From assembly GCA_037200925.1 (NCBI GenBank), contig JBBCGO010000001.1, positions 824,235 through 888,234 on the forward strand: a DNA stretch of 64,000 nucleotides, in the 5' to 3' direction. The translations under genes and the position numbers were made by a program. Of the stretch, positions 1-64,000 are shown one piece after another. Every line of letters begins with the position of its first letter. Positions within the stretch are counted from its first letter, which is position 1. The stretch is from Candidatus Doudnabacteria bacterium. GTDB lineage: Bacteria > Patescibacteriota > Doudnabacteria > UBA920 > O2-02-FULL-48-8. Below the pieces are notes generated by a model. The model saw nothing but the letters and a program-made list of their open reading frames with translations. It was not told where the DNA came from and did not search any database.

Positions 1-2
1 GA

Positions 3-572
3 GGTTGGCAAGAATATTATCAGACGACAAAAAATAACCCGACGTCTGAATTGTTAGTAAGAGCAGCGTCTTTTGTAAATGAAAAAGACGCTGCTTTAGA
101 TTTGGGAGCAGGAGCACTTAAGGATAGCAAATATTTACTATCAATCGGTTTTAATAAAGTCGTCGCTGTTGACCAAGAGACTATTCCTGAAGAATTAGTG
201 AAGCCACTCTCTAAGGATCGTTTTGAGTTCGTGCAATCCAGTTTTGATAAATATAATTTTCCGAAAGATTTTTTCGATTTGATCAACGCACAATTTTCTT
301 TGCCGTTCAACCCACCAGAAACTTTCCATAAAGTCATGAAATCAATAAAAAATTCTCTCAATACAGGCGGTATTTTTACTGGCCAATTGTTTGGTATAAA
401 TGACGAATGGAAGAAAGATGAAGCAATGACCTTTCATACAAAAGAGCAAGCCTTGGATTATTTTTCAGATATGGAAATTTTGGAATTTACTGAAGTCGAT
501 AAACAGGGCCGCTTGAGCAATGGCCAGTCGAAACATTGGCATTTTTATGCAGTTATCGTCAGAAAGAAATAG
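3..572 (+). CDS. Class I SAM-dependent methyltransferase, TehB-like (5' end truncated by window edge)
   Basis: The frame is open from nt 3. Motif I DLGAGALKDS is present, and the overall layout resembles TehB-type small methyltransferases, for example QEYYQ...LDLGxG aligning with TehB DYYNQ...LDLGCG. Confidence 0.55.
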   Translation, partial: GWQEYYQTTKNNPTSELLVRAASFVNEKDAALDLGAGALKDSKYLLSIGFNKVVAVDQETIPEELVKPLSKDRFEFVQSSFDKYNFPKDFFDLINAQFSLPFNPPETFHKVMKSIKNSLNTGGIFTGQLFGINDEWKKDEAMTFHTKEQALDYFSDMEILEFTEVDKQGRLSNGQSKHWHFYAVIVRKK

Positions 573-616
573 AAATAAAAAATACCAGTTATCTGGGATT
601 TTTTAACTTTAAATAT

Positions 617-1021
617 TTATATCAACATGGCCACGATGGCGACAGTAAGACCGATCAAAGCGGCATACAAGGTGATGCGGCTGCCTTTTTGTTTATCCAT
701 CGCTTTCGAAGCATCGTCTGTGATTGCTTGTGTCTGGCCGGCTGGGCCGAAGTTGAAAAGTCCGCGACGCGCAAAACCGGAGCAGAAATGAAAATATGCC
801 TGCAGGAAACCGGACGCTGACATGGTCGCAGGCAAGAAGACAAACAACCGCCACCACGGATTGACCTTGAACCATATAAGCGCAGCCAGCAGTATTACAA
901 CAATTGCAAGACTAACCCAGCCGAGATTTCTCCTTCTGGCTATCTCTGCCGGACCGATATTACATACACCAGGAACATATTCTGATTGAGTCATATGATT
1001 ATAGATTACCAAAAAAACCAT
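617..1021 (-). CDS. Small integral membrane protein, hypothetical
   Basis: 134-aa ORF with two or three hydrophobic helices. No catalytic motif was recognised. Confidence 0.4.
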   Translation of the reverse strand: MVFLVIYNHMTQSEYVPGVCNIGPAEIARRRNLGWVSLAIVVILLAALIWFKVNPWWRLFVFLPATMSASGFLQAYFHFCSGFARRGLFNFGPAGQTQAITDDASKAMDKQKGSRITLYAALIGLTVAIVAMLI

Positions 1022-1113
1022 CTGACGCCAATCTGACCTCTTGAAATCCTGAGCAAAATCTGTTAAAATTGCTCTGCGTTCGGGCGTAGCTCAGCGGTAG
1101 AGCAGCTGACTGT

Positions 1114-1670
1114 GAACAAGTTCTTAAAGGCGGCATAAAGGTCTTATTTATGCCAAAATCTAATAGAACATATTCCGACCGTTCTCAATATATAATCCAA
1201 GCTGTGACCAAACGCCGTAAAAAGCTTCGGGAGATGGCAAGGACATATAAAGGCGGTAAGTGTATGATCTGTGGTTATGATCGTTACTTGGGTGCATTGG
1301 ACTTTCATCATCTTGATCCTTCCAAGAAAAAATTTGGTATTTCCATGAATGGACTCACTAAATCTTGGGAAAAGATTAGGATTGAGTTGGATAAATGTAT
1401 TCTGATTTGCGCCAATTGCCACAGGGAATTACATGCAGGAGTATTGCAGCTTCCTGGTGAAAGCCAGGTTGAAAAACGAGGTGAATTCGGGGAAGTCCAA
1501 TCTTCTGAAAAGTTGTTGGATAATCCCGAGCCAAGCGCAGACAATTTGTCTGTGAAGGTGTAGAGACTATCCCGACAGGGAGTAGTCCTTGCAGGAATGC
1601 AAGGCCGAAGCGCCTCGGACCTTAAACGGTTATGATATAGTCCATACTAAAGGTAACTTTAGATAAAATG
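1114..1670 (+). mobile_element. Group-I-like intron carrying an HNH homing-endonuclease ORF
   Basis: The 5' exon ends in U and the intervening sequence ends in G (omega-G). A P7-like pair GACTAT (1564-1569) and ATAGTC (1636-1641) sits in a context GATATAGTCC resembling the Tetrahymena P7 3' strand GAUAUAGUCGG. P8- and P9-like hairpins lie at 1587-1604 and 1644-1660. A candidate internal guide GCGG is at 1127-1130. The ORF occupies the 5' two thirds. Confidence 0.6.
1150..1563 (+). CDS. HNH homing endonuclease (intron-encoded)
   Basis: CMICGY...HHLDP...CANCHRELH is an HNH zinc-finger nuclease motif. The ORF lies wholly inside the tRNA intervening sequence. Confidence 0.8.
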   Translation: MPKSNRTYSDRSQYIIQAVTKRRKKLREMARTYKGGKCMICGYDRYLGALDFHHLDPSKKKFGISMNGLTKSWEKIRIELDKCILICANCHRELHAGVLQLPGESQVEKRGEFGEVQSSEKLLDNPEPSADNLSVKV

Positions 1671-1711
1671 TAATCAGCGGGTCGCTGGTTCGAATCCAGC
1701 CGCCCGAGCCA

Positions 1712-1750
1712 AAAGAAAATTGCCGACCTTGTGTCGGCGATTTTCTTTTT
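1712..1750 (+). terminator. Rho-independent terminator after the tRNA
   Basis: Hairpin GCCGAC-cttgtg-GTCGGC, extended by AAAGAAAAT/ATTTTCTTT, followed by a T-run. Confidence 0.6.
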
Positions 1751-1823
1751 GAGTGAGGCAAGTCTTCAAGACCCCATCTTTTAAAGACGGGGCCTTGTTT
1801 GCTTTTCAATCTCAGATCTGAAA

Positions 1824-3965
1824 TTATCTGACCTGATTGACAGTGAACTGGGCCTGGCCCGATGTCACGACCATGGAGCCGATCGCCTTATTGACGATCG
1901 ATTTGAGGTTTGCATTAATTTCGCAGATGCTCTCCTGGACTTCCCCCGGTCTGATAATCGCGTTTATCCCGTCGGTGTAGATGATGAGAGCGGTTACGTC
2001 TGTTGGCCCTGGTACGTAGCTTGCATGCGCGTTCGCATCATTGATCATCTGCTGCGCCGCAGTACTGATGCCGAACTGAGGACTCGGATCCCCAACTAGC
2101 GCCCAGATAGCTGTCTGCACATCCTTCACAAAATCGAGGTCGGATTTACCGGCTCCGCGGATCTTGTGGTTGAGCGTGTAGTTGACCTTGTTCCAGGCCA
2201 GAACAGCGACATCGGCAGGCAAACTACCGGCAGTAGTCGAGTACAGATGCGCTGACTGGTTGTGCAGGTCAGTGGGCACGCCATCCTGTATGCACCAGCA
2301 CTTATAGGTGCTGTCGGGCACATTGGCACCGGCACCCGTGATAGCAGTGTCTTGCGAGCTATTGGCGAATCCCAGCCAGGCCCCGGTGTTTATGTTCGCC
2401 GTGACCCCCTGTATCCAGTTCGTCACGCTACCCAGATCAGAGGCCTGCGTAACGTAGTTCTTCGTGCAGGTGAAGGTCGCGCCAGGAAGTATGATCGTCG
2501 CTATTGATCCGCAGGTAAATGTACCGAGTTTGTCATCGTTAATCGTGAATGGGCCGGTAAGCGGCATGTTGCCGTTGTCGGTCAACGCATAGGTATAGAC
2601 AATCGTCTGGCCGGCGGCAGAGTAAGTAATCGGGTTCGCCGACTTGTTCAGTGACAGGCTGAATGCAGGGGGGACTTGTACGACTAGGGAATTAGCGACC
2701 GTGCAGGTGGCCTGACTGCCAGCCACGACAGAAACCGAAGAGCAGGTGCTGGAGTTCTGTGTCCAGCCGGCCTGCGGGGTTTCCGTGATGGAATACGTTC
2801 CGGGCATGACCGCGGAGAACGTTTTTGTACCGCTGTTGGCAGTCGTGGTGATGACAAAGCTCGTGTTGCCCGGTATATTGCTGGTGAAGTTGAATGTGCC
2901 GTCAACGCCGCTGGTTGTCTTTGTGACTACCAGCGTCCCGGTTGTGGGAGGAGGAGTGCCTGGGCACGATGATGGGTTAAATGTGTCTGCGGCAGTCGTC
3001 ACGGTTCCGCCAAATGCCAAGGCCCGGCCATTCCATGTTACTTGGTTGCCTACGGTAATAGCCGTACCAATGACAGTTCCTGCAAACGTCGAGTTGGCGC
3101 CAAGGGTAGTGGCCCCAGTTGGGGTCCAAAACACATCGCAGACTGTTGCGCCGGGTGAAAATGTGACGGAAGAGGCGGCTGTAGTATTAAGCGCGCCAAC
3201 CATCCGAAAGAGGTATTGTCCGCTACCCCTAATGGTAATTCCCGGTGCTCCTACTGAAGCCGCGCCTGTAATACAATAGACTCCGGGTTCTAGCGGTTGC
3301 GGTAGTGCACTTAGGACAGTGGCAGCACCAAAATTGAAATCACAGGGTTGATCATTCAAGATCGCCAAAGCAGCGGCCTGATCTGCGCCTGCTTGGAGAT
3401 AAACTGGGTCAGGGGCCACGTAGGTTGTGCCATTCACTACGGGTGACATGGCGGGCGGGACAGTGTATCCTAGGTTTCCATTGATAATAGTTCCTGGTGC
3501 CGCGTTGGCCAAGGTACCGGTCAGAACCCTGAATGTGGCCGCAGCCCCAAGAGACGGAGGAAGCGTGGGGGGTATATCGTCATTGGTGACAGTGCAGGTT
3601 TTGGTCTCGAATGGGGACAAGGTGCCTGTGCAGTCAGCGGAAAAAGTGGCGGTATAGCTGGAAGGACCCGTTTCAATCACGCTGTAAAAAGAGTCATCCT
3701 GGATAGTGACTAAAACTCCCGGTGATTCTACGCCAGGGAAAGTAGTGGGCGTCCCAATAACTCCATTAACCGTCATTGTGAAATCAGAGGCAACCGCAGT
3801 GCCGCCGTTATCATTTATGACGTGTTTAATGACATTCAGAAAAGCTGGGGGTTGAAATGCAGCTTCCGCAGGGATAAGCCTTGCAAGACCGAATAAAATG
3901 GGCAGAACTAAGACGGCTAGTGCAACTGCCATTGCACTCTTTTTAAGAATTATGGTTTTACTCAT
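1824..3965 (-). CDS. Secreted surface protein with an ice-binding-like (DUF3494) beta-helix domain and Ig/prealbumin-like repeat domains
   Basis: N-terminal signal or TM segment. The central region (TFRVLTGTLANAAPGTIINGNLG...QAGADQAAALAILN...GVYCITGAASVGAPGITI...VFWTPTGATTLGANSTFAGTVIG...GRALAFGGTVTT) matches the DUF3494/IBP signature. A following TGTLVVTKTTSGVDGTFNF...ITETPQAGW segment resembles SpaA/DUF11-type domains. Confidence 0.6.
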   Translation of the reverse strand: MSKTIILKKSAMAVALAVLVLPILFGLARLIPAEAAFQPPAFLNVIKHVINDNGGTAVASDFTMTVNGVIGTPTTFPGVESPGVLVTIQDDSFYSVIETGPSSYTATFSADCTGTLSPFETKTCTVTNDDIPPTLPPSLGAAATFRVLTGTLANAAPGTIINGNLGYTVPPAMSPVVNGTTYVAPDPVYLQAGADQAAALAILNDQPCDFNFGAATVLSALPQPLEPGVYCITGAASVGAPGITIRGSGQYLFRMVGALNTTAASSVTFSPGATVCDVFWTPTGATTLGANSTFAGTVIGTAITVGNQVTWNGRALAFGGTVTTAADTFNPSSCPGTPPPTTGTLVVTKTTSGVDGTFNFTSNIPGNTSFVITTTANSGTKTFSAVMPGTYSITETPQAGWTQNSSTCSSVSVVAGSQATCTVANSLVVQVPPAFSLSLNKSANPITYSAAGQTIVYTYALTDNGNMPLTGPFTINDDKLGTFTCGSIATIILPGATFTCTKNYVTQASDLGSVTNWIQGVTANINTGAWLGFANSSQDTAITGAGANVPDSTYKCWCIQDGVPTDLHNQSAHLYSTTAGSLPADVAVLAWNKVNYTLNHKIRGAGKSDLDFVKDVQTAIWALVGDPSPQFGISTAAQQMINDANAHASYVPGPTDVTALIIYTDGINAIIRPGEVQESICEINANLKSIVNKAIGSMVVTSGQAQFTVNQVR

Positions 3966-4312
3966 TGTTATATGTGTTTATTAATGATTCAAAGGCAAAG
4001 TTTGTATTAATGATTGATTTGACGAATTGTTTATAAATTCAAGTACAGTCGACACTATACTTCGTCGAAAATTAAGCTCTCCTTATCTACTATACTTGTA
4101 TGCTATATGCGGCGGTAAGTAATAGATATGGATGATCCCACAAGATTAACCCCTATTTTGACCGAAAGGTGTCTAAAAGATCTTTCTAAATTGCTACTTC
4201 TTCTTTTTTACATAATAAGTTCTAATATCATCCACGATTCGGAGCCCACAAAATAGATTAGCGTGCGCTTACGTTTTTTGTTATTATAGATGTATTAAAT
4301 TAACAGATTTTT

Positions 4313-4723
4313 ATGGCAGAAATAAAGACTAAGGCCACGAAGGCCAGTGTTATGGAATTTCTTAAATCGGTCAAACCTGAAGATAAACAAAAGGATGGTT
4401 TGGCTTTGCTGAAAATGTTCAAAAAAATTACGGGCGAGAAACCCGTGATGTGGGGGACGAGTATTGTGGGCTTCGGGAAATATCATTATAAATCCGTGAG
4501 CAGTGAGGGTGAGTGGTTTGAAGTAGGGTTCTCGCCTCGAAAGCAAAATCTGACTCTGTATATCCTGGCGTGGAAGCAGGAAAATCCGGCGCTGGCTAAA
4601 TTAGGAAAGTATAAAAGAGGCGGTGGATGTCTGTACGTCAACCGCCTTTCTGATGTGGACGAGAAAGTCTTGGCCTCACTCATCAAAACTGTATATACGC
4701 ATAGGAAGAAAATTCATCAATAG
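4313..4723 (+). CDS. DUF1801 (YdhG-like) domain protein
   Basis: The block WGTSIVGFGKYHYKSVSSEGEWFEVGFSPRKQNLTLYI is characteristic of DUF1801. Confidence 0.7.
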   Translation: MAEIKTKATKASVMEFLKSVKPEDKQKDGLALLKMFKKITGEKPVMWGTSIVGFGKYHYKSVSSEGEWFEVGFSPRKQNLTLYILAWKQENPALAKLGKYKRGGGCLYVNRLSDVDEKVLASLIKTVYTHRKKIHQ

Positions 4724-4795
4724 TAAAGGCTAGAGTAATTTGCTATAATATTTATGTAAAAAGGTCGAAGGTTAAGAAATCAAAAACACAATTTT

Positions 4796-5176
4796 ATGGA
4801 CTCTACAATTGTTTTGGCCAGAATCGTCGGCATCATGTCCCTGCTGGTTGGCTTGTCATTCATGAATAAAAGTTATATCACAGCCATCGTCGATGACATA
4901 GTAAATAGCAAGGGATTACTTTGGTTTGTGGGTTTTGTCATGGCTATTCTGGGAGCTCTCATGCTGGCGGGTTACAGCACCTGGAGCTTTCATTGGCCGG
5001 TACTGATTACTATCTGGGGCTGGTTGGCTCTCATCAAAGGCACGGTCATCATGTTGTTTCCGACATCATGGCTTTCATGGTACAGGAAGGTTAAGTCCAG
5101 CGGCATCATGATGGTTACCGGTGTGGTCCCAATTATCTTCGGAATTATTTTGCTATATAAGGGTTTTATGGGGTAA
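4796..5176 (+). CDS. Hypothetical integral membrane protein
   Basis: 126 aa with four predicted hydrophobic helices. Confidence 0.4.
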   Translation: MDSTIVLARIVGIMSLLVGLSFMNKSYITAIVDDIVNSKGLLWFVGFVMAILGALMLAGYSTWSFHWPVLITIWGWLALIKGTVIMLFPTSWLSWYRKVKSSGIMMVTGVVPIIFGIILLYKGFMG

Positions 5177-5457
5177 CAGTTCTTATATTGTTCACAAAAG
5201 ACATTAGCGAAAGCTAGTGTTAAAGAAAAAACCCCAATCTTGTATTGGAGTTTTTTTATTTCTGTTGGCAGGATTCGCTTTTTTATTTGAATGCAAAAGA
5301 CATCAACACGATTGTTAAGGCATTAAGAACCACTAACGCTATTACTGTTTTTGAACGCGCGGGAAAGGGCTTGATTAAAATATAGATCGTATAGATTATT
5401 GCAACAATCGCCGCACCAATAAAATTTCCTTTTACCATATTTTTATAATGAGGTTAA

Positions 5458-6318
5458 TTAAGGCTGGCCCAGTAAGGCAATATCTTTGGGTCCTGCTAAA
5501 GTTGCCAGGAATTCAGTATCCGCATACGCCATATACAAATGCGGTTCGCCTAAGACCACTACAATATACTGTTTAGTTTGATATTTCAGAACCGTGGCAA
5601 GATTGTAGTGTGACTCCGGAAGATAGCCGGTCTTGCTGCCGACCAGATCAACCACAGAACTGGCCAGAAGAGTATCGCTGTTCGTTATCATTTGGTTGTA
5701 TTTGGAATTGTTTAGCGAGACCAGGTTATAGTCGGACTTCTGGGCAATCGTGCTCAAGTAGGGGTTGTTGAAGGCCTCAGCAACAATTTTCCCATAATCT
5801 GCCGCAGTGATCTTATTATCCGGATCCATTCCCGTCGGTTCATAAAAACGACTGTTGGCAGCCCCCAATGCTTTGGCTTTAGCGTTCATTTTTTTGGCAA
5901 ATTGTGATGTCGATAATCCGGTACTGCGGGCCAAAGCATTCGCTGCATTGTTTGCGGACTTTATGATGACTGCATTGAAAAGGCCATCTAAAGTGAATTT
6001 CACGCCGGAGGCAGACTTGATGCAAACTCCTCCGTTGCTGCACTGACCCGCAGTTTGATCGGCTTTGGCCATCGTTACGGATTTAGAAAGATTGGGTTTG
6101 GTATCGAGAACCACCAGGGCTGTAATAAGCTTGGTTAAGGATGCGGCAGTCCAAGCTAGATCAGGATTTTCCGCAGCTACCACCAGCTTGGTATCAGCAT
6201 CGATGATGACATATGCTTTTGCAGTGACGCCGCCGGAGGTCTGGGCCGAAGCAAAATGGGGAAGAATTGAGGCGATAACTATAGCTAAGACAATGATTTT
6301 TTGTTTAATGTGATTCAT
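5458..6318 (-). CDS. D-alanyl-D-alanine carboxypeptidase (serine-type, PBP5/S11-like)
   Basis: Signal peptide, then the SxxK motif (AASLTK), SxN (KSANN) and KTG (GSKTGY). Confidence 0.8.
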   Translation of the reverse strand: MNHIKQKIIVLAIVIASILPHFASAQTSGGVTAKAYVIIDADTKLVVAAENPDLAWTAASLTKLITALVVLDTKPNLSKSVTMAKADQTAGQCSNGGVCIKSASGVKFTLDGLFNAVIIKSANNAANALARSTGLSTSQFAKKMNAKAKALGAANSRFYEPTGMDPDNKITAADYGKIVAEAFNNPYLSTIAQKSDYNLVSLNNSKYNQMITNSDTLLASSVVDLVGSKTGYLPESHYNLATVLKYQTKQYIVVVLGEPHLYMAYADTEFLATLAGPKDIALLGQP

Positions 6319-6500
6319 GGCTGCAAGTATTATACTCTGAATTTAATTATTTACCCAAGCAATCCAGCATCCCGAGCTTTTATAAAATAATTTAATAAAA
6401 AAACAGGCTACGCGAGCGCGCAACCTGCCCTTGCTCAAAAATAGACCTCAATTAAGGCACCAAGCCCCGCGGTAAAGCCCATCAGTCCCCCTGGTAGTTT

Positions 6501-7130
6501 TTAGGGTGTGCAGCCATCGTCGATCCCTCTGGCGCCGTTTGCCAAGAGCAAACGCTTTGAGAGGCGACAGCCTGGGGTTAAGTCGAAATCCTTGTACTCG
6601 TAGTTGGGAGCCAGCAGTTTGACGATCCATACAAAAGTTTCGTCATGAGCGTTGTTGCCAAAACCCCACTGCTGATAGTGGAGAAGGTGAGCGACCTCAT
6701 GCGGAATGACCAATTTGAGGTGATCATCATGGTAGGTGAAAAACATCACCTCGTTGAGATGGATTTCAAACCGACCTGGCTCGCCGCGAGACATCGCAAC
6801 CTCGATGGGCTTCAGCGAATCCCAATAGACAGTCAACTTGACCCGAGGCAGGCGGTAAGCTTTTTGTCCTTTGAGAAAAAGTTGCGCGGACAGTTTTTCC
6901 GCTTCGGTTTTGAACTTCTGTCTAGTTTGAGCGCTCGCGCCGGGAGCCTCTGCCAAGGCGAGGGCTAACTCCTCACGAAAAACTTGTTTCCCGGCAGGTG
7001 TTGCGATTTCGAAATCCGGGTCGAGCAGCTTTTGCTCAGGGGTCGGAATCAAACTGATCTGGCCCAGAAGAATAATTGTTAAGAAGCACCGCACACATTC
7101 CTCCTTGGTTATTGCTGAAGCGCAGGTCAC
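6501..7130 (-). CDS. Putative HExxH zinc metallopeptidase (SprT/DUF45-like)
   Basis: IPHEVAHLLHYQQ HExxH motif. The N-terminus is hydrophobic. Confidence 0.4.
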   Translation of the reverse strand: MTCASAITKEECVRCFLTIILLGQISLIPTPEQKLLDPDFEIATPAGKQVFREELALALAEAPGASAQTRQKFKTEAEKLSAQLFLKGQKAYRLPRVKLTVYWDSLKPIEVAMSRGEPGRFEIHLNEVMFFTYHDDHLKLVIPHEVAHLLHYQQWGFGNNAHDETFVWIVKLLAPNYEYKDFDLTPGCRLSKRLLLANGARGIDDGCTP

Positions 7131-7273
7131 TGGCTCTTTAAAGTCTACAGGTTCAGACCAACTACTATATCAGTATTTAATAATTTTGTAAATAGCGGTT
7201 GTAATCTATTCTGCAGGCTTAGGGTCAGTTCATCCCTTGACAAGGATATTGCCGCAGTATATCATTCAACCAT

Positions 7274-7627
7274 ATGGTTGAATATACTATTTCATTAGAT
7301 AATATCTTTCATTCATTGGCCGATGAAACCAGGCGGGATATACTGCGGCGCGTAGCGAAGAAGACGCTGTCGGTCGGGCAGATTGCCAAGCATTATGGTA
7401 TGACTTTTGCCGGGATATCGAAGCATCTTAAAGTCCTTGAGAAGGCGAGGCTTATCAGTAAGCACAAGCAGGGCAAAGAGCATATTGTGTCGATCCATCC
7501 AATTGCTTTTAAGAACGCTTCGGAGTATATTAGCCAATACCAGAAGATTTGGGAGCGCCGCCTCGACAGGTTAGGGGCTTTGCTTGAAGTCGAAACCAGG
7601 AAGATTAAAGGAAGAAGAAAGCTATGA
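7274..7627 (+). CDS. ArsR/SmtB-family transcriptional regulator
   Basis: Winged-HTH region LSVGQIAKHYGMTFAGISKHLKVLEKARLI. Confidence 0.8.
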   Translation: MVEYTISLDNIFHSLADETRRDILRRVAKKTLSVGQIAKHYGMTFAGISKHLKVLEKARLISKHKQGKEHIVSIHPIAFKNASEYISQYQKIWERRLDRLGALLEVETRKIKGRRKL

Positions 7628-7932
7628 CTCAAAAAATTTCTGGAGGTGTAGTTCATAAAATGCCATCAGATTTGCGAAAAGTTCTTGTATCCGACAAAGC
7701 AGCGCTAGCGGCGTGGCAGGACCTGACTCCGCTGGCTCGCAATGAATGGATATGCTGGGTGATCTTCGTAAAGCTTGAACAGACGAGAAAGGATCATGTT
7801 AAAAGAGTGATCAGTGAGCTCAAGGAGGGGATGCGCCGGCCCTGCTGCTGGCTCGGTTGTCCTCATCGCAAAGATAAACAGGTAAGCCCTTCTGTGCAAG
7901 CTGTGCTCAATAGAAGATCTAAGAATAAATAA
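7624..7932 (+). CDS. YdeI/OmpD-associated family protein
   Basis: DLTPLARNEWICWV...KLEQTRKDHVKRVI matches the YdeI/OmpD-associated family. Its start overlaps the ArsR stop by 4 nt. Confidence 0.55.
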   Translation: MTQKISGGVVHKMPSDLRKVLVSDKAALAAWQDLTPLARNEWICWVIFVKLEQTRKDHVKRVISELKEGMRRPCCWLGCPHRKDKQVSPSVQAVLNRRSKNK

Positions 7933-7955
7933 TATAATTAATTCAAGGAGAATAT

Positions 7956-8441
7956 ATGGCACCGATTAAAGAGGTTGCTTTCGAAAGAACATATGACGCT
8001 CCAGTCGAGCAAGTGTGGCAGGCTTGGACGAAACCGGAAATGCTAAAACAATGGTGGGGTCCGGATAATGTGGTAATTCCTGAATGTGAAGTTGACTTGC
8101 GGGTTGGCGGAAGGTTTTTCATAGTCATGGAGGCCGGAGAAGGTATGGGGGAATACAAAGGTACCAAGTGGCCGATGGAAGCAGAATTCACGGTAGTGGA
8201 GCCAAAATCAAAGCTATCTTATAACGGCAAGGCTTGGGTGGGGGAAGTACAAAATGAAGAAACTGAGATTGACCAAACCACAGAGCTGACATTAACTGAA
8301 GAGAATGGCAAAACGAAGATCAAACTTAAGGCTACAATCAACAAAAGCGGACCAAATGCCCAAATGGCGGTCGAGGGAATGAAGTACGGATTCGATCAAC
8401 AGCTCAATAAGCTAAATAATTTTTTGGCAAAACACAAGTAA
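7956..8441 (+). CDS. SRPBCC/AHSA1-domain protein (activator of Hsp90 ATPase homolog)
   Basis: FERTYDAPVEQVWQAWTKPEMLKQWWGP is the typical AHSA1/START N-terminus. This family is commonly found with ArsR. Confidence 0.75.
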   Translation: MAPIKEVAFERTYDAPVEQVWQAWTKPEMLKQWWGPDNVVIPECEVDLRVGGRFFIVMEAGEGMGEYKGTKWPMEAEFTVVEPKSKLSYNGKAWVGEVQNEETEIDQTTELTLTEENGKTKIKLKATINKSGPNAQMAVEGMKYGFDQQLNKLNNFLAKHK

Positions 8442-8572
8442 ACTGTCATAAAGTTCGCCGGTCGTTGATGTAAGCGAGCTAAGAAAAAGCACCAAATTTG
8501 TGGTGCTTTTTTGTTTCCTGCTTGCCGCTATTGTATCAAATAGTCCTTAAATCAATGGGTTTTCTGCGTCCC

Positions 8573-8601
8573 CTTGACAAAAGCAAGAAAATGTGCTAAA
8601 A
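8573..8601 (+). promoter_or_regulatory. Sigma-70-type promoter (TTGACA-17-TAAAAT with upstream TGc) for the sortase gene
   Basis: TTGACAaaagcaagaaaatgtgcTAAAAT lies 38 nt upstream of the ATG at 8639. Confidence 0.4.
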
Positions 8602-8638
8602 TGTTAAGTTAATACAATTTATTCAGGGATCTCTATAT

Positions 8639-9376
8639 ATGTCTAGAAGTTATACTAAACACTCTAAAATAAGGGCTAAAACACGGAAAGCAAAATCCAG
8701 TTTGCCGTTTTTTCCATTTGCTGTTTCAACGCTCTTAGTTCTAACGCTCATTGTTTCAGCTGTCAGCTATGGTTTCTCCAAAGCATTAGCCATACCGGCT
8801 CCGGTCGTATTTGTCGCGGAGAAGGCCGCAAATCCTGTCCAAGCGAGCGTTCTGGCGGTTCCGGCACCGGCAATTCAGGTTGCTGTAGCCCAGAATTTAC
8901 CTCAAAAAAAGGTTGTTGTTATTCCAAAAACCGCAGAACTACCGGAAGCGCATTTGAAAATTCCATCGATCAATGTTGACGCTGTCATTAAAGATATGGG
9001 CGTGACCACTACCACCGGAGCCATGGCGCTTCCGGGCAATCGATTTGATGTCGGTTGGTATGACTTAGGCACGGTTCCGGGTCAGACGGGGAGCGCTGTT
9101 ATCGGCGGTCACAACTATTGGGATTCCGGAACAGGGGCGTTTGTTAATTTGAATAAGCTGAAAAAAGGCGATGTTCTGTCCGTCGTAGACGCGAGAGGTG
9201 TTTCAACTTCCTTCGTGGTTAGTGACATTCGCACATTTGATGCAAATGATACCAATAGCGGAATATTTCAATCCGTCAGCGGTGTTCATCTTAATCTGAT
9301 CACTTGCAGCGGCACTTGGGATCCGTCAACAAAAAGCTATACCACGCGTTTAGTTGTCTATACAGATGCTGTGTAA
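8639..9376 (+). CDS. Sortase-family transpeptidase
   Basis: N-terminal TM anchor, an His-containing GGHNYW block and the catalytic LITCSG (TLxTC) motif. Confidence 0.6.
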   Translation: MSRSYTKHSKIRAKTRKAKSSLPFFPFAVSTLLVLTLIVSAVSYGFSKALAIPAPVVFVAEKAANPVQASVLAVPAPAIQVAVAQNLPQKKVVVIPKTAELPEAHLKIPSINVDAVIKDMGVTTTTGAMALPGNRFDVGWYDLGTVPGQTGSAVIGGHNYWDSGTGAFVNLNKLKKGDVLSVVDARGVSTSFVVSDIRTFDANDTNSGIFQSVSGVHLNLITCSGTWDPSTKSYTTRLVVYTDAV

Positions 9377-9528
9377 ATTATGAAATATCAAAAAAACACC
9401 ACTGTCAAAAGTGGTGTTTTTTTTTGCACCAAAAATCGGACAAGTTGCGTATAATCAGAGAAATTGGATATAATTAAAACATCATTGCGTGATTAAAAAC
9501 GGCTAAAAATTAAACAAAACTGTCACAT

Positions 9529-12069
9529 ATGAAAAAAATATCTTTTTTTACGGCTTTAATCGGCATTTTTGCGGGTTTAGTGGTTTTTGCAGGGTCTGCC
9601 CATGCCATGACGCCAACTTTGTCCTTAACCGGCACCGGCGACGGCGATTCTGTCCAGATCAATGTCACCGGCGATCCCAGCGTTAATGTTTTGCTGTTTT
9701 ACACCAAAACCAATGTCGGGTCGCAGATAGCCACATTGGGGATGACCAATGCCAGCGGCAATTTTTCAAATACTATCAGCTCTTCCGGCTACGGCATTGC
9801 CGCCGGCACCTCGGTTTACGTTGAGACCACCGGTTTGAACGGTCCGCAATCGGCTGCCGTGGCCTGGCCGATCGCATCGACCAGCGGCACGTTTTCCTTG
9901 AGTCCGACCGGAGTTGTGCTTTCCGCCGGCCAAAATTCCACCATTACCGCGTCCAACAACGGCGGCAACACGCTTTATTTATCCAACAATTCCAACCCGC
10001 CTGTGGCCAACGCCAACATCAGCGGCAATCAAATTAATATTACGGCCTTAAGCAACGGCTCCACGGTCCTGACCGTCTGCACCAGCGGCAATACGTCAAC
10101 TTGCGCCAGCGCCTATGTTACCGTGCAGAACAGCGGCGGGCAAGCGCTGACATTCAGCCTAAGCAATGTGACCGTGGCTCCGGGCCAGAGCGTGCCCATC
10201 ACCATCAGCGGCGGCAACGGCAGTTATTCAACGTTAAACAATTCTAATTCCGCGGTCATCCAAACCAATATCAGCGGGTCCACAGTAACTCTCAGTACCA
10301 ACGGCACCAGCGGCTCCGCGGCCATAACCATTTGTTCGTCGGATATGGCGGCATGCGGCATTATCAATGCCACGGCCGGCAGCGCCAGCACCACGGCGCT
10401 GTCGCTCAGTCCGTACAATCCCACCCTGGCACCCGGCCAAAGCTTGAATGTGACCATTTCGGGCGGGGCTTCGTCAACATATTATGTTTCTTCCAACTCC
10501 AATCAGACCTCGTTAAGCACAAGCGTAAACGGGAGTAATCTGACGCTGACCGGCAATAGCTACGGTACGGCAAATCTGGTGGTATGTTCATCAAGCGGCA
10601 GCTGCGGCAACCTGACCGTGACAGTCAGCTATGTTTCCTACGGCGGCACCATAACTTTAAGCCAAAGCAGCATAGTGCTGCTGGTCGGGCAGGTCTTGAG
10701 CGTGACGGTCACAGGCGGCACTACGCCTTATTCCTTGTCTCCGGCTCAGAGCAATTTATTCCAGGCCAGCCTCAATGGCAATGTGGTCACCCTGTCCGGA
10801 ATTGCGGCCGGATCTTCCACGGTCTACGTCTGTTCTGCCGGCAGTGCCTGTGCCACGTTATCCGTCACAGTCAACGCCTCAGGCGCCGGTACGCCCATAA
10901 CCTTCAGCCAAAATAATATCAATTTGAGCATGGGAGGAATTACCGCGCTGACCATAACCGGCAGCGGCGGCTACTATGCCTCCACCAACTCCAATCCCAG
11001 CGTCGCTACTGTGCAGATCAGCGGCAGCACTGCTCTGGTCACGGCCGGCAGCGCCGGTTCAAACAATATTTCCATTTGCCAAAGCGGCGGACAATGCGCG
11101 ATCTTATTCGTGACCGTCAGTTCCGGCACCTCCACCGTTTCCATCCCGGCATTCAGCAACACTAATCCCGTGATCACGGCAGGACAGGTCTTGAACGAAA
11201 CTATTTCCGGAGGCGCTTCAAGCAATTATTATATTCTGGCCAACACCAACCCCGCTGTCGTGCAGTTGAGTCTGAACGGCAATCAGCTGGCCCTGTCAGG
11301 CTTAACCGGCGGTTCATCCACAGTTGCGATCTGTGCGACATCCAACAGTTGCGCCGTACTGACCGTTACGGTGAACGGGACTGCCGCATCGAACATTTAT
11401 TTTGCCACCACCAGCCTGCCTCTTGGCATAGTAGGGCAGGCTTACAACAACCAGATCATGGCCGCGGGCGGCAACGGCAGCTACACGTTCACCTTAACTT
11501 CGGGAAGCCTGCCTTCGGGGCTGACTTTATCCGCCACCGGTTTGCTTTCCGGTACCCCTATCGGAACTGCCAATAATAATATTTCCATTATGGCCGCGGA
11601 CAGCACCGGCAATTCCGCCACAGCGAATTTTACCCTGACCGTAAATAATGCCGCTCCCGTTGCTCCCGCTCCCGCCAGCACGGGCCCATACCAGAACGGC
11701 CAATTGATCCTTGAAAACGGCACAGTTTATATCGTTTATCAAAACACCAAAGTCGGGTTTGCCAGTGCGGATGCGTTCGTGGGTCTGGGTTATCAATTCA
11801 GCAATGTCACTCCCGTAACTGATTCGGGGTTGGCGGTTTCCAGCAAGGTCGTGGTCACGGCCGACGGGGGACATCCCAGGGGTTCGTGGCTTCTGAGCGG
11901 CCAGGCGGTATTTTTTCTGACACCCGACGGGTTGATCCCGGTCCCTGACTGGAATACCTTCCTAAGCAACGGCGGCCAGGCCATTTTCATAGTCAGTGCC
12001 AACAGTTTTGATCTGGCCCGGCCCAGACTGGCAAACATGAGCATGAACGATTCCAGGCTGAGCCCCTAA
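9529..12069 (+). CDS. Large secreted surface protein with about 7 tandem Big_2-like Ig domains and a C-terminal putative-Ig (He_PIG-like) domain
   Basis: Signal peptide MKKISFFTALIGIFAGLVVFAGSAHA. Repeated ~85-aa units each end ...VC.S.G.C..L.VTV. The C-terminal IYFATTSLPLGIVGQAYNNQIMAAGGNGSYTFTLTSGSLPSGLTLSATGLLSGTP is He_PIG-like. Confidence 0.6.
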   Translation: MKKISFFTALIGIFAGLVVFAGSAHAMTPTLSLTGTGDGDSVQINVTGDPSVNVLLFYTKTNVGSQIATLGMTNASGNFSNTISSSGYGIAAGTSVYVETTGLNGPQSAAVAWPIASTSGTFSLSPTGVVLSAGQNSTITASNNGGNTLYLSNNSNPPVANANISGNQINITALSNGSTVLTVCTSGNTSTCASAYVTVQNSGGQALTFSLSNVTVAPGQSVPITISGGNGSYSTLNNSNSAVIQTNISGSTVTLSTNGTSGSAAITICSSDMAACGIINATAGSASTTALSLSPYNPTLAPGQSLNVTISGGASSTYYVSSNSNQTSLSTSVNGSNLTLTGNSYGTANLVVCSSSGSCGNLTVTVSYVSYGGTITLSQSSIVLLVGQVLSVTVTGGTTPYSLSPAQSNLFQASLNGNVVTLSGIAAGSSTVYVCSAGSACATLSVTVNASGAGTPITFSQNNINLSMGGITALTITGSGGYYASTNSNPSVATVQISGSTALVTAGSAGSNNISICQSGGQCAILFVTVSSGTSTVSIPAFSNTNPVITAGQVLNETISGGASSNYYILANTNPAVVQLSLNGNQLALSGLTGGSSTVAICATSNSCAVLTVTVNGTAASNIYFATTSLPLGIVGQAYNNQIMAAGGNGSYTFTLTSGSLPSGLTLSATGLLSGTPIGTANNNISIMAADSTGNSATANFTLTVNNAAPVAPAPASTGPYQNGQLILENGTVYIVYQNTKVGFASADAFVGLGYQFSNVTPVTDSGLAVSSKVVVTADGGHPRGSWLLSGQAVFFLTPDGLIPVPDWNTFLSNGGQAIFIVSANSFDLARPRLANMSMNDSRLSP
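9886..11390 (+). repeat. Diverged in-frame tandem repeats (~255-270 nt units) encoding the Ig-like domains
   Basis: Recurrent protein-level periodicity (SLSP...G...L.V...GG....Y......N.......S......L...G.......VC.....C..L.VTV). Confidence 0.5.
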
Positions 12070-12081
12070 AAGCTGGGTAAA

Positions 12082-12114
12082 CAAAAAAACCGACTTGAAG
12101 TCGGTTTTTTTTTC
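12082..12114. terminator. Bidirectional rho-independent terminator between convergent genes
   Basis: AAAAAAACCGACttgaaGTCGGTTTTTTTTT has an A-run and a T-run on either side of the hairpin. Confidence 0.6.
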
Positions 12115-12124
12115 GTCATTCTGC

Positions 12125-15100
12125 TCATTCGGATCTGAGCATCGGATATTTTTCTTTTATCCATTTGGTAAAGGATGCCGCGTCTATCGCCGGGCTGAAC
12201 AATTTTCCCTGGCCGCCTTCGCATTTTTGCGATGCAAGAAATTCCAATTGTTCTTTCGTTTCAACTCCTTCGGCAATGACTTTTAATTTCAAATTGTGCG
12301 CCATAGAAATGATGGCTCTGACGATTTCCGCATCCTGTTCGCTGGTGAGGCAGTCTTTTATGAACGATCTGTCGATCTTCAGGTTATTCAAAGGAAAACG
12401 GTTGAGATAGCTTAACGATGAATAGCCTATGCCGAAGTCATCTATGGAAATCTCAAATCCTAATTTTTTCAGGCGCTCCAGCTGCTCAGTTGTGATTTTG
12501 AGATTATGCATGGCAATACTTTCGGTTATTTCCAATTCTATGAAAGCCGGCTTAAGCTTGAGTTCGTGCAGCGTTGAAGCGATTTTTTTGACCAGATTTG
12601 CCTGGGTAAATTGATGAGCGGAAAGGTTGACAGCCAGTTTCAGGTCCGGCAGATCTAATTTGTGCCATTTTTTTAATTGCATGCCGGCCGTTTTCAGGAC
12701 CCAGTCATCGATAGCAATAATTGCGCCGGTGTCCTCAGCCGCAGCAATGAATTCGCGAGGCAGGATCAAACCCAGCTTGGGATGCTGCCATCGGATCAGC
12801 GCTTCGACTGACATTAATGTGCCGTCTTTGACGTTTATCACCGGCTGATAAAATATTTTCAATTCTTTGCGGGACAGCGCCGTGCGCAAAGCAGTTTCGA
12901 TGGCCAATTTTTTGGAGGTCCGCTCGCTCATGCCCTGGTTATAGAGCAGGTGTTTGCTTCTGGCGGATTCTTTCGATCTGTACAAAGCCGTATCCGCGTT
13001 TTTCAGAAGCGTGTGAATATCTTTTCCGTCTTCAGGATAGAGCGCAATGCCCATGCTGGCCCCGACGTGGAGCGTATGGTTATTAATTTTAAATGCCGGC
13101 TTTAATGCCGCAGTGATCTTTTCCGCAACCTTTACCGTCTGGGTGTCATCCCTGATGTTGATAAGCAGAATGATAAATTCATCACCGCCCCACCTTGACA
13201 GCGTATCTTCCCGCCGGATGCACGATCCCAATCGTTCACCGACTTTTTTCAGCAGTTCATCTCCCACGCTGTGTCCCAGCGTGTCGTTGATCGTTTTAAA
13301 TTGGTCTAAATCCAAAAATATGATGCCTACCCGCTCTTTGTGCCGTTTGGCGCGATTAAGCGTCATGCCCAGGCGATCTTCCAGCAATTTTCTGTTGGGC
13401 AGGTTGGTGAGCGTATCATGAAAAGCTTGATGGTGAATTGTCCGTTCGGACTGCTTGCGTTCCCTCACGTCCCGGGCTACGACCGCAATTGCCGAGGATC
13501 TCTTTGTTTTGGGATCGCTTATGGCAAATATATGCATTTCCGTCACAATGGGCGTGCTTGTGGGCAAATGTTTGAGCTGCAGTTCGCCCGTCCAATTTTC
13601 ACCGAGAACTATCGCAGGCAGAATATCCTTTTCCAGTTTTTCCCTGTCAGCTTTCATAAAATAATCAAAAATAGTCATACGTTTTCCATTCCCGTTGCTG
13701 CCGCGCGGGTTTCCTACAAGGCGCCTCCCTCCGCCGTTGAGAAAGAGTATCTTGCCTTCCGGCAGCACCAAACTGATAAAATCGCTGCTGTTTTGAATAA
13801 GCGAGGATAATTCGCGCTGGCGCTGCGAAATGTCCTCGATCGCCAATAAGATCAGGCCAGGCGACCTTTCTCCGTCCTTTGGAATAGCCCGGGCATTCAG
13901 GAGCATGGTCCTGGATTCGTGATTAGGAAAATCATGTTCAATTTCTAAGTCGTGGAATTTTTTACCCTCCGGCAAAATTTCTTCCAAGAGCTTGCGCAAG
14001 CGGGGGATATTCCATTGTCCCTTTTCTATTGTGTACAAGGGCTGCCCCACGACATCTTTTTTCAAAAGTTTAAAAGTAGCATAAAAAGCGGAATTCGCTT
14101 CTTTGATGCGGAGGTCTCCGTCCAGAACCAAAAGAGGTTCGCGGACCGTGTCAAAAACCGCTTCAATATATTCCAGGCTGGTTTTCAGCTTGTCGATGTC
14201 GATCAGCGTAATGACCGTGCCGTTGATCTTGTTGTCGTGGGAGCGGGAAGGATGGATTTGCAGAGAATGCCAGGTGCCTTGCAGATCCTGAACGTCTTTT
14301 TTATATGGCGTGCCGGTAATTATCACTTCCCGCAGCAGCTCTTCCATGTTGGGGACTTTGAGGTTGGATTTGATGTCAGTGATGGGGCGGCCGATATCCG
14401 AGGGTAATATCCTCAAAATTCTTACTGCAGTGGGGGTAAAGCGCCTCACGGTCAGGTCATGTTCCAGCATCACCACCGGTATATCCACGGTGCTCAGAAG
14501 ATTGACCAGATCTTCGGACAACTGCCCTAATTCTGAATTTCTGTGCTGGACTTCTTCATTGACCGTGGTTAATTCCTCATTGGTGGACTGCAGTTCTTCC
14601 TTGGCTGTTTCCAGTTCTTCGTTGGTGCTTTGCAGCTCTTCGTTGCTGGACATGATCTCTTCGTTGGCTGCCATCAATTCTTCGTTGGCCGCCTCATGGT
14701 TTTCGATCAGTTCCTGCAGATATTTTCTGGTTGAGCTGACTTCTTGTTCCAGCTGCTTGTAAGTCTGATTTTTGGAACGTGGCCCTTGGCGCCGATCATT
14801 ATTTTTTTTGACCTTTGCGGCCTGAGCTGAGCTTTCTTCAAAAAGGATCAGGAAGTATGCTCCATTTTTTCCTATCGGAAGAACTTCAATATTGATGTTC
14901 CGATGGCTGCCGTTGATGGTCAGGCCGACATTTTCTTTCCGGAACGGCTTTTTGGTTTTTTTCGCTTCATCAACCGCCTGTGACAATTCTGAAAACAGGC
15001 CGACGGCCACCATTTTCAGTAAACTAAAACTTGCCTTCCCGGGCGCCATCTCCAGGTAAGGGCGGGTTTGGCCCCGGAATTGAATAACCTCCAGTTTGTT

Positions 15101-16750
15101 GTTGATCAAGATGCCGGCCGGAGCAAAATTGTTCACGATCAGGCGGTCAGCTTCTGCCTGAGCGTCCTTGACGCCCAGAATTTTGTTATCTGCAGCGGCT
15201 GTCTGCACCTGCTGCGTTACCGTATCGGCGGTTATCAGGTCGCGTTCATGACGCTGGTCAGAAAGCGGCTGATTGAAAGAAGTGATTGCAGCCGGGTTTG
15301 CCAGGGGATTTTTGGAATAGATCTTATGCTTTTTATCGATTGGAACGAACAGATCGGAAAAACTTCCGGTTGTCTCGGCGGTTCCGAGCTTTAAGAATCC
15401 TCCCGGTTTGAGCGCAAAATGAAACACCGGAAAGATTTTATGGTGCAGTGCCGGCCCCATGTAAATGAGAAGATTTTGGCAGCTGATAAAATCCAGAAAC
15501 GAAAAGGGAGGATCTTTTATCAAATTTTGCTTGGCAAAAACGCACATCTCTCTTATCTGTTTGCTTATCTGGAAACCGTTTTCTACTCTGTGGAAAAAAC
15601 GCTCCAGCCGCTCGGGCGAGACGTCCAGAGCAATATTTTCGATGTAGATCCCTTCGCGGGCGCGGGCCAATGACTTATCGCTGACGTCAGTGGCAAATAT
15701 TTGTACGGGAATGGCGATCTCGCGCTTTTTTAAATATTCAGACAAACTGATGGCAATGGAATAAGCTTCCTCGCCGGTGGAACATCCCGGCACCCAAATT
15801 CTTACGGGTTTGTCCGGAGGTTTGTTTTTTACGAGCGCCGGCCAGACCTTATGTTCCAGTATCTTAAACCCTTCGGGTTCGCGGAAGAAGCGGGTTACGG
15901 TGATCAGAATTTCGTCATACAGTTCACTGATCTCTTGAGGATGGCTCTTTATGAACTCCACATAATCTTTGTAGCTTTCCATCTTATTGAGTGTCATCCG
16001 TCGTTCTATGCGCCGTTTAATTGTGGCGTATTTGTAATTGGCAAAATCAACGCTGGTGTGGATCCGCAGCAAATTCAGAATTTTATGCATCGACTCATTG
16101 CCGGATGCTACGAATTCTTGAGCTGTTTCATATTCGGGCTTGGCCAAGTGCCCATTTTTCGCAAGCTGGCCTAATTCTTTACCGATGTTTTTGGCGGAAA
16201 GGATATGGTCCACGTTGCCGCTGGCAATGGCAGACTGCGGCATGCCGTTATATTTTGCGGATTCCAGATCCTGGGCAATGGTTATGCCGCCCACGGATTT
16301 AATTTCCGAAATACCAAGCGTGCCGTCACTGCCGGTGCCCGACAGAATGACGCCGATCGGCGGCGTACTACTACTACTATCGTCGGCAAGCGATCTGAAA
16401 AAAATATCTATTGGCATATGCTGGCCGTCAAACATTTTCCGCGGTGTCAGATACAGGATCCTGTCTTTTATGGTTATATTTTTATTCGGCGGAATAACAT
16501 ACACGGTATTTGGTGAAACCGGCATATTATTCTTGGCTTCCAGGATCGGAATAGAGGTTTTTTTACTGAGAATTTCCTGCAAATAACTTTCGTGATGGGG
16601 ATCTAAATGCTGAACCAGGACGTAAGCCATATTGGAACGAGGAGGCAAGTATGAAAGCAATTCAAGAAAAGTCTCCAAGCCCCCGGCTGATGCCCCTATA
16701 CCCACAATAGGAAAATTCCCCCTCGGTGCAAGAGGATATTTCTTTTGCAT
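12125..16750 (-). CDS. Giant multidomain signalling protein: CheB methylesterase - CheR methyltransferase - PAS - coiled coil - PAS - GGDEF - EAL
   Basis: CheB_methylest motif VGIGASAGGLETFLELL. The NEEL-repeat coiled coil EELMAANEEIMSSNEELQSTNEELETAKEELQSTNEEL is typical of CheB/CheR fusion proteins. RWGGDEFIILL (GGDEF), EALIRW, ELEITES and DDFGIGYSSLSYL (EAL) follow. Confidence 0.85.
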   Translation of the reverse strand: MQKKYPLAPRGNFPIVGIGASAGGLETFLELLSYLPPRSNMAYVLVQHLDPHHESYLQEILSKKTSIPILEAKNNMPVSPNTVYVIPPNKNITIKDRILYLTPRKMFDGQHMPIDIFFRSLADDSSSSTPPIGVILSGTGSDGTLGISEIKSVGGITIAQDLESAKYNGMPQSAIASGNVDHILSAKNIGKELGQLAKNGHLAKPEYETAQEFVASGNESMHKILNLLRIHTSVDFANYKYATIKRRIERRMTLNKMESYKDYVEFIKSHPQEISELYDEILITVTRFFREPEGFKILEHKVWPALVKNKPPDKPVRIWVPGCSTGEEAYSIAISLSEYLKKREIAIPVQIFATDVSDKSLARAREGIYIENIALDVSPERLERFFHRVENGFQISKQIREMCVFAKQNLIKDPPFSFLDFISCQNLLIYMGPALHHKIFPVFHFALKPGGFLKLGTAETTGSFSDLFVPIDKKHKIYSKNPLANPAAITSFNQPLSDQRHERDLITADTVTQQVQTAAADNKILGVKDAQAEADRLIVNNFAPAGILINNKLEVIQFRGQTRPYLEMAPGKASFSLLKMVAVGLFSELSQAVDEAKKTKKPFRKENVGLTINGSHRNINIEVLPIGKNGAYFLILFEESSAQAAKVKKNNDRRQGPRSKNQTYKQLEQEVSSTRKYLQELIENHEAANEELMAANEEIMSSNEELQSTNEELETAKEELQSTNEELTTVNEEVQHRNSELGQLSEDLVNLLSTVDIPVVMLEHDLTVRRFTPTAVRILRILPSDIGRPITDIKSNLKVPNMEELLREVIITGTPYKKDVQDLQGTWHSLQIHPSRSHDNKINGTVITLIDIDKLKTSLEYIEAVFDTVREPLLVLDGDLRIKEANSAFYATFKLLKKDVVGQPLYTIEKGQWNIPRLRKLLEEILPEGKKFHDLEIEHDFPNHESRTMLLNARAIPKDGERSPGLILLAIEDISQRQRELSSLIQNSSDFISLVLPEGKILFLNGGGRRLVGNPRGSNGNGKRMTIFDYFMKADREKLEKDILPAIVLGENWTGELQLKHLPTSTPIVTEMHIFAISDPKTKRSSAIAVVARDVRERKQSERTIHHQAFHDTLTNLPNRKLLEDRLGMTLNRAKRHKERVGIIFLDLDQFKTINDTLGHSVGDELLKKVGERLGSCIRREDTLSRWGGDEFIILLINIRDDTQTVKVAEKITAALKPAFKINNHTLHVGASMGIALYPEDGKDIHTLLKNADTALYRSKESARSKHLLYNQGMSERTSKKLAIETALRTALSRKELKIFYQPVINVKDGTLMSVEALIRWQHPKLGLILPREFIAAAEDTGAIIAIDDWVLKTAGMQLKKWHKLDLPDLKLAVNLSAHQFTQANLVKKIASTLHELKLKPAFIELEITESIAMHNLKITTEQLERLKKLGFEISIDDFGIGYSSLSYLNRFPLNNLKIDRSFIKDCLTSEQDAEIVRAIISMAHNLKLKVIAEGVETKEQLEFLASQKCEGGQGKLFSPAIDAASFTKWIKEKYPMLRSE

Positions 16751-16950
16751 TAGGGCCTTTTTTAGCGCGCTGGATGGCCGCTGTTTTTTATTCCGATCAG
16801 GTTTGATCTTCGTAAAATACCTTTCCTTTTCACTATCACAACAACGTATTGTATTACAGCAAATGGGGCATTGTCAATTGGAATAATTCCAAATTTTTTG
16901 TTGTTTTAGTCTGCGTTTTTTTGAAAAATTGTCCATATTTATTTTGGGCT

Positions 16951-16989
16951 AAACAAAAATTCCCGCCAAACGACAGGGAATCTTTGTTT
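16951..16989 (-). terminator. Rho-independent terminator for the yeaQ-like gene
   Basis: The minus strand reads ATTCCCtgtcgtttggcGGGAAT followed by TTTTTGTTT. Confidence 0.5.
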
Positions 16990-17000
16990 AAAACAGGTGT

Positions 17001-17249
17001 TTACTTGCGAACCATTTTTACGATCCAGATGAGTACGACAGCTCCTAACAGAGCGACCAGGAAGCTCGGAACATTGAAGCCGCTTATTCCCGTTTTGCCG
17101 ATCAGACTCATGATCCATCCGCCGATCACGGCGCCGATGATTCCGACAATGATGTTGGCCAGCAAACCCATTTGGGCATTGGTGCCCATGATCATAGAAG
17201 CGACCCAGCCCACTAATGCCCCGAAAATAATCCAAAGGATTATACCCAT
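17001..17249 (-). CDS. GlsB/YeaQ/YmgE-family stress-response membrane protein
   Basis: The 82-aa sequence MGIILWIIFGALVGWVASMIMG...GLLANIIVGIIGAVIGGWIMSLIG is the typical transglycosylase-associated-protein signature. Confidence 0.8.
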   Translation of the reverse strand: MGIILWIIFGALVGWVASMIMGTNAQMGLLANIIVGIIGAVIGGWIMSLIGKTGISGFNVPSFLVALLGAVVLIWIVKMVRK

Positions 17250-17275
17250 ATATGTTTTTTGTTAATTATTTAATG

Positions 17276-17635
17276 TTATTTAGGTTCTTCTTTGTCCAGT
17301 TTCGCCGCAGCCTCAGGCGTAGATACAGTCTTGCTCATGGAGAACAGCCTGATGATGCCCCAAGCCACAAGCCAGTAGACCAGCATGGCCAGAAGCGTGG
17401 TCCATTCAAATATATTGCCTTCGACTTTCGTCATCTTGAAAACGTTGAGAAATGGTGCAGCGAAAGGATAGCTGACATTATAAATAAAACTGCTGAATCC
17501 GGCATTCGGGTTGGCGGCAAGCAGCTTTAGCACGAACCGAAACACCAAAAGCGCTTCCAGCAGGCCCAGAATATACCAAACGATCTGAATACCCCGGAAT
17601 AAGGGCTTGGTTGTGGGTGAATTGTATGAATCCAT
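17276..17635 (-). CDS. YggT-family membrane protein (start taken at the internal Met MDSYNS)
   Basis: YggT-like repeats (FRFVLKLLAANPNAGF...YWLVAWGIIRLF). The first ~48 codons of the listed ORF are low-complexity and unlikely to be coding. Confidence 0.55.
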   Translation of the reverse strand: MDSYNSPTTKPLFRGIQIVWYILGLLEALLVFRFVLKLLAANPNAGFSSFIYNVSYPFAAPFLNVFKMTKVEGNIFEWTTLLAMLVYWLVAWGIIRLFSMSKTVSTPEAAAKLDKEEPK

Positions 17636-17799
17636 ATAATTAATGGTTAATATTGTTAAATATAGTATATACCTTTTATAGCTTTTTAGGAAAGGTTGCG
17701 TTGCACAAAAGAAAGTCGAAGATTGCCGGTGTTTTTTGTTAACCTTATACTTATAATAGTAGTTGAAGTTGCGCCACAATTTGAACAGGAGGACCTGTC

Positions 17800-18231
17800 A
17801 TGAGATGGAACGGAATTTACTCTGTTCTGGCAGTACTCGCTGTCATGCTCTGGCTCCAGTGGAAAACGTACAGTAAGGTTAGCGGCCGCCGCAGATTCCG
17901 AGAAGGCGATATTGTACTGTACGTAAACCCAGAGAGCGATGACATGAACAATATGATCACCAAGGTACTGCATGTTTTCCACTCGCACGGTACGGTACAG
18001 ATCCGCGGTAAGGGCACTACGGTGCTTGTATCTGCCAGCCGTTTGCAAATACTCAACATTGACACCAATGCGCCGATGCAAGTGCCGGAAGAACCGATCG
18101 CGGGCGATATCGGGCAGGGCGAAAAAACCCTTCGATGGAATCAGGCAAAGTTCCGTTTGATTCCGTTGAGCTGGTTCGATTACCTTGTCCCGGCCGGCGC
18201 TACACCGGTAGGTGAGTATGAAAGATTATAG
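17800..18231 (+). CDS. Hypothetical protein with an N-terminal TM helix
   Basis: ORF only. No recognised motif. Confidence 0.35.
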   Translation: MRWNGIYSVLAVLAVMLWLQWKTYSKVSGRRRFREGDIVLYVNPESDDMNNMITKVLHVFHSHGTVQIRGKGTTVLVSASRLQILNIDTNAPMQVPEEPIAGDIGQGEKTLRWNQAKFRLIPLSWFDYLVPAGATPVGEYERL

Positions 18232-18235
18232 GCAG

Positions 18236-18278
18236 TTCTGCACGAAAATCCCAGCGATGAGTAGTGCAGTTTTTTTAT
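18236..18278 (+). terminator. Possible terminator (CTGCAC...GTGCAG plus T7)
   Basis: 6-bp stem with a long loop followed by TTTTTTT. Weak. Confidence 0.35.
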
Positions 18279-18281
18279 TGG

Positions 18282-18305
18282 TTAATTAAGTCTTGACTTA
18301 ATTAA
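18282..18305. promoter_or_regulatory. 24-bp palindrome (11-bp arms) overlapping a TTGACT -35-like hexamer upstream of the PhnB-like gene
   Basis: TTAATTAAGTC-tt-GACTTAATTAA has perfect arms and lies ~50 nt upstream of the ATG at 18352. Confidence 0.35.
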
Positions 18306-18351
18306 AGACCTGGTTTATTGTCGAGAAGAAATAATAATTAACCTGAACCAT

Positions 18352-18864
18352 ATGCAAAAGATCTCTCCATTTTTGTGGTTTGACAATAATGCCGAAGAGG
18401 CAATGAAGTATTATGTTTCGGTTTTCGCGGGAAATCCTGCCAAGAAAGCCGAATCGAAAGTCGTAACCATCCAGCGCTATCCGGACGGACCGCTGGAAGG
18501 CCCGATGAAGGGCATGGAAGGAAAAGTTCTGACCGAAGTGTTTGATCTGGAAGGACAACAGCTCATGGCCCTGGACGGCGGGCCGCACTTTAAATTCACT
18601 GAAGCCATCTCCATGTTGGTGGACGTTGAAAATCAGGAAGAGCTTGATTATTTTTGGGACAAACTTTCGGCAGTTCCGCAAGCGGAACAATGCGGCTGGT
18701 GCAAGGACAAATTCGGCCTGTCCTGGCAGATCGCGCCCATGGCTTTAATGGGGCAAATGATGGGGGATAAGGACCGCGCAAAAGGCGGCAGGGTCATGCA
18801 GGCCATGCTGAAGATGAAAAAAATTGACATCGCTGAATTGCAGAGAGCTTACGAACAAGCATAA
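18352..18864 (+). CDS. VOC-family protein, PhnB-like (3-demethylubiquinone-9 3-methyltransferase domain)
   Basis: The N-terminus KISPFLWFDNNAEEAMKYYVSVF is typical of PhnB-like proteins. Confidence 0.7.
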   Translation: MQKISPFLWFDNNAEEAMKYYVSVFAGNPAKKAESKVVTIQRYPDGPLEGPMKGMEGKVLTEVFDLEGQQLMALDGGPHFKFTEAISMLVDVENQEELDYFWDKLSAVPQAEQCGWCKDKFGLSWQIAPMALMGQMMGDKDRAKGGRVMQAMLKMKKIDIAELQRAYEQA

Positions 18865-18884
18865 AATAGCCGCAAAATAGGCTC

Positions 18885-18918
18885 AAAAAACACTACTTTG
18901 GACTAGTGTTTTTTGTTA
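18885..18918 (+). terminator. Rho-independent terminator
   Basis: AAAAAACACTActttggacTAGTGTTTTTTG. Confidence 0.5.
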
Positions 18919-18954
18919 TACTTTAATATCTATTAAGATCCAAAAAGGATAGTA

Positions 18955-18983
18955 TTGACAAAATTGCTTTTCTATGCTATACT
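18955..18983 (+). promoter_or_regulatory. Sigma-70-like promoter TTGACA-17-TATACT
   Basis: Consensus -35, a 17-nt spacer and a near-consensus -10, ~30 nt upstream of the ATG at 19015. Confidence 0.4.
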
Positions 18984-19014
18984 TATATATTACAAATAAG
19001 GGCTAATAAACTCT

Positions 19015-19716
19015 ATGAAAATACGATATATATACATTGCATTGGTTCTAATAGCTGCAATAGTTGTGATCGTATTCAGTATGTCGAATTTTAAGCTTTC
19101 TACCCAGTCAGCCCAGGCAGTTTTCCAAAACATATCGCCTGCTTCTTCAGGTTCTGTTCGCGGTCTCAACCCTAGCGTTGCGTTAGGTCAGATTGCCGGC
19201 GCCTCAATTATTGCCCCTCAATTATCCATGCCGATATCAGCAGGCTTAAGCCGCGTTACCAAAAAACCATACGGGCTGTTTGTCACTCCGCAAACTTCTC
19301 CTGTACCCGATGATATTTTTACCGGATACCATACGGGAATTGATTTTGAAACTACTCCTGCTGAACAAAATACGGATGTAACCATTACAGCGGCCTGTGA
19401 CGGAACGGTATTGCTGAAAGAATGGGCAACCGGTTACGGCGGAGTTTTTGTGCAGAGCTGCAAGCTTGACGGCCAAGACGTGACGGTGATTTACGGCCAT
19501 TTAAATCTTGACAGCATTACTCCCATAGTCGGACAAACCATTACAGCCGGAGATAAGATCGGGAATTTGGGCCAGGGCTTTACGCACGAGACTGACGGCC
19601 GCCGCATGCATCTTCACTTTGACATTCACAAAGGTACTGAAATAAATATTCTCGGTTACGTTCCAAATCAAAGCGATCTTACTAACTGGCTTGACCCGAT
19701 GAAATATTTGCAGTAA
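19015..19716 (+). CDS. M23-family (LytM-like) metallopeptidase
   Basis: HTGIDF, YGHLNL and HLHFDIHKG motifs. N-terminal TM anchor. Confidence 0.8.
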   Translation: MKIRYIYIALVLIAAIVVIVFSMSNFKLSTQSAQAVFQNISPASSGSVRGLNPSVALGQIAGASIIAPQLSMPISAGLSRVTKKPYGLFVTPQTSPVPDDIFTGYHTGIDFETTPAEQNTDVTITAACDGTVLLKEWATGYGGVFVQSCKLDGQDVTVIYGHLNLDSITPIVGQTITAGDKIGNLGQGFTHETDGRRMHLHFDIHKGTEINILGYVPNQSDLTNWLDPMKYLQ

Positions 19717-19724
19717 CTTAAATC

Positions 19725-19751
19725 TTCCCGCTCATGAGCGGGAATTTTTTT
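19725..19751 (+). terminator. Rho-independent terminator
   Basis: TTCCCGCTCATGAGCGGGAA followed by TTTTTTT. Confidence 0.6.
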
Positions 19752-19821
19752 GACTTTCGTTAGCCAATATTTTATAATTAATAACATAATCTTCTAAAAC
19801 GGAAACCAAAAAGGATGTTCA

Positions 19822-22353
19822 ATGAACTTCGTTAAAAAAATATTTTTTGTTCTTGCGATCATTTCTTTTTTTGTAATGCCCAAGGCCATTTCACTGGCTC
19901 AGACGGCATCACCTCTGCTGCCGGCCGGCACGCTTGTCCAAGCAACGGGGGACATTACCGTCTACTATATAGAGAATAACGGGAAGCGGCCGATAGACTC
20001 GTTCGAGACTTTCCGGATGCAGGGATTTCATGCGCCGATCATTGCTGTTTCTCCCGCTGACTTAGCGCTTTATCCTACAGGAGATATCATCACCAAAGAT
20101 TCAACAATCGAAGTTCCCGGTCAATCACAGGTAGTGCCGGACCTGGTGCCATTTGCTCCGAGTGACCTTCAGCTGACACGCCGCAACGGCCGACTGCTGG
20201 TCCTTTTTACGACTTCGTTCTGGAACAGGGGGATGGGCCCTTTGGAACTTGACGCGACCTCATCCAAACCCGTGGCGGACAATACTTACGAAACCGCCCA
20301 GCATATTGTTTTGCCGGATGGATCGGTCCGCAACAAAGTAGTGGGTGATTTTTTCTGGGACGCGCCCCATAAGCATTTTCATTATAATGATTTTGCCTCT
20401 TACATCTTAGCGCCCATGGTCACGTCGCAGGGGCAGGCTCCGACCTTTGTGACGCCGCCCACGAGTACGGTTGTGCCGCCGCCGGCGATCTGGACGCCCG
20501 GGCTGACGCCGTCATTGCCCAAGGGAGCTGTGCTTGGGACGTCCACTGTAGCTCCGCAAGTTCTGAATAAATCCACTTTCTGCCTTTATGAAAATCAGCA
20601 TATCCTGCTGCCGACAGAAGGGGTCAGCAAACCCACGAAATCATACACGATCTGCGGAAGGTTCAAGCAGGGGGTTTCCGTAGGATGGGCGGATGTCTAT
20701 CCGTATTTGCTGGTTGACCAGAATTTTGATGTTACCGATCTGCCGGCAGGAACTTATTCCATATCTTTCGTGGTTGACCCTCACCAGCATTTAATGGAAG
20801 GGTCTCGCGACAACAATATCGGCATGACCATCTTTGATCTGGATCCGGCAAACGGAACCATGAGCATTCTGGCTAGCGGCGCGCCTTTTGCTACGCCGCT
20901 TAATCATTATACGAACGGGATGCTGGTGCGAAGCGAGAGCGACCCGGCCATATTTGTAATGCAGAACAATAAAAAGCAACTGTTGTCAGGTCCGTCAACA
21001 GGTCAGGTCTTTATTTTGCCGCAGGGGGTTTTTGATGCCATCCCTTCCCTGAATCTGATCCAGGCAACGGGTTCGCCGACCATCTATATTCTGAACAATC
21101 AAGGTTTCCGGCGAGGGATCACAAGCATGAATGTTTTCAATTCCTACGGATTGAACCTTTCGGATGTAACTCAGATCAGCCAGGCCGATCTTGTCAATTA
21201 TCCCGAGTCCGACCTTATTGAAAAGCAGGGTGATAACACGGTGTACTCCATAAGCACACATCAATCCGTGGGCACAATCACATCCTTGCCCCAAGGCCTT
21301 GATCCGGCATCGGTTCATATCGTCAACCAAACGGATTTTGAATCGTACATGGTGGCTACGGCCGCCAGCGGCCTGTTCGTTCCGTGGGACATCGCTTTCA
21401 TGCCTAATGGAGATATGCTCGTGCCCGAGCGCTCAGGGGATGTACGCGAGATCGGCAAAAATCCGGGTATCATCACAGTTCCCGGCGTTTTCAGTACAGG
21501 TGAAGGGGGACTCATGGGTCTTACTCTGAGCCCGAAGTTTGCGTCGGACAATTTGATCTATCTTTATTTTACGTCCAACGATAATGGCCAGAAGAACCGG
21601 GTGGCCAGTTTTCAGCTGAACGGAAATCAGCTCAGCAACGAGAAAATTATCATAGATAATATCCCTTCCAGGATCTATCATGACGGCGGCAGGCTTGCCT
21701 TTGGCCCTGACGGCATGCTCTATATCACTACCGGTGATGCCACTTCTCCGAATTTAGCCCAGGATCTCAACTCCCTGGCCGGCAAGACGCTGCGCCTTAT
21801 GCCGGACGGACAGATCCCCGCGGATAATCCTTTCGGAACCGCGGTCTGGTCTTACGGCCACCGCAACAGCGAGGGGATAGCCTGGGACAATCTGGGTCGG
21901 ATGTGGGAAACGGAACACGGGCCGACGCAGGGAGAGCCGGCGGAAAGAGGCCTGTGCTGCCGCGACGAAATAAATCTTATAGAGAAAGGCAAAAATTACG
22001 GCTGGCCGACGATCCAGGGAGATGAAACTAAAGCCGGCATGGTCGCGCCTATGCTCACTTCAGGAGCAAGCACGACATGGGCGCCGGCAGGAATCGCCTT
22101 TGCGGACAAAAGTTTGTACTTTGCCGGGTTAAAAGGCTCCAGCCTGTATCAGATAAGATTTAATGCCGACGGAAGTTACAAAGACCTGACCGCGCATTTT
22201 ACCGGACAATTCGGGCGCCTGCGCGCAGTGGTCCTGGGGCCTGACGGTTCATTGTACCTGAGCACATCAAACAGGGACGGCCGCGGAACTCCTCAATCAG
22301 GAGACGACAAGATCATACGGGTGTATCCGGGATTTCTTCAGAGCACACAGTAA
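19822..22353 (+). CDS. Secreted fusion protein: lysyl-oxidase-like copper amine oxidase domain (N-terminal) plus PQQ-dependent sugar (glucose/sorbosone) dehydrogenase beta-propeller (C-terminal)
   Basis: The signal peptide is followed by VVPDLVPFAPSDLQL, FFWDAPHKHFHYNDFASY (compare LOX WEWHSCHQHYHSMEVFSHY), NKSTFCLYEN and GWADVYPYLLVDQNFDVTDLPAGTYSISFVVDP (compare LOX ...[25 protein letters not shown]). The C-terminal half carries GSDH motifs PWDIAF, GEGGLMGL, GPDGMLYITTGD, YGHRNSEGIAWD and KNYGWP. Confidence 0.7.
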   Translation: MNFVKKIFFVLAIISFFVMPKAISLAQTASPLLPAGTLVQATGDITVYYIENNGKRPIDSFETFRMQGFHAPIIAVSPADLALYPTGDIITKDSTIEVPGQSQVVPDLVPFAPSDLQLTRRNGRLLVLFTTSFWNRGMGPLELDATSSKPVADNTYETAQHIVLPDGSVRNKVVGDFFWDAPHKHFHYNDFASYILAPMVTSQGQAPTFVTPPTSTVVPPPAIWTPGLTPSLPKGAVLGTSTVAPQVLNKSTFCLYENQHILLPTEGVSKPTKSYTICGRFKQGVSVGWADVYPYLLVDQNFDVTDLPAGTYSISFVVDPHQHLMEGSRDNNIGMTIFDLDPANGTMSILASGAPFATPLNHYTNGMLVRSESDPAIFVMQNNKKQLLSGPSTGQVFILPQGVFDAIPSLNLIQATGSPTIYILNNQGFRRGITSMNVFNSYGLNLSDVTQISQADLVNYPESDLIEKQGDNTVYSISTHQSVGTITSLPQGLDPASVHIVNQTDFESYMVATAASGLFVPWDIAFMPNGDMLVPERSGDVREIGKNPGIITVPGVFSTGEGGLMGLTLSPKFASDNLIYLYFTSNDNGQKNRVASFQLNGNQLSNEKIIIDNIPSRIYHDGGRLAFGPDGMLYITTGDATSPNLAQDLNSLAGKTLRLMPDGQIPADNPFGTAVWSYGHRNSEGIAWDNLGRMWETEHGPTQGEPAERGLCCRDEINLIEKGKNYGWPTIQGDETKAGMVAPMLTSGASTTWAPAGIAFADKSLYFAGLKGSSLYQIRFNADGSYKDLTAHFTGQFGRLRAVVLGPDGSLYLSTSNRDGRGTPQSGDDKIIRVYPGFLQSTQ

Positions 22354-22427
22354 GTTTTTGCAATATGCGAAAAAATTGCTAATATACGTAATAAGCAATT
22401 AATAGGGATAATCGAAAGGACGAAATT

Positions 22428-23273
22428 ATGAATACAACAAAATGGCTGGGAGTAGCCGCAGCCGTTGTGGTTGTGTGTTTATTGGCATTCTGGTTGACGC
22501 GGCCGAAAAATTCAACTCCGACCGATCAGACTCAAACATCACAACAGCCGGCCCAAACGCCAACCCCAACACCAACACCAACGCCGCCCAACGGGACCGT
22601 AAAATTAAGTTCCAAGACCGCTTTGGGTAATTTTCTTGTCGACTCAAACGGCATGACCTTATATTATTTTGCTAACGACAAAATTAATACAAGCAATTGC
22701 GCGGCCGGGCCGTGTTTGGATTTTTGGCCGATATATTCCCAGAGCAATATTGCGGCGCAGCCTCCGCTTTTGCAAACAGATTTCGCCCAAATTACCCGCA
22801 GTGACGGGGTTAAACAAACAACGTATAAGGGCTGGCCTGTATACTATTTCATAAAAGACAAACAGCCGGGCGACACGCTCGGCATAGGCGTGATGAATAC
22901 CTGGTATTTGTTTCCTGATCCTTTTTACACTGTCATGGTGGAAAATCAGGACAGCGTCGGCGGCAATTATTTGATCGATCCCAAGGGCATGACTCTTTAT
23001 TCCTTTGCCAATGACAAGCAAGGCTCAGCAACCACATCTCCCGTAAGCAACTGCACGGGGAAATGCGTAACCACCTGGCCGGTTTTTTCCACCAGCAGCG
23101 TCATCGCTCCGTCATTGCTGAAGAACTCAGACTTTTCAACTTTCAAACGTTCGGACGGCGCAAATCAGCTGGCGTATAAAGGATGGCCGCTCTATTATTA
23201 CTCTTCCGACACCAAATCCGGGGACGTAATGGGCCAGAACTTCAACAAACTCTGGTTCGTGGTCAAGCCTTAG
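22428..23273 (+). CDS. Secreted or lipoprotein with two PF03640-type 'secreted repeat of unknown function' units and a Pro/Thr-rich linker
   Basis: YKGWPVYYFIKDKQPGDTLGIGVMNTWYLF and YKGWPLYYYSSDTKSGDVMGQNFNKLWFVV are duplicated. The signal-anchor is followed by TPTPTPTPTPP. Confidence 0.65.
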   Translation: MNTTKWLGVAAAVVVVCLLAFWLTRPKNSTPTDQTQTSQQPAQTPTPTPTPTPPNGTVKLSSKTALGNFLVDSNGMTLYYFANDKINTSNCAAGPCLDFWPIYSQSNIAAQPPLLQTDFAQITRSDGVKQTTYKGWPVYYFIKDKQPGDTLGIGVMNTWYLFPDPFYTVMVENQDSVGGNYLIDPKGMTLYSFANDKQGSATTSPVSNCTGKCVTTWPVFSTSSVIAPSLLKNSDFSTFKRSDGANQLAYKGWPLYYYSSDTKSGDVMGQNFNKLWFVVKP

Positions 23274-23281
23274 AGACCGGT

Positions 23282-23315
23282 AACAAAAAACCTGACATCA
23301 GTCAGGTTTTTTGTT
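23282..23315 (+). terminator. Rho-independent terminator
   Basis: AAAAAACCTGACatcaGTCAGGTTTTTTGTT. Confidence 0.6.
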
Positions 23316-23326
23316 ATTCTAAGCCC

Positions 23327-24628
23327 ATGGCAGATGCAGAAATTATAATTGTTGGAGCGGGAGCCGCGGGGCTCATGGCAGCGCGAGAATTATCAAAGTC
23401 CGGAAGACGGGTTCTGATTCTTGAAGCAAGGGACAGAATAGGCGGCAGGATCTGGCCGCTTTCTGAAAAAGAATTCGGATATCCGGCCCAAGGCGGAGCG
23501 GAGTTTGTGCATGGACCCGCGAAGGTGACCAAATCCTTGCTTGCTGAGGCTGGACTTACTTATGTATCCATGTCGGAAGATGGTGAAATGTGGAATGTGC
23601 GGGACGGCAAATTTGCAAAGAACAGTTCTGATCCCACAGAAAATGCCGTGTTCACGGCGCACCATAATTTGATGATAGAAAAGCTAAAGGCATTAACGGA
23701 AGATATTTCAATTTCTGATTTCCTTCGGAAAAATTTTGCAGAAGAAAAATATACCGCTTTACGCGCGTACATATCCAGAATGGTGGAAGGATTTGACGCG
23801 GCCGACCCTGATCACATCAGCACGTTTTCGGTTCGGGATGAATGGCTAGGCGCGGAGGAATGGGAGCAGGGGAGAGTTAAGGAGAGTTACAAGGCTGTTA
23901 TAGATTTTTTGGAATTGGAATGTAAAAAGCACGGTGTCGCAATACTTTTCAATCAGGAAGTTGTTTCGGTTGAAATGGACACACCCGGCATCAGTGTTAA
24001 AGTTAAGGATAATCAAGATTATCATGCACAAAAAGTAGTAATTACCGTCCCGTTGCCTATAATAAGCAAGCTCCGGTTTCAACCGGAATTGCCTGAAAAA
24101 CTTGAGGCCGCATCAAATATCGGTTTTGGCCAAGTGATAAAGTTACTGCTTCGGTTCAAAGACCAATGGTGGGTCCGTCAAACAGACCAGGATCTGAGCA
24201 AAATGTCATTTTTATTTTCTGACCAGGAAATGGGCACTTGGTGGACGCAATATCCTGATCCGCAACCTGTGCTGACAGGCTGGATCGCAGGGCCAAGAGC
24301 GCTGAAGTTTAAAGATAAATCATCTGAAGAGATATTTGAACTGGCGCTGAATTCGCTTGCAAATATTTTTAAAACAGATAAACAAAAGCTTAGACAACAA
24401 GTGGTCGCATCAAAAGTGATAAACTGGCCCAAAGATCCTTTCGCTTTAGGCGCTTACAGTTATTCCACCATTGAATCCGCCAAAGCGTACGCCGAGTTGC
24501 GGGAGCCTGTGAAAAATACAATTTACTTTGCCGGCGAGGCTGTGTATGCTGAAGAAGATACTGCAACAGTGGAAGGAGCTTTGGCCAGCGGCCTGGAAGC
24601 TGCGCAAAAGATCTTGGCATTAAATTAA
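23327..24628 (+). CDS. Flavin-containing amine oxidase-family oxidoreductase (start moved to the Met after the terminator)
   Basis: Rossmann fold IIIVGAGAAGLMAARELSKSGRRVLILEARDRIGGR. Amino_oxidase-like C-terminus YFAGEAV. Confidence 0.7.
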   Translation: MADAEIIIVGAGAAGLMAARELSKSGRRVLILEARDRIGGRIWPLSEKEFGYPAQGGAEFVHGPAKVTKSLLAEAGLTYVSMSEDGEMWNVRDGKFAKNSSDPTENAVFTAHHNLMIEKLKALTEDISISDFLRKNFAEEKYTALRAYISRMVEGFDAADPDHISTFSVRDEWLGAEEWEQGRVKESYKAVIDFLELECKKHGVAILFNQEVVSVEMDTPGISVKVKDNQDYHAQKVVITVPLPIISKLRFQPELPEKLEAASNIGFGQVIKLLLRFKDQWWVRQTDQDLSKMSFLFSDQEMGTWWTQYPDPQPVLTGWIAGPRALKFKDKSSEEIFELALNSLANIFKTDKQKLRQQVVASKVINWPKDPFALGAYSYSTIESAKAYAELREPVKNTIYFAGEAVYAEEDTATVEGALASGLEAAQKILALN

Positions 24629-24637
24629 GGAGAACCA

Positions 24638-25192
24638 ATGAGGAAGATAATTGTATTTAACATGGTCTCTGTTGACGGATACTTTGCCGGAGTTGACGGC
24701 AATATTGACTGGCATAATACGGATGCCGAATTCGGTAAATTTGCGGATGAGCAAACCGGTGAGTTTGGCGCTCTGATATTTGGGCGTGTCACTTATGATC
24801 TGATGGCCGGCTACTGGCCGAAGCAGGAGAGCGTCAAGGATGATCCGATAGTTGCGAATATTATGAATAGCTTGCCGAAGATCGTTTTTTCCAAATCTTT
24901 GGGTAAAGTTGAATGGAATAACTCCAAGCTTTATCATGATATTGATGCGGAAGAGGTGAAGAAGTGGAAACAAGAACCGGGCAAGGATATGGCCATATTC
25001 GGCAGCGGGACGATCGTTCAGGCTTTTGCCAAGCTCGGTTTGATAGACGAATATCGGCTCATGATAAATCCGATCATTTTGGGCAAAGGCAAACTGCTGT
25101 TCAAAGATGTTGACACTCTAAAATTGAAACTGATAAATACAAGAACGTTTGGTAACGGAAACATCCTGCTTGCTTACGAACCTGTAAAATAA
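24638..25192 (+). CDS. Dihydrofolate reductase-family protein (RibD C-terminal domain-like)
   Basis: IIVFNMVSVDGYFAG...IFGRVTYDLM...AIFGSGTIVQ...YRLMINPIILGKGKLLF. AAGGAG Shine-Dalgarno 8 nt upstream. Confidence 0.75.
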   Translation: MRKIIVFNMVSVDGYFAGVDGNIDWHNTDAEFGKFADEQTGEFGALIFGRVTYDLMAGYWPKQESVKDDPIVANIMNSLPKIVFSKSLGKVEWNNSKLYHDIDAEEVKKWKQEPGKDMAIFGSGTIVQAFAKLGLIDEYRLMINPIILGKGKLLFKDVDTLKLKLINTRTFGNGNILLAYEPVK

Positions 25193-25198
25193 TGGCAG

Positions 25199-25648
25199 TT
25201 AGCTGTTGTGTCTGAACCAGCCTAAAATGCCTGAAACTATCCGTTCAATTGCGCTTAAGGCCAGAAGCATTGAAATGACGAATGTGGGTGTTGGCCAAAA
25301 AATGTAAGCATAGACTATTGCCGCGGCGAGCCAAACTCCGGTGCACGAAGGGCAATAGATCAATAATCCGAAAGCCCTCAATGCTCCGGATCTTTTCGGT
25401 ATTTCCACCACTTTGCCGTTCTTTTCTGTTTCATCCACGAAAGGGGACCGCAGGGGTTTTGTGATCACTTCATTTGAAAGGATGTTCGCTGCTCTGTAAA
25501 CAGCCAGCCCCAATACCAAAAGTTTGAAAAAACCGATATTGCTTAAGGTTGAAAGTCTATTTCCGAAGTTGGCAATGAGAAAGATGTTCACCGCCACAAA
25601 TATCACCATATCCAGCGTCAGCCAGCCAAAAATTCGCTTGTTGTTCAT
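25199..25648 (-). CDS. DUF1360-family membrane protein
   Basis: The CPSCTGVWLAAAIV motif (compare DUF1360 CPxCxxxWVA). Start taken at the internal Met so it does not overlap the next gene. Confidence 0.5.
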   Translation of the reverse strand: MNNKRIFGWLTLDMVIFVAVNIFLIANFGNRLSTLSNIGFFKLLVLGLAVYRAANILSNEVITKPLRSPFVDETEKNGKVVEIPKRSGALRAFGLLIYCPSCTGVWLAAAIVYAYIFWPTPTFVISMLLALSAIERIVSGILGWFRHNS

Positions 25649-25667
25649 GAGGATATTATAACATTTT

Positions 25668-26000
25668 TTAATGATCGGGTTGAGCTTTAGCGTATTTTTC
25701 GTAAAGCAATTCCATAGCAAAGTATAAGATTCTGCTTATGGTATAGATTAAGTAACTCGATAATCCTAAAATAAACCAAGAGAATAAAATTGGAAATCCA
25801 AACCTGATCTGCCCGCTTTGAAACAAAAGAAAGATCAAAGTGAACCAATAAATAAAACAAAAACTGCAATGCAAAACTTTCATTAGAACCCAAGGGAGGG
25901 AATGGATAGTTTTGCCGAGTGTTGGAAAATCCTTTTGCAGGTTTTTCCAAATCATCCCAACGCTGGCAATGAATAAGCTATTTAGCAAAAGTTGGTGCAT
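25668..26000 (-). CDS. Small membrane protein, possible DUF1360 paralog
   Basis: LHCSFCFIYWF motif in a polytopic 110-aa ORF. Confidence 0.35.
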   Translation of the reverse strand: MHQLLLNSLFIASVGMIWKNLQKDFPTLGKTIHSLPWVLMKVLHCSFCFIYWFTLIFLLFQSGQIRFGFPILFSWFILGLSSYLIYTISRILYFAMELLYEKYAKAQPDH

Positions 26001-26050
26001 AATATTTAAAAAAGTGGCCCAAGATCACTTGATCTTAGGCCGAATGCAAA

Positions 26051-26458
26051 TCAGCAATCAGCCGATGCCAGTACGCCGTTCTGCAGATTGATCTGCTCTG
26101 TCGTGGTCATCTGCAGAGCTTCGCGCGACGGGCCGAGCACCGTGCTGCAGCAGTTGTACAACCCCATGGCAACGCCGAGCTTTTCTTCGCACACGCTGCG
26201 CGAGACATCACAGCCCACGAGACGGATCAACTGGCGGCCGAGAGGGGAGTCTGGCGGCGTTGTGGTCAGTTTGCGCTTGCTCGTCGCCAAGACTTCCGAG
26301 GCTTCCCGCTCCAGAAATGCAACACCCAGCGGCAGGTCGTGGCGGAAGGCGCTCCACAGCGCGGAGCGCAGAACGTCTTCGTGCGCGGTTTCCGGGTCGG
26401 TAAAGCCTTGTTCCAAAAGAACCGAACGGATTGAGGGATACGACACAGCTTCCTCCAT
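26051..26458 (-). CDS. Hypothetical protein in a GC-rich (~60%) island. Start taken at MEEAVSY
   Basis: ORF with a protein-like frame and a local GC well above the ~45% background. No motif recognised. Confidence 0.35.
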   Translation of the reverse strand: MEEAVSYPSIRSVLLEQGFTDPETAHEDVLRSALWSAFRHDLPLGVAFLEREASEVLATSKRKLTTTPPDSPLGRQLIRLVGCDVSRSVCEEKLGVAMGLYNCCSTVLGPSREALQMTTTEQINLQNGVLASADC

Positions 26459-26483
26459 TTCTAAATGCGACCAATTCGCATTT
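26459..26483. promoter_or_regulatory. Perfect 10-bp-arm palindrome (candidate operator) in the divergent intergenic region next to the Fur-family gene
   Basis: CTAAATGCGA-ccaat-TCGCATTTAG abuts the start codon of the minus-strand ORF and lies ~90 nt upstream of the Fur-family gene. Confidence 0.4.
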
Positions 26484-26572
26484 AGATAGAGTATACGAAG
26501 GCCTTTGATTACTGTCAAGTAAATGCAAATCATTCGCAATTGTAAAAGGCTATAATTTAAGTTATAATCTGA

Positions 26573-26992
26573 TTGATGATAAACAAGGATTATAAGCAGG
26601 TTTTACGGGCAGTCAAGCTGAAAGCCACTCCGGGACGCATCGAATTGCTGGCTTTTTTGACCAATACCTTGCAGCCATATTCCATCAAGGAAATTGGCAA
26701 GGCTGTGGGATCAAAGACCCTGGATCAAGCCACGATTTACCGCAACCTCGAGCATTTTAGGGAAGCGGGACTTGTGCGGCATATTGATTTTGGTGATGGA
26801 GTCGGCCGGTTTGAATTGAAAACCCATAACCACCATCATCATATTATTTGCACCAGCTGTCGGAAGGTGGAGGATATTCACGTCGAACGCGATGTCGGGC
26901 CGATCGAGCAAAAAATCCGCCGAAAAAAACATTTCACCGTGCATAGCCATTCTTTGGAATTTTTCGGCTTGTGCAAAGCCTGTGCGAAATAA
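26573..26992 (+). CDS. Fur-family transcriptional regulator (likely Zur, given the ZIP transporter downstream)
   Basis: ATPGRIELLAFL DNA-binding helix, HxH and two CxxC pairs (CTSC...CKAC). Confidence 0.8.
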   Translation: MMINKDYKQVLRAVKLKATPGRIELLAFLTNTLQPYSIKEIGKAVGSKTLDQATIYRNLEHFREAGLVRHIDFGDGVGRFELKTHNHHHHIICTSCRKVEDIHVERDVGPIEQKIRRKKHFTVHSHSLEFFGLCKACAK

Positions 26993-27006
26993 TTAACATA
27001 AATCAA

Positions 27007-27732
27007 ATGGAAGCGATCCTACTTTCAATAGCAACTTTTTTCTCCACATTGTTCGGCGGCCTGTTTGCGGTCAGGTTCCGCGACAAATTGCATCTGATCA
27101 TGGGCTTTACGGCCGGCGTCCTGCTCGGCGTGGTCAGCTTTGATATTTTTCCGGAGATCATAGAGCTGATAAAAGATAACAACCTTAAGACCATTGATGT
27201 CATGGTGGCCTTGGTCATCGGTTTTCTGCTGTTCCATATTTTGGAAAAATTCATAGCCCTGCATCATTCGCATGAAGGATTTTATGCTGACCACAAACAC
27301 CCGCACGTCGGAGTTTTTTCCGCGTTAGCTTTGGCCGGACACAGTTTTATGGACGGGGTGGGGATTGGCCTTGGATTCCAGGTCAATCCGGCAGTGGGCC
27401 TGCTTGTGGCTATCGCGGTCATTTCGCATGATTTTACCGACGGCATGAATACGGTGACGCTGATGCTGAACAGCAATAATACAACGCGGAAATCCAAAAT
27501 GTTCCTGCTGCTTGATTCCGTAACCCCGGTGCTGGGGGCTTTGTCCACGCTCTTGTTCAGGTTTTCGCCGCATTTTCTGGCCTTATACCTCGGTTTCTTT
27601 GCGGGCTTCCTCCTCTACATCGGCGCTTCCGATATTTTGCCTGAGGCGCACAGCAAGAACAGCTCTGCCAAGCTGATATTTCTTACCGTACTGGGAGTCG
27701 TGTTCATCTTCATAGTCACGCGTTTTGTCTAG
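27007..27732 (+). CDS. ZIP-family metal (zinc) transporter, ZupT-like
   Basis: HHSHEGFYADHKHPH His-rich loop, HSFMDGVGIG and ISHDFTDG ZIP signature helices. Confidence 0.8.
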   Translation: MEAILLSIATFFSTLFGGLFAVRFRDKLHLIMGFTAGVLLGVVSFDIFPEIIELIKDNNLKTIDVMVALVIGFLLFHILEKFIALHHSHEGFYADHKHPHVGVFSALALAGHSFMDGVGIGLGFQVNPAVGLLVAIAVISHDFTDGMNTVTLMLNSNNTTRKSKMFLLLDSVTPVLGALSTLLFRFSPHFLALYLGFFAGFLLYIGASDILPEAHSKNSSAKLIFLTVLGVVFIFIVTRFV

Positions 27733-27749
27733 TTTATTTATCTGATATA

Positions 27750-28892
27750 ATGGATAACATGCAGCATAAGAAGCTTGTTATCCTGTTAGCATTTCTGATC
27801 CTGGTACCGCGTCTGGCATTGGCCCAGGATAATAATTCAGAACCGATTGACGGCGTTCAAAACATTCCCGCAGATGCGTATTACAAAGCCCAGGTAACAC
27901 AGATCGTGAACCAGGAATATCTCGGATCCGGAGCGGACAAGCAGATCTTCCAGGACCTGAAAGTAAAAATTCTTTCAGGGGATGAAAAAAACAAGGAAGT
28001 TGAGATAGACAGGGTGGGAGGGGTCAATATCAACGGCGGCAAGGGATTCAAAGCGGGGGACAAGGTTGTAATTGATAAGACCACGGACAACGGCCAGACG
28101 GTTTATTATGTGGAAGACATCTACCGCATCCCTGCGCTGGTGTTTGCCACGATCATTTTTTTGTTGGTCGCAATATTCTTCAGCCGCTGGCGGGGAGTCG
28201 GTTCCATTCTGGGCCTCGTGATCACGATTGCGGTGATCATTAAATTCGTCACGCCGCAGATCATTGCCGGAAAGAATCCTATAGAGATAAGTCTCATCGG
28301 CGCATTCATTATCGCTTTCGTATCTTTGTATCTGGCTCACGGATTCAATAAGCGCACATCCATCGCCATTTTAAGCACATTCATAACCTTAAGCCTGTCC
28401 ATTGCTATGGCTTACGGATTTGTTCATTTTACCCGGCTTTTCGGCAACGGCAGCGAAGAGTCGGTATATCTGCAATTCGGACCGACAGGACACATAAATC
28501 TGCAAGGACTGCTCTTGGGCGGGATCATTCTGGGTGCCTTGGGCGTTTTGGACGATATCACCACAGCACAGTCGGCCACCGTGCATGAGCTGAAGAAAGC
28601 CAATCCTTCATCAACCTTCAAGCAGTTGTATACGGGCGCAGCTTCAGTCGGCCAGGAGCATATTTCTTCTTTAATTAACACTTTATTTTTGGCATATGCC
28701 GGTGTTGCCCTGCCGCTATTTTTGCTGTTCACGGTCAACGGCGGCACGCCGATCTGGATCACGCTGAACTCCGAATTCATCGCGGAGGAAATAGTCAGAA
28801 CTCTGGTCGGAAGCATCACTTTGATCGTGGCAGTGCCCATCACAACTTTATTGGCGGCTTACTTTTTCAGCCGCAGAAAGGAAGAAGCATGA
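27750..28892 (+). CDS. YibE/F-family membrane protein
   Basis: GVLDDITTAQSATVHEL and a multi-TM layout typical of YibE/F. Confidence 0.7.
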   Translation: MDNMQHKKLVILLAFLILVPRLALAQDNNSEPIDGVQNIPADAYYKAQVTQIVNQEYLGSGADKQIFQDLKVKILSGDEKNKEVEIDRVGGVNINGGKGFKAGDKVVIDKTTDNGQTVYYVEDIYRIPALVFATIIFLLVAIFFSRWRGVGSILGLVITIAVIIKFVTPQIIAGKNPIEISLIGAFIIAFVSLYLAHGFNKRTSIAILSTFITLSLSIAMAYGFVHFTRLFGNGSEESVYLQFGPTGHINLQGLLLGGIILGALGVLDDITTAQSATVHELKKANPSSTFKQLYTGAASVGQEHISSLINTLFLAYAGVALPLFLLFTVNGGTPIWITLNSEFIAEEIVRTLVGSITLIVAVPITTLLAAYFFSRRKEEA

Positions 28893-29779
28893 AAAAGACT
28901 TCTATAATTATTTTAATTGCCGCGGTTTTGGCCGTGGGATTTTATTTAGCATACAAGCACGATCGGAGTTCAAAAAATCATCCGGGTCCGGCAAACATGT
29001 CAGGGATGAATATGGCCGGCATGAACATGGGCGGGGATGTGAGCAAAAGATACACGGTCAGCTTTACGACAAACCCGGTAAACGTTCTGCCGAATCAAAA
29101 TGTTGAGCTGAAATTCAAAGTTTATGATGCTTCAAGCGGCAACGAGGTGACGGACTACAGCACGGTAATGACCAAATTGATACACCTCGTCATTGTGAAC
29201 AGCAACCTGGATTATTTTGACCATATCCATCCGGTCCAGAACGGGTCGCAGTTTAGTATCAGCACAAAATTCCCGAAGGCCGATACTTATCACCTTTATA
29301 TTAATTTTCAGCCGACAGGCGCAACTGAACAGCAGATCGGTTTTTCACTGCCGGTCGGCGGCGGGACTACCAGCCCGCGTTCAAATGTGCCGGTTGATAC
29401 AAGCTTGACCAAAACATTCGGCGATTATAAGGTGACTTTGAGCACAGCTGACGGCAGTGATTTCAATGCCAATGCCATGAACAACCTGGCCCAGATCATA
29501 AATTTTCATCTGGCTGATGCGGCGACCGGCCAGCCGATCACTGATCTTTCGCCGTACTTGGGCGCCTTCGGGCACCTGGTCATGGTCAATGAAGAGACTT
29601 ACAAATACGTGCATATTCATCCGATAGCCTCGGATAATACTGCGGCCGGGGGGCCTGACGTGAAATTTTTGCCTGCGATATTGTTTGATAAGATAGAACC
29701 AGGGATCTACCGGGTCTTCGGGCAGTTCAACCGCAATAACCAGGTCTTTGTCGCGGATTTTACCATTAAGCTCAATTAA
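28889..29779 (+). CDS. Membrane-anchored Met-rich putative metal-binding protein with two duplicated HIHP motifs
   Basis: MSGMNMAGMNMGG Met-rich segment. FDHIHPV and VHIHPI repeats ~120 aa apart. Confidence 0.4.
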   Translation: MKKTSIIILIAAVLAVGFYLAYKHDRSSKNHPGPANMSGMNMAGMNMGGDVSKRYTVSFTTNPVNVLPNQNVELKFKVYDASSGNEVTDYSTVMTKLIHLVIVNSNLDYFDHIHPVQNGSQFSISTKFPKADTYHLYINFQPTGATEQQIGFSLPVGGGTTSPRSNVPVDTSLTKTFGDYKVTLSTADGSDFNANAMNNLAQIINFHLADAATGQPITDLSPYLGAFGHLVMVNEETYKYVHIHPIASDNTAAGGPDVKFLPAILFDKIEPGIYRVFGQFNRNNQVFVADFTIKLN

Positions 29780-30591
29780 TGAAGCGGATCATTTTCTATG
29801 TTTTTCTGGCTGTGCTGTTTTTTGGTTTTGCTCAGCCGGTTTCAGCGCATGTTTTTAAAACTGACGGATCGATCACAGTGCTTATGCATGCCAATCCGGA
29901 TGATGACCCTATCGCCGGACAGCCAGCTTCCTTGCTGTTCGGCATCACAGACACGGCCAATAAGTTTGATCCGGCAAACTGCGATTGCAAAGTTTCCATT
30001 TCGGATAAAAGCAAGCAGCTGTTAGACGAATCCTTGCTGCGGATTGCGGGGGCAGCCCCGAGCCTGTATGCCTTGACGATACCGTTTACTTTTCCAGAAA
30101 GAGCTGTATACAGCATTGTGGTGACCGGAGCGCCAAAAACTGCCGGCGCATTTCAAAACTTTCAGGTCGAGTATGACCTGCGCGTTGATAGAACGGCGGG
30201 CAATACTGAAGCAGGAAGCTTCACGAACCATTGGTTACTTTATCTATTTTTAGGCGTTTTGTTTATCGGGTTTTTTGCTTACTATTTAATACGGCTGAAA
30301 AATCGCAAAAAGGGGAATCATGGCAAATCAACTCTGACAAGCATTTTTTTGCTGGTGATTCTGGCTGGGTTAACTTTACATCACGCGGCTTTAGCCGCAG
30401 TATTTTGCCCGGATCATTTTACGGACAGCCAAGCTCACTCATGCTGTTTTCCGCTGCAAACCCAAGTTGCTAAGGCCGCTCTTGAATCCCGGGAATCGTA
30501 TTTATTTTGGGAACCGGTAAAGTTGGTTGAAAACAATTATTTTTTCCGCCGGATAATTAATAATAAGTCGCCGCCATCCGCTATTGTCTAA
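29779..30591 (+). CDS. Secreted or membrane protein with a mature N-terminal His (CopC/YcnI-like N-terminus), hypothetical
   Basis: The signal peptide ends ...VSA-HVFKTDGSITVLMH. An internal TM helix follows. Confidence 0.35.
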   Translation: MKRIIFYVFLAVLFFGFAQPVSAHVFKTDGSITVLMHANPDDDPIAGQPASLLFGITDTANKFDPANCDCKVSISDKSKQLLDESLLRIAGAAPSLYALTIPFTFPERAVYSIVVTGAPKTAGAFQNFQVEYDLRVDRTAGNTEAGSFTNHWLLYLFLGVLFIGFFAYYLIRLKNRKKGNHGKSTLTSIFLLVILAGLTLHHAALAAVFCPDHFTDSQAHSCCFPLQTQVAKAALESRESYLFWEPVKLVENNYFFRRIINNKSPPSAIV

Positions 30592-30621
30592 AGTTCGACT
30601 TACTATTAATTTGTTTGAAAC

Positions 30622-31251
30622 ATGAAAAAGTTAATATCTCTATCAATTACAGCAATTGGTTTGCTGGTTGCTGCAAGTGTTTCTGCACATGTGGTCGTCA
30701 AACCCAATACCGCGGGGATCGGAGCGTTTCAGGTTTTTACAATGGGAGTACCGTCCGAAAAGCCGATTGCCACGGTCAGCCTCAAGTTAATGCTGCCTGA
30801 TGGGCTGAGTTTTGTTACCCCAAACGTTAAACCTGGCTGGCAGGTGCAAGTAAAAACTCAGGCCACCGGTAAAAAGATCACTGACGACGACGGCATGCAA
30901 GTTGATGAAATGAAGCCTATAGAAATTGACTGGACCGGCGGATCAGTTCCGGCAGGGCAGCGCGATGAGTTTACGTTCCAGGCCCAGGTCCCCGCAACTC
31001 CGACGACGCTGGCATGGAAAGCTTACCAGACTTATTCGGACGGCAGTGTTGTTGCTTGGGATCAGACTCCCGGGGCAAATGTAGAAAATCCTTATTCCCA
31101 AACCGCTGTGACGGATGATCTGTCACAGTCCGCGACGTCAATGCCAAAGGAATCCTGGTGGGATTCCCACGGCACCGCCGCTACGGCGGTTTTAAGCATT
31201 CTGGCCATTATCCTCGCGGCTTACGCTTTGACGAATAGAAGAACCGGTTAA
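30622..31251 (+). CDS. YcnI-like (DUF1775) copper-binding protein with a C-terminal TM anchor
   Basis: SA-HVVVKPNT, KPGWQV, IDWTGGSVPAGQRDEFTF and VAWDQTP follow the DUF1775 pattern. Confidence 0.6.
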   Translation: MKKLISLSITAIGLLVAASVSAHVVVKPNTAGIGAFQVFTMGVPSEKPIATVSLKLMLPDGLSFVTPNVKPGWQVQVKTQATGKKITDDDGMQVDEMKPIEIDWTGGSVPAGQRDEFTFQAQVPATPTTLAWKAYQTYSDGSVVAWDQTPGANVENPYSQTAVTDDLSQSATSMPKESWWDSHGTAATAVLSILAIILAAYALTNRRTG

Positions 31252-31308
31252 AGTGTAAAAAACAAAAATACCCCGGCCTTTCGGCCGGGGTATTTTTAAA
31301 TTCGCGGG

Positions 31309-31950
31309 TTATTGTTTCAGCGCCGCGTCAATGTCTTTTTTCAGATTATCATAGTCAGTTGCGCTTTCTTGTTTGCCGTTCAAATAAAGCGTAGGCGTGG
31401 CATTCACGCCCAGAGCATTCCCGTCATCCAGATCTTCAGTGATTTTGTCTTGAGCCTGGTTGTTTTGAACTGCATCTTTGAATTTATTGATATCCAGGCC
31501 TAAAATCTGGGCGAAGCTTGTGAATATATCCAGCGGCTGGCTGTTGCCGGTCCAGGAATTTTGGTTGTCAAAAATTTTGTTATGCATGTCCCAGAATTTG
31601 CCTTGAGCTCCGGCTGCTTCGGCCGCCTCGGCGGCAAGTTTGGCATATTGATGCTGGGCGAGCGGGAAGTTTCGGAAGACATAATTAAAATCCTTGTTAT
31701 CTTTGTAATCAGCAAGCAGTTTTTCTATTACCGGATTCAATGCTCCGCAAAACGGGCATTCATAATCGCCAAATTCCACTAAGGTGACTTTGGCATCTTT
31801 ACTGCCGGTCATATCGCTGTCATCCCGGACCAGGCGTCCGGCATCCGCAAGCGGAACGTGAGCGGGAGGATTACCTTTTAAAAATAAGAGCACTGCGCCG
31901 GCAATCACCACGATGGCGATGCCGAACATGATTTTTAGTTCTTTTGTCAT
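31309..31950 (-). CDS. DsbA-family thiol:disulfide oxidoreductase (BdbD-like)
   Basis: N-terminal TM anchor. The active site CPFC sits in a thioredoxin fold. Confidence 0.8.
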   Translation of the reverse strand: MTKELKIMFGIAIVVIAGAVLLFLKGNPPAHVPLADAGRLVRDDSDMTGSKDAKVTLVEFGDYECPFCGALNPVIEKLLADYKDNKDFNYVFRNFPLAQHQYAKLAAEAAEAAGAQGKFWDMHNKIFDNQNSWTGNSQPLDIFTSFAQILGLDINKFKDAVQNNQAQDKITEDLDDGNALGVNATPTLYLNGKQESATDYDNLKKDIDAALKQ

Positions 31951-32003
31951 GGGTATATATTACTATATTCAATTCAATTTGTGCAATATGGTATAATGAA
32001 GCT

Positions 32004-32435
32004 ATGAAATTTTTTAAAAACAACTCATTATATCTGGCTTGGGGCACGGCATTGATTGCCATGTTAGGAAGCCTGTATTTCAGCAATGTCCGGAATTTTC
32101 CTCCCTGTGTACTGTGCTGGTATCAGAGGATCTGCATGTATCCGTTGGTCATTATTTTAGGAGTGGGTATTCTGAAAAAGGATAAAAATTTGCCGTTTTA
32201 TGTTCTACCGTTCAGCCTCATAGGTTTGGGCATTTCCATTTATCACAACCTTTTATACTACAAGATTTTGCCGGAGAGCCTTTCGCCCTGTGTTGCGGGG
32301 GTTTCGTGCACCACTAAATTTATAGAATATTTCCACTTTGTGACCATTCCGTTTTTGTCTTTTGTGGCTTTTCTGGTAATAAATCTTATGATGTACGTTT
32401 ATCTGAAATCAAAAAATGATCCCATAGAAAATTAG
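32004..32435 (+). CDS. Disulfide-bond formation protein B (DsbB/BdbC-like)
   Basis: CVLCWYQR and a second Cys pair CVAGVSC in a 4-TM protein. Start taken at MKFFKNN. Confidence 0.65.
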   Translation: MKFFKNNSLYLAWGTALIAMLGSLYFSNVRNFPPCVLCWYQRICMYPLVIILGVGILKKDKNLPFYVLPFSLIGLGISIYHNLLYYKILPESLSPCVAGVSCTTKFIEYFHFVTIPFLSFVAFLVINLMMYVYLKSKNDPIEN

Positions 32436-32438
32436 GAT

Positions 32439-34079
32439 ATGGATTTTGCTGCCCAAATCAAACAACTGATAAAAGGCGATGTTGCCGGGGATGAAAAGAC
32501 CCGGGCCGACTTCAGCCGCGATGCCAGTTTGTTCATAGTCAAACCCTCACTGGTGGTTTTTCCGAAAGATTCGGATGATATAGAAGCTCTGGTGAAATTT
32601 GTCGCGGAAGAAAACAAAAAAGGAAGCCATTTGTCTTTGACCGCCAGGTCTGCCGGAACTGACATGACAGGCGGGCCGCTCTCCGAATCGATTATAGTGT
32701 CCATGACCCGCTACTTTAACCGCATAATAAAGATCGGCAAAGATTCAGCCATAGTTGAACCGGGAGTGTTTTACCGCGATTTTGAAAAACAAACTCTCAT
32801 GCATAATTTGCTTTTGCCGAGTTACACGGCTTCCAGGGAGATCAACACAGTTGGCGGCATGGTCGCAAATAATTCCGGGGGAGAGCTGAATTTGATCTAC
32901 GGCAAAACCGAAAGATATGTGCAGGAGCTTAAAATGGTTTTATACGACGGTAAAGAATATACGTTTAAAGCCTTAACGATGCCGGAGTTGGAGAAAAAGA
33001 AACAGGAGAACGGACTGGATGCGGAGATCTACCGCAAGCTTTTTGACCTGATCGACGGCAATTTTGATCTGCTGCAAAAAGCCAAACCCGATGTTTCCAA
33101 AAATTCCGCGGGATATTATCTGTGGAATGTTTATGACAAGCAAAAAGGGATCTTTGACATCAACAAATTGATCACCGGGTCGCAGGGGACTTTTGGGATC
33201 ATCACAGAGATCAAGTTCAGCCTGGTCAAGCCAAAAATGCGCGAACATCTGCTGGTGGTATTTTTGAACGACCTGCAAATGCTTCCAGAGATCACCAATC
33301 ATCTGCTTAAATTCAATCCTGTGAGCATTGAGTCTTATGATGACCAGACTTTTAAGGTTGCCATGAAACTATTGCCGGATATCATGGCCCGCCTAAAAGG
33401 GAACGCTGTCAGATTGTTCTTTAGTTTTATTCCTGAACTTTGGATGGTCTTAACCGGCGGCGTGCCGAAACTCGTGCTTCTGGCCGAGTTCAGCTCAGAC
33501 AGCGAAAAAGATGCCCTTTTGAGAACGCAGGAGGCTCAGGAGAGCCTTAAGGAATTCCCTGTTAAGACCAAATTGGTTTTAAGCGAACAGGCGGCTGAGA
33601 AATATTGGGTCATCCGCCGCGAAAGCTTTAATCTTCTCCGCCATCATGTCCAGGGCATGCGGACCGCACCTTTCATTGATGACTTTGTGGTCAGGCCCGA
33701 ACTGCTGGGAGAATTTTTGCCCAAACTTTATGTGATAATGAATAAATATAATTTGCTTTATACTATTGCCGGACATGTCGGAGACGGCAATTTTCATATT
33801 ATTCCGTTGATGAAGATCGGCGACCCGAATGCGGCCGAGACCATAAAAAATTTAGGACAAGAAGTGTATGATCTGGTCCTGGAATACAAAGGTTCAATTA
33901 CCGGCGAGCATAATGACGGATTGGTCAGAAGCCCGTATCTTCCCCAAATGTACGGTCCGAAGGTATATGAGTTATTTACAGAAACTAAAAAGATCTTTGA
34001 CCCCCAGAATATTTTCAATCCCGGAAAAAAAGTCGATGCTTCGATGGGATACGCCCTTGATCACATTGATTTTAAATAG
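32439..34079 (+). CDS. FAD-linked oxidase (GlcD/D-lactate dehydrogenase-like)
   Basis: FAD_binding_4 N-terminal domain (ARSAGTDMTGGPL, GGMVANNSGG) plus a C-terminal FAD-oxidase_C region. Confidence 0.8.
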   Translation: MDFAAQIKQLIKGDVAGDEKTRADFSRDASLFIVKPSLVVFPKDSDDIEALVKFVAEENKKGSHLSLTARSAGTDMTGGPLSESIIVSMTRYFNRIIKIGKDSAIVEPGVFYRDFEKQTLMHNLLLPSYTASREINTVGGMVANNSGGELNLIYGKTERYVQELKMVLYDGKEYTFKALTMPELEKKKQENGLDAEIYRKLFDLIDGNFDLLQKAKPDVSKNSAGYYLWNVYDKQKGIFDINKLITGSQGTFGIITEIKFSLVKPKMREHLLVVFLNDLQMLPEITNHLLKFNPVSIESYDDQTFKVAMKLLPDIMARLKGNAVRLFFSFIPELWMVLTGGVPKLVLLAEFSSDSEKDALLRTQEAQESLKEFPVKTKLVLSEQAAEKYWVIRRESFNLLRHHVQGMRTAPFIDDFVVRPELLGEFLPKLYVIMNKYNLLYTIAGHVGDGNFHIIPLMKIGDPNAAETIKNLGQEVYDLVLEYKGSITGEHNDGLVRSPYLPQMYGPKVYELFTETKKIFDPQNIFNPGKKVDASMGYALDHIDFK

Positions 34080-34095
34080 TTAGAAGACCTAAGTT

Positions 34096-34674
34096 ATGTG
34101 GTATACGCTTTCTGATGTTATCCGCTGGCTGATCCATTTTAAATACTGGGTGATTTTTCCGTTTGCGGTTTTTGAAGGGCCCATTGTCACTATTATTACA
34201 GGTTTTTTGGCTTCGACCGGCCAGCTGAATTTTTGGGTCGCATTCATGGTTGTGGCCCTGGGTGATCTGGTCGGCGATACTTTTTACTATTGCGTCGGCC
34301 GGTTCGGCCGCGAAAGGTTTATCGCCAGGTTTGGGAAATTTTTCGGATTAAATAAAGCCAGGATCGAGCGCCTGGAGCTGCATTTTCAAACCCACCCCTG
34401 GAAAACATTCACATTCGGAAAATTTTTCCATGGAACGGGTTCTCTGATACTGGCAGCCGCGGGCCTGAGCCGGGTTCCGTATTTTGAGTTTCTTGGCTAT
34501 AATGTACCTACAACTTTTGCCAACTCTTTTATTCTGATCACAATTGGCTATTATTTCGGCCATGCCTATGCGCAGATCGATACTTTCTTTAAATATTTCA
34601 GCGTTATTGTTATTGCACTCGTCGTGGCAGCCTATATTTATTTCATTAAACGCTACAGCAACATCCCTGACTGA
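34096..34674 (+). CDS. DedA-family (SNARE-associated) membrane protein
   Basis: FPFAVFEGPIVTIITGFLAS...VVALGDLVGDTFYYCVGRFG. Confidence 0.8.
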   Translation: MWYTLSDVIRWLIHFKYWVIFPFAVFEGPIVTIITGFLASTGQLNFWVAFMVVALGDLVGDTFYYCVGRFGRERFIARFGKFFGLNKARIERLELHFQTHPWKTFTFGKFFHGTGSLILAAAGLSRVPYFEFLGYNVPTTFANSFILITIGYYFGHAYAQIDTFFKYFSVIVIALVVAAYIYFIKRYSNIPD

Positions 34675-35891
34675 TGAAAATACTCATTGTTGCCGATAAT
34701 TATTATCCGAACGTCAACGGCTCGTCATACTTTACGCAAAGACTGGCCTACTATTTGCAGCAGCGCGGCCATGAGATTTTGGTTATGGCTTCCTCTCCAA
34801 GCATAAAAAATGAACCTTTTGTCTACAATGGAGTGAACGTGTTTGGTATCAGATCTTTTTCTCCTCCCTTATATCCCGGGTTCCGCTTTCCGGCCCCGAT
34901 CGGAATAAGAAAAGCTATCGAAATCGAGATCAAAAAATTTCAGCCCGACGTCATACATATACAAGATCATTTTGTCATCAGCCCGGTAGTCCAAAAAGTC
35001 GCCAAAGAATTGTCCATCCCCATGATCGGGACCAACCATTTCATGCCGGAAAACCTCCTGCACTATTTACATCTGCCGAAAAGACTGGAACAAATTGCCA
35101 AGAATTGGGCTTGGAGGCAGTTCCGGGCCATCTTTGAGCAACTGCATACCGTTACCACGCCGACCAGGACTGCCGCGAAGCTTTTGGAGGAGGTTAAATT
35201 GACCAAACCGGTGCTTGCGGTCTCAAACGGGATCGATCTGCAAAAATTTAAGCCCGGTAACGACGGTGAATATCTGAGAAAACGGCTGAATCTTCCGGAC
35301 CAGCCCATACTATTGTATGTCGGCCGGCTTGATAAAGAAAAAAATATTGACGCTGTCATGAAAGTCCTGCCCGGCGTTTTAGCCCGAACCGATCTGCATT
35401 TCGTTATAGCCGGTAAAGGAGCTGAGCAGGAAAAACTTAAGCGGTTGGCCCGGCAATTGAATTTGGAAAAATCCGTGACCTTTGCGGGATTTGTGCCGGA
35501 TGAGGATCTGCCTAATCTGTATACGATCGGCGATTGTTTTGTCATTGCCGGGATCGCTGAACTGCAAAGTCTAGTGACCATGGAAGCTATGGCCACGGGA
35601 TTGCCAGTCGTTGCGGTCAACGCCATGGCCCTGCCTGAACTCGTCAGGCATGGCGAGAACGGCTATCTGTTCGATCTTGGCCGTACCGACATACTATCCG
35701 AACATTTGCTGGAAATTTTTTCCAATCCGGATCTGAGAAAAAAAATGGGCGACAGAAGCCTGGAGATCATCCAAGCCCACGACATTAATAAGACCATGGA
35801 AATTTTTGAATCTCTCTATGAAAATTTAATCGGTAGAGACAATATCACAATGCCGGCGCCGCGCATCAGAGAATATGAGATCATTAATTGA
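34674..35891 (+). CDS. Family-4 (GT4) glycosyltransferase
   Basis: ILIVADNYYPNVNGSSYF, E-x7-E region TMEAMATGLPVVAV...ELV. Confidence 0.8.
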   Translation: MKILIVADNYYPNVNGSSYFTQRLAYYLQQRGHEILVMASSPSIKNEPFVYNGVNVFGIRSFSPPLYPGFRFPAPIGIRKAIEIEIKKFQPDVIHIQDHFVISPVVQKVAKELSIPMIGTNHFMPENLLHYLHLPKRLEQIAKNWAWRQFRAIFEQLHTVTTPTRTAAKLLEEVKLTKPVLAVSNGIDLQKFKPGNDGEYLRKRLNLPDQPILLYVGRLDKEKNIDAVMKVLPGVLARTDLHFVIAGKGAEQEKLKRLARQLNLEKSVTFAGFVPDEDLPNLYTIGDCFVIAGIAELQSLVTMEAMATGLPVVAVNAMALPELVRHGENGYLFDLGRTDILSEHLLEIFSNPDLRKKMGDRSLEIIQAHDINKTMEIFESLYENLIGRDNITMPAPRIREYEIIN

Positions 35892-36513
35892 TGCCCATAG
35901 AAAAACTTGGAACAGGGAGTTTTCCCGTTCTGTGACTTGGGGCGTAATATTTTTTTTGGCCAGCCTGGTTCCGAATTATCTGGCCACAACATATGCCACG
36001 GAACGCGCGAGCATGCCAGTGACAGATCTCATTCTGAGCAACATCAGGGTCTATGACGTGGACGGGATCATAATCTATGGGGCAGTACTGCTGATAATAT
36101 TCAGCATCCTTGTACTGTTTTACGATCCGAAAAGGATCCCGTTTACGCTGAAAGCATTGGCTTTGTTCATTGTCATCAGGTCAATTTTCGTGAGCTTAAC
36201 GCACCTGGGGCCGTTTTCGCCTCAGGATGTGATCGATTCGACTCATATTTTTAATTTTCTGGGCTTTGGGACTACGGCTGATCTGTTTTTTTCCGGACAC
36301 ACAGGCATACCATTTTTGCTGGCCCTGATTTATTGGAATAATATTAAGCTGCGTTGGACCTACTTGGCAATTTCCGCGGTTTTTGCAGTCAGCGTTCTGC
36401 TTGGCCACTTGCACTATTCGATAGATGTTCTTGCCGCGTTTTTTATCACATACACGATTTTTCACATCGCCCAAAAATTGTTTGCGGATGACTGGCAACT
36501 GTCGATAACATGA
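35875..36513 (+). CDS. PAP2_C / sphingomyelin-synthase-like membrane phosphotransferase
   Basis: FFSGHTG (D3-like) and HYSIDVLAAFF (D4-like) in a multi-TM protein. Confidence 0.6.
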   Translation: MRSLIDAHRKTWNREFSRSVTWGVIFFLASLVPNYLATTYATERASMPVTDLILSNIRVYDVDGIIIYGAVLLIIFSILVLFYDPKRIPFTLKALALFIVIRSIFVSLTHLGPFSPQDVIDSTHIFNFLGFGTTADLFFSGHTGIPFLLALIYWNNIKLRWTYLAISAVFAVSVLLGHLHYSIDVLAAFFITYTIFHIAQKLFADDWQLSIT

Positions 36514-36959
36514 ATATCCATCCGATTTTCGTCCATTTTCCCATCGCACTACTGACCACTTATGCGGTTTTGGAATTATTAAGATTTGATTTTATCAACC
36601 GCCAGCCGTATTGGTTTTATGTCAAAGCTGTTCTGGTGATCTTGGGCGCATTGAGCGGATACGTGACGATAGTGACCGGATTAATGGCGGAAAGTTTGAT
36701 CAAAGACCAAAGTTCTCATACGCTGATCTCCACGCACGAACTTTGGGCCATCACTTCAATTGGAATTTTCAGCATCATCGCTTTGGTCTATCTATGGTCG
36801 TGGTGGAATAGCCGGTTCGGAATGAAAAGTAAATTGGTCCTTGTTTTGGCCCTGGCCGGAATTTTATGTTTGCTGATCACAGGCGCCTTGGGCGGGTCGA
36901 TCATATTCGGACATACCACGGACCCGTTCACGAATTGGATCTACAATTTATTTTTTTAG
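36510..36959 (+). CDS. DUF2231-family membrane protein
   Basis: The N-terminus HPIFVHFPIALL is characteristic of DUF2231. Confidence 0.6.
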   Translation: MNIHPIFVHFPIALLTTYAVLELLRFDFINRQPYWFYVKAVLVILGALSGYVTIVTGLMAESLIKDQSSHTLISTHELWAITSIGIFSIIALVYLWSWWNSRFGMKSKLVLVLALAGILCLLITGALGGSIIFGHTTDPFTNWIYNLFF

Positions 36960-36997
36960 CTTGAAAATTTTGGAAAGCTGTATTATCATATACCTCT

Positions 36998-37378
36998 ATG
37001 ACAGACGAAGAATTGAAGAAAAAATTGACGCCCGAGCAGTACCATATCATGCGCGAAAAGGGGACAGAGGCGCCTTTTACGGGCAAGTATTACGATTCGC
37101 ATGAAAAAGGAATGTACGTTTGCGCTGTCTGCGGCAACGAATTGTTCTCATCCGATACCAAGTTTGATTCAGGCACGGGCTGGCCGTCTTTTACGGACCC
37201 GGCAAATTTAAAGAACATAGTGCTTCAGGATGATGACAGCCTTGGCGAGCACCGCACTGAGGTAGTGTGCAAGAATTGCGGTTCGCACTTGGGACACTTG
37301 TTTGACGACGGTCCGAAAGACCGAGGGGGTAAACGCTATTGCATCAATTCGGCTTGTCTGTTGCTGAAAAAAGAATAG
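36998..37378 (+). CDS. msrB: Peptide-methionine (R)-S-oxide reductase MsrB
   Basis: CAVCGNELF...GWPSF...CKNCGSHLGHLFDDGP...RYCINSACL. Confidence 0.9.
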   Translation: MTDEELKKKLTPEQYHIMREKGTEAPFTGKYYDSHEKGMYVCAVCGNELFSSDTKFDSGTGWPSFTDPANLKNIVLQDDDSLGEHRTEVVCKNCGSHLGHLFDDGPKDRGGKRYCINSACLLLKKE

Positions 37379-37423
37379 CTTGACGACAGGTTAAGATTTA
37401 ACTAGAATTAAAATCTAAACTTA

Positions 37424-37452
37424 TTAAGGCGGCAAAAAAGCCGCCTTTTTAT
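37424..37452 (+). terminator. Rho-independent terminator after msrB
   Basis: AAGGCGGCaaaaaaGCCGCCTTTTT. Confidence 0.6.
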
Positions 37453-37453
37453 T

Positions 37454-37699
37454 ATGCTTGAACAGATCAATGAGACAATTGAAGTCATCGCCAGATTTTC
37501 CGGGAATAAAGCGACTCCTGTCAAGTTTTTATGGCAGGGCCGGGAAATCCCGGTGAAAAAAATTAATCTAACCTATTCGCGTTTTGAAGGCCGGGTAAAA
37601 TTTTATTTTTTTGCGGTTTCCGATGATACGAATTACTTCAAATTGCAGTTCAACAGCGACAGTTTGATCTGGACATTATTAGAAAGCTATGTGGAATAA
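37454..37699 (+). CDS. Small hypothetical protein (81 aa) translationally coupled to dinB
   Basis: Its stop codon overlaps the dinB start (tATGtggaaTAA). No motif recognised. Confidence 0.35.
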   Translation: MLEQINETIEVIARFSGNKATPVKFLWQGREIPVKKINLTYSRFEGRVKFYFFAVSDDTNYFKLQFNSDSLIWTLLESYVE

Positions 37700-38906
37700 A
37701 CTGCCCCGAATCATGCTCGTAGACATGAACTCTTTTTTTGCTTCTGTGGAACAGCAGGCCAATCCTTTTTTACGTGGGAAGCCTATCGGGGTGGCAGTGT
37801 CGCCTCATCCCGGCAGCTGCCTGATCGGGACTTCGAAAGAGGCCAAAGCCATGGGAATTAAAAACGGCATTCCAGTTTATAAAGCGCGGAAGATCTGCCC
37901 GAAGATCATAACCGTGGAATCCGAGCCGGAAAAGTACCGCGAAGTGAACCGGCAGATCAATCGGATCTTTTCGGATTATACCGAAACTTTGGAAGCTTAC
38001 AGCGTCGACGAGTCGTTTTTGGATCTGCAAAACTCCAAATTCAACCCTTTGATCATTGGCGCAGAAATCAAACAAAGGATCAGATCCGAGGTGGGGGAAT
38101 GGCTGACCTGTTCTGTGGGGATCGCGCCAAACAAATTTATGGCGAAATTGGCCGCAGACCTGCAGAAGCCGGATGGCTTAAGCGTGGTCTGGCGCGAGCA
38201 GCTTAGGAATATTTACGAATCGAAAAAACTTTCGGACCTCTGGGGGATCAACCGCGGCTGGACGAACCGGCTGGCCAAATTAAATATCACAAGTCCGCTT
38301 CAGCTACTGGATTATCCGGTTGAGAACCTGATCAGTGTTTTCGGCAAGCCCGGATATTTTATCTGGGAACGGGTCAACGGACTGGAACACGACGAAATTT
38401 TTTCTAACCAGGAGATTTCCGGATCTGCCACAGGCAGATCTCGGCCTAAATCTTTCGGCCACTCGTGGGTCCTGAATTTCCGCACAACAGACAAAGAACG
38501 CCTGAAGGTCGTAATCCTTCGGCTGGCGGAAAAAGCCGCGCGGCGCATGCGGGCGGAAAGATTTATTGCCTCCGGCATGTATTTGTCGGTCACGCTGGCG
38601 GACGGCGGTTATTTTCACCGGTCAAAAAAATTGCGGTTCAATATCGAGACCGGGCTGGAGTTGTATACCGAAGCTTTGGATATCTGGAAATCCTGGCAGT
38701 TCAAACATGAGGTTTTGCACATTGCGGTCGGGTTTAATTATCTGTTATTCAAGACCAAACAGCTGGTTTTGTTTCCGGACAAATTATCGAACCTGATCCC
38801 GACCCTGGATTTTTTAAATGACAAATACGGCGAATTTACAATAAGATCCGGATTGCTGGTGCGAACTTCTGAGTTTGCGCCGGACGCGATCGCTTTTGGA
38901 AAGTGA
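37689..38906 (+). CDS. dinB: DNA polymerase IV (Y-family, DinB)
   Basis: IMLVDMNSFFASVE, SVDESFLDL and other Y-family palm motifs. Confidence 0.9.
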   Translation: MWNKLPRIMLVDMNSFFASVEQQANPFLRGKPIGVAVSPHPGSCLIGTSKEAKAMGIKNGIPVYKARKICPKIITVESEPEKYREVNRQINRIFSDYTETLEAYSVDESFLDLQNSKFNPLIIGAEIKQRIRSEVGEWLTCSVGIAPNKFMAKLAADLQKPDGLSVVWREQLRNIYESKKLSDLWGINRGWTNRLAKLNITSPLQLLDYPVENLISVFGKPGYFIWERVNGLEHDEIFSNQEISGSATGRSRPKSFGHSWVLNFRTTDKERLKVVILRLAEKAARRMRAERFIASGMYLSVTLADGGYFHRSKKLRFNIETGLELYTEALDIWKSWQFKHEVLHIAVGFNYLLFKTKQLVLFPDKLSNLIPTLDFLNDKYGEFTIRSGLLVRTSEFAPDAIAFGK

Positions 38907-38933
38907 TTATTAAACAATGTTAATATCTTGTCA

Positions 38934-39033
38934 AGCCCGTTAGAAGTTTTTCTAATGATTTTTATATCTGTGTATAAGTTATAAAATGTGACTTTTTACG
39001 AACAATCAAATAGGTTTTTACTTCTAACGGGCT
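38934..39033. repeat. Pair of perfect 14-bp inverted repeats flanking a 72-bp AT-rich segment
   Basis: AGCCCGTTAGAAGT (38934-38947) and ACTTCTAACGGGCT (39020-39033). Confidence 0.45.
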
Positions 39034-39243
39034 CAAATTTTTGTATGAACAAACCATGAATTTTTGGTTGGTTTGAACATTGTTAAGTTCAGCAGGTTAA
39101 GACAGAATCTAAGTACCTTTATTAATTTGCGTTTGGGGAAACGCAGAATTGGATGAAAGGAGTGAAGGGACAACAATTCTTCAAAAACTTTAGTTTTCTT
39201 CGTAAGCAATATAGTGGGCTTATCAAGAAAACTAAGCATCATT

Positions 39244-39279
39244 AAAGCCCCGTTATTAAAATAACGGGGCTTTGTTTTG
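39244..39279. terminator. Bidirectional rho-independent terminator
   Basis: AAAGCCCCGTTATtaaaATAACGGGGCTTT followed by GTTTT. Confidence 0.6.
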
Positions 39280-39471
39280 GCAACCCCCAGGCAATCCACA
39301 GATATTCTCTAAAGCTCCATAAAAGTCCGTCTAAAAGCCGGTTTTTTGATTTGGATTGTTGATTTTGTTTTGATTTGCATAAGTTTAAGTTTAAGTCAGA
39401 TGGTTTAGGCCTAAGTCTGGTTCGTTCCACAAAACTTACTGGATTAGGCCTGGGCCGCTTAAATAATTATT

Positions 39472-40833
39472 TTAATAAGGAGCAGCGCCCGGGGATCCGT
39501 AAAACCATTGCAGATTATCTCCCGCATGTAATGTAAAATCAGCCGCACCTAAATTGGGAACAGTTCCATTGACTGCAAATTGCCAGCCGCTGGAACCGAC
39601 CGGATCGTAGCCGTCAATACTTTGCACAAACTGGCCTAATCCAGTTTGTTTTATTACATACAAGAGGTTGATCTGACTGCAGGCGCTGATCAGCGCCTGC
39701 AGTGCAGTCGGGCTGTTTGCAGTTGTGCCGTCAAAAATCTTGTTGCCGGGATAAGCAATAGTGACATGTGTTCCTCCCGCAGCCGGAGTCTGATAAATAT
39801 TAGGTGTAGGATATGGCGTAGGGTAAGGGGTTGCATAAGGAGTAGCATAGGGCGTTGAATAGATGCCGGGAGTTTGATACGGAGTCGCGTAAGGCGTTGA
39901 ATAAACAGTTGGAGTCTCATATGGCGTAAGGTAAGGGGTTGCATAAGGAGTAGCATAGGGAGTGGCATAAGGAGTAGCATAGGGAGTCGGATACGGGCTT
40001 GGATAAGGCGTTTGATAATTTGATACGGTATTTATCGGCAGAGTATGTCCGGAAAGAGCGATCACAGCATATGCCGTGACCAATCCGGAGCCGCTGGAGT
40101 CTGAAGGATGCCATTTAAAAGTTCCGTCGGAAAGCTGAAGGCTGCTTAAAAAAGCCGTGGCAGAGGCCGGAATGGGCTGGCCTGCGGCTAAAAGGCCCCA
40201 CATAACCCAGGCTGTGGATGCTCCGTCAGCTGACTGTCCCGAAGAAAATCCGTAGCCTCCGGAAGAATCTTGGGATTGGCTGAGGTAATTCACAGCATTA
40301 TTCGGCGACCCGCCGGTGGCAGCCAGGGCTGCAATAGCCGCGGCAGTGGTATTGGAATCAGAGCCCACCCCTGTCGCATACCCCCAGCCGCCGTCGGAAT
40401 TCTGGTGAGACAGAATAAATTGGCGGGAGGAAGAAACAGTGGCATCGCTGATGCCTGCCGAAGCCAAAGCAAGCACGCCGAAAATATCGTCATTGATCAG
40501 GCTTGCGTCGCCGATCTGACCTCCGGAAGACATGCTTTCAAGCTTGGAGACAAAATTCTCAGAGCCGATAGTTGACGGATTGCCGCCGGTGGCAGTGATG
40601 GCCAAGATCCGTTTTTCGTAGTCTGTGGCTATGTTTGAATTCAGGGGAGCGGCCAGAAAACTTTGGCCCAAGTTTTGGCCGACTGAGGCATAAGCCATGA
40701 TAGCCCATTCGTCATTGGCGGGAAGTGTGGCAACGGCCTGCTGTAAATTAGCCGCGTCGGCAAGATTATTGGTAGCTAAAACAGCAACTGCAAATGCCGA
40801 AATAACCGTGAGAATTATTTTTTTGTACTTCAT
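39472..40833 (-). CDS. Secreted protein: prenyltransferase/terpene-cyclase-like alpha/alpha-toroid repeats plus TPY-rich linker plus C-terminal DUF4430 (transcobalamin-like architecture)
   Basis: Signal peptide. Repeats QNSDGGWGY...TAAAIAAL, QDSSGGYGF...TAWVMWGLLAAG, QLSDGTFKW. The (T/S)PY(A/P) linker repeats over ten times. The C-terminus ALISACSQINLLYVIKQTGLGQFVQSIDGYDPVGSSGWQFAVNG...HAGDNLQWFY is DUF4430-like. Confidence 0.55.
   Translation of the reverse strand: MKYKKIILTVISAFAVAVLATNNLADAANLQQAVATLPANDEWAIMAYASVGQNLGQSFLAAPLNSNIATDYEKRILAITATGGNPSTIGSENFVSKLESMSSGGQIGDASLINDDIFGVLALASAGISDATVSSSRQFILSHQNSDGGWGYATGVGSDSNTTAAAIAALAATGGSPNNAVNYLSQSQDSSGGYGFSSGQSADGASTAWVMWGLLAAGQPIPASATAFLSSLQLSDGTFKWHPSDSSGSGLVTAYAVIALSGHTLPINTVSNYQTPYPSPYPTPYATPYATPYATPYATPYLTPYETPTVYSTPYATPYQTPGIYSTPYATPYATPYPTPYPTPNIYQTPAAGGTHVTIAYPGNKIFDGTTANSPTALQALISACSQINLLYVIKQTGLGQFVQSIDGYDPVGSSGWQFAVNGTVPNLGAADFTLHAGDNLQWFYGSPGAAPY
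39780..40015. repeat. Imperfect 12-nt tandem DNA repeat encoding the ATPY/TPY linker
   Basis: GCATAAGGAGTAGCATAGGGAGT... periodicity on the plus strand. Confidence 0.55.
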
Positions 40834-40911
40834 AAATTTATTAATTGTGAAAGTTTTTAAAGAGAATAGAAAAGAGAGTGTAGCCCGCTGATTATCGGCG
40901 GGCTACGGGGA

Positions 40912-41238
40912 TTAAACCGGTTCCAGTATGTACCCGAGGTTCTCCGGCACCTGATATTTCCCGACATTGAGCGTGGGGGGTCCGCTTTTGACAGGATCAA
41001 GTCCCAACCCTTGGTCAATGCCGATCAGCGAAGCGCCGACGCGAATGCGCGGGATTTTCCCGTTGATGACAAGGTATACTCCGCCGTCCAGATTTTTTCG
41101 CTCTACGACAGTGTAACCGTCACGCTGCAGCATTGTAAGCAGGGGAGTGGTCGAGGTTGGTGCGGTTGTGCTCTTAAGAGAACTGCAAGCTGAAGTAAGC
41201 AGAGCCGCCAGTGAAGCGAAAAATCCACGTCGGTTCAT
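40912..41238 (-). CDS. Small putative Tat-signal lipoprotein, hypothetical
   Basis: MNRRGFFASLAALLTSAC has a twin-arginine-like motif and a lipobox Cys. Confidence 0.4.
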   Translation of the reverse strand: MNRRGFFASLAALLTSACSSLKSTTAPTSTTPLLTMLQRDGYTVVERKNLDGGVYLVINGKIPRIRVGASLIGIDQGLGLDPVKSGPPTLNVGKYQVPENLGYILEPV

Positions 41239-41268
41239 CACATCCTCCTTCTGAATGTGGTCAAACAA

Positions 41269-41300
41269 AAAACCTTCTTCCGAACAGAAGAAGGAGTTTT
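41269..41300. terminator. Bidirectional hairpin terminator
   Basis: AAAAACCTTCTTCcgaacaGAAGAAGGagTTTTT. Confidence 0.45.
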
Positions 41301-41895
41301 TAAAAATAAAAACCGCTTTCTCCTGCTCGGGAGTAGCTAAGATAAATTGAATTCATATTTGGTTTTCCGGCTATACGGTTGCGGCACAGCGGAGGACTTG
41401 CACCTCACTTACCCGAAATGAATTACTTACAGAGTTAAAGAACGTAAACAAATACTAAATCTAAAAAAAAAGCCTGTCAAATCGACAACATAAAAACCAG
41501 GTGAGAGAACCTGGTCTTTATGTGTGTCGAAAGCCGTGCTTGGAAAATTACGATTTTGGTAACTCCAGGTCGTGAGCTTTCAATTTTGGTATCCCCGGTC
41601 CAGAACAAATCTTCGGTGGTTAAGCCTAATGATTGGGTTCCAGGCTGGAAATAAGCGAATTCAAAAAAGCGGTCTTTGTGTTTCAGCAGGGAAGAGAGGC
41701 GATAGGATTAGGTACAAACTTAAACCATCCTTCATATGTTAGGATCGTTTGCTTGTTTATTGCCTGTGCCCTGTAGCCATGTTTTTGTTTTGTCTTTGTT
41801 TCCGCTCGAGTACTTTACTCTATGTACATTATAGCAGAAAAAGTCGGACTTGTCCAGACCCTACGTAAAAAATCTCAAAAACCGGGAAATTTTAC

Positions 41896-42603
41896 CTAAA
41901 TTTTAACGATCATTGATTTAAAATCTTTTGGTATTCCAGAAAAGAGGGTGGATTTTTTGGAAACGAGGACCATGTCTTCGATCCTGACCCCGAATCTGTT
42001 AGGCAGGTAGATTCCGGGTTCGATTGTGACCACGTCATTTTTTATGATAATGTCTCCTGATGTTGCTTTAAAATTTGGCGCTTCGTGGATTTTTTTGCCA
42101 ACGCCGTGGCCGGTGCCATGAATATAGTTTTTGCCAAAGCCTGCCTGATTGATTATATGACGGGCAGCAAAGTCGATCTCATCGCCAAACTTTCCCTGAG
42201 CGACTTTTTTGATCGCGGCCAGCTGCGCCCTTAAGACGATCTCGTAAATTTTTTCATGTAGTTTATTGGGACGGCCGATAAATAAAGTCCGCGTGAAATC
42301 AGAACAGTAGCCATGAACTTTGACGCCGTAATCCAGCATCAGAAAGTTGTTCTTGCCGATTTTTTTCTTGGAAGGTTTATGATGGATCTCAGCGGAACTT
42401 GAACCAAAAGAAACGATCGGAGGGAAAGCCATGCCATCACTCCCAAGTTTTTTTGCCAGAGAACGAATTTTGTTTGCCAGAGAGATTTCAGTTGCGGATT
42501 TATGCGATCTAAGGATTACTAAAAGCTCCCGGAAGATCTCATCAATGATCCGGGAGCCTGTTTGAATAAATTTGATTTCCTTGGAGGTTTTCTGTTTGTG
42601 CAT
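41896..42603 (-). CDS. M24-family metallopeptidase (aminopeptidase/prolidase-like, catalytic domain only)
   Basis: DYGVKVHGYCSDFTRT, HGTGHGVGKKIHEAP and TIEPGIY metal-ligand motifs. Confidence 0.7.
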   Translation of the reverse strand: MHKQKTSKEIKFIQTGSRIIDEIFRELLVILRSHKSATEISLANKIRSLAKKLGSDGMAFPPIVSFGSSSAEIHHKPSKKKIGKNNFLMLDYGVKVHGYCSDFTRTLFIGRPNKLHEKIYEIVLRAQLAAIKKVAQGKFGDEIDFAARHIINQAGFGKNYIHGTGHGVGKKIHEAPNFKATSGDIIIKNDVVTIEPGIYLPNRFGVRIEDMVLVSKKSTLFSGIPKDFKSMIVKI

Positions 42604-42947
42604 TATTTCATTGAAGCAACAATCTTTTCAAACGCTTTAGGATTTCGCACTGCCAGTTCGGCCAGCATCTTGCGGTTTAGGCCAACCTTGTTTTGATGAA
42701 GCAGTGCCTGGAGCTTGCTGTAGGTCAGACCTTGTTCGCGCGATGCGGCGTTGATGCGGATGGTCCAGAGCTTTTTCATGTCGCGCTTGCGCAGCCTGCG
42801 GTGACCGTATGCATATGAATCCGCATGAAGCAAAGCTTCCTTGGCCGCGATCGCATTGGTGCGCCGGCGATTGGTGAAGCCTTTTGTTCTGGCTAAAACG
42901 TATTTTCTTCGTTTGTGGGCGGCAACGCCTCTCTTTATTCTTGTCAT
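42603..42947 (-). CDS. rplT: 50S ribosomal protein L20
   Basis: MTRIKRGVAAHKRRKYVLARTKGF... Confidence 0.95.
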   Translation of the reverse strand: MTRIKRGVAAHKRRKYVLARTKGFTNRRRTNAIAAKEALLHADSYAYGHRRLRKRDMKKLWTIRINAASREQGLTYSKLQALLHQNKVGLNRKMLAELAVRNPKAFEKIVASMK

Positions 42948-42948
42948 C

Positions 42949-43140
42949 CTAACCTCTCATTAATAATGCTATTTTTTGGTTCGTCTTATGCACTGTCAGG
43001 TCCCGTCGCTTGTTTTTCGTAGTGCTGCCTGATTCACGGGAATTAAAATGCGCCTGGCCGGATTTGCGGCTCATGAGCTTGCCGGAGCCGGTCTTCCAGA
43101 AAGTTTTGGCAACACGCTTGTTCGTTTTCTGTTTAGGCAT
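42949..43140 (-). CDS. rpmI: 50S ribosomal protein L35
   Basis: MPKQKTNKRVAKTF..., 63 aa, between infC and rplT. Confidence 0.9.
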   Translation of the reverse strand: MPKQKTNKRVAKTFWKTGSGKLMSRKSGQAHFNSRESGSTTKNKRRDLTVHKTNQKIALLMRG

Positions 43141-43154
43141 CTTTGTAATTAAAT

Positions 43155-43685
43155 TTAATTCTTGGCTTGGGGTCCGATGATGATAGAAACCATGTTGCCC
43201 ATTCTTGTCGGGCCTGCTTCTTTGGTAAAGGGGATAGTAACTAAAGTTTGGAATTTTTTTATAAGGTCAAAAGCCAGTTCCGGGTGTGCCTGCTCGCGGC
43301 CGCGCATGACCACATCAACCTTGACTTTATTTCCTTCCGTGAGAAATTCGCCGGTCTGCTTGGATTTGAAATTAAGGTCATGTTCGCCGATGCGGACCGA
43401 AAGACGAATGCCTTTCATGGTCACTTTCTTAACTTTTTTCTTGGCTTCCTGAGCGGCTTTTTCCTGCTGGTAGCGGTATTTGTCGTAGTTAAGAAGTTTG
43501 ACGACCGGCGGGCGGGCTTGCGGCGAGATCTCGACCAGGTCGACTTCGCGCTCGCGGGCCAAGGACAAGGCTTCTTCGATCTTCATGATCCCGACCATTT
43601 TGCCCTGGTCGTCGATGACCCGGACCTCCGGCGCGCGTATTTGGTTGTTGATGCGGGTTCTAAGTGCTATCGTTTTATTTTTAAT
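43155..43685 (-). CDS. infC: Translation initiation factor IF-3, extended upstream to a probable AUU start codon
   Basis: The listed ORF starts at an internal Met. The in-frame upstream extension reads (AUU)KNKTIALRTRINNQIRAPEVRVIDDQGKMVGIMKIEEALSLA, the canonical IF3 N-terminus. AUU starts are the rule for infC. Confidence 0.85.
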   Translation of the reverse strand: MKNKTIALRTRINNQIRAPEVRVIDDQGKMVGIMKIEEALSLAREREVDLVEISPQARPPVVKLLNYDKYRYQQEKAAQEAKKKVKKVTMKGIRLSVRIGEHDLNFKSKQTGEFLTEGNKVKVDVVMRGREQAHPELAFDLIKKFQTLVTIPFTKEAGPTRMGNMVSIIIGPQAKN

Positions 43686-43732
43686 GTCTAAATCAAAGGA
43701 ATAATAGAGGAAATAGGGGTCTTGGTCAAGTG

Positions 43733-43761
43733 CTTGTCTTAAGTGTTGTTTGGGCGTATAA
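43733..43761 (+). promoter_or_regulatory. Candidate promoter TTGTCT-17-TATAAT upstream of ssrA
   Basis: cTTGTCTtaagtgttgtttgggcgTATAAT lies ~125 nt upstream of the mature tmRNA 5' end. It could alternatively serve infC on the opposite strand. Confidence 0.3.
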
Positions 43762-43884
43762 TAAAATACAATTCAAAATGCGGACAGGGGTCAAGCATCG
43801 GATTTTGAATTGAGAGGAGCAGTAGCAGACCGTAGCACTTTTTGCTTAAGCAAAAATGCGAAGTGTCTACAAACTGCGACGAGT

Positions 43885-44268
43885 GGGGCTGCTCAGATTC
43901 GACAGAAGTTCTTTGATAAATATTGCAAGTCCGATTAGCCTAATTTCTCGGTTAAAAAAACAAGGCAAATCATAAATGCCAATTCTTTGGTAAGCAAGGT
44001 TAAGAATGCTTTTGCATTCTCTCCTGCTTTGGCTCTCGCTTAATACGTGAAAGCCCATCCGCCCCGCAAAGTCTGTGCGCGGGATACGGGTGTTATATTA
44101 TCCGGACTCACTTTAGCTGGCGCCTGACGGCTTTAGGACACTAAGGGCTTAACTTAAACCGCTTTCGTCCGTTTTTATGGTTTGAGCCAACAATTCAAGC
44201 GGTCCAAACTTGTAGATATATTTGTTAAAATCTTTTGGACGGGAGTGCAATTCTCCCCAGCTCCACCA
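43885..44268 (+). ncRNA. ssrA: tmRNA (SsrA)
   Basis: 5' GGGGCUGCUCAGAUUCGACAGAAG, 3' ...GGACGGGAGUGCAAUUCUCCCCAGCUCCACCA. Acceptor stem with the G3-U70 wobble, T-arm and CCA. Internal reading frame ...GCU UUU GCA UUC UCU CCU GCU UUG GCU CUC GCU UAA (tag ...AFAFSPALALA). Convergent with smpB. Confidence 0.85.
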
Positions 44269-44282
44269 AATAATTTTATTTT

Positions 44283-44310
44283 AAAAACAGCAGGTATCTG
44301 CTGTTTTTGT
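44283..44310. terminator. Bidirectional terminator shared by ssrA and smpB
   Basis: AAAAACAGCAGgtatCTGCTGTTTTTG. Confidence 0.6.
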
Positions 44311-44759
44311 TATACTCGAGTTCTTACAGTCCGGTCCAGGTTTCGTTTCAGTTCTTTTTTCTTGATGGATTCGCGTTTATCGAATTGTTTTTTGCCTTTT
44401 GCTAAGCCAATTTTGAGTTTGATCAATCCTTTTTTTGTGTAGAGTTCCAGAGGTATTAAAGTCAGGCCTTTTTCTTTGCTCTTAGTCTGCAATCGTTCAA
44501 TTTCTTTTTTATGCAGCAGCAGTTTGCGCTCCCTTGATTCATCATGGCCTTCCAGGTTGGAGGCTTGTTTGTATTTGCCGATGTAAGCATTGCGTAAGAA
44601 ACCTTCCCCGGCCCGAATGGTGACGTAAGCACCGGCTAGGGAAGCCTGGCCGGTCTTGGCGCTTTTCACTTCATGACCGGCCAATACTAAGCCGGCCTCT
44701 ACTGTCTCTTCTATAGAGTAATCATGGAATGCTTTTCTATTTTGGGCCAAAGTCGACAT
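44310..44759 (-). CDS. smpB: SsrA-binding protein SmpB
   Basis: NRKAFHDYSIEETVEAGLVLAGHEVKS...GHDESRERKLLLHKKEI. Confidence 0.9.
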   Translation of the reverse strand: MSTLAQNRKAFHDYSIEETVEAGLVLAGHEVKSAKTGQASLAGAYVTIRAGEGFLRNAYIGKYKQASNLEGHDESRERKLLLHKKEIERLQTKSKEKGLTLIPLELYTKKGLIKLKIGLAKGKKQFDKRESIKKKELKRNLDRTVRTRV

Positions 44760-44782
44760 AAGGTAAGTTTATCAGATATAAT

Positions 44783-46420
44783 GTGCTTATGTTAATGAGA
44801 GAAAATATAGAAAAACTCGTATTGAAAGCCATTGCTGATTTGGGAATAACAGCTTCAGAGCAATCGATAGTAAAAATTGCCGTTACATACCCAGACCCTA
44901 AACTTGGAGACTATGCTTCCAACGCCGCTTTGATCTTGGCCAAGGAAGCAAAAATAAAGCCTTTGGATTTGGCAAACAAGATAGTAGAAAAATTAGACAA
45001 AAGCCAGTTTGAAAAAGTGGAGGCAGCGGCTCCCGGGTTTATCAATTTTAAACTTAATACCGAGCAGTTGCTACCACCGGCAACCTATGATCTAAAACCT
45101 AAGACCACGGGTAAAATATTGCTTGAGTATTTTCAGCCGAATATTGCCAAACCTTTGCATATGGGGTTATTAAGAAATGTTATTATTGGCGATGCAATCA
45201 AAAGAATGCTTAAATTTTTGGGTTATAAGGTTGAATCCGACACCCATATGGGAGATTGGGGGACGCAGTTTGGATTTTTGATCTTAGCTAAAAAAAAGTT
45301 TGGCGAAGTCAATGAGAAGCTGTATGCAGAACTCAATGCGGATGAAACTCAAAAAGAAGCTGCGAAACAAGAATTTGTAAATCTGGAAAAAGGAGACAAA
45401 GAAAACCGTAAGATCTGGCAAGAGATTGTGGATTCAAGCTTGAAAGAATTTTTGAAAATCAATGATCAGATGGATATTTTACCGTTTGACCACCATTGGC
45501 CTGAAAGTTTTTATCAAGATAAAATGTCTGATATTCTTGAAAAATTAAAAACAAAAAAGCTTCTTAAAGAATCTCAAGGTGCACAGATTGTGAACCTTGA
45601 AACTCAAGGTTTGGGTATAGCGGTGATTGTTAAATCGGATACGGGTACGACCTATCTTTTGCGCGACCTGGCAACATTTATTTATAGAAAAGAAAAATTT
45701 TCGAAACAACTTTATGTCGTTGACAATAGACAATCACACGTGTTCAAGCAATTGTTTGCAATTCTTAAACTATTGGACGAAATTAAAGAAGCTGAAGCTG
45801 TACATATTGATTATGGATTCATTAGTTTCAAAGGGGAAGTGCTCTCAACTCGCAAAGGCAATATGATTCTGGCGGAAGATGTGATTACGCAAGCCGAAGA
45901 GAAGGTTGCAAAAATTATCGCTGAAAAAAATCCCGATCTGAAAAATAAGGAACATGTCATCAAAGCCGTAACCAAAAGCGCGCTGAAATATTTTGACCTC
46001 AAGCACAACCGGCACAGCGATATTGAATTTGATTGGGATGAAGTTCTGGATTTTGAAGGGGACTCCGGGCCCTATTTACAATACGCTTATGCCCGCTTGA
46101 ATAGTATCCTTAAGAAAGCCGGATCTGAAGGCGAATTTTCTGATATCAAATTTTCAGATACAGAACGCGAAATACTTTTCAAATCTTCGATCTTGGCCGA
46201 AGTTGTTGAGGATGCGGCTAAAGATTATCTGCCGAACATTTTGGCCAATTATTTATTTAATTTTGCCACACTTTTGAACAAGTTTTACCATGAAAGCCCG
46301 GTTACCCAAGAAAAAGATGAGGACATTCGCAATTTCCGCTTGGCTTTGATCGCCAAAGCCAAGGGAACTTTGGGCCGGGGATTGGATCTGCTCGGGATCG
46401 AGGCGCTGGACGAGATGTAA
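44783..46420 (+). CDS. argS: Arginine--tRNA ligase
   Basis: Class-I HIGH-type PLHMGLLRNVIIGD, KMSK-like region, C-terminal DALR anticodon-binding region. Confidence 0.9.
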   Translation: MLMLMRENIEKLVLKAIADLGITASEQSIVKIAVTYPDPKLGDYASNAALILAKEAKIKPLDLANKIVEKLDKSQFEKVEAAAPGFINFKLNTEQLLPPATYDLKPKTTGKILLEYFQPNIAKPLHMGLLRNVIIGDAIKRMLKFLGYKVESDTHMGDWGTQFGFLILAKKKFGEVNEKLYAELNADETQKEAAKQEFVNLEKGDKENRKIWQEIVDSSLKEFLKINDQMDILPFDHHWPESFYQDKMSDILEKLKTKKLLKESQGAQIVNLETQGLGIAVIVKSDTGTTYLLRDLATFIYRKEKFSKQLYVVDNRQSHVFKQLFAILKLLDEIKEAEAVHIDYGFISFKGEVLSTRKGNMILAEDVITQAEEKVAKIIAEKNPDLKNKEHVIKAVTKSALKYFDLKHNRHSDIEFDWDEVLDFEGDSGPYLQYAYARLNSILKKAGSEGEFSDIKFSDTEREILFKSSILAEVVEDAAKDYLPNILANYLFNFATLLNKFYHESPVTQEKDEDIRNFRLALIAKAKGTLGRGLDLLGIEALDEM

Positions 46421-46486
46421 CTCTACGTTTTTGCTTACGATTAAAAGAGAGTATACTATTAATTACAGATAATTAACCACAAAAAG

Positions 46487-46795
46487 ATGAAAAAAATCCT
46501 TTTAGCCGCTGCTGCCGTCGTGTTGCTGGCTGCCGCCTGCAACAGCCAGCAGGCGAGCAACCCCCCTCCACCGCCTCCAGTCGCGGCCAATCCGCCTGCT
46601 CCGCAGCCCCCTCCACCGCCCACTCCGCCGGCCAAGCAAAATTCGGCGCAAGACCAGGTCGACGCCACTGTTAATGATCTGAACGCGAGCATTAACAGCG
46701 AGAGTGCAATTAATTCGCAATCAGATGCCGACATCGCGAATTCTGACCAGTCGGTCGTCAATGATTCCAATGGAGTCTTAAATGCAAACTATTAA
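46487..46795 (+). CDS. Pro-rich lipoprotein, hypothetical
   Basis: Lipobox LLAAAC, then PPPPPPVAANPPAPQPPPPPTPP. Confidence 0.45.
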   Translation: MKKILLAAAAVVLLAAACNSQQASNPPPPPPVAANPPAPQPPPPPTPPAKQNSAQDQVDATVNDLNASINSESAINSQSDADIANSDQSVVNDSNGVLNANY

Positions 46796-47543
46796 AAAAA
46801 TTGCAGTCCTCGCTGCGGCTGCAGGCTTGCTCGCAAGCCCCCTGTTTGCTTTAGCTGTCGATACTTCGGTCAACGTTTCAGGGAACGCCAACGTAAATGT
46901 CGGCGCAAATTTTTGCTCCAGAATTAACAGCACTTCCAGCACTCTCAATAATTTGGTAGCCAAACTGCAAAATAATCGCGGCAAGTTCAGATCGCAGATG
47001 CTGCAGTCCTTGAGCAACCGCATCACCAGCCGCGCGTCTTCAGTTGCAAAGATCCGAGCTTCAGCTAAAGGCAACTTTGCCGCTGATATCGCCAAACTTA
47101 ACGCCAAGGCGACAACCGATGCGCAGAAAGCGGCGGTAGCCTCTTTCCAGGTTTCCGTCCAGGCAGCGCAAACTACCCGCCAGCAGGCTATCCAAGCCGC
47201 GATCAGCGCGTACATGACAGCCGTGCAGCAAGAGATCACGAACCGCGAAAACACGGTTCAGACAGCAGCAACCACTTTCCAATCAGCGGTCACCGCAGCT
47301 CTTGCCAAGGCCAAGTCGGACTGCGCCAGCAAGGTGGATTCGCCGACTGCGCGCGCAACTTTTGCCGCCAGTATTTCCAGCGCTAACACTACTTTCAAGG
47401 CTTCCGTGACAGGCCTGGCCACTGGCCAATTGATTGCTTTGGCGCAGACCCGCGACAATGCGATCCAGGCCGCCAACCAAGCTTTCAGAGCCAGTCTGCA
47501 ACAGGCGGTTGTAACGCTTAAAGCCGCATTCGCAACACCGTAA
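46782..47543 (+). CDS. Secreted Ala/Gln/Thr-rich alpha-helical protein, hypothetical
   Basis: Signal peptide followed by low-complexity helical repeats. Overlaps the previous ORF by 14 nt. Confidence 0.4.
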   Translation: MQTIKKIAVLAAAAGLLASPLFALAVDTSVNVSGNANVNVGANFCSRINSTSSTLNNLVAKLQNNRGKFRSQMLQSLSNRITSRASSVAKIRASAKGNFAADIAKLNAKATTDAQKAAVASFQVSVQAAQTTRQQAIQAAISAYMTAVQQEITNRENTVQTAATTFQSAVTAALAKAKSDCASKVDSPTARATFAASISSANTTFKASVTGLATGQLIALAQTRDNAIQAANQAFRASLQQAVVTLKAAFATP

Positions 47544-47558
47544 ATTGATGATTTCAGC

Positions 47559-47590
47559 AAAACGTCCCGGTAATCGGGGCGTTTTTGTTT
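47559..47590 (+). terminator. Rho-independent terminator
   Basis: AAAACGTCCCGgtaatCGGGGCGTTTTTGTTTTTG. Confidence 0.5.
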
Positions 47591-47795
47591 TTGACCGGGA
47601 TTTGTTATAATTGATACAATAATTTAAAGGCGCCAGAGTCGGCGATCAACCGACGAGCCGGTAGAAGAAAACCCATAGAACTACCCGCAAGTCCTGCGTA
47701 ACAGGGCAGAATTAAGAGCCAAATTGGGTTGGTACCTTTCCCGACAAGCCGGGAGAACCCAAAGAAAGTGGCTTTTTATTTTTTCCGCACCATAA
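47591..47795 (+). promoter_or_regulatory. ileS promoter (TTGACC-18-TACAAT) and T-box riboswitch leader (Ile specifier)
   Basis: T-box sequence AAATTGGGTTGGTACC (47721-47736) sits in the 5' arm of a long terminator hairpin (AGCCAAATTGGG...CCCGacaagcCGGG...CCCAAAGAAAGTGGCT) followed by TTTTTATTTTTT. A candidate specifier AUC-A lies in GGCGAUCAACCGAC. A stem-I-like GGTAG...CTACC hairpin is present. Confidence 0.6.
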
Positions 47796-47802
47796 CGAGT
47801 TT

Positions 47803-50800
47803 ATGAAGCAAACTTTTAAACCAATCGATCCGAAGCCTGACTTTCCCAAACTTGAGGAAGAGGTCTTAAAGTTTTGGGAAGACAATCAGATCTTCCAAAA
47901 ATCTTTGGAGCAGACGAAAAACGGCAAGCCGTACGTTTTTTATGACGGCCCGCCGTTTGCTACAGGTACACCGCATTACGGACATATTTTAGGTTCAACT
48001 GTAAAGGACCTGTTTCCGCGCTATCAGACTATGAACGGAAGATTTGTCCGCCGCCGCTGGGGCTGGGACTGCCATGGCCTGCCGATAGAAGAGATAGTTG
48101 AGCGGAAATTGGGGATCTCAGGCAAAAAGGACATTGAGAAGCTGGGCATAAAAAAATTCAACGAAACCTGCCGCTCAATGGTTTTGGAATATGTGGGCGA
48201 GTGGCGGAAGACCATCCGCCGAATTGCGCGCTGGGTTGATTTTGATAATTCTTACAAAACCATGGATCGCGACTACATGGAGTCCGTCTGGTGGGCATTC
48301 AAACAGATCTATGACAAAGGGTTGGTTTACGAAGGCCGCCGGGTGCTTCTTTATTGTCCTCGTTGCGAAACGCCGGTTTCAAATTTTGAAGTGGCTATGG
48401 ATAACAGTTATCAGGAAGTCACAGAAGAAGCGGTAACCGTAAAATTCAAAATCCAAAAGCAGAAGAACACTTATTTATTGGCCTGGACGACCACCCCCTG
48501 GACTTTGCCGGGCAATGTGGCCTTGGCTGTGGGTGCGGATATTGATTACGTAAAAGTTAAAGCAGGCGATGAGTTCTATATTTTGGCAAAAAAAACTGAA
48601 TAAAGACGGGACAATTATTGAAGAATTCAAAGGCTCCAAACTTGTCGGCTTGGAATACGAACCGTTATTTGATGTGCCTGATGTGAGATCAGACAAGTCA
48701 TTTAAAATTTATGCGGCTGACTTTGTGAATACCGAAGACGGCACCGGGGTCGTGCACACGGCCGTGGTTTACGGTGAAGATGACTATGATCTGGGGCTGA
48801 AAGTCGGTTTGCCCGTGGTTCCTTTGCTTGATGAAAAAGGAAAGTTTAATGATAAGGCGCCGAAGTTATTGCAAGGCGTATATTTTAAAGATTCGGAAAA
48901 AATCATTAAGAAAGACCTTGAGGGCAGGGGATTGTTGTTTGCAAAAAATCAGCACAAACATTCTTATCCGCATTGCTGGCGCTGTGGTACGACGCTTTAT
49001 TACAATGCCATCCCGGCCTGGTTCATGAATATCCAAAAGATCAAGAAAGGCCTTTTGGAAACAAATGACAAAGAGATCAACTGGTTCCCCGAGCATCTGA
49101 AACACGGCCGGTACGAAAAAAGCGTGGAAGCAGCCCCTGACTGGAATATTTCCCGCAACCGATACTGGGGCAACCCGATCCCGGTCTGGAAGTGCGAAGA
49201 CGGGCACAATACCGTGGTTGGCAGTATCAAGGATCTGGGTTTGGAAAGAAATACTTTTTATTTTTCAAGACACGGCCAAGCTGACCTGAACCTTACGATG
49301 GTGGCCAGTAATTATCCGGAAATTGTTATCAGCAGCCTGACTGATGAAGGAAAAAAACAAGCCGAAGCATTAGCGAATGACCTCCGGAAGAGCGGTGGTG
49401 TTGATCTGATATTTTCATCTGATTTGAAACGGACAAAGGAGACCGCAGAAATTGTCGGAAAATTACTCGGAGTTAAAGTGGTCGAGGATGAACGACTGAG
49501 GGAATACAATGTCGGCACATATAACGGCAAACCGGACGCTGACTATGACCGCGATTTTCCTGTTGAAGTGCGGTGGGATAAAGCCGCTCCCCAAGGGGAA
49601 ACCTGGAAGCAATTGCAAGAGCGGATGGTTGATTTTACTGAAGAAATCAATAAAAAATATCAAGATAAAAAAATACTCGTTGTTTCGCACGGCGACGCGC
49701 TATGGATGCTACAGAAATATTTTGGGTCAGAGCGAGAATACCCGAAGTTTGGCCAAGTTTTTGAAGTGTCCGTCAGCGTAACGGATCTGCACCGGCCGTA
49801 TATTGATGACATCGTTTTGAAGTGCAAACAATGCGGCAAGGACTCTCATAGAACGCCGGAAATCTTTGATTCCTGGGTGGAGGCCGGTTCCATGCCATTT
49901 GCGGAATATCATTATCCAATTGATCAGAAAGAAACATTTGAGTCACGCTTTCCGGCCCAGTTCATCTCCGAGTATATTGCCCAGACCAGAGCCTGGTTTT
50001 ACGTCATGCATGTCATCTCTTACAATTTATTCGGTAAAGCGCCGTTTGAAAACGTGGCGACCACAGGCACTATTCTGGCTGAAGACGGCGACAAGATGAG
50101 CAAGTCAAAAAATAACTATCCCGACCCTTGGATCGTGATCGATAAATATGGCGTGGATGCCCTGAGATTTTATCTAATGAATTCTTCTGTCATGAACGCT
50201 GACAATTTGAACTTCAGTGAGAAGGAATTGGGGGTTGTTTACCGCAAAAATATTCTGATCCTTTGGAATATTTATAATTATTTTGTGACTTATGCCAATG
50301 AAGCTGATTGGGAGCCGAAGGGACCCGGTTACAAACCGGATTTGACAAATGTTCTGGATCTTTGGATCGTAGCCAAGACACAAGATCTGGTAAACGAAGT
50401 TACGGAGCAGCTGGATAATTACAACACTGTGCGCGCAACGAGAGCGATAGAAAATTATATCAATGAACTTTCGACTTGGTATGTGAGAAGGAGCAGAGGA
50501 CGAAAAGACAGCCATTTCTTCGGTAGCCTCCGCCATGCGCTGATGGTTCTGGCAAAAGTTTCAGCTCCCGTAACGCCTTATCTGTCTGAACTGATCTACA
50601 GCAATTTGAATAAAAATCCGGATGTGATCTCGGTGCATCTGGCCAAGTGGCCGGAAAAGAAAGAGTTGACCGCTGAACAAAAAGAAATCTTGAGCCAGAT
50701 GCAGTTTGTCAGAGAAACGGTGGAACAAGGGCACGCGCTGCGGAAAAGATCAAACATAAAACTGCGCCAGCCTCTGGCCTCGGTTACCTATACGCTTAAA

Positions 50801-51145
50801 GATCAGTTATCAAAAGAATATGAGGATATTTTGGCTGACGAACTGAATGTCAAAGCCGTAAATTTCGGCAGCAAGCTTGAGTTTGATCTGAACATATCCC
50901 CGGAACTCAAAAAAGAAGGCTTAGCGCGCGAACTGGAACGGGCTGTTCAGGATATGCGCAAAAAGTCAGGCTTGCAGGTTGGCGAACAGGCCGATTTATC
51001 GTATGATACAGATGATGATGAATTAAAAGCCGCTTTTGAACTGTTCGACACCAAAAAGACTTATATCGGGAAGATTTCTCGGGAAAAGGGCGGAGAAATC
51101 GTTGAAATAGACGGGAAAAAAGCGGCGATTGCGTTAAAAAAGTGA
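47803..51145 (+). CDS. ileS: Isoleucine--tRNA ligase (eukaryote/archaeal-like type), interrupted by a +1 frameshift in an A8 tract and carrying an inserted histidine-phosphatase (PGM-like) domain
   Basis: HYGH, CP1/editing, KMSKS and C-terminal regions are all present. ORF1 (frame 1) ends ILAKKTE*. ORF2 (frame 2) continues FWQKKLNKDGTIIEEF. The two halves are colinear with a single IleS. Confidence 0.85.
48588..48595 (+). other. A8 homopolymer that is the site of the ileS frameshift
   Basis: GGCAAAAAAAACTG. Removing one A joins ...DEFYILAKK to LNKDGTIIEEFKGSKLVGLEYEPLF in one frame. Confidence 0.7.
49262..49780 (+). other. In-frame histidine-phosphatase (phosphoglycerate-mutase superfamily) domain inserted inside IleS
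   Basis: FSRHGQADLN (RHG motif) ... VVSHGDALWML (second catalytic His). It is flanked by IleS segments ...IPVWKCEDGHNTVVGSIKDLG and VTDLHRPYIDDIVLKCKQCG...FDSWVEAGSMPFAEYHYP, which are contiguous in other IleS proteins. Confidence 0.75.
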
Positions 51146-51684
51146 AATACAAGAAACTTACAGGAATCATCTTAAAGAAACAAAATTACAGGGAAGCCGA
51201 TCAGATTGTCAGCGTTTGGAGCAGGGAAGCCGGGAAAATAAGGGTTTTGGCCAGATCTCTGCGCAAACCTGCCAGTAAGCTTAACTATGCCATGCAGGAC
51301 CTGTCCGAAGTTGAGATTTTTGTTGCAGGCAATCATTTGCCGACCTTGATCGGGGCCAAACCCATCCGGCAATTCAAGAGCCTGGTCCAAGATCTGAAAA
51401 AGACGGCAATTGCGTTCTACGCTTCAGAGTTAATGCTGAAAATGACCGCTGACGAACATCCAAATCCGCCAGCCTATGATCTGCTCTCTGATTTTTTGGG
51501 CAAACTGGAAGAGCAATCAGCGGTAAATGATTATTTTTTGATCGACGGCTTTGCTTTGGGTTTGGCTTCCGTATTAGGATTTGGTTCTCCCAAGAAATCC
51601 AATTCTCACATTGACGTTAACAGGTTTATCGAATATATCATCGAGCGCAACGTTAAATCCGAACCATTCTTAATTTCAGTTTAA
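51142..51684 (+). CDS. recO: DNA repair protein RecO (short form)
   Basis: N-terminal OB-fold pattern TGIILKKQNYREADQIVSVWSREAGKIRVLARSLRK. YASELMLKMT helical region. Start overlaps the ileS stop (ATGA). Confidence 0.6.
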   Translation: MKYKKLTGIILKKQNYREADQIVSVWSREAGKIRVLARSLRKPASKLNYAMQDLSEVEIFVAGNHLPTLIGAKPIRQFKSLVQDLKKTAIAFYASELMLKMTADEHPNPPAYDLLSDFLGKLEEQSAVNDYFLIDGFALGLASVLGFGSPKKSNSHIDVNRFIEYIIERNVKSEPFLISV

Positions 51685-51688
51685 GTTT

Positions 51689-53464
51689 ATGCCCGACGAT
51701 CAGATTTTTGACGAGAAAACCCGCGAAGAGATACCAGTGGATTTCAACCGGCCGGAAAGCGGCTGGAAGAGATTTTTTAAAAATAAAAAAATAATCATCC
51801 CGTCGGCCGTGGCAATCGTTCTGCTCGGCGGAATTTTCTGGTATTTTTTGTCCCGGGGGACCACTCCAGTCAGCCCTACATCCACGAACGTTTTGCTGAC
51901 CGTGAAAGGTCCGGACCAGCTGACCTCAGGCAACGAAGCGGAATACGATATTAAATATCTCAATGGCGAAAATGCCGACTTGGTCGGAATTTCGATGGAA
52001 GTTTTTTATCCGTCCGGTTTTACATTCAAATCATCTACTCCGGTCGCCACGAATTCCACAGGCCAGGCTTTTAACCTGCCGATCTTAAAGCAGGGGGCGA
52101 GTTTCGAAATCGTGATCAGAGGAAAACTTTCCGGTTCCACGGGCGAGGATAAGGAAATTAAGGCCCGGTTGCATTACCGCTTGTCCAACTTCAACTCCGA
52201 ATTTATAGTGGAGCAGAGCAAACATACCGGTATTTTGCCGCCCAATCTGACCATGGATATCAACGGTCCGGTGGATGTCGTGAACGGCCAGAACACGACA
52301 TATACCATAAATTTTACCAATGTTTCTTCGCAGGATTTCGATAACCTGGCAGTACAGCTGACCTATCCCGAGGGCTTTATTTTTACTTCCAGCGTCCCGG
52401 CGCCTGCCAAGAACAACAGCTATTGGATCATCCCGAAACTTGCGAGCGGCAGTTCGTCGAATATCAATATCACAGGGAGTTTTACGGGGGATTCGTCGCA
52501 GGATTTGCTGGTCCGGGCCGATCTTGGGCAAATTATCAATAACACTTTTGCACCGCAGCTGGTTTCCACCGCTACTTTCAAGATCATTCCTTCTTCCTTA
52601 GCGTTGACAATCTCATCGACATCCAAGGACTACATCAAACTGGGAGACAGTATCCAGTACGCGCTGAAATATTCCAATCAGGGGAGTATCGGCTTGAGCA
52701 ATATTATTATCACCCTCAATCTGGACAGCCCAGCGGTGGATTTTACAAGGCTCACGGCGCAAAATGCGATCATCACCGGCAATACCCTGACCTGGAAAGC
52801 TGCGACCACGCCCGCCCTTGCGGCTTTATCTCCCAACGACAGCGGCGAGATCGATTTCTCGGTTCCGGTTAAGGACAATCTGCCGACCAATCTGAAAAAC
52901 CAGTCAGTCACAGCGTCTGCAACAATTTCATCGGATGAAATAACCCAGCCGACTCAGGCCACGGCTTTGGTGCTCAAATTGATCTCCGGCCTTGATCTTA
53001 CAGTTGACGGCAACTATGTTTCCGGCGTAGTTCCCATGCAGGTCGGCCAAACCACCATTTTTGCCATGACCTTCACGCTTTCTAATTTAAGCAATGATGT
53101 GTCGGGAACCACAGTCACGGCATCTTTGCCCTTGCCGCCAACCGCATGGAATAGTGTAATAGTCCCGGATTCGGAAAAACAGCGCTTAAGCTATGATCCC
53201 AATTCGGGAAAGATCAGTTGGAAGATCGGAACCCTGCCGGCATTCACCGGCAAGTTCACTCCGGCTTTGGTGGTAACATTCCAGCTGCAGGTCACGCCCA
53301 CGGAATCAGACCGCGGCAAACCGTTAAACCTGCTTTCGAATGTGCAGGCGGTGGGTACCGACACTTTTGTCAATCAGCCGATTCAAACCCAGAATATAAG
53401 TTCTGTATCCTCATCAAGCATTAATGATGATGTCTTGAATGTAAAGGGATCAATAGTACAGTAA
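51689..53464 (+). CDS. Membrane-anchored protein with repeated DUF11/CARDB-like beta-sandwich domains
   Basis: N-terminal TM helix. Repeated ...TYTINFTNVSSQDFDNLAVQLTYPEGFIFTSS...-type units occur four to five times. Confidence 0.5.
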   Translation: MPDDQIFDEKTREEIPVDFNRPESGWKRFFKNKKIIIPSAVAIVLLGGIFWYFLSRGTTPVSPTSTNVLLTVKGPDQLTSGNEAEYDIKYLNGENADLVGISMEVFYPSGFTFKSSTPVATNSTGQAFNLPILKQGASFEIVIRGKLSGSTGEDKEIKARLHYRLSNFNSEFIVEQSKHTGILPPNLTMDINGPVDVVNGQNTTYTINFTNVSSQDFDNLAVQLTYPEGFIFTSSVPAPAKNNSYWIIPKLASGSSSNINITGSFTGDSSQDLLVRADLGQIINNTFAPQLVSTATFKIIPSSLALTISSTSKDYIKLGDSIQYALKYSNQGSIGLSNIIITLNLDSPAVDFTRLTAQNAIITGNTLTWKAATTPALAALSPNDSGEIDFSVPVKDNLPTNLKNQSVTASATISSDEITQPTQATALVLKLISGLDLTVDGNYVSGVVPMQVGQTTIFAMTFTLSNLSNDVSGTTVTASLPLPPTAWNSVIVPDSEKQRLSYDPNSGKISWKIGTLPAFTGKFTPALVVTFQLQVTPTESDRGKPLNLLSNVQAVGTDTFVNQPIQTQNISSVSSSSINDDVLNVKGSIVQ

Positions 53465-53536
53465 ACGTGTAACTTGTAACTCAAAAAAAAACCGGAAATC
53501 AATTCCGGTTTTTATTACATGTTTTGCGTTACATTT

Positions 53537-54664
53537 TTAGGGCCTTACGTATGCCAGCGGATTAACTCGCGTGCCGTTCTTTATGATCTCAAAGTGCAAG
53601 TGGATACCTGTGACTCCGCGAACACGTCCGGTGTGGCCTTGTTTGGCGATCAGCTGGCCCTGCTTCACAGTATCACCGGCTTGCACGTAAAGCTCTGAAG
53701 CATGCCCATAGCGCGTTTTAAAACCATTGCCGTGGTTGATGACGATCGTGTTGCCGTAGCCGTTGGCCTGATAACCTGAGATTTCAACGAACCCGTCAGC
53801 CGCAGCATAGATCGGCTCCATTTTGCTGTCGGAAATATCCAGCCCGGTATGACGGGAGGAGAAGCCCTGCGTGATGTTGCGGACCGGGGTCGGCCATATG
53901 AAATTAACGGGTCCCGACAACAGATTATCCGGAGCAGCGGCTTGTTTTAAGGCGACCTGATTGCTGTCATCGCGGACGAACTGGGAAGGAGGTTTTGGCT
54001 TTGTCGGGACAGTGACATTATCCAAAGGGATGACTACAGTGGCGCCTACATCCAGATCGTCAAAAGATTCGATATTGTTGGCGTCAAGAAAATCATCCTC
54101 AGAAACCTTATATTTATTTAAGATCGATTCCAAAGTATCACCTTCCTTGAGCGTGTAGGTAATGCCGGTGATCGGCAAGATCGTCAGTTCTTGCCCCGGT
54201 TTTATGACGCTGGTCGTGTCCAGCTTATTTTCCATCATGATAGTTTGCGGGGAAATTCCGAAGCTGGTCGCGACACTGACAACAGAGTCGCCGGGCTGGA
54301 CGCTGTATTGGGTCAGGCCCTGGCGGTAGTTGTTCTGGGTATCAGCAGGATTGGTTTTTACTATCACGTCAGCCTGGATGGTGGTCGGGTCCGCGGTTGG
54401 AGTTTTTGCGCCCACTGACGCGCTCGCCAGGACTATGCCAAGGGAAGACTGGGCCTGCGCCGTATTTACGAACTGATCGCTGCCGGCCATGATCGTAGTG
54501 GTATCGCTGGAAGCCATGAGCCTGGTGTTCAGTTTCGGGTTGGCTTTAAGGAAAGAAAAAATCACGCTTTGATCATCGGAGGAAGAGATGAGGTTGGCGT
54601 GAGTGCTTAAGGAAAAATTAACCAAAACCGTAAAAGCGGCGATAGTTAAAACCACCAATTCCAA
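53537..54664 (-). CDS. LysM-domain M23-family peptidase
   Basis: Two LysM units (YSVQPGDSVVSVATSFGISPQTIM, YTLKEGDTLESILNKYKVSEDDFLDANNI) and M23 motifs HTGLDIS, YGHASE, GHTGRVRGVTGIHLHFEI. Confidence 0.8.
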   Translation of the reverse strand: MELVVLTIAAFTVLVNFSLSTHANLISSSDDQSVIFSFLKANPKLNTRLMASSDTTTIMAGSDQFVNTAQAQSSLGIVLASASVGAKTPTADPTTIQADVIVKTNPADTQNNYRQGLTQYSVQPGDSVVSVATSFGISPQTIMMENKLDTTSVIKPGQELTILPITGITYTLKEGDTLESILNKYKVSEDDFLDANNIESFDDLDVGATVVIPLDNVTVPTKPKPPSQFVRDDSNQVALKQAAAPDNLLSGPVNFIWPTPVRNITQGFSSRHTGLDISDSKMEPIYAAADGFVEISGYQANGYGNTIVINHGNGFKTRYGHASELYVQAGDTVKQGQLIAKQGHTGRVRGVTGIHLHFEIIKNGTRVNPLAYVRP

Positions 54665-55094
54665 ACTAAAACGGGCGACATAGTCCGGAACTGAGAGGGG
54701 AAGGAGATGGCGGGAGTGAAGAGACTTGAAAGGATGGATAGTGAACTTGCTATTCGATTTCCAGGATTCTGCGAACTTTTTGAGCGAAGGGATGAGGAAG
54801 GAAATAAGAACTCCTTGTATACACCAGTCAAAGGCTCACTTTTTCAACCGCAATAGGGATAAATAATCCGTAAAGTAAGCCAAATTATGGGCTAAATGTT
54901 CTTACACAAAACAACAATATTCGTAGCCCCAATCTTATCAAAATTAGCTAATTTGGTCAACACTTTACACACCGCTATATGTGCAAAAGTTGAAAAAAGG
55001 GCCAATTCAGGGGCTAATTTTCGTTATAATATCCACAAAAGAGCAGGTGACAGGTTAAAGATGATAGTAGGCAGCAAAAAAATGCGGTTTTTTT

Positions 55095-55129
55095 ATAACC
55101 TACAACCTAAAACCTATAACCTGTATAAT
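55095..55129 (+). promoter_or_regulatory. Four tandem heptamers (A-N-AACCT) running into a TATAAT -10 box only 9 nt upstream of the uvrD ATG
   Basis: ATAACCT ACAACCT AAAACCT ATAACCT G TATAAT. ATG at 55139 with no Shine-Dalgarno. Confidence 0.4.
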
Positions 55130-55138
55130 GCATGAGCC

Positions 55139-57142
55139 ATGAAAGAAAATTTAGGGCTTAATCAAGCTCAATTAGAAGCTGTCACGGCCCCGATGGGACC
55201 GGTTTTGATTTTGGCCGGCGCAGGCAGCGGCAAAACGCGCGCTTTGACCATGCGGATCGTTTATCTGATAAAAAAGATCGGTTTAAGCCCGCGCAATATT
55301 TTGGCAGTGACGTTTACCAACAAAGCCGCGGGAGAAATGAAGGAGCGGATCACGAAACTGCTCGGAAAGAACCTTGATGGTTTGCCGACCATGGGAACTT
55401 TTCATTCCATTGGGGTTAAGATCCTGCGCATCGACGGAAAATTAGTCGGGCTTGATCCTAATTTTTTGATCTACGACAGCCAGGACCAGGAAAGCCTGAT
55501 CAAAGATATTTTATTAAGACAGCGCGTGGACCCGACCAAATACAAGCCGTCAATGTTCGGCGCCATCATTGACCGGGCGAAAAACAATCTGGAGGAACCC
55601 GAGGATATGGAGGAAGACGATAAGGCTTTTTCACGGACGGTAAAAAAAGTTTATGAGACTTATCAGGAGGAGCTGCGGAAGAACAATGCCGTGGATTTCG
55701 GCGACCTTTTGGTTTTACCGGTCAGGATCTTTCAAAAGCATCCCGAGGTTTTGGCAAAATACCAGAAACTCTGGCAATACATCCTGGTAGACGAATACCA
55801 GGACACGAACTATGCCCAGTATATTTTTACCAAACTCCTGGCCGCGGCCCATGAGAATATTTTTGTGGTCGGGGATGACGCACAGGCGATCTACGGTTTT
55901 CGCGGGGCTGACCTGCAGAATATCCTGGACTTTGAAAAAGATTATCCCAAGGCCCGCGTCATCCGCCTCGAGCAGAACTACCGCTCTACGGCTCCGATCC
56001 TTTCTATCGCGGAAAAGATCATTGAATTAAGCCCCCGCCAGCATAAAAAAAAGCTCTGGACGGAAAATGAGCAGGGGAAAACCCCGGTCTTGTTCGTGGC
56101 CCCGGATGAACTGGCAGAAGCTTACTTTGTCGCCGGCAAGATCATTGAACAGCAGGACGGGAAGTCAGAAGAGATGCAATACGTGGAAGAGGATGACGAG
56201 ACAATCCTGGGACGAATTATGCGCAATGCCAAATCCAAGATCTTGCCCAAGCTTAGGAACCGGAACGGACTGAACAACATTGCCGTGCTTTACCGTACGC
56301 ACGCCCAGTCGCGCGTTTTGGAAGAAGTTATGATCGAGGCCTCGATCCCTTACCAGATCGTCGGCGGTTTGAAATTCTACGAACGCAAAGAAATTAAAGA
56401 TATCTTGAGTTATTTGAGGCTTTTGGTTAATTCCAATGATCTGATAAGCATGAAGCGTGTCATCAACACCCCTCCACGCGGCATTGGTCCGAAGACCTTT
56501 GACTTGCTCAAAGAATCTTTGCTCGAAAAGAACGAGAAATTGCTTGGTGAATTGATGGCAGCCAAGCCTGCGGTCAAGAATTTTTTTGAAATGCAGGATC
56601 TGCTGACCAATCTGGATGAAAGCGGCAATCTGCTTGATCTGCTTCGCCAGGTCCTGAAACTGACCGGCTATGAAAGTTTTTTGCGCGATGGGTCGGAAGA
56701 AGGCGAAGGCCGATGGGAAAACGTCCAGGAACTGTTCAATGTGGCCGGCAGTTTTCGGGGGTTGCCCTGGAAAGAAGGATTGAATCAGTTTTTGGAAGAA
56801 GTGGCGCTCATGACCTCTGCTGATGAAGTTGATATGAATTCTCCGAAAGTAACTCTTATGACCTTGCATCAGGCGAAAGGCTTGGAATACGAAACCGTGT
56901 TTCTGGTGGGGCTGGAGGAAGGCTTGCTGCCCCATGCCCGCTCTTTGCTTGAACCAAAAGACATTGCCGAGGAAGTGCGCTTGGCTTATGTGGGCGTGAC
57001 CCGCGCGCGAAAAAATCTGTATCTGGTCTATGCGCAAACGCGCAAACAGTACGGCATGAGGAATGTTTCGATACCGTCAAGGATCCTCAAAGCCATCCCT
57101 GAAGAATTATTGGACATCCATGAATCAAATCAATACTGGTGA
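55139..57142 (+). CDS. uvrD: ATP-dependent DNA helicase UvrD/PcrA
   Basis: Walker A AGAGSGKT, motifs II (DEYQDT), VGDDAQAIYGFRGA, helicase C-terminal motifs. Confidence 0.9.
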   Translation: MKENLGLNQAQLEAVTAPMGPVLILAGAGSGKTRALTMRIVYLIKKIGLSPRNILAVTFTNKAAGEMKERITKLLGKNLDGLPTMGTFHSIGVKILRIDGKLVGLDPNFLIYDSQDQESLIKDILLRQRVDPTKYKPSMFGAIIDRAKNNLEEPEDMEEDDKAFSRTVKKVYETYQEELRKNNAVDFGDLLVLPVRIFQKHPEVLAKYQKLWQYILVDEYQDTNYAQYIFTKLLAAAHENIFVVGDDAQAIYGFRGADLQNILDFEKDYPKARVIRLEQNYRSTAPILSIAEKIIELSPRQHKKKLWTENEQGKTPVLFVAPDELAEAYFVAGKIIEQQDGKSEEMQYVEEDDETILGRIMRNAKSKILPKLRNRNGLNNIAVLYRTHAQSRVLEEVMIEASIPYQIVGGLKFYERKEIKDILSYLRLLVNSNDLISMKRVINTPPRGIGPKTFDLLKESLLEKNEKLLGELMAAKPAVKNFFEMQDLLTNLDESGNLLDLLRQVLKLTGYESFLRDGSEEGEGRWENVQELFNVAGSFRGLPWKEGLNQFLEEVALMTSADEVDMNSPKVTLMTLHQAKGLEYETVFLVGLEEGLLPHARSLLEPKDIAEEVRLAYVGVTRARKNLYLVYAQTRKQYGMRNVSIPSRILKAIPEELLDIHESNQYW

Positions 57143-57929
57143 ACTGAAAGATTATTTCCGCGCGCGGGGACTTAAGCCCAAGGATTACATGGGTCAGAAT
57201 TTTTTGATCGATGCGGATGTGCTGGGGGAGATCCTGAAAGTTGCGGAGCTCAAACCAACCGATATCGTATTAGAGGTTGGCCCTGGTCTTGGAGTTTTGA
57301 CAAGGCAGTTGGCAGATAAGTCAAAAGAGATCTGGGCTGTGGAAAAAGATCATAAATTAATCCCTCTGCTTAACATAGAATTGAAAGACAAAAAAAACGT
57401 TCATATCGTGCATGATGATATTTTAAGATTTCATGTCGCGGAAAATATCAAAGGAGATTATAAAGTTGTCGCCAATATCCCTTATTATTTGACATCAAAG
57501 TTAATTCAGAATTTTTTGGAATTACGAAACCCGCCGAAACTTCTGGTGCTCATGGTCCAGAAAGAAGTGGGGGAACGGGTGGTGGCAAAACCGGGAGAAC
57601 TTTCCGTACTCGGAATATCCGTGCAGATCTATTCAGACCCTGAAGTTGCATTAAATGTCTCCAAACAAAGTTTCTGGCCTGTGCCTGAAGTGGATTCAGT
57701 GATACTCAAAATTGTCCCAAGCAACAAATACCCGCAGATCAAAGACAAAAAATTATTTTTCCGCATTATCAAAACAGCTTTTTCCGGCAAACGAAAACAA
57801 ATTCACAACACGATAAAAGATCCTGCAGCTTTGCAAAAAGCGGGGATCGATCCCAAAGCCAGACCGCAGGACCTCTCAATTGAGCAGTGGATCGAGCTTT
57901 ATAAAGCCTTGGAAGCATCTGATATCTGA
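57120..57929 (+). CDS. rsmA: 16S rRNA (adenine1518-N6/adenine1519-N6)-dimethyltransferase RsmA/KsgA (start at the Met after the UvrD-overlapping leader)
   Basis: GQNFLID, VLEVGPGLGVLT, NIPYYLTS motifs. Confidence 0.85.
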   Translation: MNQINTGELKDYFRARGLKPKDYMGQNFLIDADVLGEILKVAELKPTDIVLEVGPGLGVLTRQLADKSKEIWAVEKDHKLIPLLNIELKDKKNVHIVHDDILRFHVAENIKGDYKVVANIPYYLTSKLIQNFLELRNPPKLLVLMVQKEVGERVVAKPGELSVLGISVQIYSDPEVALNVSKQSFWPVPEVDSVILKIVPSNKYPQIKDKKLFFRIIKTAFSGKRKQIHNTIKDPAALQKAGIDPKARPQDLSIEQWIELYKALEASDI

Positions 57930-58095
57930 AAAAGTGTTTTGGGGCTTGCAAAGAATCAGAATCTGTGCTATAATATATATATAGTTTGAAACGGTTTTCG
58001 AAACAAAAACCAACAAAAATCAATAAAATAAAGCCGAAATGAGAGATTTGGCAAGCCTAGTTTTGAGCTTGTCATTCCTTATTTTGAGAGACGGC

Positions 58096-58476
58096 ATGTT
58101 CATGTCAAGAAATAAACAAGAAGCAACCAGATTATTTGCACTAACAGTAATACTTATTAGTGTGCTGTTTTTGCCTCATACTCATAAGGCTCAGGCGCAA
58201 GCGGCAGGCCTGCCTTTCGGCGGCCGGCTTTTGTTTACTACGCCCCCAATTATCACAGTATTTGTCAATTGTCCTGCTATAGCTACCGTTTCAAATTTTG
58301 GACCAGGACCAAAAGTTTTGCATTTACTACTGCCTCCGATACAACCTAGATCTTTTTATAATTTTTATCTTCCCGGGGTCGCAGTTTTAGGAACATATTT
58401 TCCTACCCCGCTTCCTTTTAATTGTCCAATAGCGCCAATTTTTCCAGCATTCTATTTTGGGACAAGCGGCAGATAA
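58096..58476 (+). CDS. Small secreted Pro/Phe-rich protein, hypothetical (start at the Met preceding the signal peptide)
   Basis: Signal peptide MFMSRNKQEATRLFALTVILISVLFLPHTHKAQA, then a Pro-rich ~100-aa mature region with two Cys. Confidence 0.4.
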   Translation: MFMSRNKQEATRLFALTVILISVLFLPHTHKAQAQAAGLPFGGRLLFTTPPIITVFVNCPAIATVSNFGPGPKVLHLLLPPIQPRSFYNFYLPGVAVLGTYFPTPLPFNCPIAPIFPAFYFGTSGR

Positions 58477-58480
58477 AAAA

Positions 58481-59437
58481 ATGTTCAGAAATAAAAAACC
58501 AAAAAATCAATACGGAACGTTTGCTACCGACAGGCCACAGAACAAAAAAACTGCGAAAATTTTAATTACGGTTTTGCTGGGCGTGATTTTTGTTTTGGGC
58601 GTTGGTATTGCTTTGTTTAGGAAAGCCAATAAGCCTGTCCAGATAGCCGAAGTGCAGCAAATTTCAGCTACGATCCCGGGATGGTGGTATCAGCAATATT
58701 TCGGTTCCAGCGTTTGTACTCCTCAAAGCAGCAATTGGAATGTTTGTAAACCCGACGCTGATCCAGACCACGATGTATTGACCAATGCGCAGGAATTTTA
58801 TTATCACACCGATCCTAATAATAACCACACCGTTGGAGATAAAATGTCTGACGGACAATTGGTCGCTGGTGGATTTGATCCGAGCAAATCAGGAAAAATT
58901 ACTTTTGATCAGGCAGCCAACGACGGGAATATTTTTGGAGAAAGTTTGGTTTTTGACAAAGACATAAAAAGCATGATTTCGGATATGACCGATGTCAATA
59001 ATGCACCTTTACCCGACGTTAGTGATGCGAGCATCAAAACTTCGAATGACAATTCGAAGCAAAGCATTAGTGATTATTTAAACCAGCTTAACAATATTTT
59101 TAAGAAATATTTTCCAGATGACGTCGACATTGCAACCCTGATCAAGGTTCAGGACCCCAACGGCCTGGATGATTTGAGAACAAATACTGCCAAGGCATTG
59201 TCGGAAACAGAGCAAATTACGGTTCCATCTGACGCTGTGCAGCTTCAGAAATATCAAATTGGCCTGTTGCAAACTATTCCTTTAATCATGGTTTTGCCTT
59301 CCCAGAGTGAGCTGTCTGACACAACGAACGTAATTAGCAACTCTTGGTATGATAGTGTCCGTACTTACACTTCATTGGTTCAAAAGACCGGCATTGAAGC
59401 CACGAAATTAGTGAAAAAATACAATGTCGGTAAATAG
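58481..59437 (+). CDS. N-terminally membrane-anchored extracytoplasmic protein, hypothetical
   Basis: KILITVLLGVIFVLGVGIALF anchor. No recognisable motif. Overlaps neighbours on both sides. Confidence 0.4.
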   Translation: MFRNKKPKNQYGTFATDRPQNKKTAKILITVLLGVIFVLGVGIALFRKANKPVQIAEVQQISATIPGWWYQQYFGSSVCTPQSSNWNVCKPDADPDHDVLTNAQEFYYHTDPNNNHTVGDKMSDGQLVAGGFDPSKSGKITFDQAANDGNIFGESLVFDKDIKSMISDMTDVNNAPLPDVSDASIKTSNDNSKQSISDYLNQLNNIFKKYFPDDVDIATLIKVQDPNGLDDLRTNTAKALSETEQITVPSDAVQLQKYQIGLLQTIPLIMVLPSQSELSDTTNVISNSWYDSVRTYTSLVQKTGIEATKLVKKYNVGK

Positions 59438-61145
59438 AATAAAAAAAACAATCTCGATTGGCTTAACTGGAAGCATTGTTTTATTGCAAGTTTTGTTTTT
59501 TTCATTGGCTTCAGCTCCTTCTGTAGCTCACGCGGATGATTTTCCTTTGCCGTCAACCTTTATTCCGCCGTCAACAATAGCAATTACCGTGCCCACAACA
59601 ACGGCGTTGAACATACCCGATCAGCTCGATAATAAATACATTGCCATTATGAGGGGCATTGCTTTTGCCGCAGTCCAAAAATTCACCTCAGTTTTTATCA
59701 ATAAATTAACGGAGAAATATAAGATCAGGAACTACCTCTATTATGACCAAGTTTTAACTAATTATTATTTAAGCAATTATATTAGTGATAAGATCCAAGA
59801 CCCGAATTTGCGGCAAATATACGGCTTGATGAACGCAGGTTATGTAACAGGCCAATCAACAGGAACTACCGGAGGACCCGATCCGAACAAAGCTCTAATC
59901 CCAAGGCTTAAAACTGCGATCAATAATTATTATCAGAATAATTTTGGCGTGTCAGATAATGTGATAACCAACAATCCGAATAATTTATCGGGCTATGATT
60001 ATTATTCCACTGCTTTCAGTTATTATCTCAACCCGCCGGGTTATGTGTATCAAAACCTCCAGGGACAATTTGGGGCATTCCAGTCAGCCGCCACGACAGC
60101 GGCGCAGCTGGAAGTAATAGTCGGCAACAGTCTGAAAGCCGGGCGAGTTGTCGGAGGTTTTTGCAGTAATACGACCGATAACGTTTCCTGGGGCGATGGC
60201 TGGGCGCCTGCTTCATGTGTAGCCTCCGGCGGCAAATGGAATGCTTCGGCTCTGGATAATGCCCGATCTTTTATCGATAACCCCACCACTTTTATAAATA
60301 ATTGGTTACAGGGAGTTATATCAAGCCAGACCAACACCAATTTTGACCCAAATAACTTTTGGTACGCGATTGGCGGCGCCTTAGGAAACTTTTTACTTAA
60401 TTCATTAACCGCCAGTTCCAGTAGCAGTGCAGTAATAAATGAAGATCCAAATCACCCTTATGTTCCATCAAACAATGGGGGAATTACTTCGGGGGCAAAT
60501 ATAGATATTGATGGCGACGGGATAGCAGACGGATTTTCTGTCAATAATAACGGTATAATTGATAATTGTTTCTTTGGCGGCACAGCTCCAAATAATTGCG
60601 TCGGATCGAAAACTGCGCTGGCTCCGCCACCAGCGGGGGGAACTTGTACTGTGACCAGTACGGGCACGGCTGGCACACAACCGGATTCAATTGATCTGAA
60701 TTCCGTTGTATATGAAGCAGGTTCACCTAATGTCGCCGGCTGGGCCCAGACCGCGACCATCACAAATCCCGATCTCTCTGCAAATGGTTCAATTGATTTT
60801 ACTAAGAAAGATGGTCCTGACCGTTGGCCAGATCAGCCGTATACTGCGGGAAGCGCCGACACAATTCAATACACTATCTGGTATTTCCTGTATATTGACG
60901 GCCAATGGTATGGAGCTGCGGTGGTTGATCAGTGGTTTGGAAGGCCAGGCAATGGAGGCGGCATTTATAATTCCAATCCGCCGCTCTGCAATTGGGCAAC
61001 CGGCAGCCAGTACGGTCCGATGTTCGGGCATATGATCGTGCCAGGCGAGAAAGTCGGAATTATGGTTACTGCAGGAGGGGTGCGGCAGAACCATGATTCA
61101 AATATCAAAGAGAGATCAGACGTTGTAGTTGTGCCGGCACCTTGA
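59424..61145 (+). CDS. Secreted 573-aa protein with a calcium-binding-like DIDGDGIADG loop, hypothetical
   Basis: Signal peptide ...ASAPSVAHA. Asn/Tyr/Gly-rich. DxDxDG motif. Confidence 0.45.
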   Translation: MSVNRIKKTISIGLTGSIVLLQVLFFSLASAPSVAHADDFPLPSTFIPPSTIAITVPTTTALNIPDQLDNKYIAIMRGIAFAAVQKFTSVFINKLTEKYKIRNYLYYDQVLTNYYLSNYISDKIQDPNLRQIYGLMNAGYVTGQSTGTTGGPDPNKALIPRLKTAINNYYQNNFGVSDNVITNNPNNLSGYDYYSTAFSYYLNPPGYVYQNLQGQFGAFQSAATTAAQLEVIVGNSLKAGRVVGGFCSNTTDNVSWGDGWAPASCVASGGKWNASALDNARSFIDNPTTFINNWLQGVISSQTNTNFDPNNFWYAIGGALGNFLLNSLTASSSSSAVINEDPNHPYVPSNNGGITSGANIDIDGDGIADGFSVNNNGIIDNCFFGGTAPNNCVGSKTALAPPPAGGTCTVTSTGTAGTQPDSIDLNSVVYEAGSPNVAGWAQTATITNPDLSANGSIDFTKKDGPDRWPDQPYTAGSADTIQYTIWYFLYIDGQWYGAAVVDQWFGRPGNGGGIYNSNPPLCNWATGSQYGPMFGHMIVPGEKVGIMVTAGGVRQNHDSNIKERSDVVVVPAP

Positions 61146-61165
61146 TGTGCTGTTAAATTTGAAAA

Positions 61166-64000
61166 GATGAAACAAAAAGCAAAAATTAGTATATTTATGA
61201 GTTCAATCTTGGCAAGCTTAGTGTTTGCTAATTTTGCTTTGGCGCAGGCAAATCCTCCGATTATTGTCACAAATCCTTTTCCTTCCACGACTACTACACC
61301 TTCTACACCCGATACTATTACTTCGGCTGAGCTCATCCAGATGGATAAGACTGGGCAACAAATGCGCGATGCCTACACGAATGGTGCCGGGACCTTCACG
61401 GGCTTTACCCATAGCGTGGAAAGCTGGTCTTATGCGCCATTTGATACATATAAACAACAATGCAAGGCCATTGGTGATAAACTCGCCCAAGCGTTCCCAA
61501 ATACTGTGAATACCAGCAGCGGTGTGAGTACCACCGTAGGTCTGAATACTATATTTGATCCGTACAATTTTTATTGCACCTGGGGCAGGTATACGGGAGT
61601 TTCCACAACACCCGACAGCTTAGGAAGGAATATTACTGTTGTAAAAGATGACCAAATTGATAATTTGAGGATCATGAAAATGAGCGGCGGTTCCATCAGT
61701 TCCTTGCCTGAAATTCAAAAGAACAGGGAAGCCGCGCAGGCGGCATCGGATAATCAAAGAGCTTCGGTCAATCCTTTAAGCCAGGCGGTAGGCTGGGTTA
61801 TATCGTTTATTTTGAATGTGATTACATATGTACTTTTGGCATTGAGTTCTTTGGCCGGCATAATATTGAACTGGTCAATTGGGAATTTCGGATCGGCAAT
61901 TCAGAGCGAAATAGTATTGAGCGGATGGACAATTGTGCGGGATCTAATGAACATGTTTTTCATTCTTGCGTTTATCGCTATGGCTTTGGCCACAATTTTA
62001 CAGATCGGAGAAGAGTACAACTACAAGCGCTTACTGCCAAAATTGATTATTATGGCTTTACTTATAAATTTCAGCAAAGTCATTGCCGATACGCTGATCA
62101 ATTTTTCCAATTTTTTAACGCAAGTATTTGTTCCGGCGGGCGGGTTTGGTGATTTTGGTCAATTTATTTCAGGGCTTGTAACTCAGGGCCAGGGACCGTT
62201 GGGCCTTTTTATTACCAGTTCCGGCGGAGCGGCAGCGGCATTGGGTCAAGGCATCCTCAAAGTCATAACAGCACTAATTATTACGTTCAGTTTTTTGGCA
62301 ATTGCCGGATTGCTGCTGGTGAGGATAGTCGGGTTATGGGTTCTGACCGTGATCTCTCCTGTAGCATATGCTTTAAATATTTTACCCATCACTGAACACT
62401 ATGCTCGGGAGTGGTGGCAGTGGTTCATCAAATATTTGATCTGGGCTCCTGTATCAATTTTCATGTTGAGAATAGGGGAACAACTGATCGCTATTAAAGG
62501 CTCGCTTACCACCAATGATATGTTTAGTTTTATATTGGTTTCGTTCTTCATGTTTTCGGCGGTGCTAGTGGCGCAAAAAGCCGGCATGGTGGGAGGCGAT
62601 ATGATAATCAACGGAGTAAAAGGCGGAATGGCATTTGCCGGCGGACTCGTGGGAGGAACCGTAGGGAGAGCGTATACAAAGCGAATGAATGCCAATGCTG
62701 ATGCCGCAACTGTGTCCGGAAATACATTCAGAGCGGGGCTGTATAAAGCCGCTGCTTTCTTGAATCCTGTAGCGGCGAGGAAGGCTTTTGAACAGCGCAG
62801 CCACCATCTCGAAGAAGAAGCTTATGGTCCGGCTGTAGGCGCGATGCACGATACTTTGAACCGCGTTATGCCGACTGAATGGCACAATTTAGGCAATGTA
62901 CTTAAGGGCCAGGCTCCAAGTTTAGGCAGAACGACCCAGTTTGGCCAAATAGAAAGCAACCGCGTCATAAACAAGAAAGTTAAAGAAATTAACGAAGCCG
63001 GTTTGACGGAAAAGCAAAGAAGCGAGGGATATATGTCATCCTCCCATTTGGTGGATAAATTGGCTTATGGCCGGGCCATAGCCATGAATAACGGTCAGGA
63101 TGGCTTGGCTGGTGAAAGAGGTCAGAAATATGATCCTACAGCCTATAAAGAAATGATATTTAAGGATTTGATCGCGGCGGGAGCTAATCCTTTGCAAGCC
63201 GGGCGGGAAGCGAATTATATTTCTGAACTGTCCGATGGAAACAAGAAAATCCGGGATTTGGGAGCGGGGGTTGAGGCTGATGTTGACGGTAAACCGCGCG
63301 CGACAGTTGATCTATCTGCAGTTATAGACTTAGGAAAGAAAAATTTTGACGGACCGGATGGATTACAGTCATATTTAAAGAAATTAGGAGTTATTAATCC
63401 CACTACAAACCAATTTGAAGATCGAACGGGAAATGAGCTGGGAGTTGTCAATAATATGGATGATTTTAATGCCTTGTTGAATAAAACCGGCATAACAGAA
63501 GATGAGAAATTATATGATGGCAAGGACTTCAGGCATGAAATAATGAGCGCCCGCGGAGCGCTCGAAGCCGATAGGCGCGGGAAAAGATGGGACGCTGAAG
63601 ATCTGGCTAAGGCATTGGAGCCTGCAGGCACCCATGTCCAGGAATTAAACGGAACATGGGAACATCTTAGCGGCCAAGGCTCAAGATTTTATCAAAGAAT
63701 GAATCCTTCCGTCGGAGCTGCAATTCCGGGAATGCGCAGAACCGCGCCGCGTATGCAAGCCACGATAGGAGGCAGTATAGATGTTAATGGTAAAATTGAT
63801 TATAGTTCAATACCAACCGATCCCAAAAAGCTAAAAATTTTAGTGGAGAATGTCCATTCCGGGCCTGAAGTTGCTTCTGGATTACTGACAAAGGGTAACA
63901 TTGATTTTACAACCGCAGAAAGGATAAGAGATCTTGTGAATGCAGAATTAAAGGAATATAGAAATTCGAAAAAAGCCACAAAAGAATTAGTTGTTGCACA
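61166..64000 (+). CDS. Large (>944 aa, 3'-incomplete) polytopic membrane protein: signal peptide, ~170-aa extracytoplasmic domain, ~6-7 TM helices, long hydrophilic C-terminal domain (VirB6/TrbL-like topology)
   Basis: Read manually in frame 2 with no stop codon from ATG 61166 to the window end. Signal peptide MKQKAKISIFMSSILASLVFANFALAQA. TM cluster VGWVISFILNVITYVLLAL..., MNMFFILAFIAMALATIL..., ILKVITALIITFSFLAIAGLLLVRIVGLWVLTVI..., WWQWFIKYLIWAPVSIFML.... Not in the supplied ORF track. Confidence 0.6.

What the first reader, a model, noticed from the sequence alone, without database searches (positions are those of the whole stretch)
39472..40833. Transcobalamin-like architecture: extracellular alpha/alpha-toroid (prenyltransferase-like repeats) plus flexible TPY linker plus DUF4430
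After a signal peptide there are at least three Q-x-SDGG(W/Y)G...TAwxxwAL repeats typical of the prenyltransferase/terpene-cyclase alpha/alpha-toroid. A striking linker of more than ten (T/S)PY(A/P) repeats follows, then a C-terminal DUF4430-like domain (LLYVIKQTGLGQFVQSIDGYDPVGSSGWQFAVNG...GDNLQWFY). From memory, DUF4430 is homologous to the C-terminal beta-domain of intrinsic factor/transcobalamin, whose N-terminal domain is an alpha6/alpha6 barrel. The protein would therefore be a bacterial surface corrinoid (B12)-capture protein built like the eukaryotic B12 carriers. The linker is also a DNA-level tandem repeat (39780-40015) and could vary in length.
Basis: partly seen in the sequence, partly recalled or inferred. 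Interest (0 to 1): 0.65.

Follow-up and report, generated by a model that had tools for sequence, protein, structure and literature searches.

The report
Transcobalamin-like B12-capture protein, riboswitch-linked
A secreted protein of an uncultured ultra-small bacterium (Candidatus Doudnabacteria) has the same two-domain build as the human vitamin B12 carriers and lies just downstream of a B12-sensing RNA switch, so it is most likely a B12-scavenging protein; this role was predicted for such bacterial proteins in 2007, so it is a well-supported new example and not a new kind of system.

Summary
ORF 39472-40833 (minus strand, 453 aa) encodes a signal peptide, a 12-helix alpha/alpha toroid with three prenyltransferase/squalene-cyclase-type repeats, an 85-residue linker with 14 (T/S)PY units, and a C-terminal DUF4430 domain (Pfam E 1.2e-10).

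The DUF4430 profile hits only transcobalamin, intrinsic factor and haptocorrin beta-domains in the PDB. The top 15 Foldseek hits of the AlphaFold model are those three carriers, aligned over both domains.

It is followed by a terminator, a 108-aa lipoprotein ORF and then this gene. In 62 of 77 related Patescibacteria loci a cobalamin riboswitch lies upstream of the homologue. Neighbours there include a CbrT-like membrane protein (DUF6580), the adenosyltransferase BtuR and the B12-dependent reductase NrdJ.

Caveats:
- Corrinoid binding is not shown.
- No cell anchor was found.
- The models do not reproduce the closed sandwich.
- A hairpin separates the gene from the riboswitch-proximal ORF.
- No transporter lies in the window.

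Burroughs et al. (2007) already predicted toroid+SLBB bacterial B12 scavengers. Verdict: new member of a known, experimentally untested kind.

The parts
41452..41480 (-). Promoter-like site (TTGACA, 17 nt, TAGTAT) about 20 nt upstream of the riboswitch aptamer
   Evidence: Consensus scan, 10 of 12 matches. This is a pattern match only.
41352..41429 (-). AdoCbl-II (cobalamin/B12) riboswitch aptamer
   Evidence: Rfam RF01689, 43.7 bits against a gathering score of 36.5, full-length model match 1-81. The core aligns with riboswitches upstream of homologues in other loci.
41273..41294 (-). Intrinsic-terminator hairpin (CCTTCTTCTGTTCGGAAGAAGG followed by TTTTTTG); likely expression platform of the riboswitch
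   Evidence: Terminator scan: 9-bp stem and a T-run. It lies between the aptamer and the Shine-Dalgarno sequence GAAGGAGG of the next ORF.
40912..41238 (-). First gene after the riboswitch: a 108-aa predicted lipoprotein (MNRRGFFASLAALLTSAC..., Thr/Pro-rich tether, about 70-aa domain). Possibly a degenerate SLBB/DUF4430-like domain.
   Evidence: ORF and strong Shine-Dalgarno sequence. 100% identical to NCBI hypothetical protein WDN47_04955. Invariant RR and Cys in positional equivalents. No Pfam or NCBIfam hit. hhalign to DUF4430 is weak (probability 14-62%). Positional equivalents in L012, L060 and L066 are bona fide DUF4430 proteins.
40880..40906 (-). GC-rich hairpin (GTAGCCCGC...GCGGGCTAC, -18.9 kcal/mol) directly after the small ORF's stop, followed by a T-rich but interrupted tract. 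Possible partial terminator or mRNA-stabilising element between the two genes.
   Evidence: RNAfold; the same arrangement occurs in 9 related loci. Not called as a terminator by the scan.
39472..40833 (-). The finding: a 453-aa secreted alpha/alpha-toroid + TPY linker + DUF4430 protein (transcobalamin-like architecture)
40753..40833 (-). Signal peptide (aa 1-27)
   Evidence: Sequence features; helix 4-22 in the model.
40033..40752 (-). 12-helix alpha/alpha toroid (aa 28-267) with prenyltransferase/squalene-cyclase-type repeats. Invariant polar residues W43, Q106, N114, D115, D116, D159, N161, T163, D203, S206 and W209 lie at helix N-termini.
   Evidence: Pfam PF00432. Profile against the PDB: squalene-hopene-cyclase-like proteins at E 1e-22. 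pLDDT above 90 and 12 helices. Conservation.
39778..40032 (-). Disordered linker (aa 268-352) with 14 (T/S)PY units; a 12-nt-period DNA repeat
   Evidence: pLDDT 39-51. Hypervariable among homologues.
39475..39777 (-). C-terminal DUF4430 / SLBB beta-grasp domain (aa 353-453), homologous to the beta-domain of transcobalamin, intrinsic factor and haptocorrin
   Evidence: Pfam E 1.2e-10. Profile hits to 5no0, 3kq4 and 4kki. pLDDT 86-94, strand/helix order E-E-H-E-E-E-E.

Best explanation
The gene encodes a Sec-exported corrinoid (vitamin B12 family) binding protein of a Candidatus Doudnabacteria (Patescibacteria/CPR) bacterium. It belongs to the bacterial 'alpha/alpha-toroid + SLBB' family that shares its architecture with animal transcobalamin, intrinsic factor and haptocorrin.

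Proposed working:
1. When intracellular cobalamin is low, the AdoCbl-II riboswitch at 41352-41429 lets transcription pass its terminator. The small lipoprotein gene is then expressed and, by read-through of a weak hairpin, so is this gene (inferred).
2. The protein is exported and its signal peptide removed (inferred from sequence).
3. The DUF4430 beta-grasp domain and the rim of the toroid each contact the corrinoid and close around it. This is how the separately expressed alpha and beta domains of transcobalamin assemble only when cobalamin is present. The 85-residue Pro/Thr/Tyr linker acts as a flexible tether whose length is not critical (inferred by homology).
4. The bound corrinoid is passed to a membrane importer. 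In related Patescibacteria that importer is encoded next to the homologue as a CbrT-like S-component (DUF6580). The corrinoid is then adenosylated (BtuR) and used by the B12-dependent ribonucleotide reductase NrdJ. In this genome those genes are not within the 64-kb window.

Shown: domain identities, fold similarity, the riboswitch, and the family-wide riboswitch and gene context.
Inferred: ligand binding, the sandwich mechanism, hand-off, and co-transcription.
For: - Domain identity: Pfam DUF4430 at E 1.2e-10 and Prenyltrans above its cut-off.
- The DUF4430 profile hits only the beta-domains of transcobalamin, intrinsic factor and haptocorrin, plus 3u7z, in the PDB.
- Fold: Foldseek top-15 are those three carriers over both domains, for the window protein and for the short-linker homologue P0012.
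- Rfam AdoCbl-II riboswitch at 43.7 bits with a terminator, on the same strand upstream.
- A riboswitch-core hit lies on the same strand, less than 2 kb upstream of the homologue, in 59 of 77 loci. There were no hits elsewhere in 1.04 Mb. Three more loci were found by Rfam only.
- Rfam gathering-score hits of three cobalamin-riboswitch families occur in 18 of 37 loci scanned.
- Conserved neighbours of homologues: stand-alone DUF4430 proteins in 34 loci; DUF6580 in 26, BtuR in 13 and class II B12-dependent NrdJ in 10.
- The DUF6580 profile hits a single PDB chain: the 182-aa membrane protein of 6FNP, the B12-specific ECF-CbrT transporter, at E 1.9e-5.
- No catalytic motifs: no DxDD, and no Cys in the toroid.
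- Published precedent: separately expressed transcobalamin alpha and beta domains assemble only with cobalamin, and the beta domain alone binds cobalamin and cobinamide (PMC5599065).
- The family was predicted to scavenge B12 (PMC1796856).
Against: - No binding data exist for any member of this bacterial family that I could find.
- The toroid is not detectably a member of the eukaryotic Cobalamin_bind family (no hit at E<=1). Its closest sequence relatives are terpene cyclases.
- The AlphaFold models do not place the two domains as in holo-transcobalamin (rmsd 22-24 A, TM 0.3-0.44).
- In the window the riboswitch directly precedes the small lipoprotein gene, not this gene. A conserved GC-rich hairpin lies between the two, so riboswitch control of this gene is plausible but unproven.
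- The window holds no B12 transporter, BtuR or NrdJ.
- The only experimental study of transcobalamin-like bacterial proteins links them to haem uptake (the split alpha and beta proteins of L. sakei; bioRxiv 10.1101/864751).
Confidence: 0.72

Rival explanations
1. The protein has the same architecture but a different ligand. It captures haem or another tetrapyrrole or soluble ligand, not a corrinoid.
For: The split transcobalamin-like alpha and beta proteins of L. sakei (Lsa1840 and Lsa1839) sit in an ECF operon that was experimentally linked to haem uptake. Reviewers of Burroughs et al. warned that SLBB ligands may be diverse.
Against: The regulatory RNA is a cobalamin riboswitch, both here and in 62 of 77 related loci. 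The neighbours are cobalamin-specific: BtuR, NrdJ and a CbrT-like protein. No haem-related gene was seen in the contexts.
Confidence: 0.08
2. The riboswitch controls only the small lipoprotein. The toroid-DUF4430 gene is an independently expressed envelope or adhesion protein whose adjacency is only synteny.
For: A GC-rich hairpin with a T-rich tail follows the small ORF in the window and in 9 relatives. The target gene has no Shine-Dalgarno sequence and an A/T-rich upstream region that could hold its own promoter.
Against: In the larger (about 600 aa) branch of the family the riboswitch lies 60-230 nt directly upstream of the toroid-DUF4430 gene itself. No promoter-like site was found in the 78-nt spacer. 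The hairpin did not meet the terminator criteria. The DUF4430 domain is homologous to known B12-binding domains whatever the regulation.
Confidence: 0.1
3. It is a secreted enzyme of the prenyltransferase or terpene-cyclase superfamily, with DUF4430 as an accessory domain.
For: The best sequence matches of the toroid are squalene-hopene-cyclase-like proteins and drimenyl diphosphate synthase (E 1e-12 to 1e-22). Toroid-only structural matches are prenyltransferase beta subunits (TM up to 0.63).
Against: There is no DxDD motif. There is no Cys in the toroid, so no Asp/Cys/His zinc site. It is a single 240-residue toroid without a second cyclase domain or an alpha-subunit partner. It is exported, away from isoprenoid diphosphate substrates. 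NCBIfam cyclase models score 14-22 bits against cut-offs of 320-850.
Confidence: 0.03
4. It binds corrinoids but serves sequestration or competition (withholding B12 from neighbours or the host cell, or storage), not delivery to an importer.
For: No anchor and no transporter are encoded nearby in this genome. Bacteroides surface binders such as BtuJ1 are described as extracellular reservoirs (abstract).
Against: Riboswitch repression at high B12 fits an uptake function. Homologues sit next to a CbrT-like importer component.
Confidence: 0.07

Closest known systems
Animal cobalamin carriers: transcobalamin, intrinsic factor, haptocorrin (PDB 2BB5, 2PMV, 4KKI)
   Same: Secreted. N-terminal 12-helix alpha/alpha barrel followed by a C-terminal DUF4430/SLBB beta-grasp domain. 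The beta-domain is homologous at the sequence-profile level. They are the best Foldseek matches over both domains.
   Different: The toroid is of the prenyltransferase/squalene-cyclase repeat type, with no Cobalamin_bind (PF01122) match. The linker is 85 residues of TPY repeats instead of a short loop. The closed arrangement is not predicted. There are no receptor partners. The gene is prokaryotic and riboswitch-associated.
Bacterial 'alpha/alpha toroid + SLBB (transcobalamin-like clade)' proteins predicted by Burroughs, Balaji, Iyer and Aravind 2007 (PMC1796856)
   Same: Exactly this architecture, with signal peptides, extra stand-alone SLBB paralogues in the same operons, and predicted extracellular scavenging of B12 or its precursors.
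   Different: That work described Firmicutes and archaeal examples in CbiO/CbiQ operons. Here the host is a CPR bacterium and the link is a cobalamin riboswitch. Relatives have a DUF6580 (CbrT-like), BtuR and NrdJ context. The window member has a repeat linker and an upstream lipoprotein.
L. sakei Lsa1840 and Lsa1839 (split transcobalamin-like alpha and beta proteins in an ECF operon; bioRxiv 10.1101/864751)
   Same: Exported toroid and DUF4430-like modules associated with an ECF-type importer.
   Different: There the two domains are separate polypeptides and the experimental phenotype is haem uptake. Here they are fused and the context is cobalamin-specific.
Bacteroides surface B12 binders BtuG, BtuH (DUF4465) and BtuJ
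   Same: Works alike: extracellular high-affinity corrinoid capture that feeds a membrane transporter, often riboswitch-controlled (abstracts).
   Different: Unrelated folds (beta-propeller, DUF4465). Those are lipoproteins of a diderm outer membrane that feed TonB-dependent BtuB.
ECF-CbrT of Lactobacillus delbrueckii (PDB 6FNP) in the nrdJ-cbrS-cbrT-pduO cluster
   Same: Relatives of the window gene sit beside a DUF6580 protein whose profile matches the 182-aa membrane-protein chain of 6FNP (inferred from its size to be CbrT) (E 1.9e-5). They also sit beside an adenosyltransferase and NrdJ, which is the same salvage logic.
   Different: This is a neighbour of homologues, not of the window gene. 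No ECF module was seen in the loci. The window itself has no such gene.

Membership tests
Pfam DUF4430 (PF14478) / transcobalamin-like clade of the SLBB beta-grasp superfamily | HMM match above the curated gathering score | tested here: met
   42.1 bits against 23.8, E 1.2e-10, aa 379-446.
Pfam DUF4430 (PF14478) / transcobalamin-like clade of the SLBB beta-grasp superfamily | Beta-grasp core with an extra beta-hairpin after the helix (Burroughs 2007) | tested here: met
   Predicted order is E355-361, E364-371, H377-387, E392-397, E400-406, E415-421, E440-446 at pLDDT 86-94. This rests on secondary-structure order only, because the coordinates could not be inspected.
Pfam DUF4430 (PF14478) / transcobalamin-like clade of the SLBB beta-grasp superfamily | Sequence homology to the beta-domains of transcobalamin, intrinsic factor and haptocorrin | tested here: met
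   Profile A4 against PDB sequences: 5no0 at 4.4e-7, 3kq4 at 2.8e-5, 4kki at 4.7e-5. The conserved GW-x-(Y/F)-x-V-N-G...G-A-x-x-Y...G-D motif aligns with the transcobalamin sequence FWQLLRDPNTPLLQGIADYRPKDGE.
Pfam DUF4430 (PF14478) / transcobalamin-like clade of the SLBB beta-grasp superfamily | Binds a corrinoid | not testable with these tools
   Needs biochemistry. Only contextual support is available (riboswitch, neighbours).
Eukaryotic cobalamin-binding proteins (transcobalamin, intrinsic factor, haptocorrin; Pfam Cobalamin_bind PF01122) | N-terminal alpha6/alpha6 barrel followed by a C-terminal beta-domain in one secreted chain | tested here: met
   12 helices, then the beta-domain. Foldseek alignments to these carriers span 430-500 columns.
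Eukaryotic cobalamin-binding proteins (transcobalamin, intrinsic factor, haptocorrin; Pfam Cobalamin_bind PF01122) | Sequence membership of the alpha-domain in PF01122 | tested here: not met
   No PF01122 hit at E<=1. The toroid matches Prenyltrans and SQHop_cyclase instead.
Eukaryotic cobalamin-binding proteins (transcobalamin, intrinsic factor, haptocorrin; Pfam Cobalamin_bind PF01122) | The two domains clamp one cobalamin (closed sandwich) via a short flexible linker | tested here: inconclusive
   The linker is 85 aa here and about 13 aa in homologue P0012. The ligand-free AlphaFold models do not superpose globally on the holo carriers (rmsd 22-24 A). Transcobalamin domains themselves assemble only with ligand.
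Protein prenyltransferase beta subunit (PF00432) | Zn2+ site (Asp/Cys/His) and a partner alpha subunit | tested here: not met
   The only Cys is C385, in the DUF4430 domain. There is no conserved His or Cys in the toroid. The protein is exported. The Pfam score is barely above the cut-off (29.6 against 26.5) and covers only part of the model.
Class II terpene cyclases (squalene-hopene cyclase type) | DxDD general-acid motif and a two-toroid (beta-gamma) body | tested here: not met
   No D-x-D-[DE] anywhere in the protein. There is a single toroid of about 240 aa. NCBIfam cyclase models score far below their cut-offs.
Cobalamin-riboswitch regulon (Rfam clan CL00101) | Aptamer above the gathering score, on the coding strand upstream, with an expression platform | tested here: met
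   RF01689 at 43.7 against 36.5 bits, 41352-41429 minus strand. Terminator at 41294-41273.
Cobalamin-riboswitch regulon (Rfam clan CL00101) | The gene in question is part of the riboswitch-controlled transcript | tested here: inconclusive
   It is the second gene, 78 nt after the small ORF, with a hairpin in between and no promoter-like site in the spacer. In the long branch of the family the homologue is the first gene after the riboswitch.

The most novel reading that the evidence does not exclude
The window gene is one visible part of a B12-acquisition route used across the Patescibacteria that has not, to my knowledge, been described. The route would consist of riboswitch-controlled, secreted transcobalamin-like binders (toroid + SLBB), small membrane- or lipid-tethered SLBB proteins (of which the 108-aa lipoprotein here would be a degenerate member), and a CbrT-like DUF6580 permease. 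These would feed BtuR and NrdJ. This would be how ultra-small, biosynthetically minimal episymbionts obtain B12 from their surroundings or hosts. It would also be the closest living prokaryotic model for the origin of the animal B12 carriers. The hypervariable repeat linker would act as an adjustable 'fishing line'.
Probability: 0.4. Interest if true: 0.6.

Novelty: new member of a known kind. Interest (0 to 1): 0.45.

Why it matters
**Biology of CPR bacteria.** Candidate Phyla Radiation bacteria lack most cofactor biosynthesis, and how they obtain B12 is poorly documented. My searches for the riboswitch, Patescibacteria, DUF4430 and DUF6580 combinations found no paper on it.

**Size and state of the family.** The family is large: 1,736 cluster representatives at E<=1e-30. 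I found no experimental characterisation. It is almost always cobalamin-riboswitch-associated in this phylum. That turns a 2007 computational prediction into a sharply testable one. A recombinant mature protein should bind corrinoids, and the DUF6580 neighbour should be a CbrT-type B12 S-component.

**Evolutionary question.** It also gives a tractable bacterial model for whether animal transcobalamin and intrinsic factor derive from bacterial toroid+SLBB scavengers.

**Limits.** The finding does not reveal a new principle. The architecture, the homology and the proposed role were already in the literature and in domain databases.

Tried and rejected
- Model coordinates are not exposed. I could not map the conserved residues onto the cavity or measure the domain interface.
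- I tried to map transcobalamin's cobalamin-contact residues from Wuerges et al. 2006, but the paper is not held. PMC4350170 gave only the statement that TCN proteins carry a C-terminal DUF4430.
- I tested whether the 108-aa upstream lipoprotein is an SLBB/DUF4430 domain. There are no Pfam or NCBIfam hits. hhalign probabilities are 4-62% depending on the alignment. Only 7 database relatives exist.
- I searched the window for homologues of the conserved neighbours (P173, DUF6580, BtuR, NrdJ) and for a second DUF4430. None was found at E<=1.
- I looked for a C-terminal membrane anchor in the protein and in 82 homologues. None was found.
- I considered a catalytic role for the toroid and rejected it, because the motifs are absent.
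- I considered BtuH as a relative and rejected it. BtuH is DUF4465, not DUF4430.
- Literature searches for DUF6580, Patescibacteria + cobalamin + riboswitch, CPR + B12 + riboswitch, and cobalamin riboswitch + prenyltransferase gave nothing relevant.
- The minimum-free-energy fold of the leader does not reproduce the aptamer fold and adds nothing beyond the terminator.
Full report
**1. What is in the sequence**

The reported coordinates are an ORF on the minus strand, 39472..40833, 453 aa. The window comes from a Candidatus Doudnabacteria MAG: NCBI GCA_037975565.1, contig JBBCBH010000057.1, 964 kb.

From the N-terminus the protein has four parts.
- A Sec-type signal peptide (MKYKKIILTVISAFAVAVLATNNLADA|AN).
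- A region with three Q-x-SDGG(W/Y/F)...TA...L repeats starting at aa 144, 186 and 233.
- A stretch of 14 (T/S)PY units between aa 275 and 342.
- A C-terminal domain.

Pfam gives DUF4430 at E 1.2e-10 (42.1 bits; cut-off 23.8) and Prenyltrans just above its cut-off (29.6 against 26.5). The squalene-hopene-cyclase N and C models score below theirs.

The linker is also a DNA repeat. It has 12-nt periodicity over 39802-40018, with a 108-nt higher-order duplication. The copies are 65-84% identical.

**2. Structure**

An AlphaFold2 model built on 67 homologues has mean pLDDT 85. The model shows:
- residues 30-265 as 12 helices at pLDDT above 90;
- residues 268-352 as disordered (pLDDT 39-51);
- residues 355-446 as a strand-strand-helix-strand-strand-strand-strand domain at pLDDT about 90.

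Foldseek against the PDB returns intrinsic factor, transcobalamin and haptocorrin as the 15 best hits (E 9e-9 to 5e-7). The alignments span both domains. Prenyltransferase beta subunits, drimenyl diphosphate synthase and squalene-hopene cyclase follow, on the toroid alone.

P0012 is a natural homologue with only a 13-residue linker (381 aa, 53% identical). Its model has pLDDT 93.5. It gives the same top 15 at E 1e-11 to 8e-10, four orders of magnitude ahead of the best prenyltransferase.

The global rmsd to the holo carriers is 22-24 A in both cases. The folds and their order are shared, but the closed clamp is not predicted in the absence of ligand.

**3. Sequence-level homology**

A profile of the C-terminal domain finds transcobalamin (E 4e-7), intrinsic factor (3e-5) and haptocorrin (5e-5) beta-domains in the PDB. 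The only other hit is the DUF4430 structural-genomics entry 3u7z. The family motif GW-x-Y-x-VNG...GA-x-x-Y...GD aligns with the transcobalamin sequence FWQLLRDPNTPLLQGIADYRPKDGE.

The toroid, by contrast, is closest in sequence to squalene-hopene-cyclase-like proteins (E 1e-22 with the profile). It has no match to the eukaryotic Cobalamin_bind family. It is not an enzyme of those families. There is no DxDD motif, no Cys in the toroid and no second cyclase domain.

Residues invariant in 67 homologues sit at the N-termini of alternate helices of the barrel. They are W43, Q106, N114, D115, D116, D159, N161, T163, D203, S206 and W209. I interpret this as a conserved binding rim.

**4.

Rfam finds an AdoCbl-II cobalamin riboswitch aptamer at 41352-41429 on the minus strand (43.7 bits; gathering score 36.5; full-length match). 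The elements run in this order on that strand:
- a promoter-like site, TTGACA-17-TAGTAT, at 41480-41452;
- the riboswitch aptamer;
- an intrinsic terminator at 41294-41273;
- a strong Shine-Dalgarno sequence;
- a 108-aa ORF (41238-40912) encoding a predicted lipoprotein;
- the toroid-DUF4430 gene, 78 nt later.

**5. Is the riboswitch link general?**

A scan of one genome per species found 285 relatives. The best 80 loci are all Patescibacteria MAGs. Two further syntenic loci came from contig look-ups.

A sequence profile of the riboswitch core was built from six Rfam-confirmed instances. It hits the same strand within 2 kb upstream of the homologue in 59 of the 77 loci that have at least 300 nt of upstream sequence. 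It hits nowhere else in 1.04 Mb. Rfam at gathering score adds three more loci (L062, L037, L017), which makes 62 of 77. In total Rfam confirms 18 of the 37 loci it scanned, as AdoCbl, AdoCbl-II or Cobalamin family members.

The family has two branches.
- In the larger branch (proteins of about 600 aa) the riboswitch lies 60-230 nt directly in front of the toroid-DUF4430 gene.
- In the Doudnabacteria-type branch, which includes the window, it lies 470-730 nt upstream with a small lipoprotein ORF in between.

**6. Gene context of the family**

Downstream of the long-branch genes the recurring same-strand neighbours are:
- a protein of about 173 aa with a signal peptide and a C-terminal membrane helix. 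The cluster of 61 loci that holds it also includes stand-alone DUF4430 proteins, merged with it by single-linkage clustering;
- a stand-alone DUF4430 protein (34 loci);
- a DUF6580 membrane protein (26 loci);
- BtuR/CobO adenosyltransferase (13 loci);
- class II B12-dependent ribonucleotide reductase NrdJ (10 loci).

A profile of the DUF6580 proteins matches a single PDB sequence, the 182-aa membrane protein of 6FNP (E 1.9e-5). [quoted passage not shown] By size that chain must be the S-component CbrT, which is my inference. CbrT is encoded in an nrdJ-cbrS-cbrT-pduO cluster (PMC5997447).

The family therefore sits in a complete capture, import, adenosylation and use context. None of these partner genes lies in the 64-kb window.

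**7. Mechanism and its limits**

The most likely function is extracellular corrinoid capture. The model has three steps: export, binding by the beta-grasp domain and the toroid rim, and hand-off to a membrane importer.

The long linker is no obstacle to a clamp. Transcobalamin's alpha and beta domains, when expressed separately, assemble only when cobalamin is added, and the beta domain alone binds cobalamin and cobinamide (PMC5599065).

The linker is hypervariable among close homologues, which fits a passive tether:
- 13 aa in P0012;
- TPY repeats of about 48-85 aa in P0002, P0001 and the window protein;
- Pro-rich linkers of other composition in P0003 and P0022;
- an inserted Ig-like segment in P0019.

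Weak points are as follows.
- No binding data exist.
- No anchor of any kind was found, so 'surface' may in fact be 'secreted'.
- A GC-rich hairpin follows the small ORF. It is 40906-40880, -18.9 kcal/mol, with a T-rich tail, and is conserved in position in 9 relatives. It could terminate part of the riboswitch-controlled transcript, so cobalamin control of this particular gene is plausible but unproven.
- The one experimental study of transcobalamin-like bacterial proteins concerns haem.

**8. The small lipoprotein**

Its positional equivalents share an RR motif, a lipobox Cys, a Thr/Pro-rich tether and a domain of about 70 aa. In L012, L060 and L066 the protein in that position is a bona fide DUF4430 protein. 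For the window-type sequences, profile-profile comparison with DUF4430 keeps the right register but is not significant (probability 4-62%).

I rate it about 60% likely to be a degenerate, lipid-tethered SLBB domain. That would fit the 'second SLBB protein in the operon' pattern noted in 2007.

**9. Comparison with what is known, and novelty**

Burroughs, Balaji, Iyer and Aravind (2007) defined the SLBB superfamily and its transcobalamin-like clade. They described bacterial fusions of an alpha/alpha toroid with SLBB, with signal peptides and paralogous SLBB proteins in the same operons. They predicted B12 scavenging, and they proposed that animals acquired transcobalamin-like proteins from bacteria.

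NCBI already labels relatives as 'DUF4430 domain-containing protein' or 'prenyltransferase/squalene oxidase repeat-containing protein'. The family is large.

What I did not find in the searchable literature:
- the near-universal cobalamin-riboswitch association in Patescibacteria;
- the CbrT-like identity of the DUF6580 neighbour;
- the window-type variant, with a repeat linker and an upstream lipoprotein.

I therefore file the finding as a new member of a known but experimentally untested kind. Interest is 0.45: solid and testable, but not surprising to a B12 specialist.

Noticed in passing
window 41478-41860 (minus strand): An ORF-free unit of about 330 nt with a strong promoter-like site (TGGACA-17-TG-TATAAT) and a terminator hairpin. 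It is conserved in 9 Doudnabacteria loci, with a core of about 60 nt that is more than 90% identical, and shows compensatory-looking changes in one hairpin. It has no Rfam match at E<=1. In all relatives it lies on the strand opposite to the riboswitch operon, but in the window it lies on the same strand, which implies a local inversion. It is a candidate unknown ncRNA.
   Followed up: partly
window 40912-41238 (minus strand): The first gene after the riboswitch is a 108-aa lipoprotein with no family assignment. It may be a degenerate SLBB/DUF4430 domain.
   Followed up: partly
L037, L039, L051, L063, L065 and 20+ other loci (e.g. L037:7347-11900): A conserved Patescibacteria gene cluster. The order in L037, L039 and L051 is NrdJ, cobalamin riboswitch, toroid-DUF4430 (about 600 aa), a membrane-anchored protein of about 173 aa with no family, BtuR, a small DUF4430 protein, then DUF6580. 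The placement of NrdJ and BtuR varies between loci. The DUF6580 profile matches only the 182-aa membrane-protein chain of PDB 6FNP (the ECF-CbrT B12 transporter; inferred by size to be CbrT). This suggests that DUF6580 is a corrinoid S-component.
   Followed up: partly
window 1432-1663 (+), flank 1677-1710: A group I intron (Rfam 57.9 bits). Its 3' flank, GGGTCGCTGGTTCGAATCCAGCCGCCCGAGCCA, looks like the T-arm and acceptor end of a tRNA. It is probably an intron-interrupted tRNA gene that ARAGORN did not call.
   Followed up: partly
window 47803-48603 and 48569-51145 (+): Isoleucyl-tRNA synthetase appears as two overlapping ORFs of 266 and 858 aa. The syntenic locus L002 has one 1126-aa gene with an inserted histidine-phosphatase domain. 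This suggests a frameshift, either real or an assembly error, near 48570-48600.
   Followed up: no
window 40880-40906 and the equivalent positions in L001, L002, L004, L006-L009, L011: A GC-rich hairpin directly after the stop codon of the small lipoprotein gene is conserved in position, though not in sequence, across relatives. It often has a T-rich tail. It may be an internal attenuator that sets the ratio of the two gene products.
   Followed up: partly
window 43885-44268 (+): A tmRNA gene (tag peptide ANSLVSKVKNAFAFSPALALA) next to smpB. The block ArgRS - SmpB - tmRNA - IF3 - L35 - L20 - peptidase M24 - B12 module - DinB - MsrB is syntenic in several Doudnabacteria genomes.
   Followed up: no

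Follow-up and report, generated by a model that had tools for sequence, protein, structure and literature searches.

A Candidatus Doudnabacteria isoleucyl-tRNA synthetase (IleRS) appears to carry a second enzyme within its catalytic domain. In the window, by which we mean the whole 64,000-nucleotide stretch analysed (assembly GCA_037200925.1, contig JBBCGO010000001.1), positions 49241-49783 encode a complete PhoE/CobC-like branch-1 histidine phosphatase domain of ~180 aa, in frame inside a type-2 IleRS. The insertion is neither rare nor a one-off, and the same IleRS site is occupied in at least 160 GTDB species representatives of the Patescibacteria. Given that no free copy of the phosphatase is present nearby where the domain is inserted, that its orthologue otherwise mostly sits in the slot between argS and ileS, and that it is also found fused to an ArgRS, we conclude that the product is a probable bifunctional IleRS-phosphatase and not a mobile or decaying element. 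Our explanation as a whole, in which the phosphatase is tied to the synthetase and a nucleotide-type ligand is favoured, has in our judgement slightly less than an even chance of being right.

Host gene and insertion point

The closest PDB structures to the window IleRS are P. megaterium IleRS2 (8c8u/8c9d), 1ile and yeast IleRS, with type-1 IleRS ranking lower. Type-2 IleRS (P. megaterium IleRS2; T. thermophilus IleRS, 1ile) provide both the closest sequence match (E=3e-133) and the closest fold match (Foldseek E=6e-87, TM 0.79). Bacterial type-2 enzymes (eukaryote/archaea-like, mupirocin-resistant) share with the window protein the class I motifs HIGH and KMSKS, the CP1 editing motif, all of which are present, and DUF5915. 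The window protein differs from them in its ~180-aa enzyme domain, its degenerate first zinc knuckle (CEDGH) and its frameshifted gene. The AlphaFold model of the full-length protein has a pLDDT of 92.7 and a pTM of 0.86. The gene is laid out as follows.

47803-48603, + strand: ileS 5' ORF, 266 aa; N-terminal Rossmann half and start of the CP1 editing domain (Pfam tRNA-synt_1, E=3.8e-69)
47974-47985, + strand: HIGH motif (HYGH), in the 5' ORF
48487-48504, + strand: CP1 editing motif TTTPWT, in the 5' ORF
48569-51145, + strand: ileS 3' ORF (ORF2), 858 aa; remainder of CP1, then the second Rossmann half containing the phosphatase, anticodon-binding domain and type-2 C-terminal domain (DUF5915)
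48588-48595, + strand: A8 homopolymer, site of the ileS frameshift
49190-49207, + strand: first zinc-knuckle element, degenerate (KCEDGH), upstream of the insertion point; CxxC at that place in relatives
49820-49837, + strand: second zinc-knuckle element (KCKQCG), downstream of the insertion point
50093-50107, + strand: KMSKS motif, in the 3' ORF

Removal of one A from the A8 run turns both ORFs into a single 1113-aa IleRS (...YILAKKLNKDGT...). An earlier, sequence-only reading had assigned the insert to a second ileS ORF; that ORF does hold it, but it is a separate ORF only through the A8 frameshift, which had been missed. Insert and frameshift are unrelated and stand 650 nt apart, the frameshift being upstream; the identical 266+858 split is found on a Logan contig of SRR28211699. 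With ileS frameshifted, expression of the fusion in the window is not assured.

The A8 shift and its recurrence in the Logan assembly would be expected if the arrangement were an artefact or degenerate element, whether a chimeric assembly, an inserted intein or mobile element, or an ileS that has become a pseudogene here. We regard such an origin as extremely improbable. Elsewhere ileS is intact and has its HIGH, KMSKS and editing motifs, which argues against it. A chimera is rejected because GC content runs unbroken through both insert junctions and the same in-frame architecture recurs in the at least 160 independent species genomes. The absence of intein motifs, noted from the letters alone, was confirmed: Pfam gives no Hint/intein match, and the junctions (G/LERN and SVT/DLH) have neither Cys/Ser nor HN followed by Cys/Ser/Thr, so an intein or mobile element is rejected as well. 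Conservation of the catalytic residues also argues against a degenerate element.

The insert is flanked by the IleRS segments GSIKDLG (49220-49240) and DLHRPYIDD (49784-49810), and the phosphatase sits in the catalytic-domain loop that separates the two zinc-knuckle elements. These segments are nearly contiguous in other type-2 IleRS, as had been claimed. In the alignment with P. megaterium IleRS2 (8c8u), ORF2 residues 8-224 correspond to chain residues 262-475 and residues 405-777 to 486-858, with ~180 residues standing where that enzyme has ~10 (475-486). Relative P0002, with 81-83% identity in both flanks, has no insert and only 4 residues at the site (GSVKELG-QDLQ-DLHRPYIDE). Since this 82%-identical relative does without it, IleRS does not need the phosphatase in cis. 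A 7-nt direct repeat, GGATCTG, occurs at both junctions (49231 and 49783), but was discounted at a rough chance expectation of ~0.05; a simple deletion mediated by this repeat does not account for the empty-site relative.

The IleRS equivalog model TIGR00392 scores 478 bits against a cut-off of 621.4 on ORF2 alone, a query that lacks the N-terminal 255 residues and is broken by the insert. The insert probably takes IleRS of this kind under the NCBI equivalog threshold; their only annotation is 'class I tRNA ligase family protein'. NF040702 (ileS_w_GNAT), an NCBI-curated IleRS that likewise has an extra small-molecule-modifying enzyme domain, differs in that domain (GNAT) and in lineage; the window IleRS reaches 164 bits against its cut-off of 1999 and has no Pfam match to GNAT.

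The inserted domain

In the 858-aa ORF, Pfam finds tRNA-synt_1 in two stretches, Anticodon_1, DUF5915 and, between the two tRNA-synt_1 stretches, His_Phos_1 (E=6.7e-37, 127.5 bits against a cut-off of 21.7, profile positions 2-177 of 194). The interval 49262-49780 searched alone matches the same family at E=2.8e-37. This bears out the claim of a histidine phosphatase in frame inside IleS, and both catalytic signatures quoted for it are present, RHGQADLN at 49268-49291 and VVSHGD at 49679-49696. The features of the insert are listed here.

49241-49783, + strand: inserted segment, 181 aa, LERNTFYF...EVSVSVT; bounds set against the empty sites of P0002/L171 and L084
49259-49777, + strand: Pfam His_Phos_1 (PF00300) match, ORF2 residues 231-403
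49268-49276, + strand: RHG motif (Arg234, catalytic nucleophile His235, Gly236); at least 97% kept in 67 full-length homologues and invariant in an 11-homologue alignment
49430-49432, + strand: second phosphate-binding Arg, Arg288 of LKRTKETA; invariant in homologue alignments
49502-49504, + strand: candidate proton-donor Glu, Glu312 of LREYNVG; invariant in homologue alignments
49688-49690, + strand: second catalytic His, His374 of VVSHGD; invariant in homologue alignments

The catalytic set of branch-1 histidine phosphatases is thus complete (R234, H235, R288, E312, H374). Among the 67 full-length homologues, the Arg, His, Asn, Arg, Glu, Arg and His of the insert are each at least 97% kept; mean pairwise identity in the same set is 0.385 for the insert, compared with 0.41 for the anticodon-binding region and 0.54 for the core. 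Purifying selection acts on all catalytic residues.

Structure prediction, which had been proposed as a check, yields a His_Phos-type domain with pLDDT mostly 85-97 within the full-length model. Foldseek matches the modelled insert to GpgP, PhoE (TM 0.68-0.71) and PspA with a probability of 1.00, and its top matches are histidine phosphatases. As modelled, the insert is a confident His_Phos-type domain in an otherwise normal type-2 IleRS. Stand-alone PhoE/PspA/GpgP/CobC-type phosphatases (1h2e, 4ij5, 4qih) share its fold, its RHG...H set and its size; the insert is 22-29% identical to them, and differs in being embedded in, or operon-linked to, class Ia synthetases.

When scored with NCBIfam, the insert misses every equivalog cut-off, the top model being NF005567 (91.6 bits against 326). 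The dPGM models also fall short of equivalog level (dPGM_arch 87 bits against 225; pgm_1 37 against 81.7), similarity to archaeal dPGM is weak (87-102 bits against 225), and so is similarity to SixA (30.6 bits against 74.5). After the catalytic Glu the insert has 'EYNVG' in place of 'ERHYG', which we take to be the mutase signature.

The SixA similarity would be in line with a protein phosphatase that reverses inhibitory phosphorylation of the synthetase or a partner (e.g., by HipA-like toxin kinases), or with an enzyme that, like SixA or the C-terminal domain of MutT1, acts on phospho-His. Some histidine-phosphatase domains are known to act on proteins; that of MutT1, at its C-terminus, dephosphorylates sensor kinases (PMC12407098). 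However, the top matches of the insert are the small-molecule phosphatases PhoE, PspA, GpgP and CobC, and no kinase partner was seen in the gene neighbourhoods examined, so that we find a protein substrate very unlikely.

Distribution and the free-standing orthologue

The search of other genomes that had been suggested returned the same insertion in the at least 160 species-level Patescibacteria genomes, and with its catalytic residues conserved the domain behaves as the stable insertion it had been taken for. In 66 of 80 genomes, ileS with the insert is a single open frame of 1100-1283 aa, and at E<=1e-30 there are 575 clusters (50% identity). The architecture had also been thought undescribed. 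A full-text literature search on IleRS or aminoacyl-tRNA synthetases with histidine phosphatase, PGM, CPR and Pfam names found no description of it, and it is absent from a 2026 survey of domain insertions; yet it is not rare, and hundreds of public Patescibacteria genomes deposited since 2015 have it.

Fragments P0026 and P0069 start just before the RHG motif and had raised the possibility that IleRS is naturally split, its C-terminal subunit beginning with the phosphatase. We rejected this because the fragments come from multiply frameshifted contigs with long-read-like names (L002 in 3 pieces, L003 in 4), and because of the single frame in 66 of 80 genomes.

The inserted domain is the orthologue (~45% identity) of a free gene of ~190 aa that most related Patescibacteria have between argS and ileS, the window insert being 40-46% identical to inserted and free forms alike. 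Among 80 metagenome loci retrieved with the free-standing form, 75 have the free gene, 4 carry it inside ileS and a single one has it fused to the C-terminus of ArgRS. Both argS and ileS are visible at 57 of the 75 free-standing loci, with the phosphatase gene between them, and the distance from the end of its frame to the start of the ileS open frame has a median of -1 nt. One locus with an empty IleRS site (L084) reads argS-HisPhos-ileS(no insert)-recO. An extra free copy within 4 kb is found at 0 of 81 inserted loci, and the window has no phosphatase gene in the slot between argS and ileS. In a neighbour-joining tree, free and inserted phosphatases are adjacent and partly interleaved, and the free and inserted states are not separated as to which is ancestral. 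The window retains the outer members of the conserved block.

44783-46420, + strand: argS, upstream member of the conserved argS-(phosphatase)-ileS-recO block
51142-51684, + strand: recO, downstream member of the same block

The free gene lies among housekeeping genes (smpB, infC, rplT, argS, ileS, recO), and in a tiny genome operon membership can reflect co-expression alone, which counts against a phosphatase tied to the synthetase. The domain could then be a housekeeping small-molecule phosphatase or mutase-like enzyme that fused neutrally with neighbouring ileS, as often happens in compact genomes. The close relative that does well without the insert, the weak archaeal dPGM similarity and the label given to stand-alone proteins similar to inserts at other sites (below) point the same way. 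Repeated independent insertions, at four or more IleRS sites and in ValRS (4 copies), together with the ArgRS fusion, make chance adjacency unlikely, and the missed dPGM cut-offs and the 'EYNVG' sequence speak against a mutase. We consider co-expression alone a rather unlikely explanation.

Other synthetase architectures

The attachment of the phosphatase varies, with four IleRS sites, free-standing forms and the ArgRS tail, and the IleRS sites used elsewhere include the anticodon-binding domain. Four proteins (P0162, P0190, P0207 and P0242) have 2-3 His_Phos copies each, and a ValRS (P0121) has four. Inserts at other sites resemble generic stand-alone PhoE proteins, which carry the JGI label 'broad specificity phosphatase PhoE', and a search for further fusion partners with a profile of these inserts returned only such generic PhoE-like proteins. 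This likeness fits opportunistic capture as well as it fits a shared specialised function.

Other domains are inserted beside the phosphatase in some lineages. P0251 has a P-loop kinase-like insert (AAA_33, 27.3 bits against a cut-off of 27) with a weak match to the RNA-repair kinase Pnkp1 (E=0.067), and L089 has an IleRS with both NUDIX and His_Phos inserted. NUDIX was found only in the L089/P0100 lineage; Pfam finds none (PF00293) in the window IleRS. The L089 IleRS uses genetic code 25, with 10 in-frame UGA codons, which explains its fragmented ileS, and gene decay was rejected there.

Such co-inserts would complete an end-healing toolkit if the phosphatase repaired tRNA 3' ends. It would then clear ends blocked by toxSAS-type toxins or nucleases, taking off a 3'-phosphate or, from a 3'-pyrophosphate, the terminal phosphate, and so enable charging. 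Some toxins are known to block aminoacylation by pyrophosphorylating the CCA end of tRNA (10.1101/2021.04.30.441581; PMC11559606). The three synthetases involved (IleRS, ValRS and ArgRS) are all class Ia enzymes whose shared macromolecular ligand is tRNA, and in NCBIfam the insert scores highest with a bifunctional RNase H/acid phosphatase, to whose phosphatase half it corresponds. There is an enzymatic parallel in the HD domain of the E. coli CCA-adding enzyme, which has phosphatase and 2',3'-cyclic phosphodiesterase activity. Against tRNA healing, we know of no branch-1 histidine phosphatase that acts on RNA ends. Some insertion sites are in the anticodon-binding domain, far from the acceptor end, free-standing forms exist too, several phosphatase copies per protein would go unexplained, and the kinase matches of P0251 are marginal. 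Both tRNA healing and its completion by the co-inserts seem unlikely to us. That class Ia synthetases of Patescibacteria have a dedicated phosphatase that either unblocks the tRNA 3' end or reverses toxin phosphorylation of the synthetase is, in the same way, doubtful. If true, either activity, whether on 3'-phosphates or 3'-pyrophosphates left by toxins or nucleases or on the phosphorylated synthetase, would give the charging enzymes a form of quality control or immunity not known before.

Proposed function

We favour a phosphatase tied to the synthetase. In this scenario, the inserted domain would be an active phosphomonoesterase with a phospho-histidine intermediate on His235, given that its catalytic residues are at least 97% kept although overall insert identity is only 38%. 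Its activity would be tied to class Ia aminoacylation, as suggested by the conserved operon, the mutually exclusive free and inserted states, the independent insertions (other IleRS sites and ValRS) and the ArgRS fusion. An active phosphatase with this tie is, on the comparisons above, quite probable.

The third step is the weakest. The phosphatase may act on a diffusible, nucleotide-type compound, either a ligand of the synthetase or a by-product of its reaction, and take off the terminal phosphate; candidate substrates are adenine nucleotides, ApnA breakdown products and possibly PPi. Co-localisation and co-expression would then matter more than precise geometry; we suspect this from the varying attachment point and from the NUDIX and P-loop kinase-like co-inserts elsewhere. 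An adenine-nucleotide-degrading phosphatase beside an ATP-consuming enzyme would bring no obvious benefit, and we put forward a nucleotide or small-molecule substrate only tentatively. The editing role that the sequence-only reading had entertained is chemically unlikely for a phosphomonoesterase.

Two known proteins combine similar parts. Mycobacterial MutT1 has a NUDIX N-terminal domain and an RHG histidine-phosphatase C-terminal domain (PMC11784022, PMC12407098), the pair that is also inserted in the code-25 L089 IleRS. The window IleRS lacks NUDIX, whereas MutT1 is no synthetase and its C-terminal domain is SixA-like. The bifunctional RNase H/acid phosphatase (NF005567; Rv2228c type) also places a PhoE/CobC-like phosphatase on a nucleic-acid enzyme; it is a terminal fusion with another partner and not an insertion, and the insert scores far under its cut-off.

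Aminoacyl-tRNA synthetases are among the best-studied enzymes, and time and again their extra catalytic domains (editing domains, appended domains in eukaryotes) have led to new biology. In this case an entire bacterial radiation maintains a phosphatase, apparently active, that is attached to IleRS physically or genetically, and sporadically to ValRS and ArgRS; this suggests a partnership, so far undescribed, of a phosphatase with tRNA-charging enzymes. Metabolic reconstructions of CPR bacteria may mis-score the phosphatase as a phosphoglycerate mutase. The free gene, the fusion and the insertion, together with the 82%-identical empty-site relative, form a natural series bearing on the role of the phosphatase in minimal genomes. 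Insert-free comparators are the relative L171 or the insert-deleted form GSIKDLGQDLQDLH.

The ileS gene and its insert

The isoleucyl-tRNA synthetase (IleRS) gene of the window is split into two overlapping open reading frames, and the second of these (ORF2, 48569..51145) carries the phosphatase insert. In ORF2, Pfam places His_Phos_1 between two stretches of tRNA-synt_1, with Anticodon_1 and DUF5915 downstream. The gene has kept its synthetase motifs intact.

47803-51145, forward strand: ileS, as two overlapping ORFs of 266 and 858 aa
47974-47985, forward strand: HIGH motif (HYGH)
48487-48504, forward strand: editing-domain motif TTTPWT
50093-50107, forward strand: KMSKS motif

The ORFs are joined at a run of eight A (48588-48595) with a +1 frame change, and removal of one A gives a continuous IleRS of 1113 aa (...YILAKKLNKDGT...). 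A Logan contig from run SRR28211699 has the identical 266-aa/858-aa split. In relatives the ileS frame is intact, and one protein (P0010) reads through the region equivalent to the A run. The split in the window may reflect a homopolymer error or a pseudogene, or else a genuine frameshift that slippage rescues.

His_Phos_1 matched ORF2 residues 231-403 (E=6.7e-37; 127.5 bits vs a gathering score of 21.7), and the interval assigned to a phosphatase by an earlier, sequence-only reading (49262-49780) gave the same Pfam match when searched alone. Alignment to the type-2 IleRS of Priestia megaterium (8c8u) maps the insertion point: ORF2 8-224 corresponds to chain residues 262-475 and ORF2 405-777 to 486-858, so that ~180 residues stand in place of ~10. 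Two natural empty sites, at the L084 locus (GSIKELEKLSSVKVTDLHKHFIDKI) and in protein P0002 (GSVKELG-QDLQ-DLHRPYIDE vs GSIKDLG-[181 aa]-DLHRPYIDD in the window), place the insert at 49241-49783, with the zinc-knuckle element KCEDGH before it and KCKQCG after it. These two elements would correspond to the zinc site formed in T. thermophilus IleRS by Cys461/464 and Cys502/504. Compared with most inserts, that of the window lacks ~21 aa at the C-terminal end, a short form shared with one other protein (P0009).

Neither Pfam nor the junction residues gave an intein signature, and GC content is smooth across both junctions, with no discontinuity of the kind a chimeric assembly might leave. The two junctions share a direct repeat of 7 nt, GGATCTG (49231-49237 and 49783-49789); its chance expectation is roughly 0.05, and the repeat alone does not recreate the empty site.

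Predicted fold and nearest families

An AlphaFold2 model of the frame-repaired full-length IleRS, built with 118 homologues, had a mean pLDDT of 92.7 and a pTM of 0.86, with values mostly of 85-97 pLDDT across the insert (full-length residues 480-658). The best structural matches of the whole model were type-2 IleRS (8c9d, E=6e-87, TM 0.79), and the yeast IleRS-tRNA complex 8wnd and 1ile were also matched. When modelled with short flanks, the insert matched phosphatases of the histidine phosphatase superfamily with probability 1.00, including Rv2419c GpgP, B. stearothermophilus PhoE (TM 0.68-0.71), Hydrogenobacter PspA and a riboflavin-pathway HFP. The insert is thus predicted to fold as a histidine phosphatase domain within a type-2 IleRS.

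Among proteins of solved structure, PspA and PhoE come closest in sequence (E~1e-12). The insert reached none of the NCBIfam equivalog cut-offs; it scored highest against the phosphatase half of 'bifunctional RNase H/acid phosphatase' (91.6 bits vs 326), followed by archaeal dPGM (87 vs 225) and CobC (83 vs 163). By family it is a PhoE/CobC-like phosphatase and not a phosphoglycerate mutase.

Distribution and conservation

A search with the insert and both flanks returned many Patescibacteria IleRS fragments annotated with PF00133 and PF00300. The best 120 matches to the IleRS query were all shorter than 581 aa; the genome collection has full-length homologues of 1100-1280 aa, and the few short matches traced to their contigs (L002, L003) proved to come from frameshifted ileS, so match lengths are not gene lengths. 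In a scan of one genome per GTDB species, at least 160 genomes carry the insert at the same site; by record title they include Yanofsky-, Nomura-, Taylor-, Colwell-, Wolfe- and Zambryskibacteria, Paceibacterota and Minisyncoccia. The gene is one uninterrupted frame of 1100-1283 aa in 66 of 80 fetched insert loci. When 1.84 billion cluster representatives were searched exhaustively with a profile, 575 clusters scored E<=1e-30; most are proteins of ~1150-1200 aa matched at about residues 470-720. The insert is real, and the earlier reading of a stable domain insertion is upheld.

Across an alignment of 67 sequences, the Arg and His of the RHG motif, an Asn, a second Arg, a Glu, a further Arg and the second His are each at least 97% conserved. 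Mean pairwise identity is 0.385 for the insert, 0.41 for the anticodon-binding region and 0.54 for the catalytic core. This pattern points to an enzyme domain under purifying selection.

The sequence-only reading also supposed that the architecture was undescribed. A literature search across 8 million full texts found no published description, and the architecture is widespread in public Patescibacteria genomes; the NCBI name of such proteins is just 'class I tRNA ligase family protein'. The broader class, a synthetase with an extra catalytic domain, is already known; an NCBI-curated IleRS with an inserted GNAT domain is another example. The interest rests on the conserved triad of operon, fusion and insertion, repeated independent captures, an intact active site and direct testability.

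Free-standing, inserted and fused forms

Small proteins related to the insert are encoded by free-standing genes. One of these (P0254, 189 aa) lies after argS and one nucleotide upstream of the start of an ileS (931 aa) that lacks the insert, in a locus (smpB...argS-phosphatase-ileS-recO) that has the synteny of the window; another (P0266) overlaps the argS stop. An alignment of four free forms served to scan metagenome contigs, and neighbouring genes were classified with phmmer. Among the 80 loci, the phosphatase was free-standing in 75, inside IleS in 4 and fused in frame to the ArgRS C-terminus in 1. Both argS upstream and ileS downstream were visible at 57 of the free-standing loci, argS only at 9 and ileS only at 6; the other 3 contigs were too short to tell. 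The phosphatase frame ends a median of -1 nt from the start of the ileS open frame. The fusion (L126 3381-5567; metagenome contig Ga0272448_1005190) is an open frame of 729 aa with ileS directly after it.

No extra free copy was found within 4 kb in 80 insert-bearing genomes or in the window, nor across the full 64 kb of the latter. The window insert is equally similar to inserted and free forms (40-46% identity), so a single orthologous phosphatase occurs as a free operon gene, within IleRS and attached to ArgRS. The three arrangements form a classical Rosetta-stone relationship.

A crude NJ tree gave no answer as to whether the free or the inserted state is ancestral. The closest relative found, which encodes P0002 (L171; JGI 3300015053, contig Ga0137405_1310175), has an empty IleRS site at ~660-720 (GSVKELGQDLQDLHRPYIDE), on a contig that itself has several frameshifts. 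Its flanks share 83% and 81% amino acid identity with the window and 73-79% at the DNA level. An empty-site relative of 82% identity indicates that gain or loss of the domain continues at short evolutionary range.

In the window, a GC-rich block (46400-47600; 0.54-0.59 vs ~0.43 around it) lies between argS and ileS, with two Ala/Pro-rich ORFs (102 and 253 aa) that have no Pfam match, and long antisense ORFs. It fills the slot held by the free phosphatase gene in relatives.

Other synthetases with added domains

Four IleRS (P0162, P0190, P0207, P0242) carry two or three His_Phos domains at other surface sites: downstream of the second zinc knuckle, ahead of the ...DFIAEG.DQTRGWF motif and where the anticodon-binding domain begins. 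Domains inserted away from the site of the window resemble generic PhoE-type proteins, which suggests independent captures. A ValRS (P0121, L172 366-3851; NCBIfam 411 bits) with four His_Phos domains comes from a contig of 2x coverage and is apparently truncated. Another IleRS (P0251) combines a phosphatase with a P-loop kinase-like insert at residues ~735-905 (Walker A GACGAGKTT; AAA_18 32.4 bits vs 29.4, AAA_33 27.3 vs 27) that weakly matches the RNA-repair kinase Pnkp1. The IleRS at L089 5101-9198 (Logan SRR13356407) has 10 in-frame UGA codons and is readable as a single frame (at least 1300 aa, open across the whole translated stretch) only when genetic code 25 (UGA=Gly) is applied. A NUDIX domain is inserted ahead of its editing-domain motif, and its anticodon-binding domain contains a His_Phos; there is nothing at the insertion site of the window.

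Possible function

The insert is probably an active phosphomonoesterase with a job connected to class Ia aminoacylation. As our tentative first choice, its substrate would be diffusible and of nucleotide type, either a ligand of the synthetase or one of its by-products. This choice follows from the varied attachment (four IleRS sites, free-standing, ArgRS tail), from the small phosphoesters on which the closest characterised relatives act, and from co-inserts elsewhere, which are nucleotide-handling types (NUDIX, P-loop kinase). The pairing of NUDIX with an RHG-phosphatase is also known, in MutT1 (PMC11784022, PMC12407098). The idea that the domain frees the tRNA 3' end of a blocking phosphate is attractive, since charging is prevented by toxSAS toxins, which pyrophosphorylate the CCA end (10.1101/2021.04.30.441581; PMC11559606); we nevertheless consider it unlikely. 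Co-expression alone, with no mechanistic coupling, is in our view unlikely as well. Protein dephosphorylation seems very improbable. An editing role, which the sequence-only reading had raised, is unlikely, as neither aminoacyl-adenylates nor the esters of aminoacyl-tRNA belong to the phosphomonoesters.

Other elements of the window

1432-1663 (flanks ~1340-1710), forward strand: group I intron (Rfam 57.9 bits)
41352-41429, reverse strand: AdoCbl-II (cobalamin) riboswitch aptamer (43.7 bits vs gathering score 36.5)
43885-44268 (forward) and 44310-44759 (reverse): tmRNA gene (tag ANSLVSKVKNAFAFSPALALA) adjoining smpB, immediately upstream of argS

The group I intron is directly followed by a tRNA 3' half (GGTTCGAATCC...GCCA), and the ORF before it, which ends ...LICANCHRELHAG, looks like an HNH homing endonuclease; this appears to be an intron-split tRNA gene, not called by ARAGORN. 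The AdoCbl-II riboswitch is notable in a reduced-genome bacterium, and CobC-type phosphatases are relatives of the insert.

Follow-up and report, generated by a model that had tools for sequence, protein, structure and literature searches.

Chromosomal type IV secretion systems (T4SS) that lack a relaxase and derive from the monoderm MPF-FATA class have been described in Patescibacteria in papers published between 2023 and 2025 (PMC10633639, PMC12102498, PMC12857230). In the one species tested, Southlakia, a cultivated Saccharibacterium, the T4SS is essential, and neither a relaxase nor a coupling protein could be recognised with it (PMC10633639). The order VirB6-x-VirB3-TrsD-VirB4 has been reported for such loci; KsgA/RsmA lies close to virB4 in Patescibacteria as a whole, and ABY1-class loci contain recG (PMC12102498). 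"Extended VirB6" proteins, whose hydrophilic domains are large, have been reported as well (PMC12857230).

The locus studied here closes a stretch of 64,000 nucleotides from a Candidatus Doudnabacteria bacterium (hereafter the window), and it very probably forms the promoter-proximal section of a chromosomal T4SS cluster of the Patescibacteria type that comprises 11 genes (~13 kb). After rsmA, the order is P1-P2-P3-P4(VirB6)-D1(492 aa)-PIN-PrgI/VirB3-TrsD-VirB4-D6(317 aa)-D7(343 aa), followed by a convergent recG. The original prediction was of a novel, multi-protein envelope machine. The machine is borne out by the T4SS genes that follow and by the conservation of the gene block, but the novelty is not, since the VirB6-x-VirB3-TrsD-VirB4 core is that of the published Patescibacteria T4SS. 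P1, P2 and P3 are conserved, lineage-specific surface proteins encoded 5' of VirB6 in this already described system.

Gene layout from rsmA to the window end

As had been predicted, rsmA is followed by four same-strand, tightly packed ORFs, and all of them have real homologues. The features of this region are:

57946..57974, + strand: promoter-like site in the rsmA-P1 gap (TTGCAA, 17 nt, TG-TATAAT; pattern match only)
58039..58476, + strand: P1 (WDN47_05040), likely start at 58102, small secreted Pro/Phe-rich protein
58481..59437 (longer ORF from 58457), + strand: P2 (WDN47_05045, 318 aa), bitopic membrane protein
59424..61145, + strand: P3 (WDN47_05050, 573 aa), secreted protein
61167..64000 (window end), + strand: P4 (WDN47_05055, 960 aa in full), predicted extended VirB6/TrbL-like polytopic T4SS channel subunit

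We found about 70 homologues each for P2 and P3, 227 for P3 in a representative library, and 363 confirmed matches to the P4 family in species-representative genomes. The four ORFs are thus real genes, not chance reading frames.

In L005 and L008, two further loci of Doudnabacteria, the P1 homologues measure 124 aa and align from an internal Met, so that P1 likely starts at 58102. The consensus of the P2 family begins with MFRNK (ATG at 58481), a start also used in the 318-aa NCBI gene call. This leaves 4 nt between P1 and P2, and the stop-start overlap once proposed for this pair (58476/58457) disappears. The overlap proposed for P2 and P3 (59437/59424) is real and measures 14 nt. P3 and P4 are indeed close, although the gap is 21 nt, with P4 starting at 61167, instead of 20 nt with a start at 61166. 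No plausible terminator was found between P2, P3 and P4. The sole sizeable intergenic gap is the one between rsmA and P1, and only there, 5' of P1, did we find a promoter-like site. With 10/12 consensus matches and an extended -10 TG in a consensus scan, it is a candidate for the operon promoter.

The VirB6-like subunit and the downstream genes

The topology of all four proteins was calculated from Kyte-Doolittle hydropathy. P4 has 944 codons inside the window and 16 C-terminal codons beyond it, in agreement with the predicted size of more than 944 aa. Its signal peptide, ectodomain and long tail had been correctly anticipated; the hydrophobic helices, located at residues 208-470, number 5-7 and not 6-7, and the ectodomain, with two conserved Cys, spans ~180 aa and not ~170. 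The hydrophilic tail has ~460 aa.

The proposed relationship of P4 to VirB6/TrbL gained support from profile searches. P4 itself matches Pfam TrbL (PF04610) over profile positions 4-210 of 215, with a score below the cut-off (20.2 bits versus 25.9; E=6e-4). TrbL is matched by 10 of 23 members of the P4 family, three of which reach the cut-off of 25.9 bits (P0007, P0020 and P0026, with 37.5, 30.6 and 25.9 bits), and P0007 matches P4 at E=7e-74. The precomputed annotation of P4 is PF19590 TrbL_3. The relatives above the cut-off and this annotation support the homology of P4 to VirB6/TrbL transitively. A search with the P4 family sequence profile found no PDB chain and no solved VirB6. Being polytopic, with at least five TM helices, and encoded two to three genes upstream of VirB3-TrsD-VirB4, P4 is, judging by its sequence, a VirB6-like membrane subunit.

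Contig L001 is 100% identical to the window over 58000-64000 and extends beyond its end, where the operon continues, as had been expected, with D1 to D7. D1, a conserved 492-aa protein, comes directly after P4 and is followed by a PIN gene. Three T4SS genes lie 2-6 kb beyond the window end:

L001 16716-17147: PrgI/VirB3, with two hydrophobic helices (Pfam PrgI, 33.1 bits versus a cut-off of 27)
L001 17254-17952: TrsD-like protein of 232 aa (VirB4_plasma N-terminal region, E=1.9e-12; TrsD, E=6.8e-5; precomputed TraC-like PF26593)
L001 17953-19785, ~6.2 kb past the window end: VirB4 ATPase (NCBIfam conju_CD1110, 368.3 bits versus a cut-off of 325)

The TrsD-like protein scores below the full-length cut-offs, as is expected from its fragment size. 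VirB4 further matches Pfam P-loop_TraG, AAA_10, DUF87 and CagE_TrbE_VirB. After VirB4 come two N-terminally anchored membrane proteins, D6 (317 aa) and D7 (343 aa), the latter a TolB-like beta-propeller, and the convergent recG bounds the cluster 3' of D7. No protein of the cluster was recognised as VirB8-like, VirB1-like or VirB2-like.

This arrangement recurs in other genomes, a point that the original prediction had put up for checking. RsmA-P2-P3-P4-D1-PrgI-TrsD-VirB4-D6-D7 was found in every Doudnabacteria locus with a long enough flank, and synteny of the VirB6-D1-...-VirB3-TrsD-VirB4 core extends to many other Patescibacteria. D1 follows the P4-like gene in 73 of 81 loci, and PrgI, TrsD and VirB4 lie downstream of it in 47-52 of them.

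Some of these genes would also be expected if the T4SS were conjugative and belonged to an integrated element (ICE) or a Gram-positive-type plasmid that mobilises DNA between cells. VirB4 finds its best match in the CD1110 family, named from the conjugative element CTn2 of Clostridioides; conjugative MPF-FATA systems have PrgI and TrsD among their components (PMC12102498); and PIN domains such as that encoded inside the cluster are typical of toxin-antitoxin modules. We nevertheless consider this origin very improbable. The genes suggested as worth seeking downstream were VirB4/VirD4-type ATPases, relaxases and pilins; VirB4 was there, together with PrgI/VirB3 and TrsD, but the cluster, the called genes of L001 (10 kb on either side of P3, the 10 kb downstream included) and the ten window ORFs of at least 400 aa in 1-49423 yielded neither a relaxase nor a VirD4/TcpA coupling protein. 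Nor did the cluster or the large window ORFs include a pilin gene, and the suggested link to conjugation is accordingly not supported. In the literature, relaxases occur in just 103 Patescibacteria genomes, against ~2,400 with VirB4. There is no compositional anomaly at the cluster, whose GC content lies inside the range of the window. The uvrD, rsmA and recG flanks keep the same order across Doudnabacteria, and rsmA is adjacent in other classes too, a pattern that favours vertical inheritance at one fixed place in the chromosome.

A device that imports host DNA or nucleotides (ComB-like or archaeal Ced-like) instead of exporting is also unlikely, though less so than a conjugative element. The points in its favour are circumstantial: VirB4 weakly matches CedB (E=7e-11); Patescibacteria lack nucleotide synthesis and an uptake role has been proposed for their T4SS (PMC11665869); recG adjoins the cluster, and ABY1-class T4SS loci often have comF, recG and radA. 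However, recG is convergent and not operonic, the CedB match reaches 41 bits, far below the cut-off of 700, and no DNA-binding or nuclease component was recognised.

The surface proteins upstream of VirB6

From the start at 58102, P1 has 124 aa, with a signal-peptide-like N-terminus ending in AQA|QAAG and two conserved NCP motifs. Homologues at the equivalent position occur in only two other Doudnabacteria loci, so that P1 is present in 3 of the 12 loci in which that position could be examined, and it is probably a variable accessory gene for a dispensable secreted protein. It is named "hypothetical protein" by NCBI, and searches of Pfam and NCBIfam at E<=1 gave no match, VirB2-type pilin families included. 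A VirB2-type pilin was considered and rejected on account of this lack of a pilin profile match, a Pro content of 13.6% and the absence of a second hydrophobic helix pair.

P2 has a short basic N-terminus and a single TM helix at 22-49, followed by a conserved module with WW, Cys-Cys and DxDxD and then by an extracytoplasmic four-helix bundle. D94, D96 and D98 are invariant in the family. Although P2 itself has no match to TSP3_bac (PF18884), 7 of 42 family members do (E down to 3.7e-4), and a P2-like protein of another locus (L053) reaches 37.1 bits (cut-off 25); the juxtamembrane module is thus a putative, degenerate bacterial TSP3-type Ca-binding repeat. Predicted structure models were made for P2 and P3. 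The modelled P2 ectodomain is an all-alpha four-helix bundle, with pLDDT >90 over most of 170-314, and a comparison with the PDB returned generic helical bundles only. P2 was also considered as a VirB8/PrgL-like protein, which would agree with its TM helix, and rejected because the modelled ectodomain is not NTF2-like alpha+beta.

P3 consists of a signal-peptide-like N-terminus, a conserved helical domain (~64-332) and a variable beta-rich C-terminus. The DIDGDGIADG loop noticed originally is a DxDxDG Ca-binding-like loop that lies with a Cys pair at 361-395, and D363, D365, C382 and C392 are invariant across 44 homologues.

None of the three proteins matched a known family or fold or showed detectable similarity to any T4SS component, and their membership in the machine is consequently read from conserved adjacency and operon structure only. 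They might instead be independent surface proteins (adhesins or wall-associated proteins) lying between rsmA and a T4SS that begins at P4. In addition to the missing homology, the sporadic occurrence of P1 would fit such a view, as would the HTH regulators, GIY-YIG-like ORFs and unrelated small ORFs found between rsmA and P2 in several genomes and the quite different gene set upstream of VirB6 in a minority of loci outside Doudnabacteria. We regard independence as rather unlikely. In each of the 12 Doudnabacteria loci whose flank is long enough, P2-P3-P4 keep their order, and the 14-nt overlap, the 21-nt gap and the missing terminator also speak against it. In ~35 loci outside Doudnabacteria, a P2-like gene and a large secreted protein directly precede VirB6. 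In sister lineages the order is a P2-like protein carrying TSP3_bac, a surface protein of 2,200-3,000 aa that carries the carbohydrate-binding domain CBM_4_9, and VirB6. Relatives of P2 and D1 occur in other lineages, whereas P1, P3, D6 and D7 were, among the loci examined, essentially confined to Doudnabacteria. Gram-positive T4SS operons characteristically encode their own surface adhesins, such as PrgB of pCF10. The presence of surface adhesins in these operons is also mentioned in the literature (PMC12102498). P1-P3 are most likely lineage-specific extracellular accessory parts of the T4SS.

Proposed mechanism and comparison with known systems

In the mechanism that we propose, VirB4, together with TrsD and VirB3, would energise and anchor a cytoplasmic-membrane translocon around VirB6. 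P2 (anchored, with its putative Ca-binding repeat and four-helix bundle) and P3 (secreted, with its Ca-binding-like loop), which hold the position of the P2-like protein and the giant carbohydrate-binding protein of sister lineages, may form or organise an extracellular part that spans the wall or contacts the host. P1 would be a dispensable secreted accessory, and D6 and D7 may add further envelope parts. The machine would export proteins to, or import material from, a host cell. The absence of a nearby relaxase or coupling protein and the vertical inheritance make a role in an epibiotic or host-dependent lifestyle most likely, and conjugation by this locus unlikely.

Compared with MPF-FATA systems (PrgH/PrgI/PrgJ of pCF10, the CD1110 family of C. 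difficile CTn2, TrsD of pGO1), the VirB4 described here passes the CD1110-family model, and PrgI and TrsD homologues are likewise present. Both lack outer-membrane core components and encode surface proteins in the operon. In contrast, the Doudnabacteria cluster has no relaxase, T4CP, recognisable VirB1-type hydrolase or VirB8/PrgL-like protein, it is chromosomal and vertically inherited, and its VirB6 was matched through a TrbL/VirB6 model; in a published survey, too, it was VirB6 and not PrgH profiles to which most VirB6 homologues of Patescibacteria aligned.

P4 resembles extended VirB6 proteins such as the VirB6 paralogues of Rickettsiales in having a core of at least five hydrophobic helices and large hydrophilic domains. 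It differs in what extends the core, namely a cleavable signal peptide and an ectodomain of ~180 aa on the N-terminal side and a tail of ~460 aa on the C-terminal side, and no sequence similarity was detected outside the TM core.

Also among the closest counterparts are the T4SS of Southlakia epibionticum (SEML1_0006-0019) and the Patescibacteria VirB4 clade (Quinonero-Coronel et al. 2025). Pilin arrays are essential in Southlakia, whereas no VirB2-like pilin gene or array was recognised here; P1-P3, D1, D6 and D7 are unannotated; and Doudnabacteria are uncultivated. A relaxase and a coupling protein are absent from the cluster in both. The monoderm-type set of VirB6, VirB3/PrgI, TrsD and VirB4 is the same and stands in the same order, likewise on the chromosome and beside housekeeping genes such as ksgA/rsmA and recG.

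Gene layout and the identity of P4

Four consecutive ORFs on the + strand after rsmA, as claimed in the original prediction, were recovered by ORF calling and all-frame translation, with slight corrections to their starts.

57063-57929, + strand: rsmA, which precedes the four ORFs
58039-58476 as called, likely start 58102, + strand: P1 (ORF call, homologue alignment)
58457 (TTG) or 58481 (ATG) to 59437, + strand: P2 (ORF call)
59424-61145, + strand: P3 (ORF call)
61167 to 64000 and past the window end, + strand: P4, 944 codons inside the window (all-frame translation)

All four are named 'hypothetical protein' (WDN47_05040 to WDN47_05055) on the 964-kb contig of the Candidatus Doudnabacteria MAG. 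The likely start of P1 is 58102, since the homologues from two other genomes are 124 aa long and their alignment to P1 begins at its second internal Met. For P2, the family consensus and the NCBI gene call agree on the ATG at 58481, giving a protein of 318 aa; P1 and P2 are therefore non-overlapping, with 4 nt between them. The 14-nt overlap of P2 and P3 is real, and P3 and P4 are spaced by 21 nt.

According to Kyte-Doolittle calculations, P1 and P3 have signal-peptide-like N-termini and P2 has one N-terminal TM helix. In P4, a signal peptide and a ~180-aa ectodomain come first, then 5-7 hydrophobic helices (208-470), and the last ~460 aa form a hydrophilic tail. The DIDGDGIADG loop previously pointed out in P3 is indeed conserved, with D363, D365, C382 and C392 invariant in 44 homologues. 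P1 is a Pro-rich secreted protein; a VirB2 pilin was considered for it and rejected, given the lack of a profile match and of pilin-like features and its proline richness.

P4 itself scores 20.2 bits against Pfam TrbL/VirB6, below the threshold of 25.9, with a match spanning profile positions 4-210 of 215, and its precomputed annotation is PF19590 (TrbL_3). TrbL is matched by 10 of the 23 members of the P4 family, three of which are at or above the curated cut-off (37.5, 30.6 and 25.9 bits); one of these three, P0007, matches P4 with E=7e-74. The family profile reached no solved VirB6 and nothing else relevant among PDB sequences. The TrbL matches of its relatives, together with topology and gene context, support P4 as a VirB6/TrbL-like protein, in agreement with the initial guess for the last gene.

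Three other large ORFs and an RNA gene were recognized elsewhere in the window:

1824-3965, - strand: 713-aa surface protein with Ice_binding-like and SpaA prealbumin-like domains
9529-12069, + strand: 846-aa surface protein with T2SS-T3SS_pil_N and He_PIG Ig domains
12125-16750, - strand: 1,541-aa fusion of CheB methylesterase, CheR methyltransferase, PAS, GGDEF and EAL domains (Pfam)
43885-44268, + strand: tmRNA gene

Such an elaborate chemotaxis/c-di-GMP fusion protein is unexpected for a reduced Patescibacteria genome and could come from horizontal acquisition.

The cluster beyond the window

A Logan contig (L001), retrieved with P3 by exact-protein look-up, extends the cluster. Over 58000-64000 its sequence matches the window at 100% identity; farther upstream, the two differ by a single-base indel in uvrD. 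At window position ~55330, L001 and the window are one base apart in a G run (GG vs GGG), and uvrD is split into calls of 66 and 601 aa on L001 while being an intact 667-aa ORF in the window. One of the two assemblies probably carries a homopolymer or assembly error at this site. P4 is 960 aa long on L001, so that just 16 codons at its end fall outside the window. Seven genes follow it on the same strand:

L001 14623-16101, P4 strand: D1, 492 aa, cytoplasmic, start overlapping the P4 stop
L001 16157-16615, P4 strand: PIN_3 protein, between D1 and PrgI/VirB3
L001, P4 strand: PrgI/VirB3, 143 aa, two TM helices; Pfam PrgI 33.1 bits (cut-off 27)
L001, P4 strand: TrsD-like protein, 232 aa, matching the N-terminal region of VirB4 proteins and TrsD
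L001, P4 strand: VirB4, 610-aa ATPase; NCBIfam 'VirB4-like conjugal transfer ATPase, CD1110 family', 368 bits (cut-off 325)
L001, P4 strand: D6, 317 aa, N-terminally anchored
L001, P4 strand: D7, 343 aa, N-terminally anchored, with a TolB-like beta-propeller

The search for type IV secretion system (T4SS) genes downstream, suggested in the original prediction, thus found a VirB4 ATPase, PrgI and a TrsD-like protein after P4. VirB4, TrsD, VirB3 and VirB6 are the core members of the cluster. D1 has a Pro-rich middle and no Pfam match. D6 was also considered as a LAS-type peptidoglycan peptidase on account of an S-H-x-x-G-x-x-x-D motif, and this was discarded for want of Pfam, NCBIfam or PDB support.

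Conservation of the genes around VirB6

One genome per GTDB species was scanned with an alignment of 9 closely related P4 family sequences, resulting in 363 confirmed matches, from which 80 loci with 10-kb flanks were kept. ORFs called in these loci were searched with the proteins of the present locus (phmmer, jackhmmer). Every Doudnabacteria locus with enough flank shows the order M23 peptidase-UvrD-RsmA-(P1)-P2-P3-P4-D1-(PIN)-PrgI-TrsD-VirB4-D6-D7, and a convergent recG marks the end of the cluster in other Doudnabacteria. The packing of the cluster is operon-like, its chromosomal position is vertically conserved, and its GC content lies inside the range of the window. We found no relaxase or T4CP within 10 kb on either side of P3 or among window ORFs of at least 400 aa. 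This, added to the fixed housekeeping synteny, makes it unlikely that the cluster is a conjugative ICE or plasmid.

P1 was found in only three Doudnabacteria loci with enough flank, including that of the window's own genome. In several Doudnabacteria genomes the interval between rsmA and P2 holds other small genes, often an excisionase/MerR-type HTH gene (consensus …LLTLKQ..HLL.VH.NTLRNWE.EGLI..VR.GPRGDRRYKKQ…). This gene lies directly upstream of P1/P2 (L002 4894-5148, L005 6163-6342, L011 5870-6079, L070 3776-3958), is absent from the window and is a possible regulator of the cluster. In a single locus (L003 6334-6543), a 69-aa ORF between rsmA and P2 encodes two hydrophobic helices and resembles a VirB2 pilin in size and layout. 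The PIN_3-domain gene, with its toxin-like nuclease fold, sits between D1 and PrgI/VirB3 in eight loci (L001 and seven other Doudnabacteria) and is absent elsewhere.

The order P4-like, D1-like, PrgI, TrsD, VirB4 recurs in Falkowbacteria, Uhrbacteria and unclassified Patescibacteria. Among the 81 loci compared, PrgI, TrsD and VirB4 are each present in 47-52 and D1 in 73, directly after the VirB6-like gene almost everywhere and sometimes in two copies; D1 is a candidate for a conserved protein that partners the VirB6 tail. Relatives of P2 and D1 also occur outside Doudnabacteria, to which P1, P3, D6 and D7 are essentially restricted in this set. Many VirB6-PrgI-TrsD-VirB4 loci belong to MAGs titled 'uncultured Gammaproteobacteria bacterium' (L017, L018, L023, L025, L027, L029-L033 and others), and their gene content suggests that these record titles are taxonomically wrong.

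Outside Doudnabacteria, the usual arrangement (~35 of 48 full-flank loci) is [rsmA]-P2-like-giant-(charged ~200-aa protein)-VirB6, in which the P2-like protein has about 200-300 aa and the giant is a secreted protein of 2,200-3,076 aa. Giants precede the VirB6-like gene in L017, L023, L025, L027, L053 (1325-9217), L068, L071, L074, L081 and ~25 more loci. They carry a CBM_4_9 carbohydrate-binding domain, and the P2-like protein has a bacterial TSP3 repeat above cut-off. In position, the giants correspond to the P3 (573 aa) of the present locus. Weak N-terminal matches between the two were the only ones found by hmmsearch (E=1e-4 to 8e-3, residues 4-85), and the hhalign probability of 76.8% obtained with signal peptides included fell to 1% after ~60 residues had been trimmed from the N-terminus of P3 and ~45 from that of the giants. 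This loss of the match leaves P3 unsupported as a shortened homologue of the giants, and their equivalence is positional only. In distant relatives matching just the C-terminal half of P3, Pfam gave a single result, an InlB B-repeat in one of them. Our literature search for papers connecting the CPR T4SS with giant proteins returned nothing relevant.

P1-P3 may be unrelated neighbouring surface proteins, what ties them to the machine being synteny alone. The comparison shows that the 'grey' genes directly preceding VirB6 are not a random set. Before VirB6 there is consistently a membrane-anchored protein bearing a Ca-binding repeat and a secreted protein, the latter small in Doudnabacteria and giant and carbohydrate-binding in sister lineages; after it, the cytoplasmic D1 of ~300-500 aa is equally consistent. 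The genes flanking VirB6 are concrete candidates for the missing outer parts and the cytoplasmic partner of the T4SS.

Proposed function and relation to known systems

We envisage a cytoplasmic-membrane translocon built on VirB6, which VirB4, TrsD and VirB3 would power and anchor. P2 and P3 would form an extracellular Ca-dependent module, either wall-spanning or host-contacting. Its functional analogues would be the adhesins of Gram-positive T4SSs and, in sister lineages, the P2-like protein together with the giant CBM protein. The role of such a machine would be host interaction, not conjugation. It may serve either protein export or nucleic-acid import, and the case for a DNA-uptake device is circumstantial.

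We tentatively suggest, as a serious possibility rather than the expected outcome, that P2 and P3 are an undescribed extracellular module by which the Patescibacteria T4SS contacts the host or spans the wall. Its counterpart in sister lineages would be the P2-like anchor with its TSP3 repeat, together with the CBM surface protein of 2,200-3,000 aa. Encoded directly before VirB6, the module keeps this place in several candidate phyla, among them Doudnabacteria, Falkowbacteria and Uhrbacteria. It would stand in for the pilus or adhesin that other T4SSs use, and it could set which host is engaged.

The original prediction took the operon for a candidate novel system, and this novelty does not hold: the Patescibacteria T4SS has already been published (PMC10633639, PMC12102498), so the present locus is a member of a described system and adds no new kind. 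The T4SS cluster of Southlakia epibionticum, in the single cultivated species tested, is essential for epibiotic growth; it is nearest to Gram-positive conjugative systems and has pilins, but no recognisable coupling protein or relaxase (PMC10633639). In a 2025 survey, VirB4 was present in 2,417 of 3,035 genomes, and most of these proteins belong to a Patescibacteria clade that lies within MPF-FATA; TrsD, VirB3/PrgI and VirB6 are encoded close by, and relaxases are seldom present (PMC12102498). The machine may mediate host dependence in a very large share of uncultivated bacteria. The survey also notes that virB4 frequently has KsgA (RsmA) in its neighbourhood and that loci of the ABY1 class include recG, comF and radA (PMC12102498).

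Unlike the published Patescibacteria T4SS, the present cluster has no recognisable VirB2-like pilin, VirB1-like or VirB8-like protein, and its P1-P3, D1, D6 and D7 are unannotated genes. The remaining interest lies in the conserved uncharacterised genes beside VirB6. P4 fits the 'extended VirB6' category of a 2025 review (PMC12857230), and the survey's supplementary table, which covers the class Doudnabacteria, includes another genome sharing with this locus the order VirB6-x-VirB3-TrsD-VirB4 (PMC12102498).
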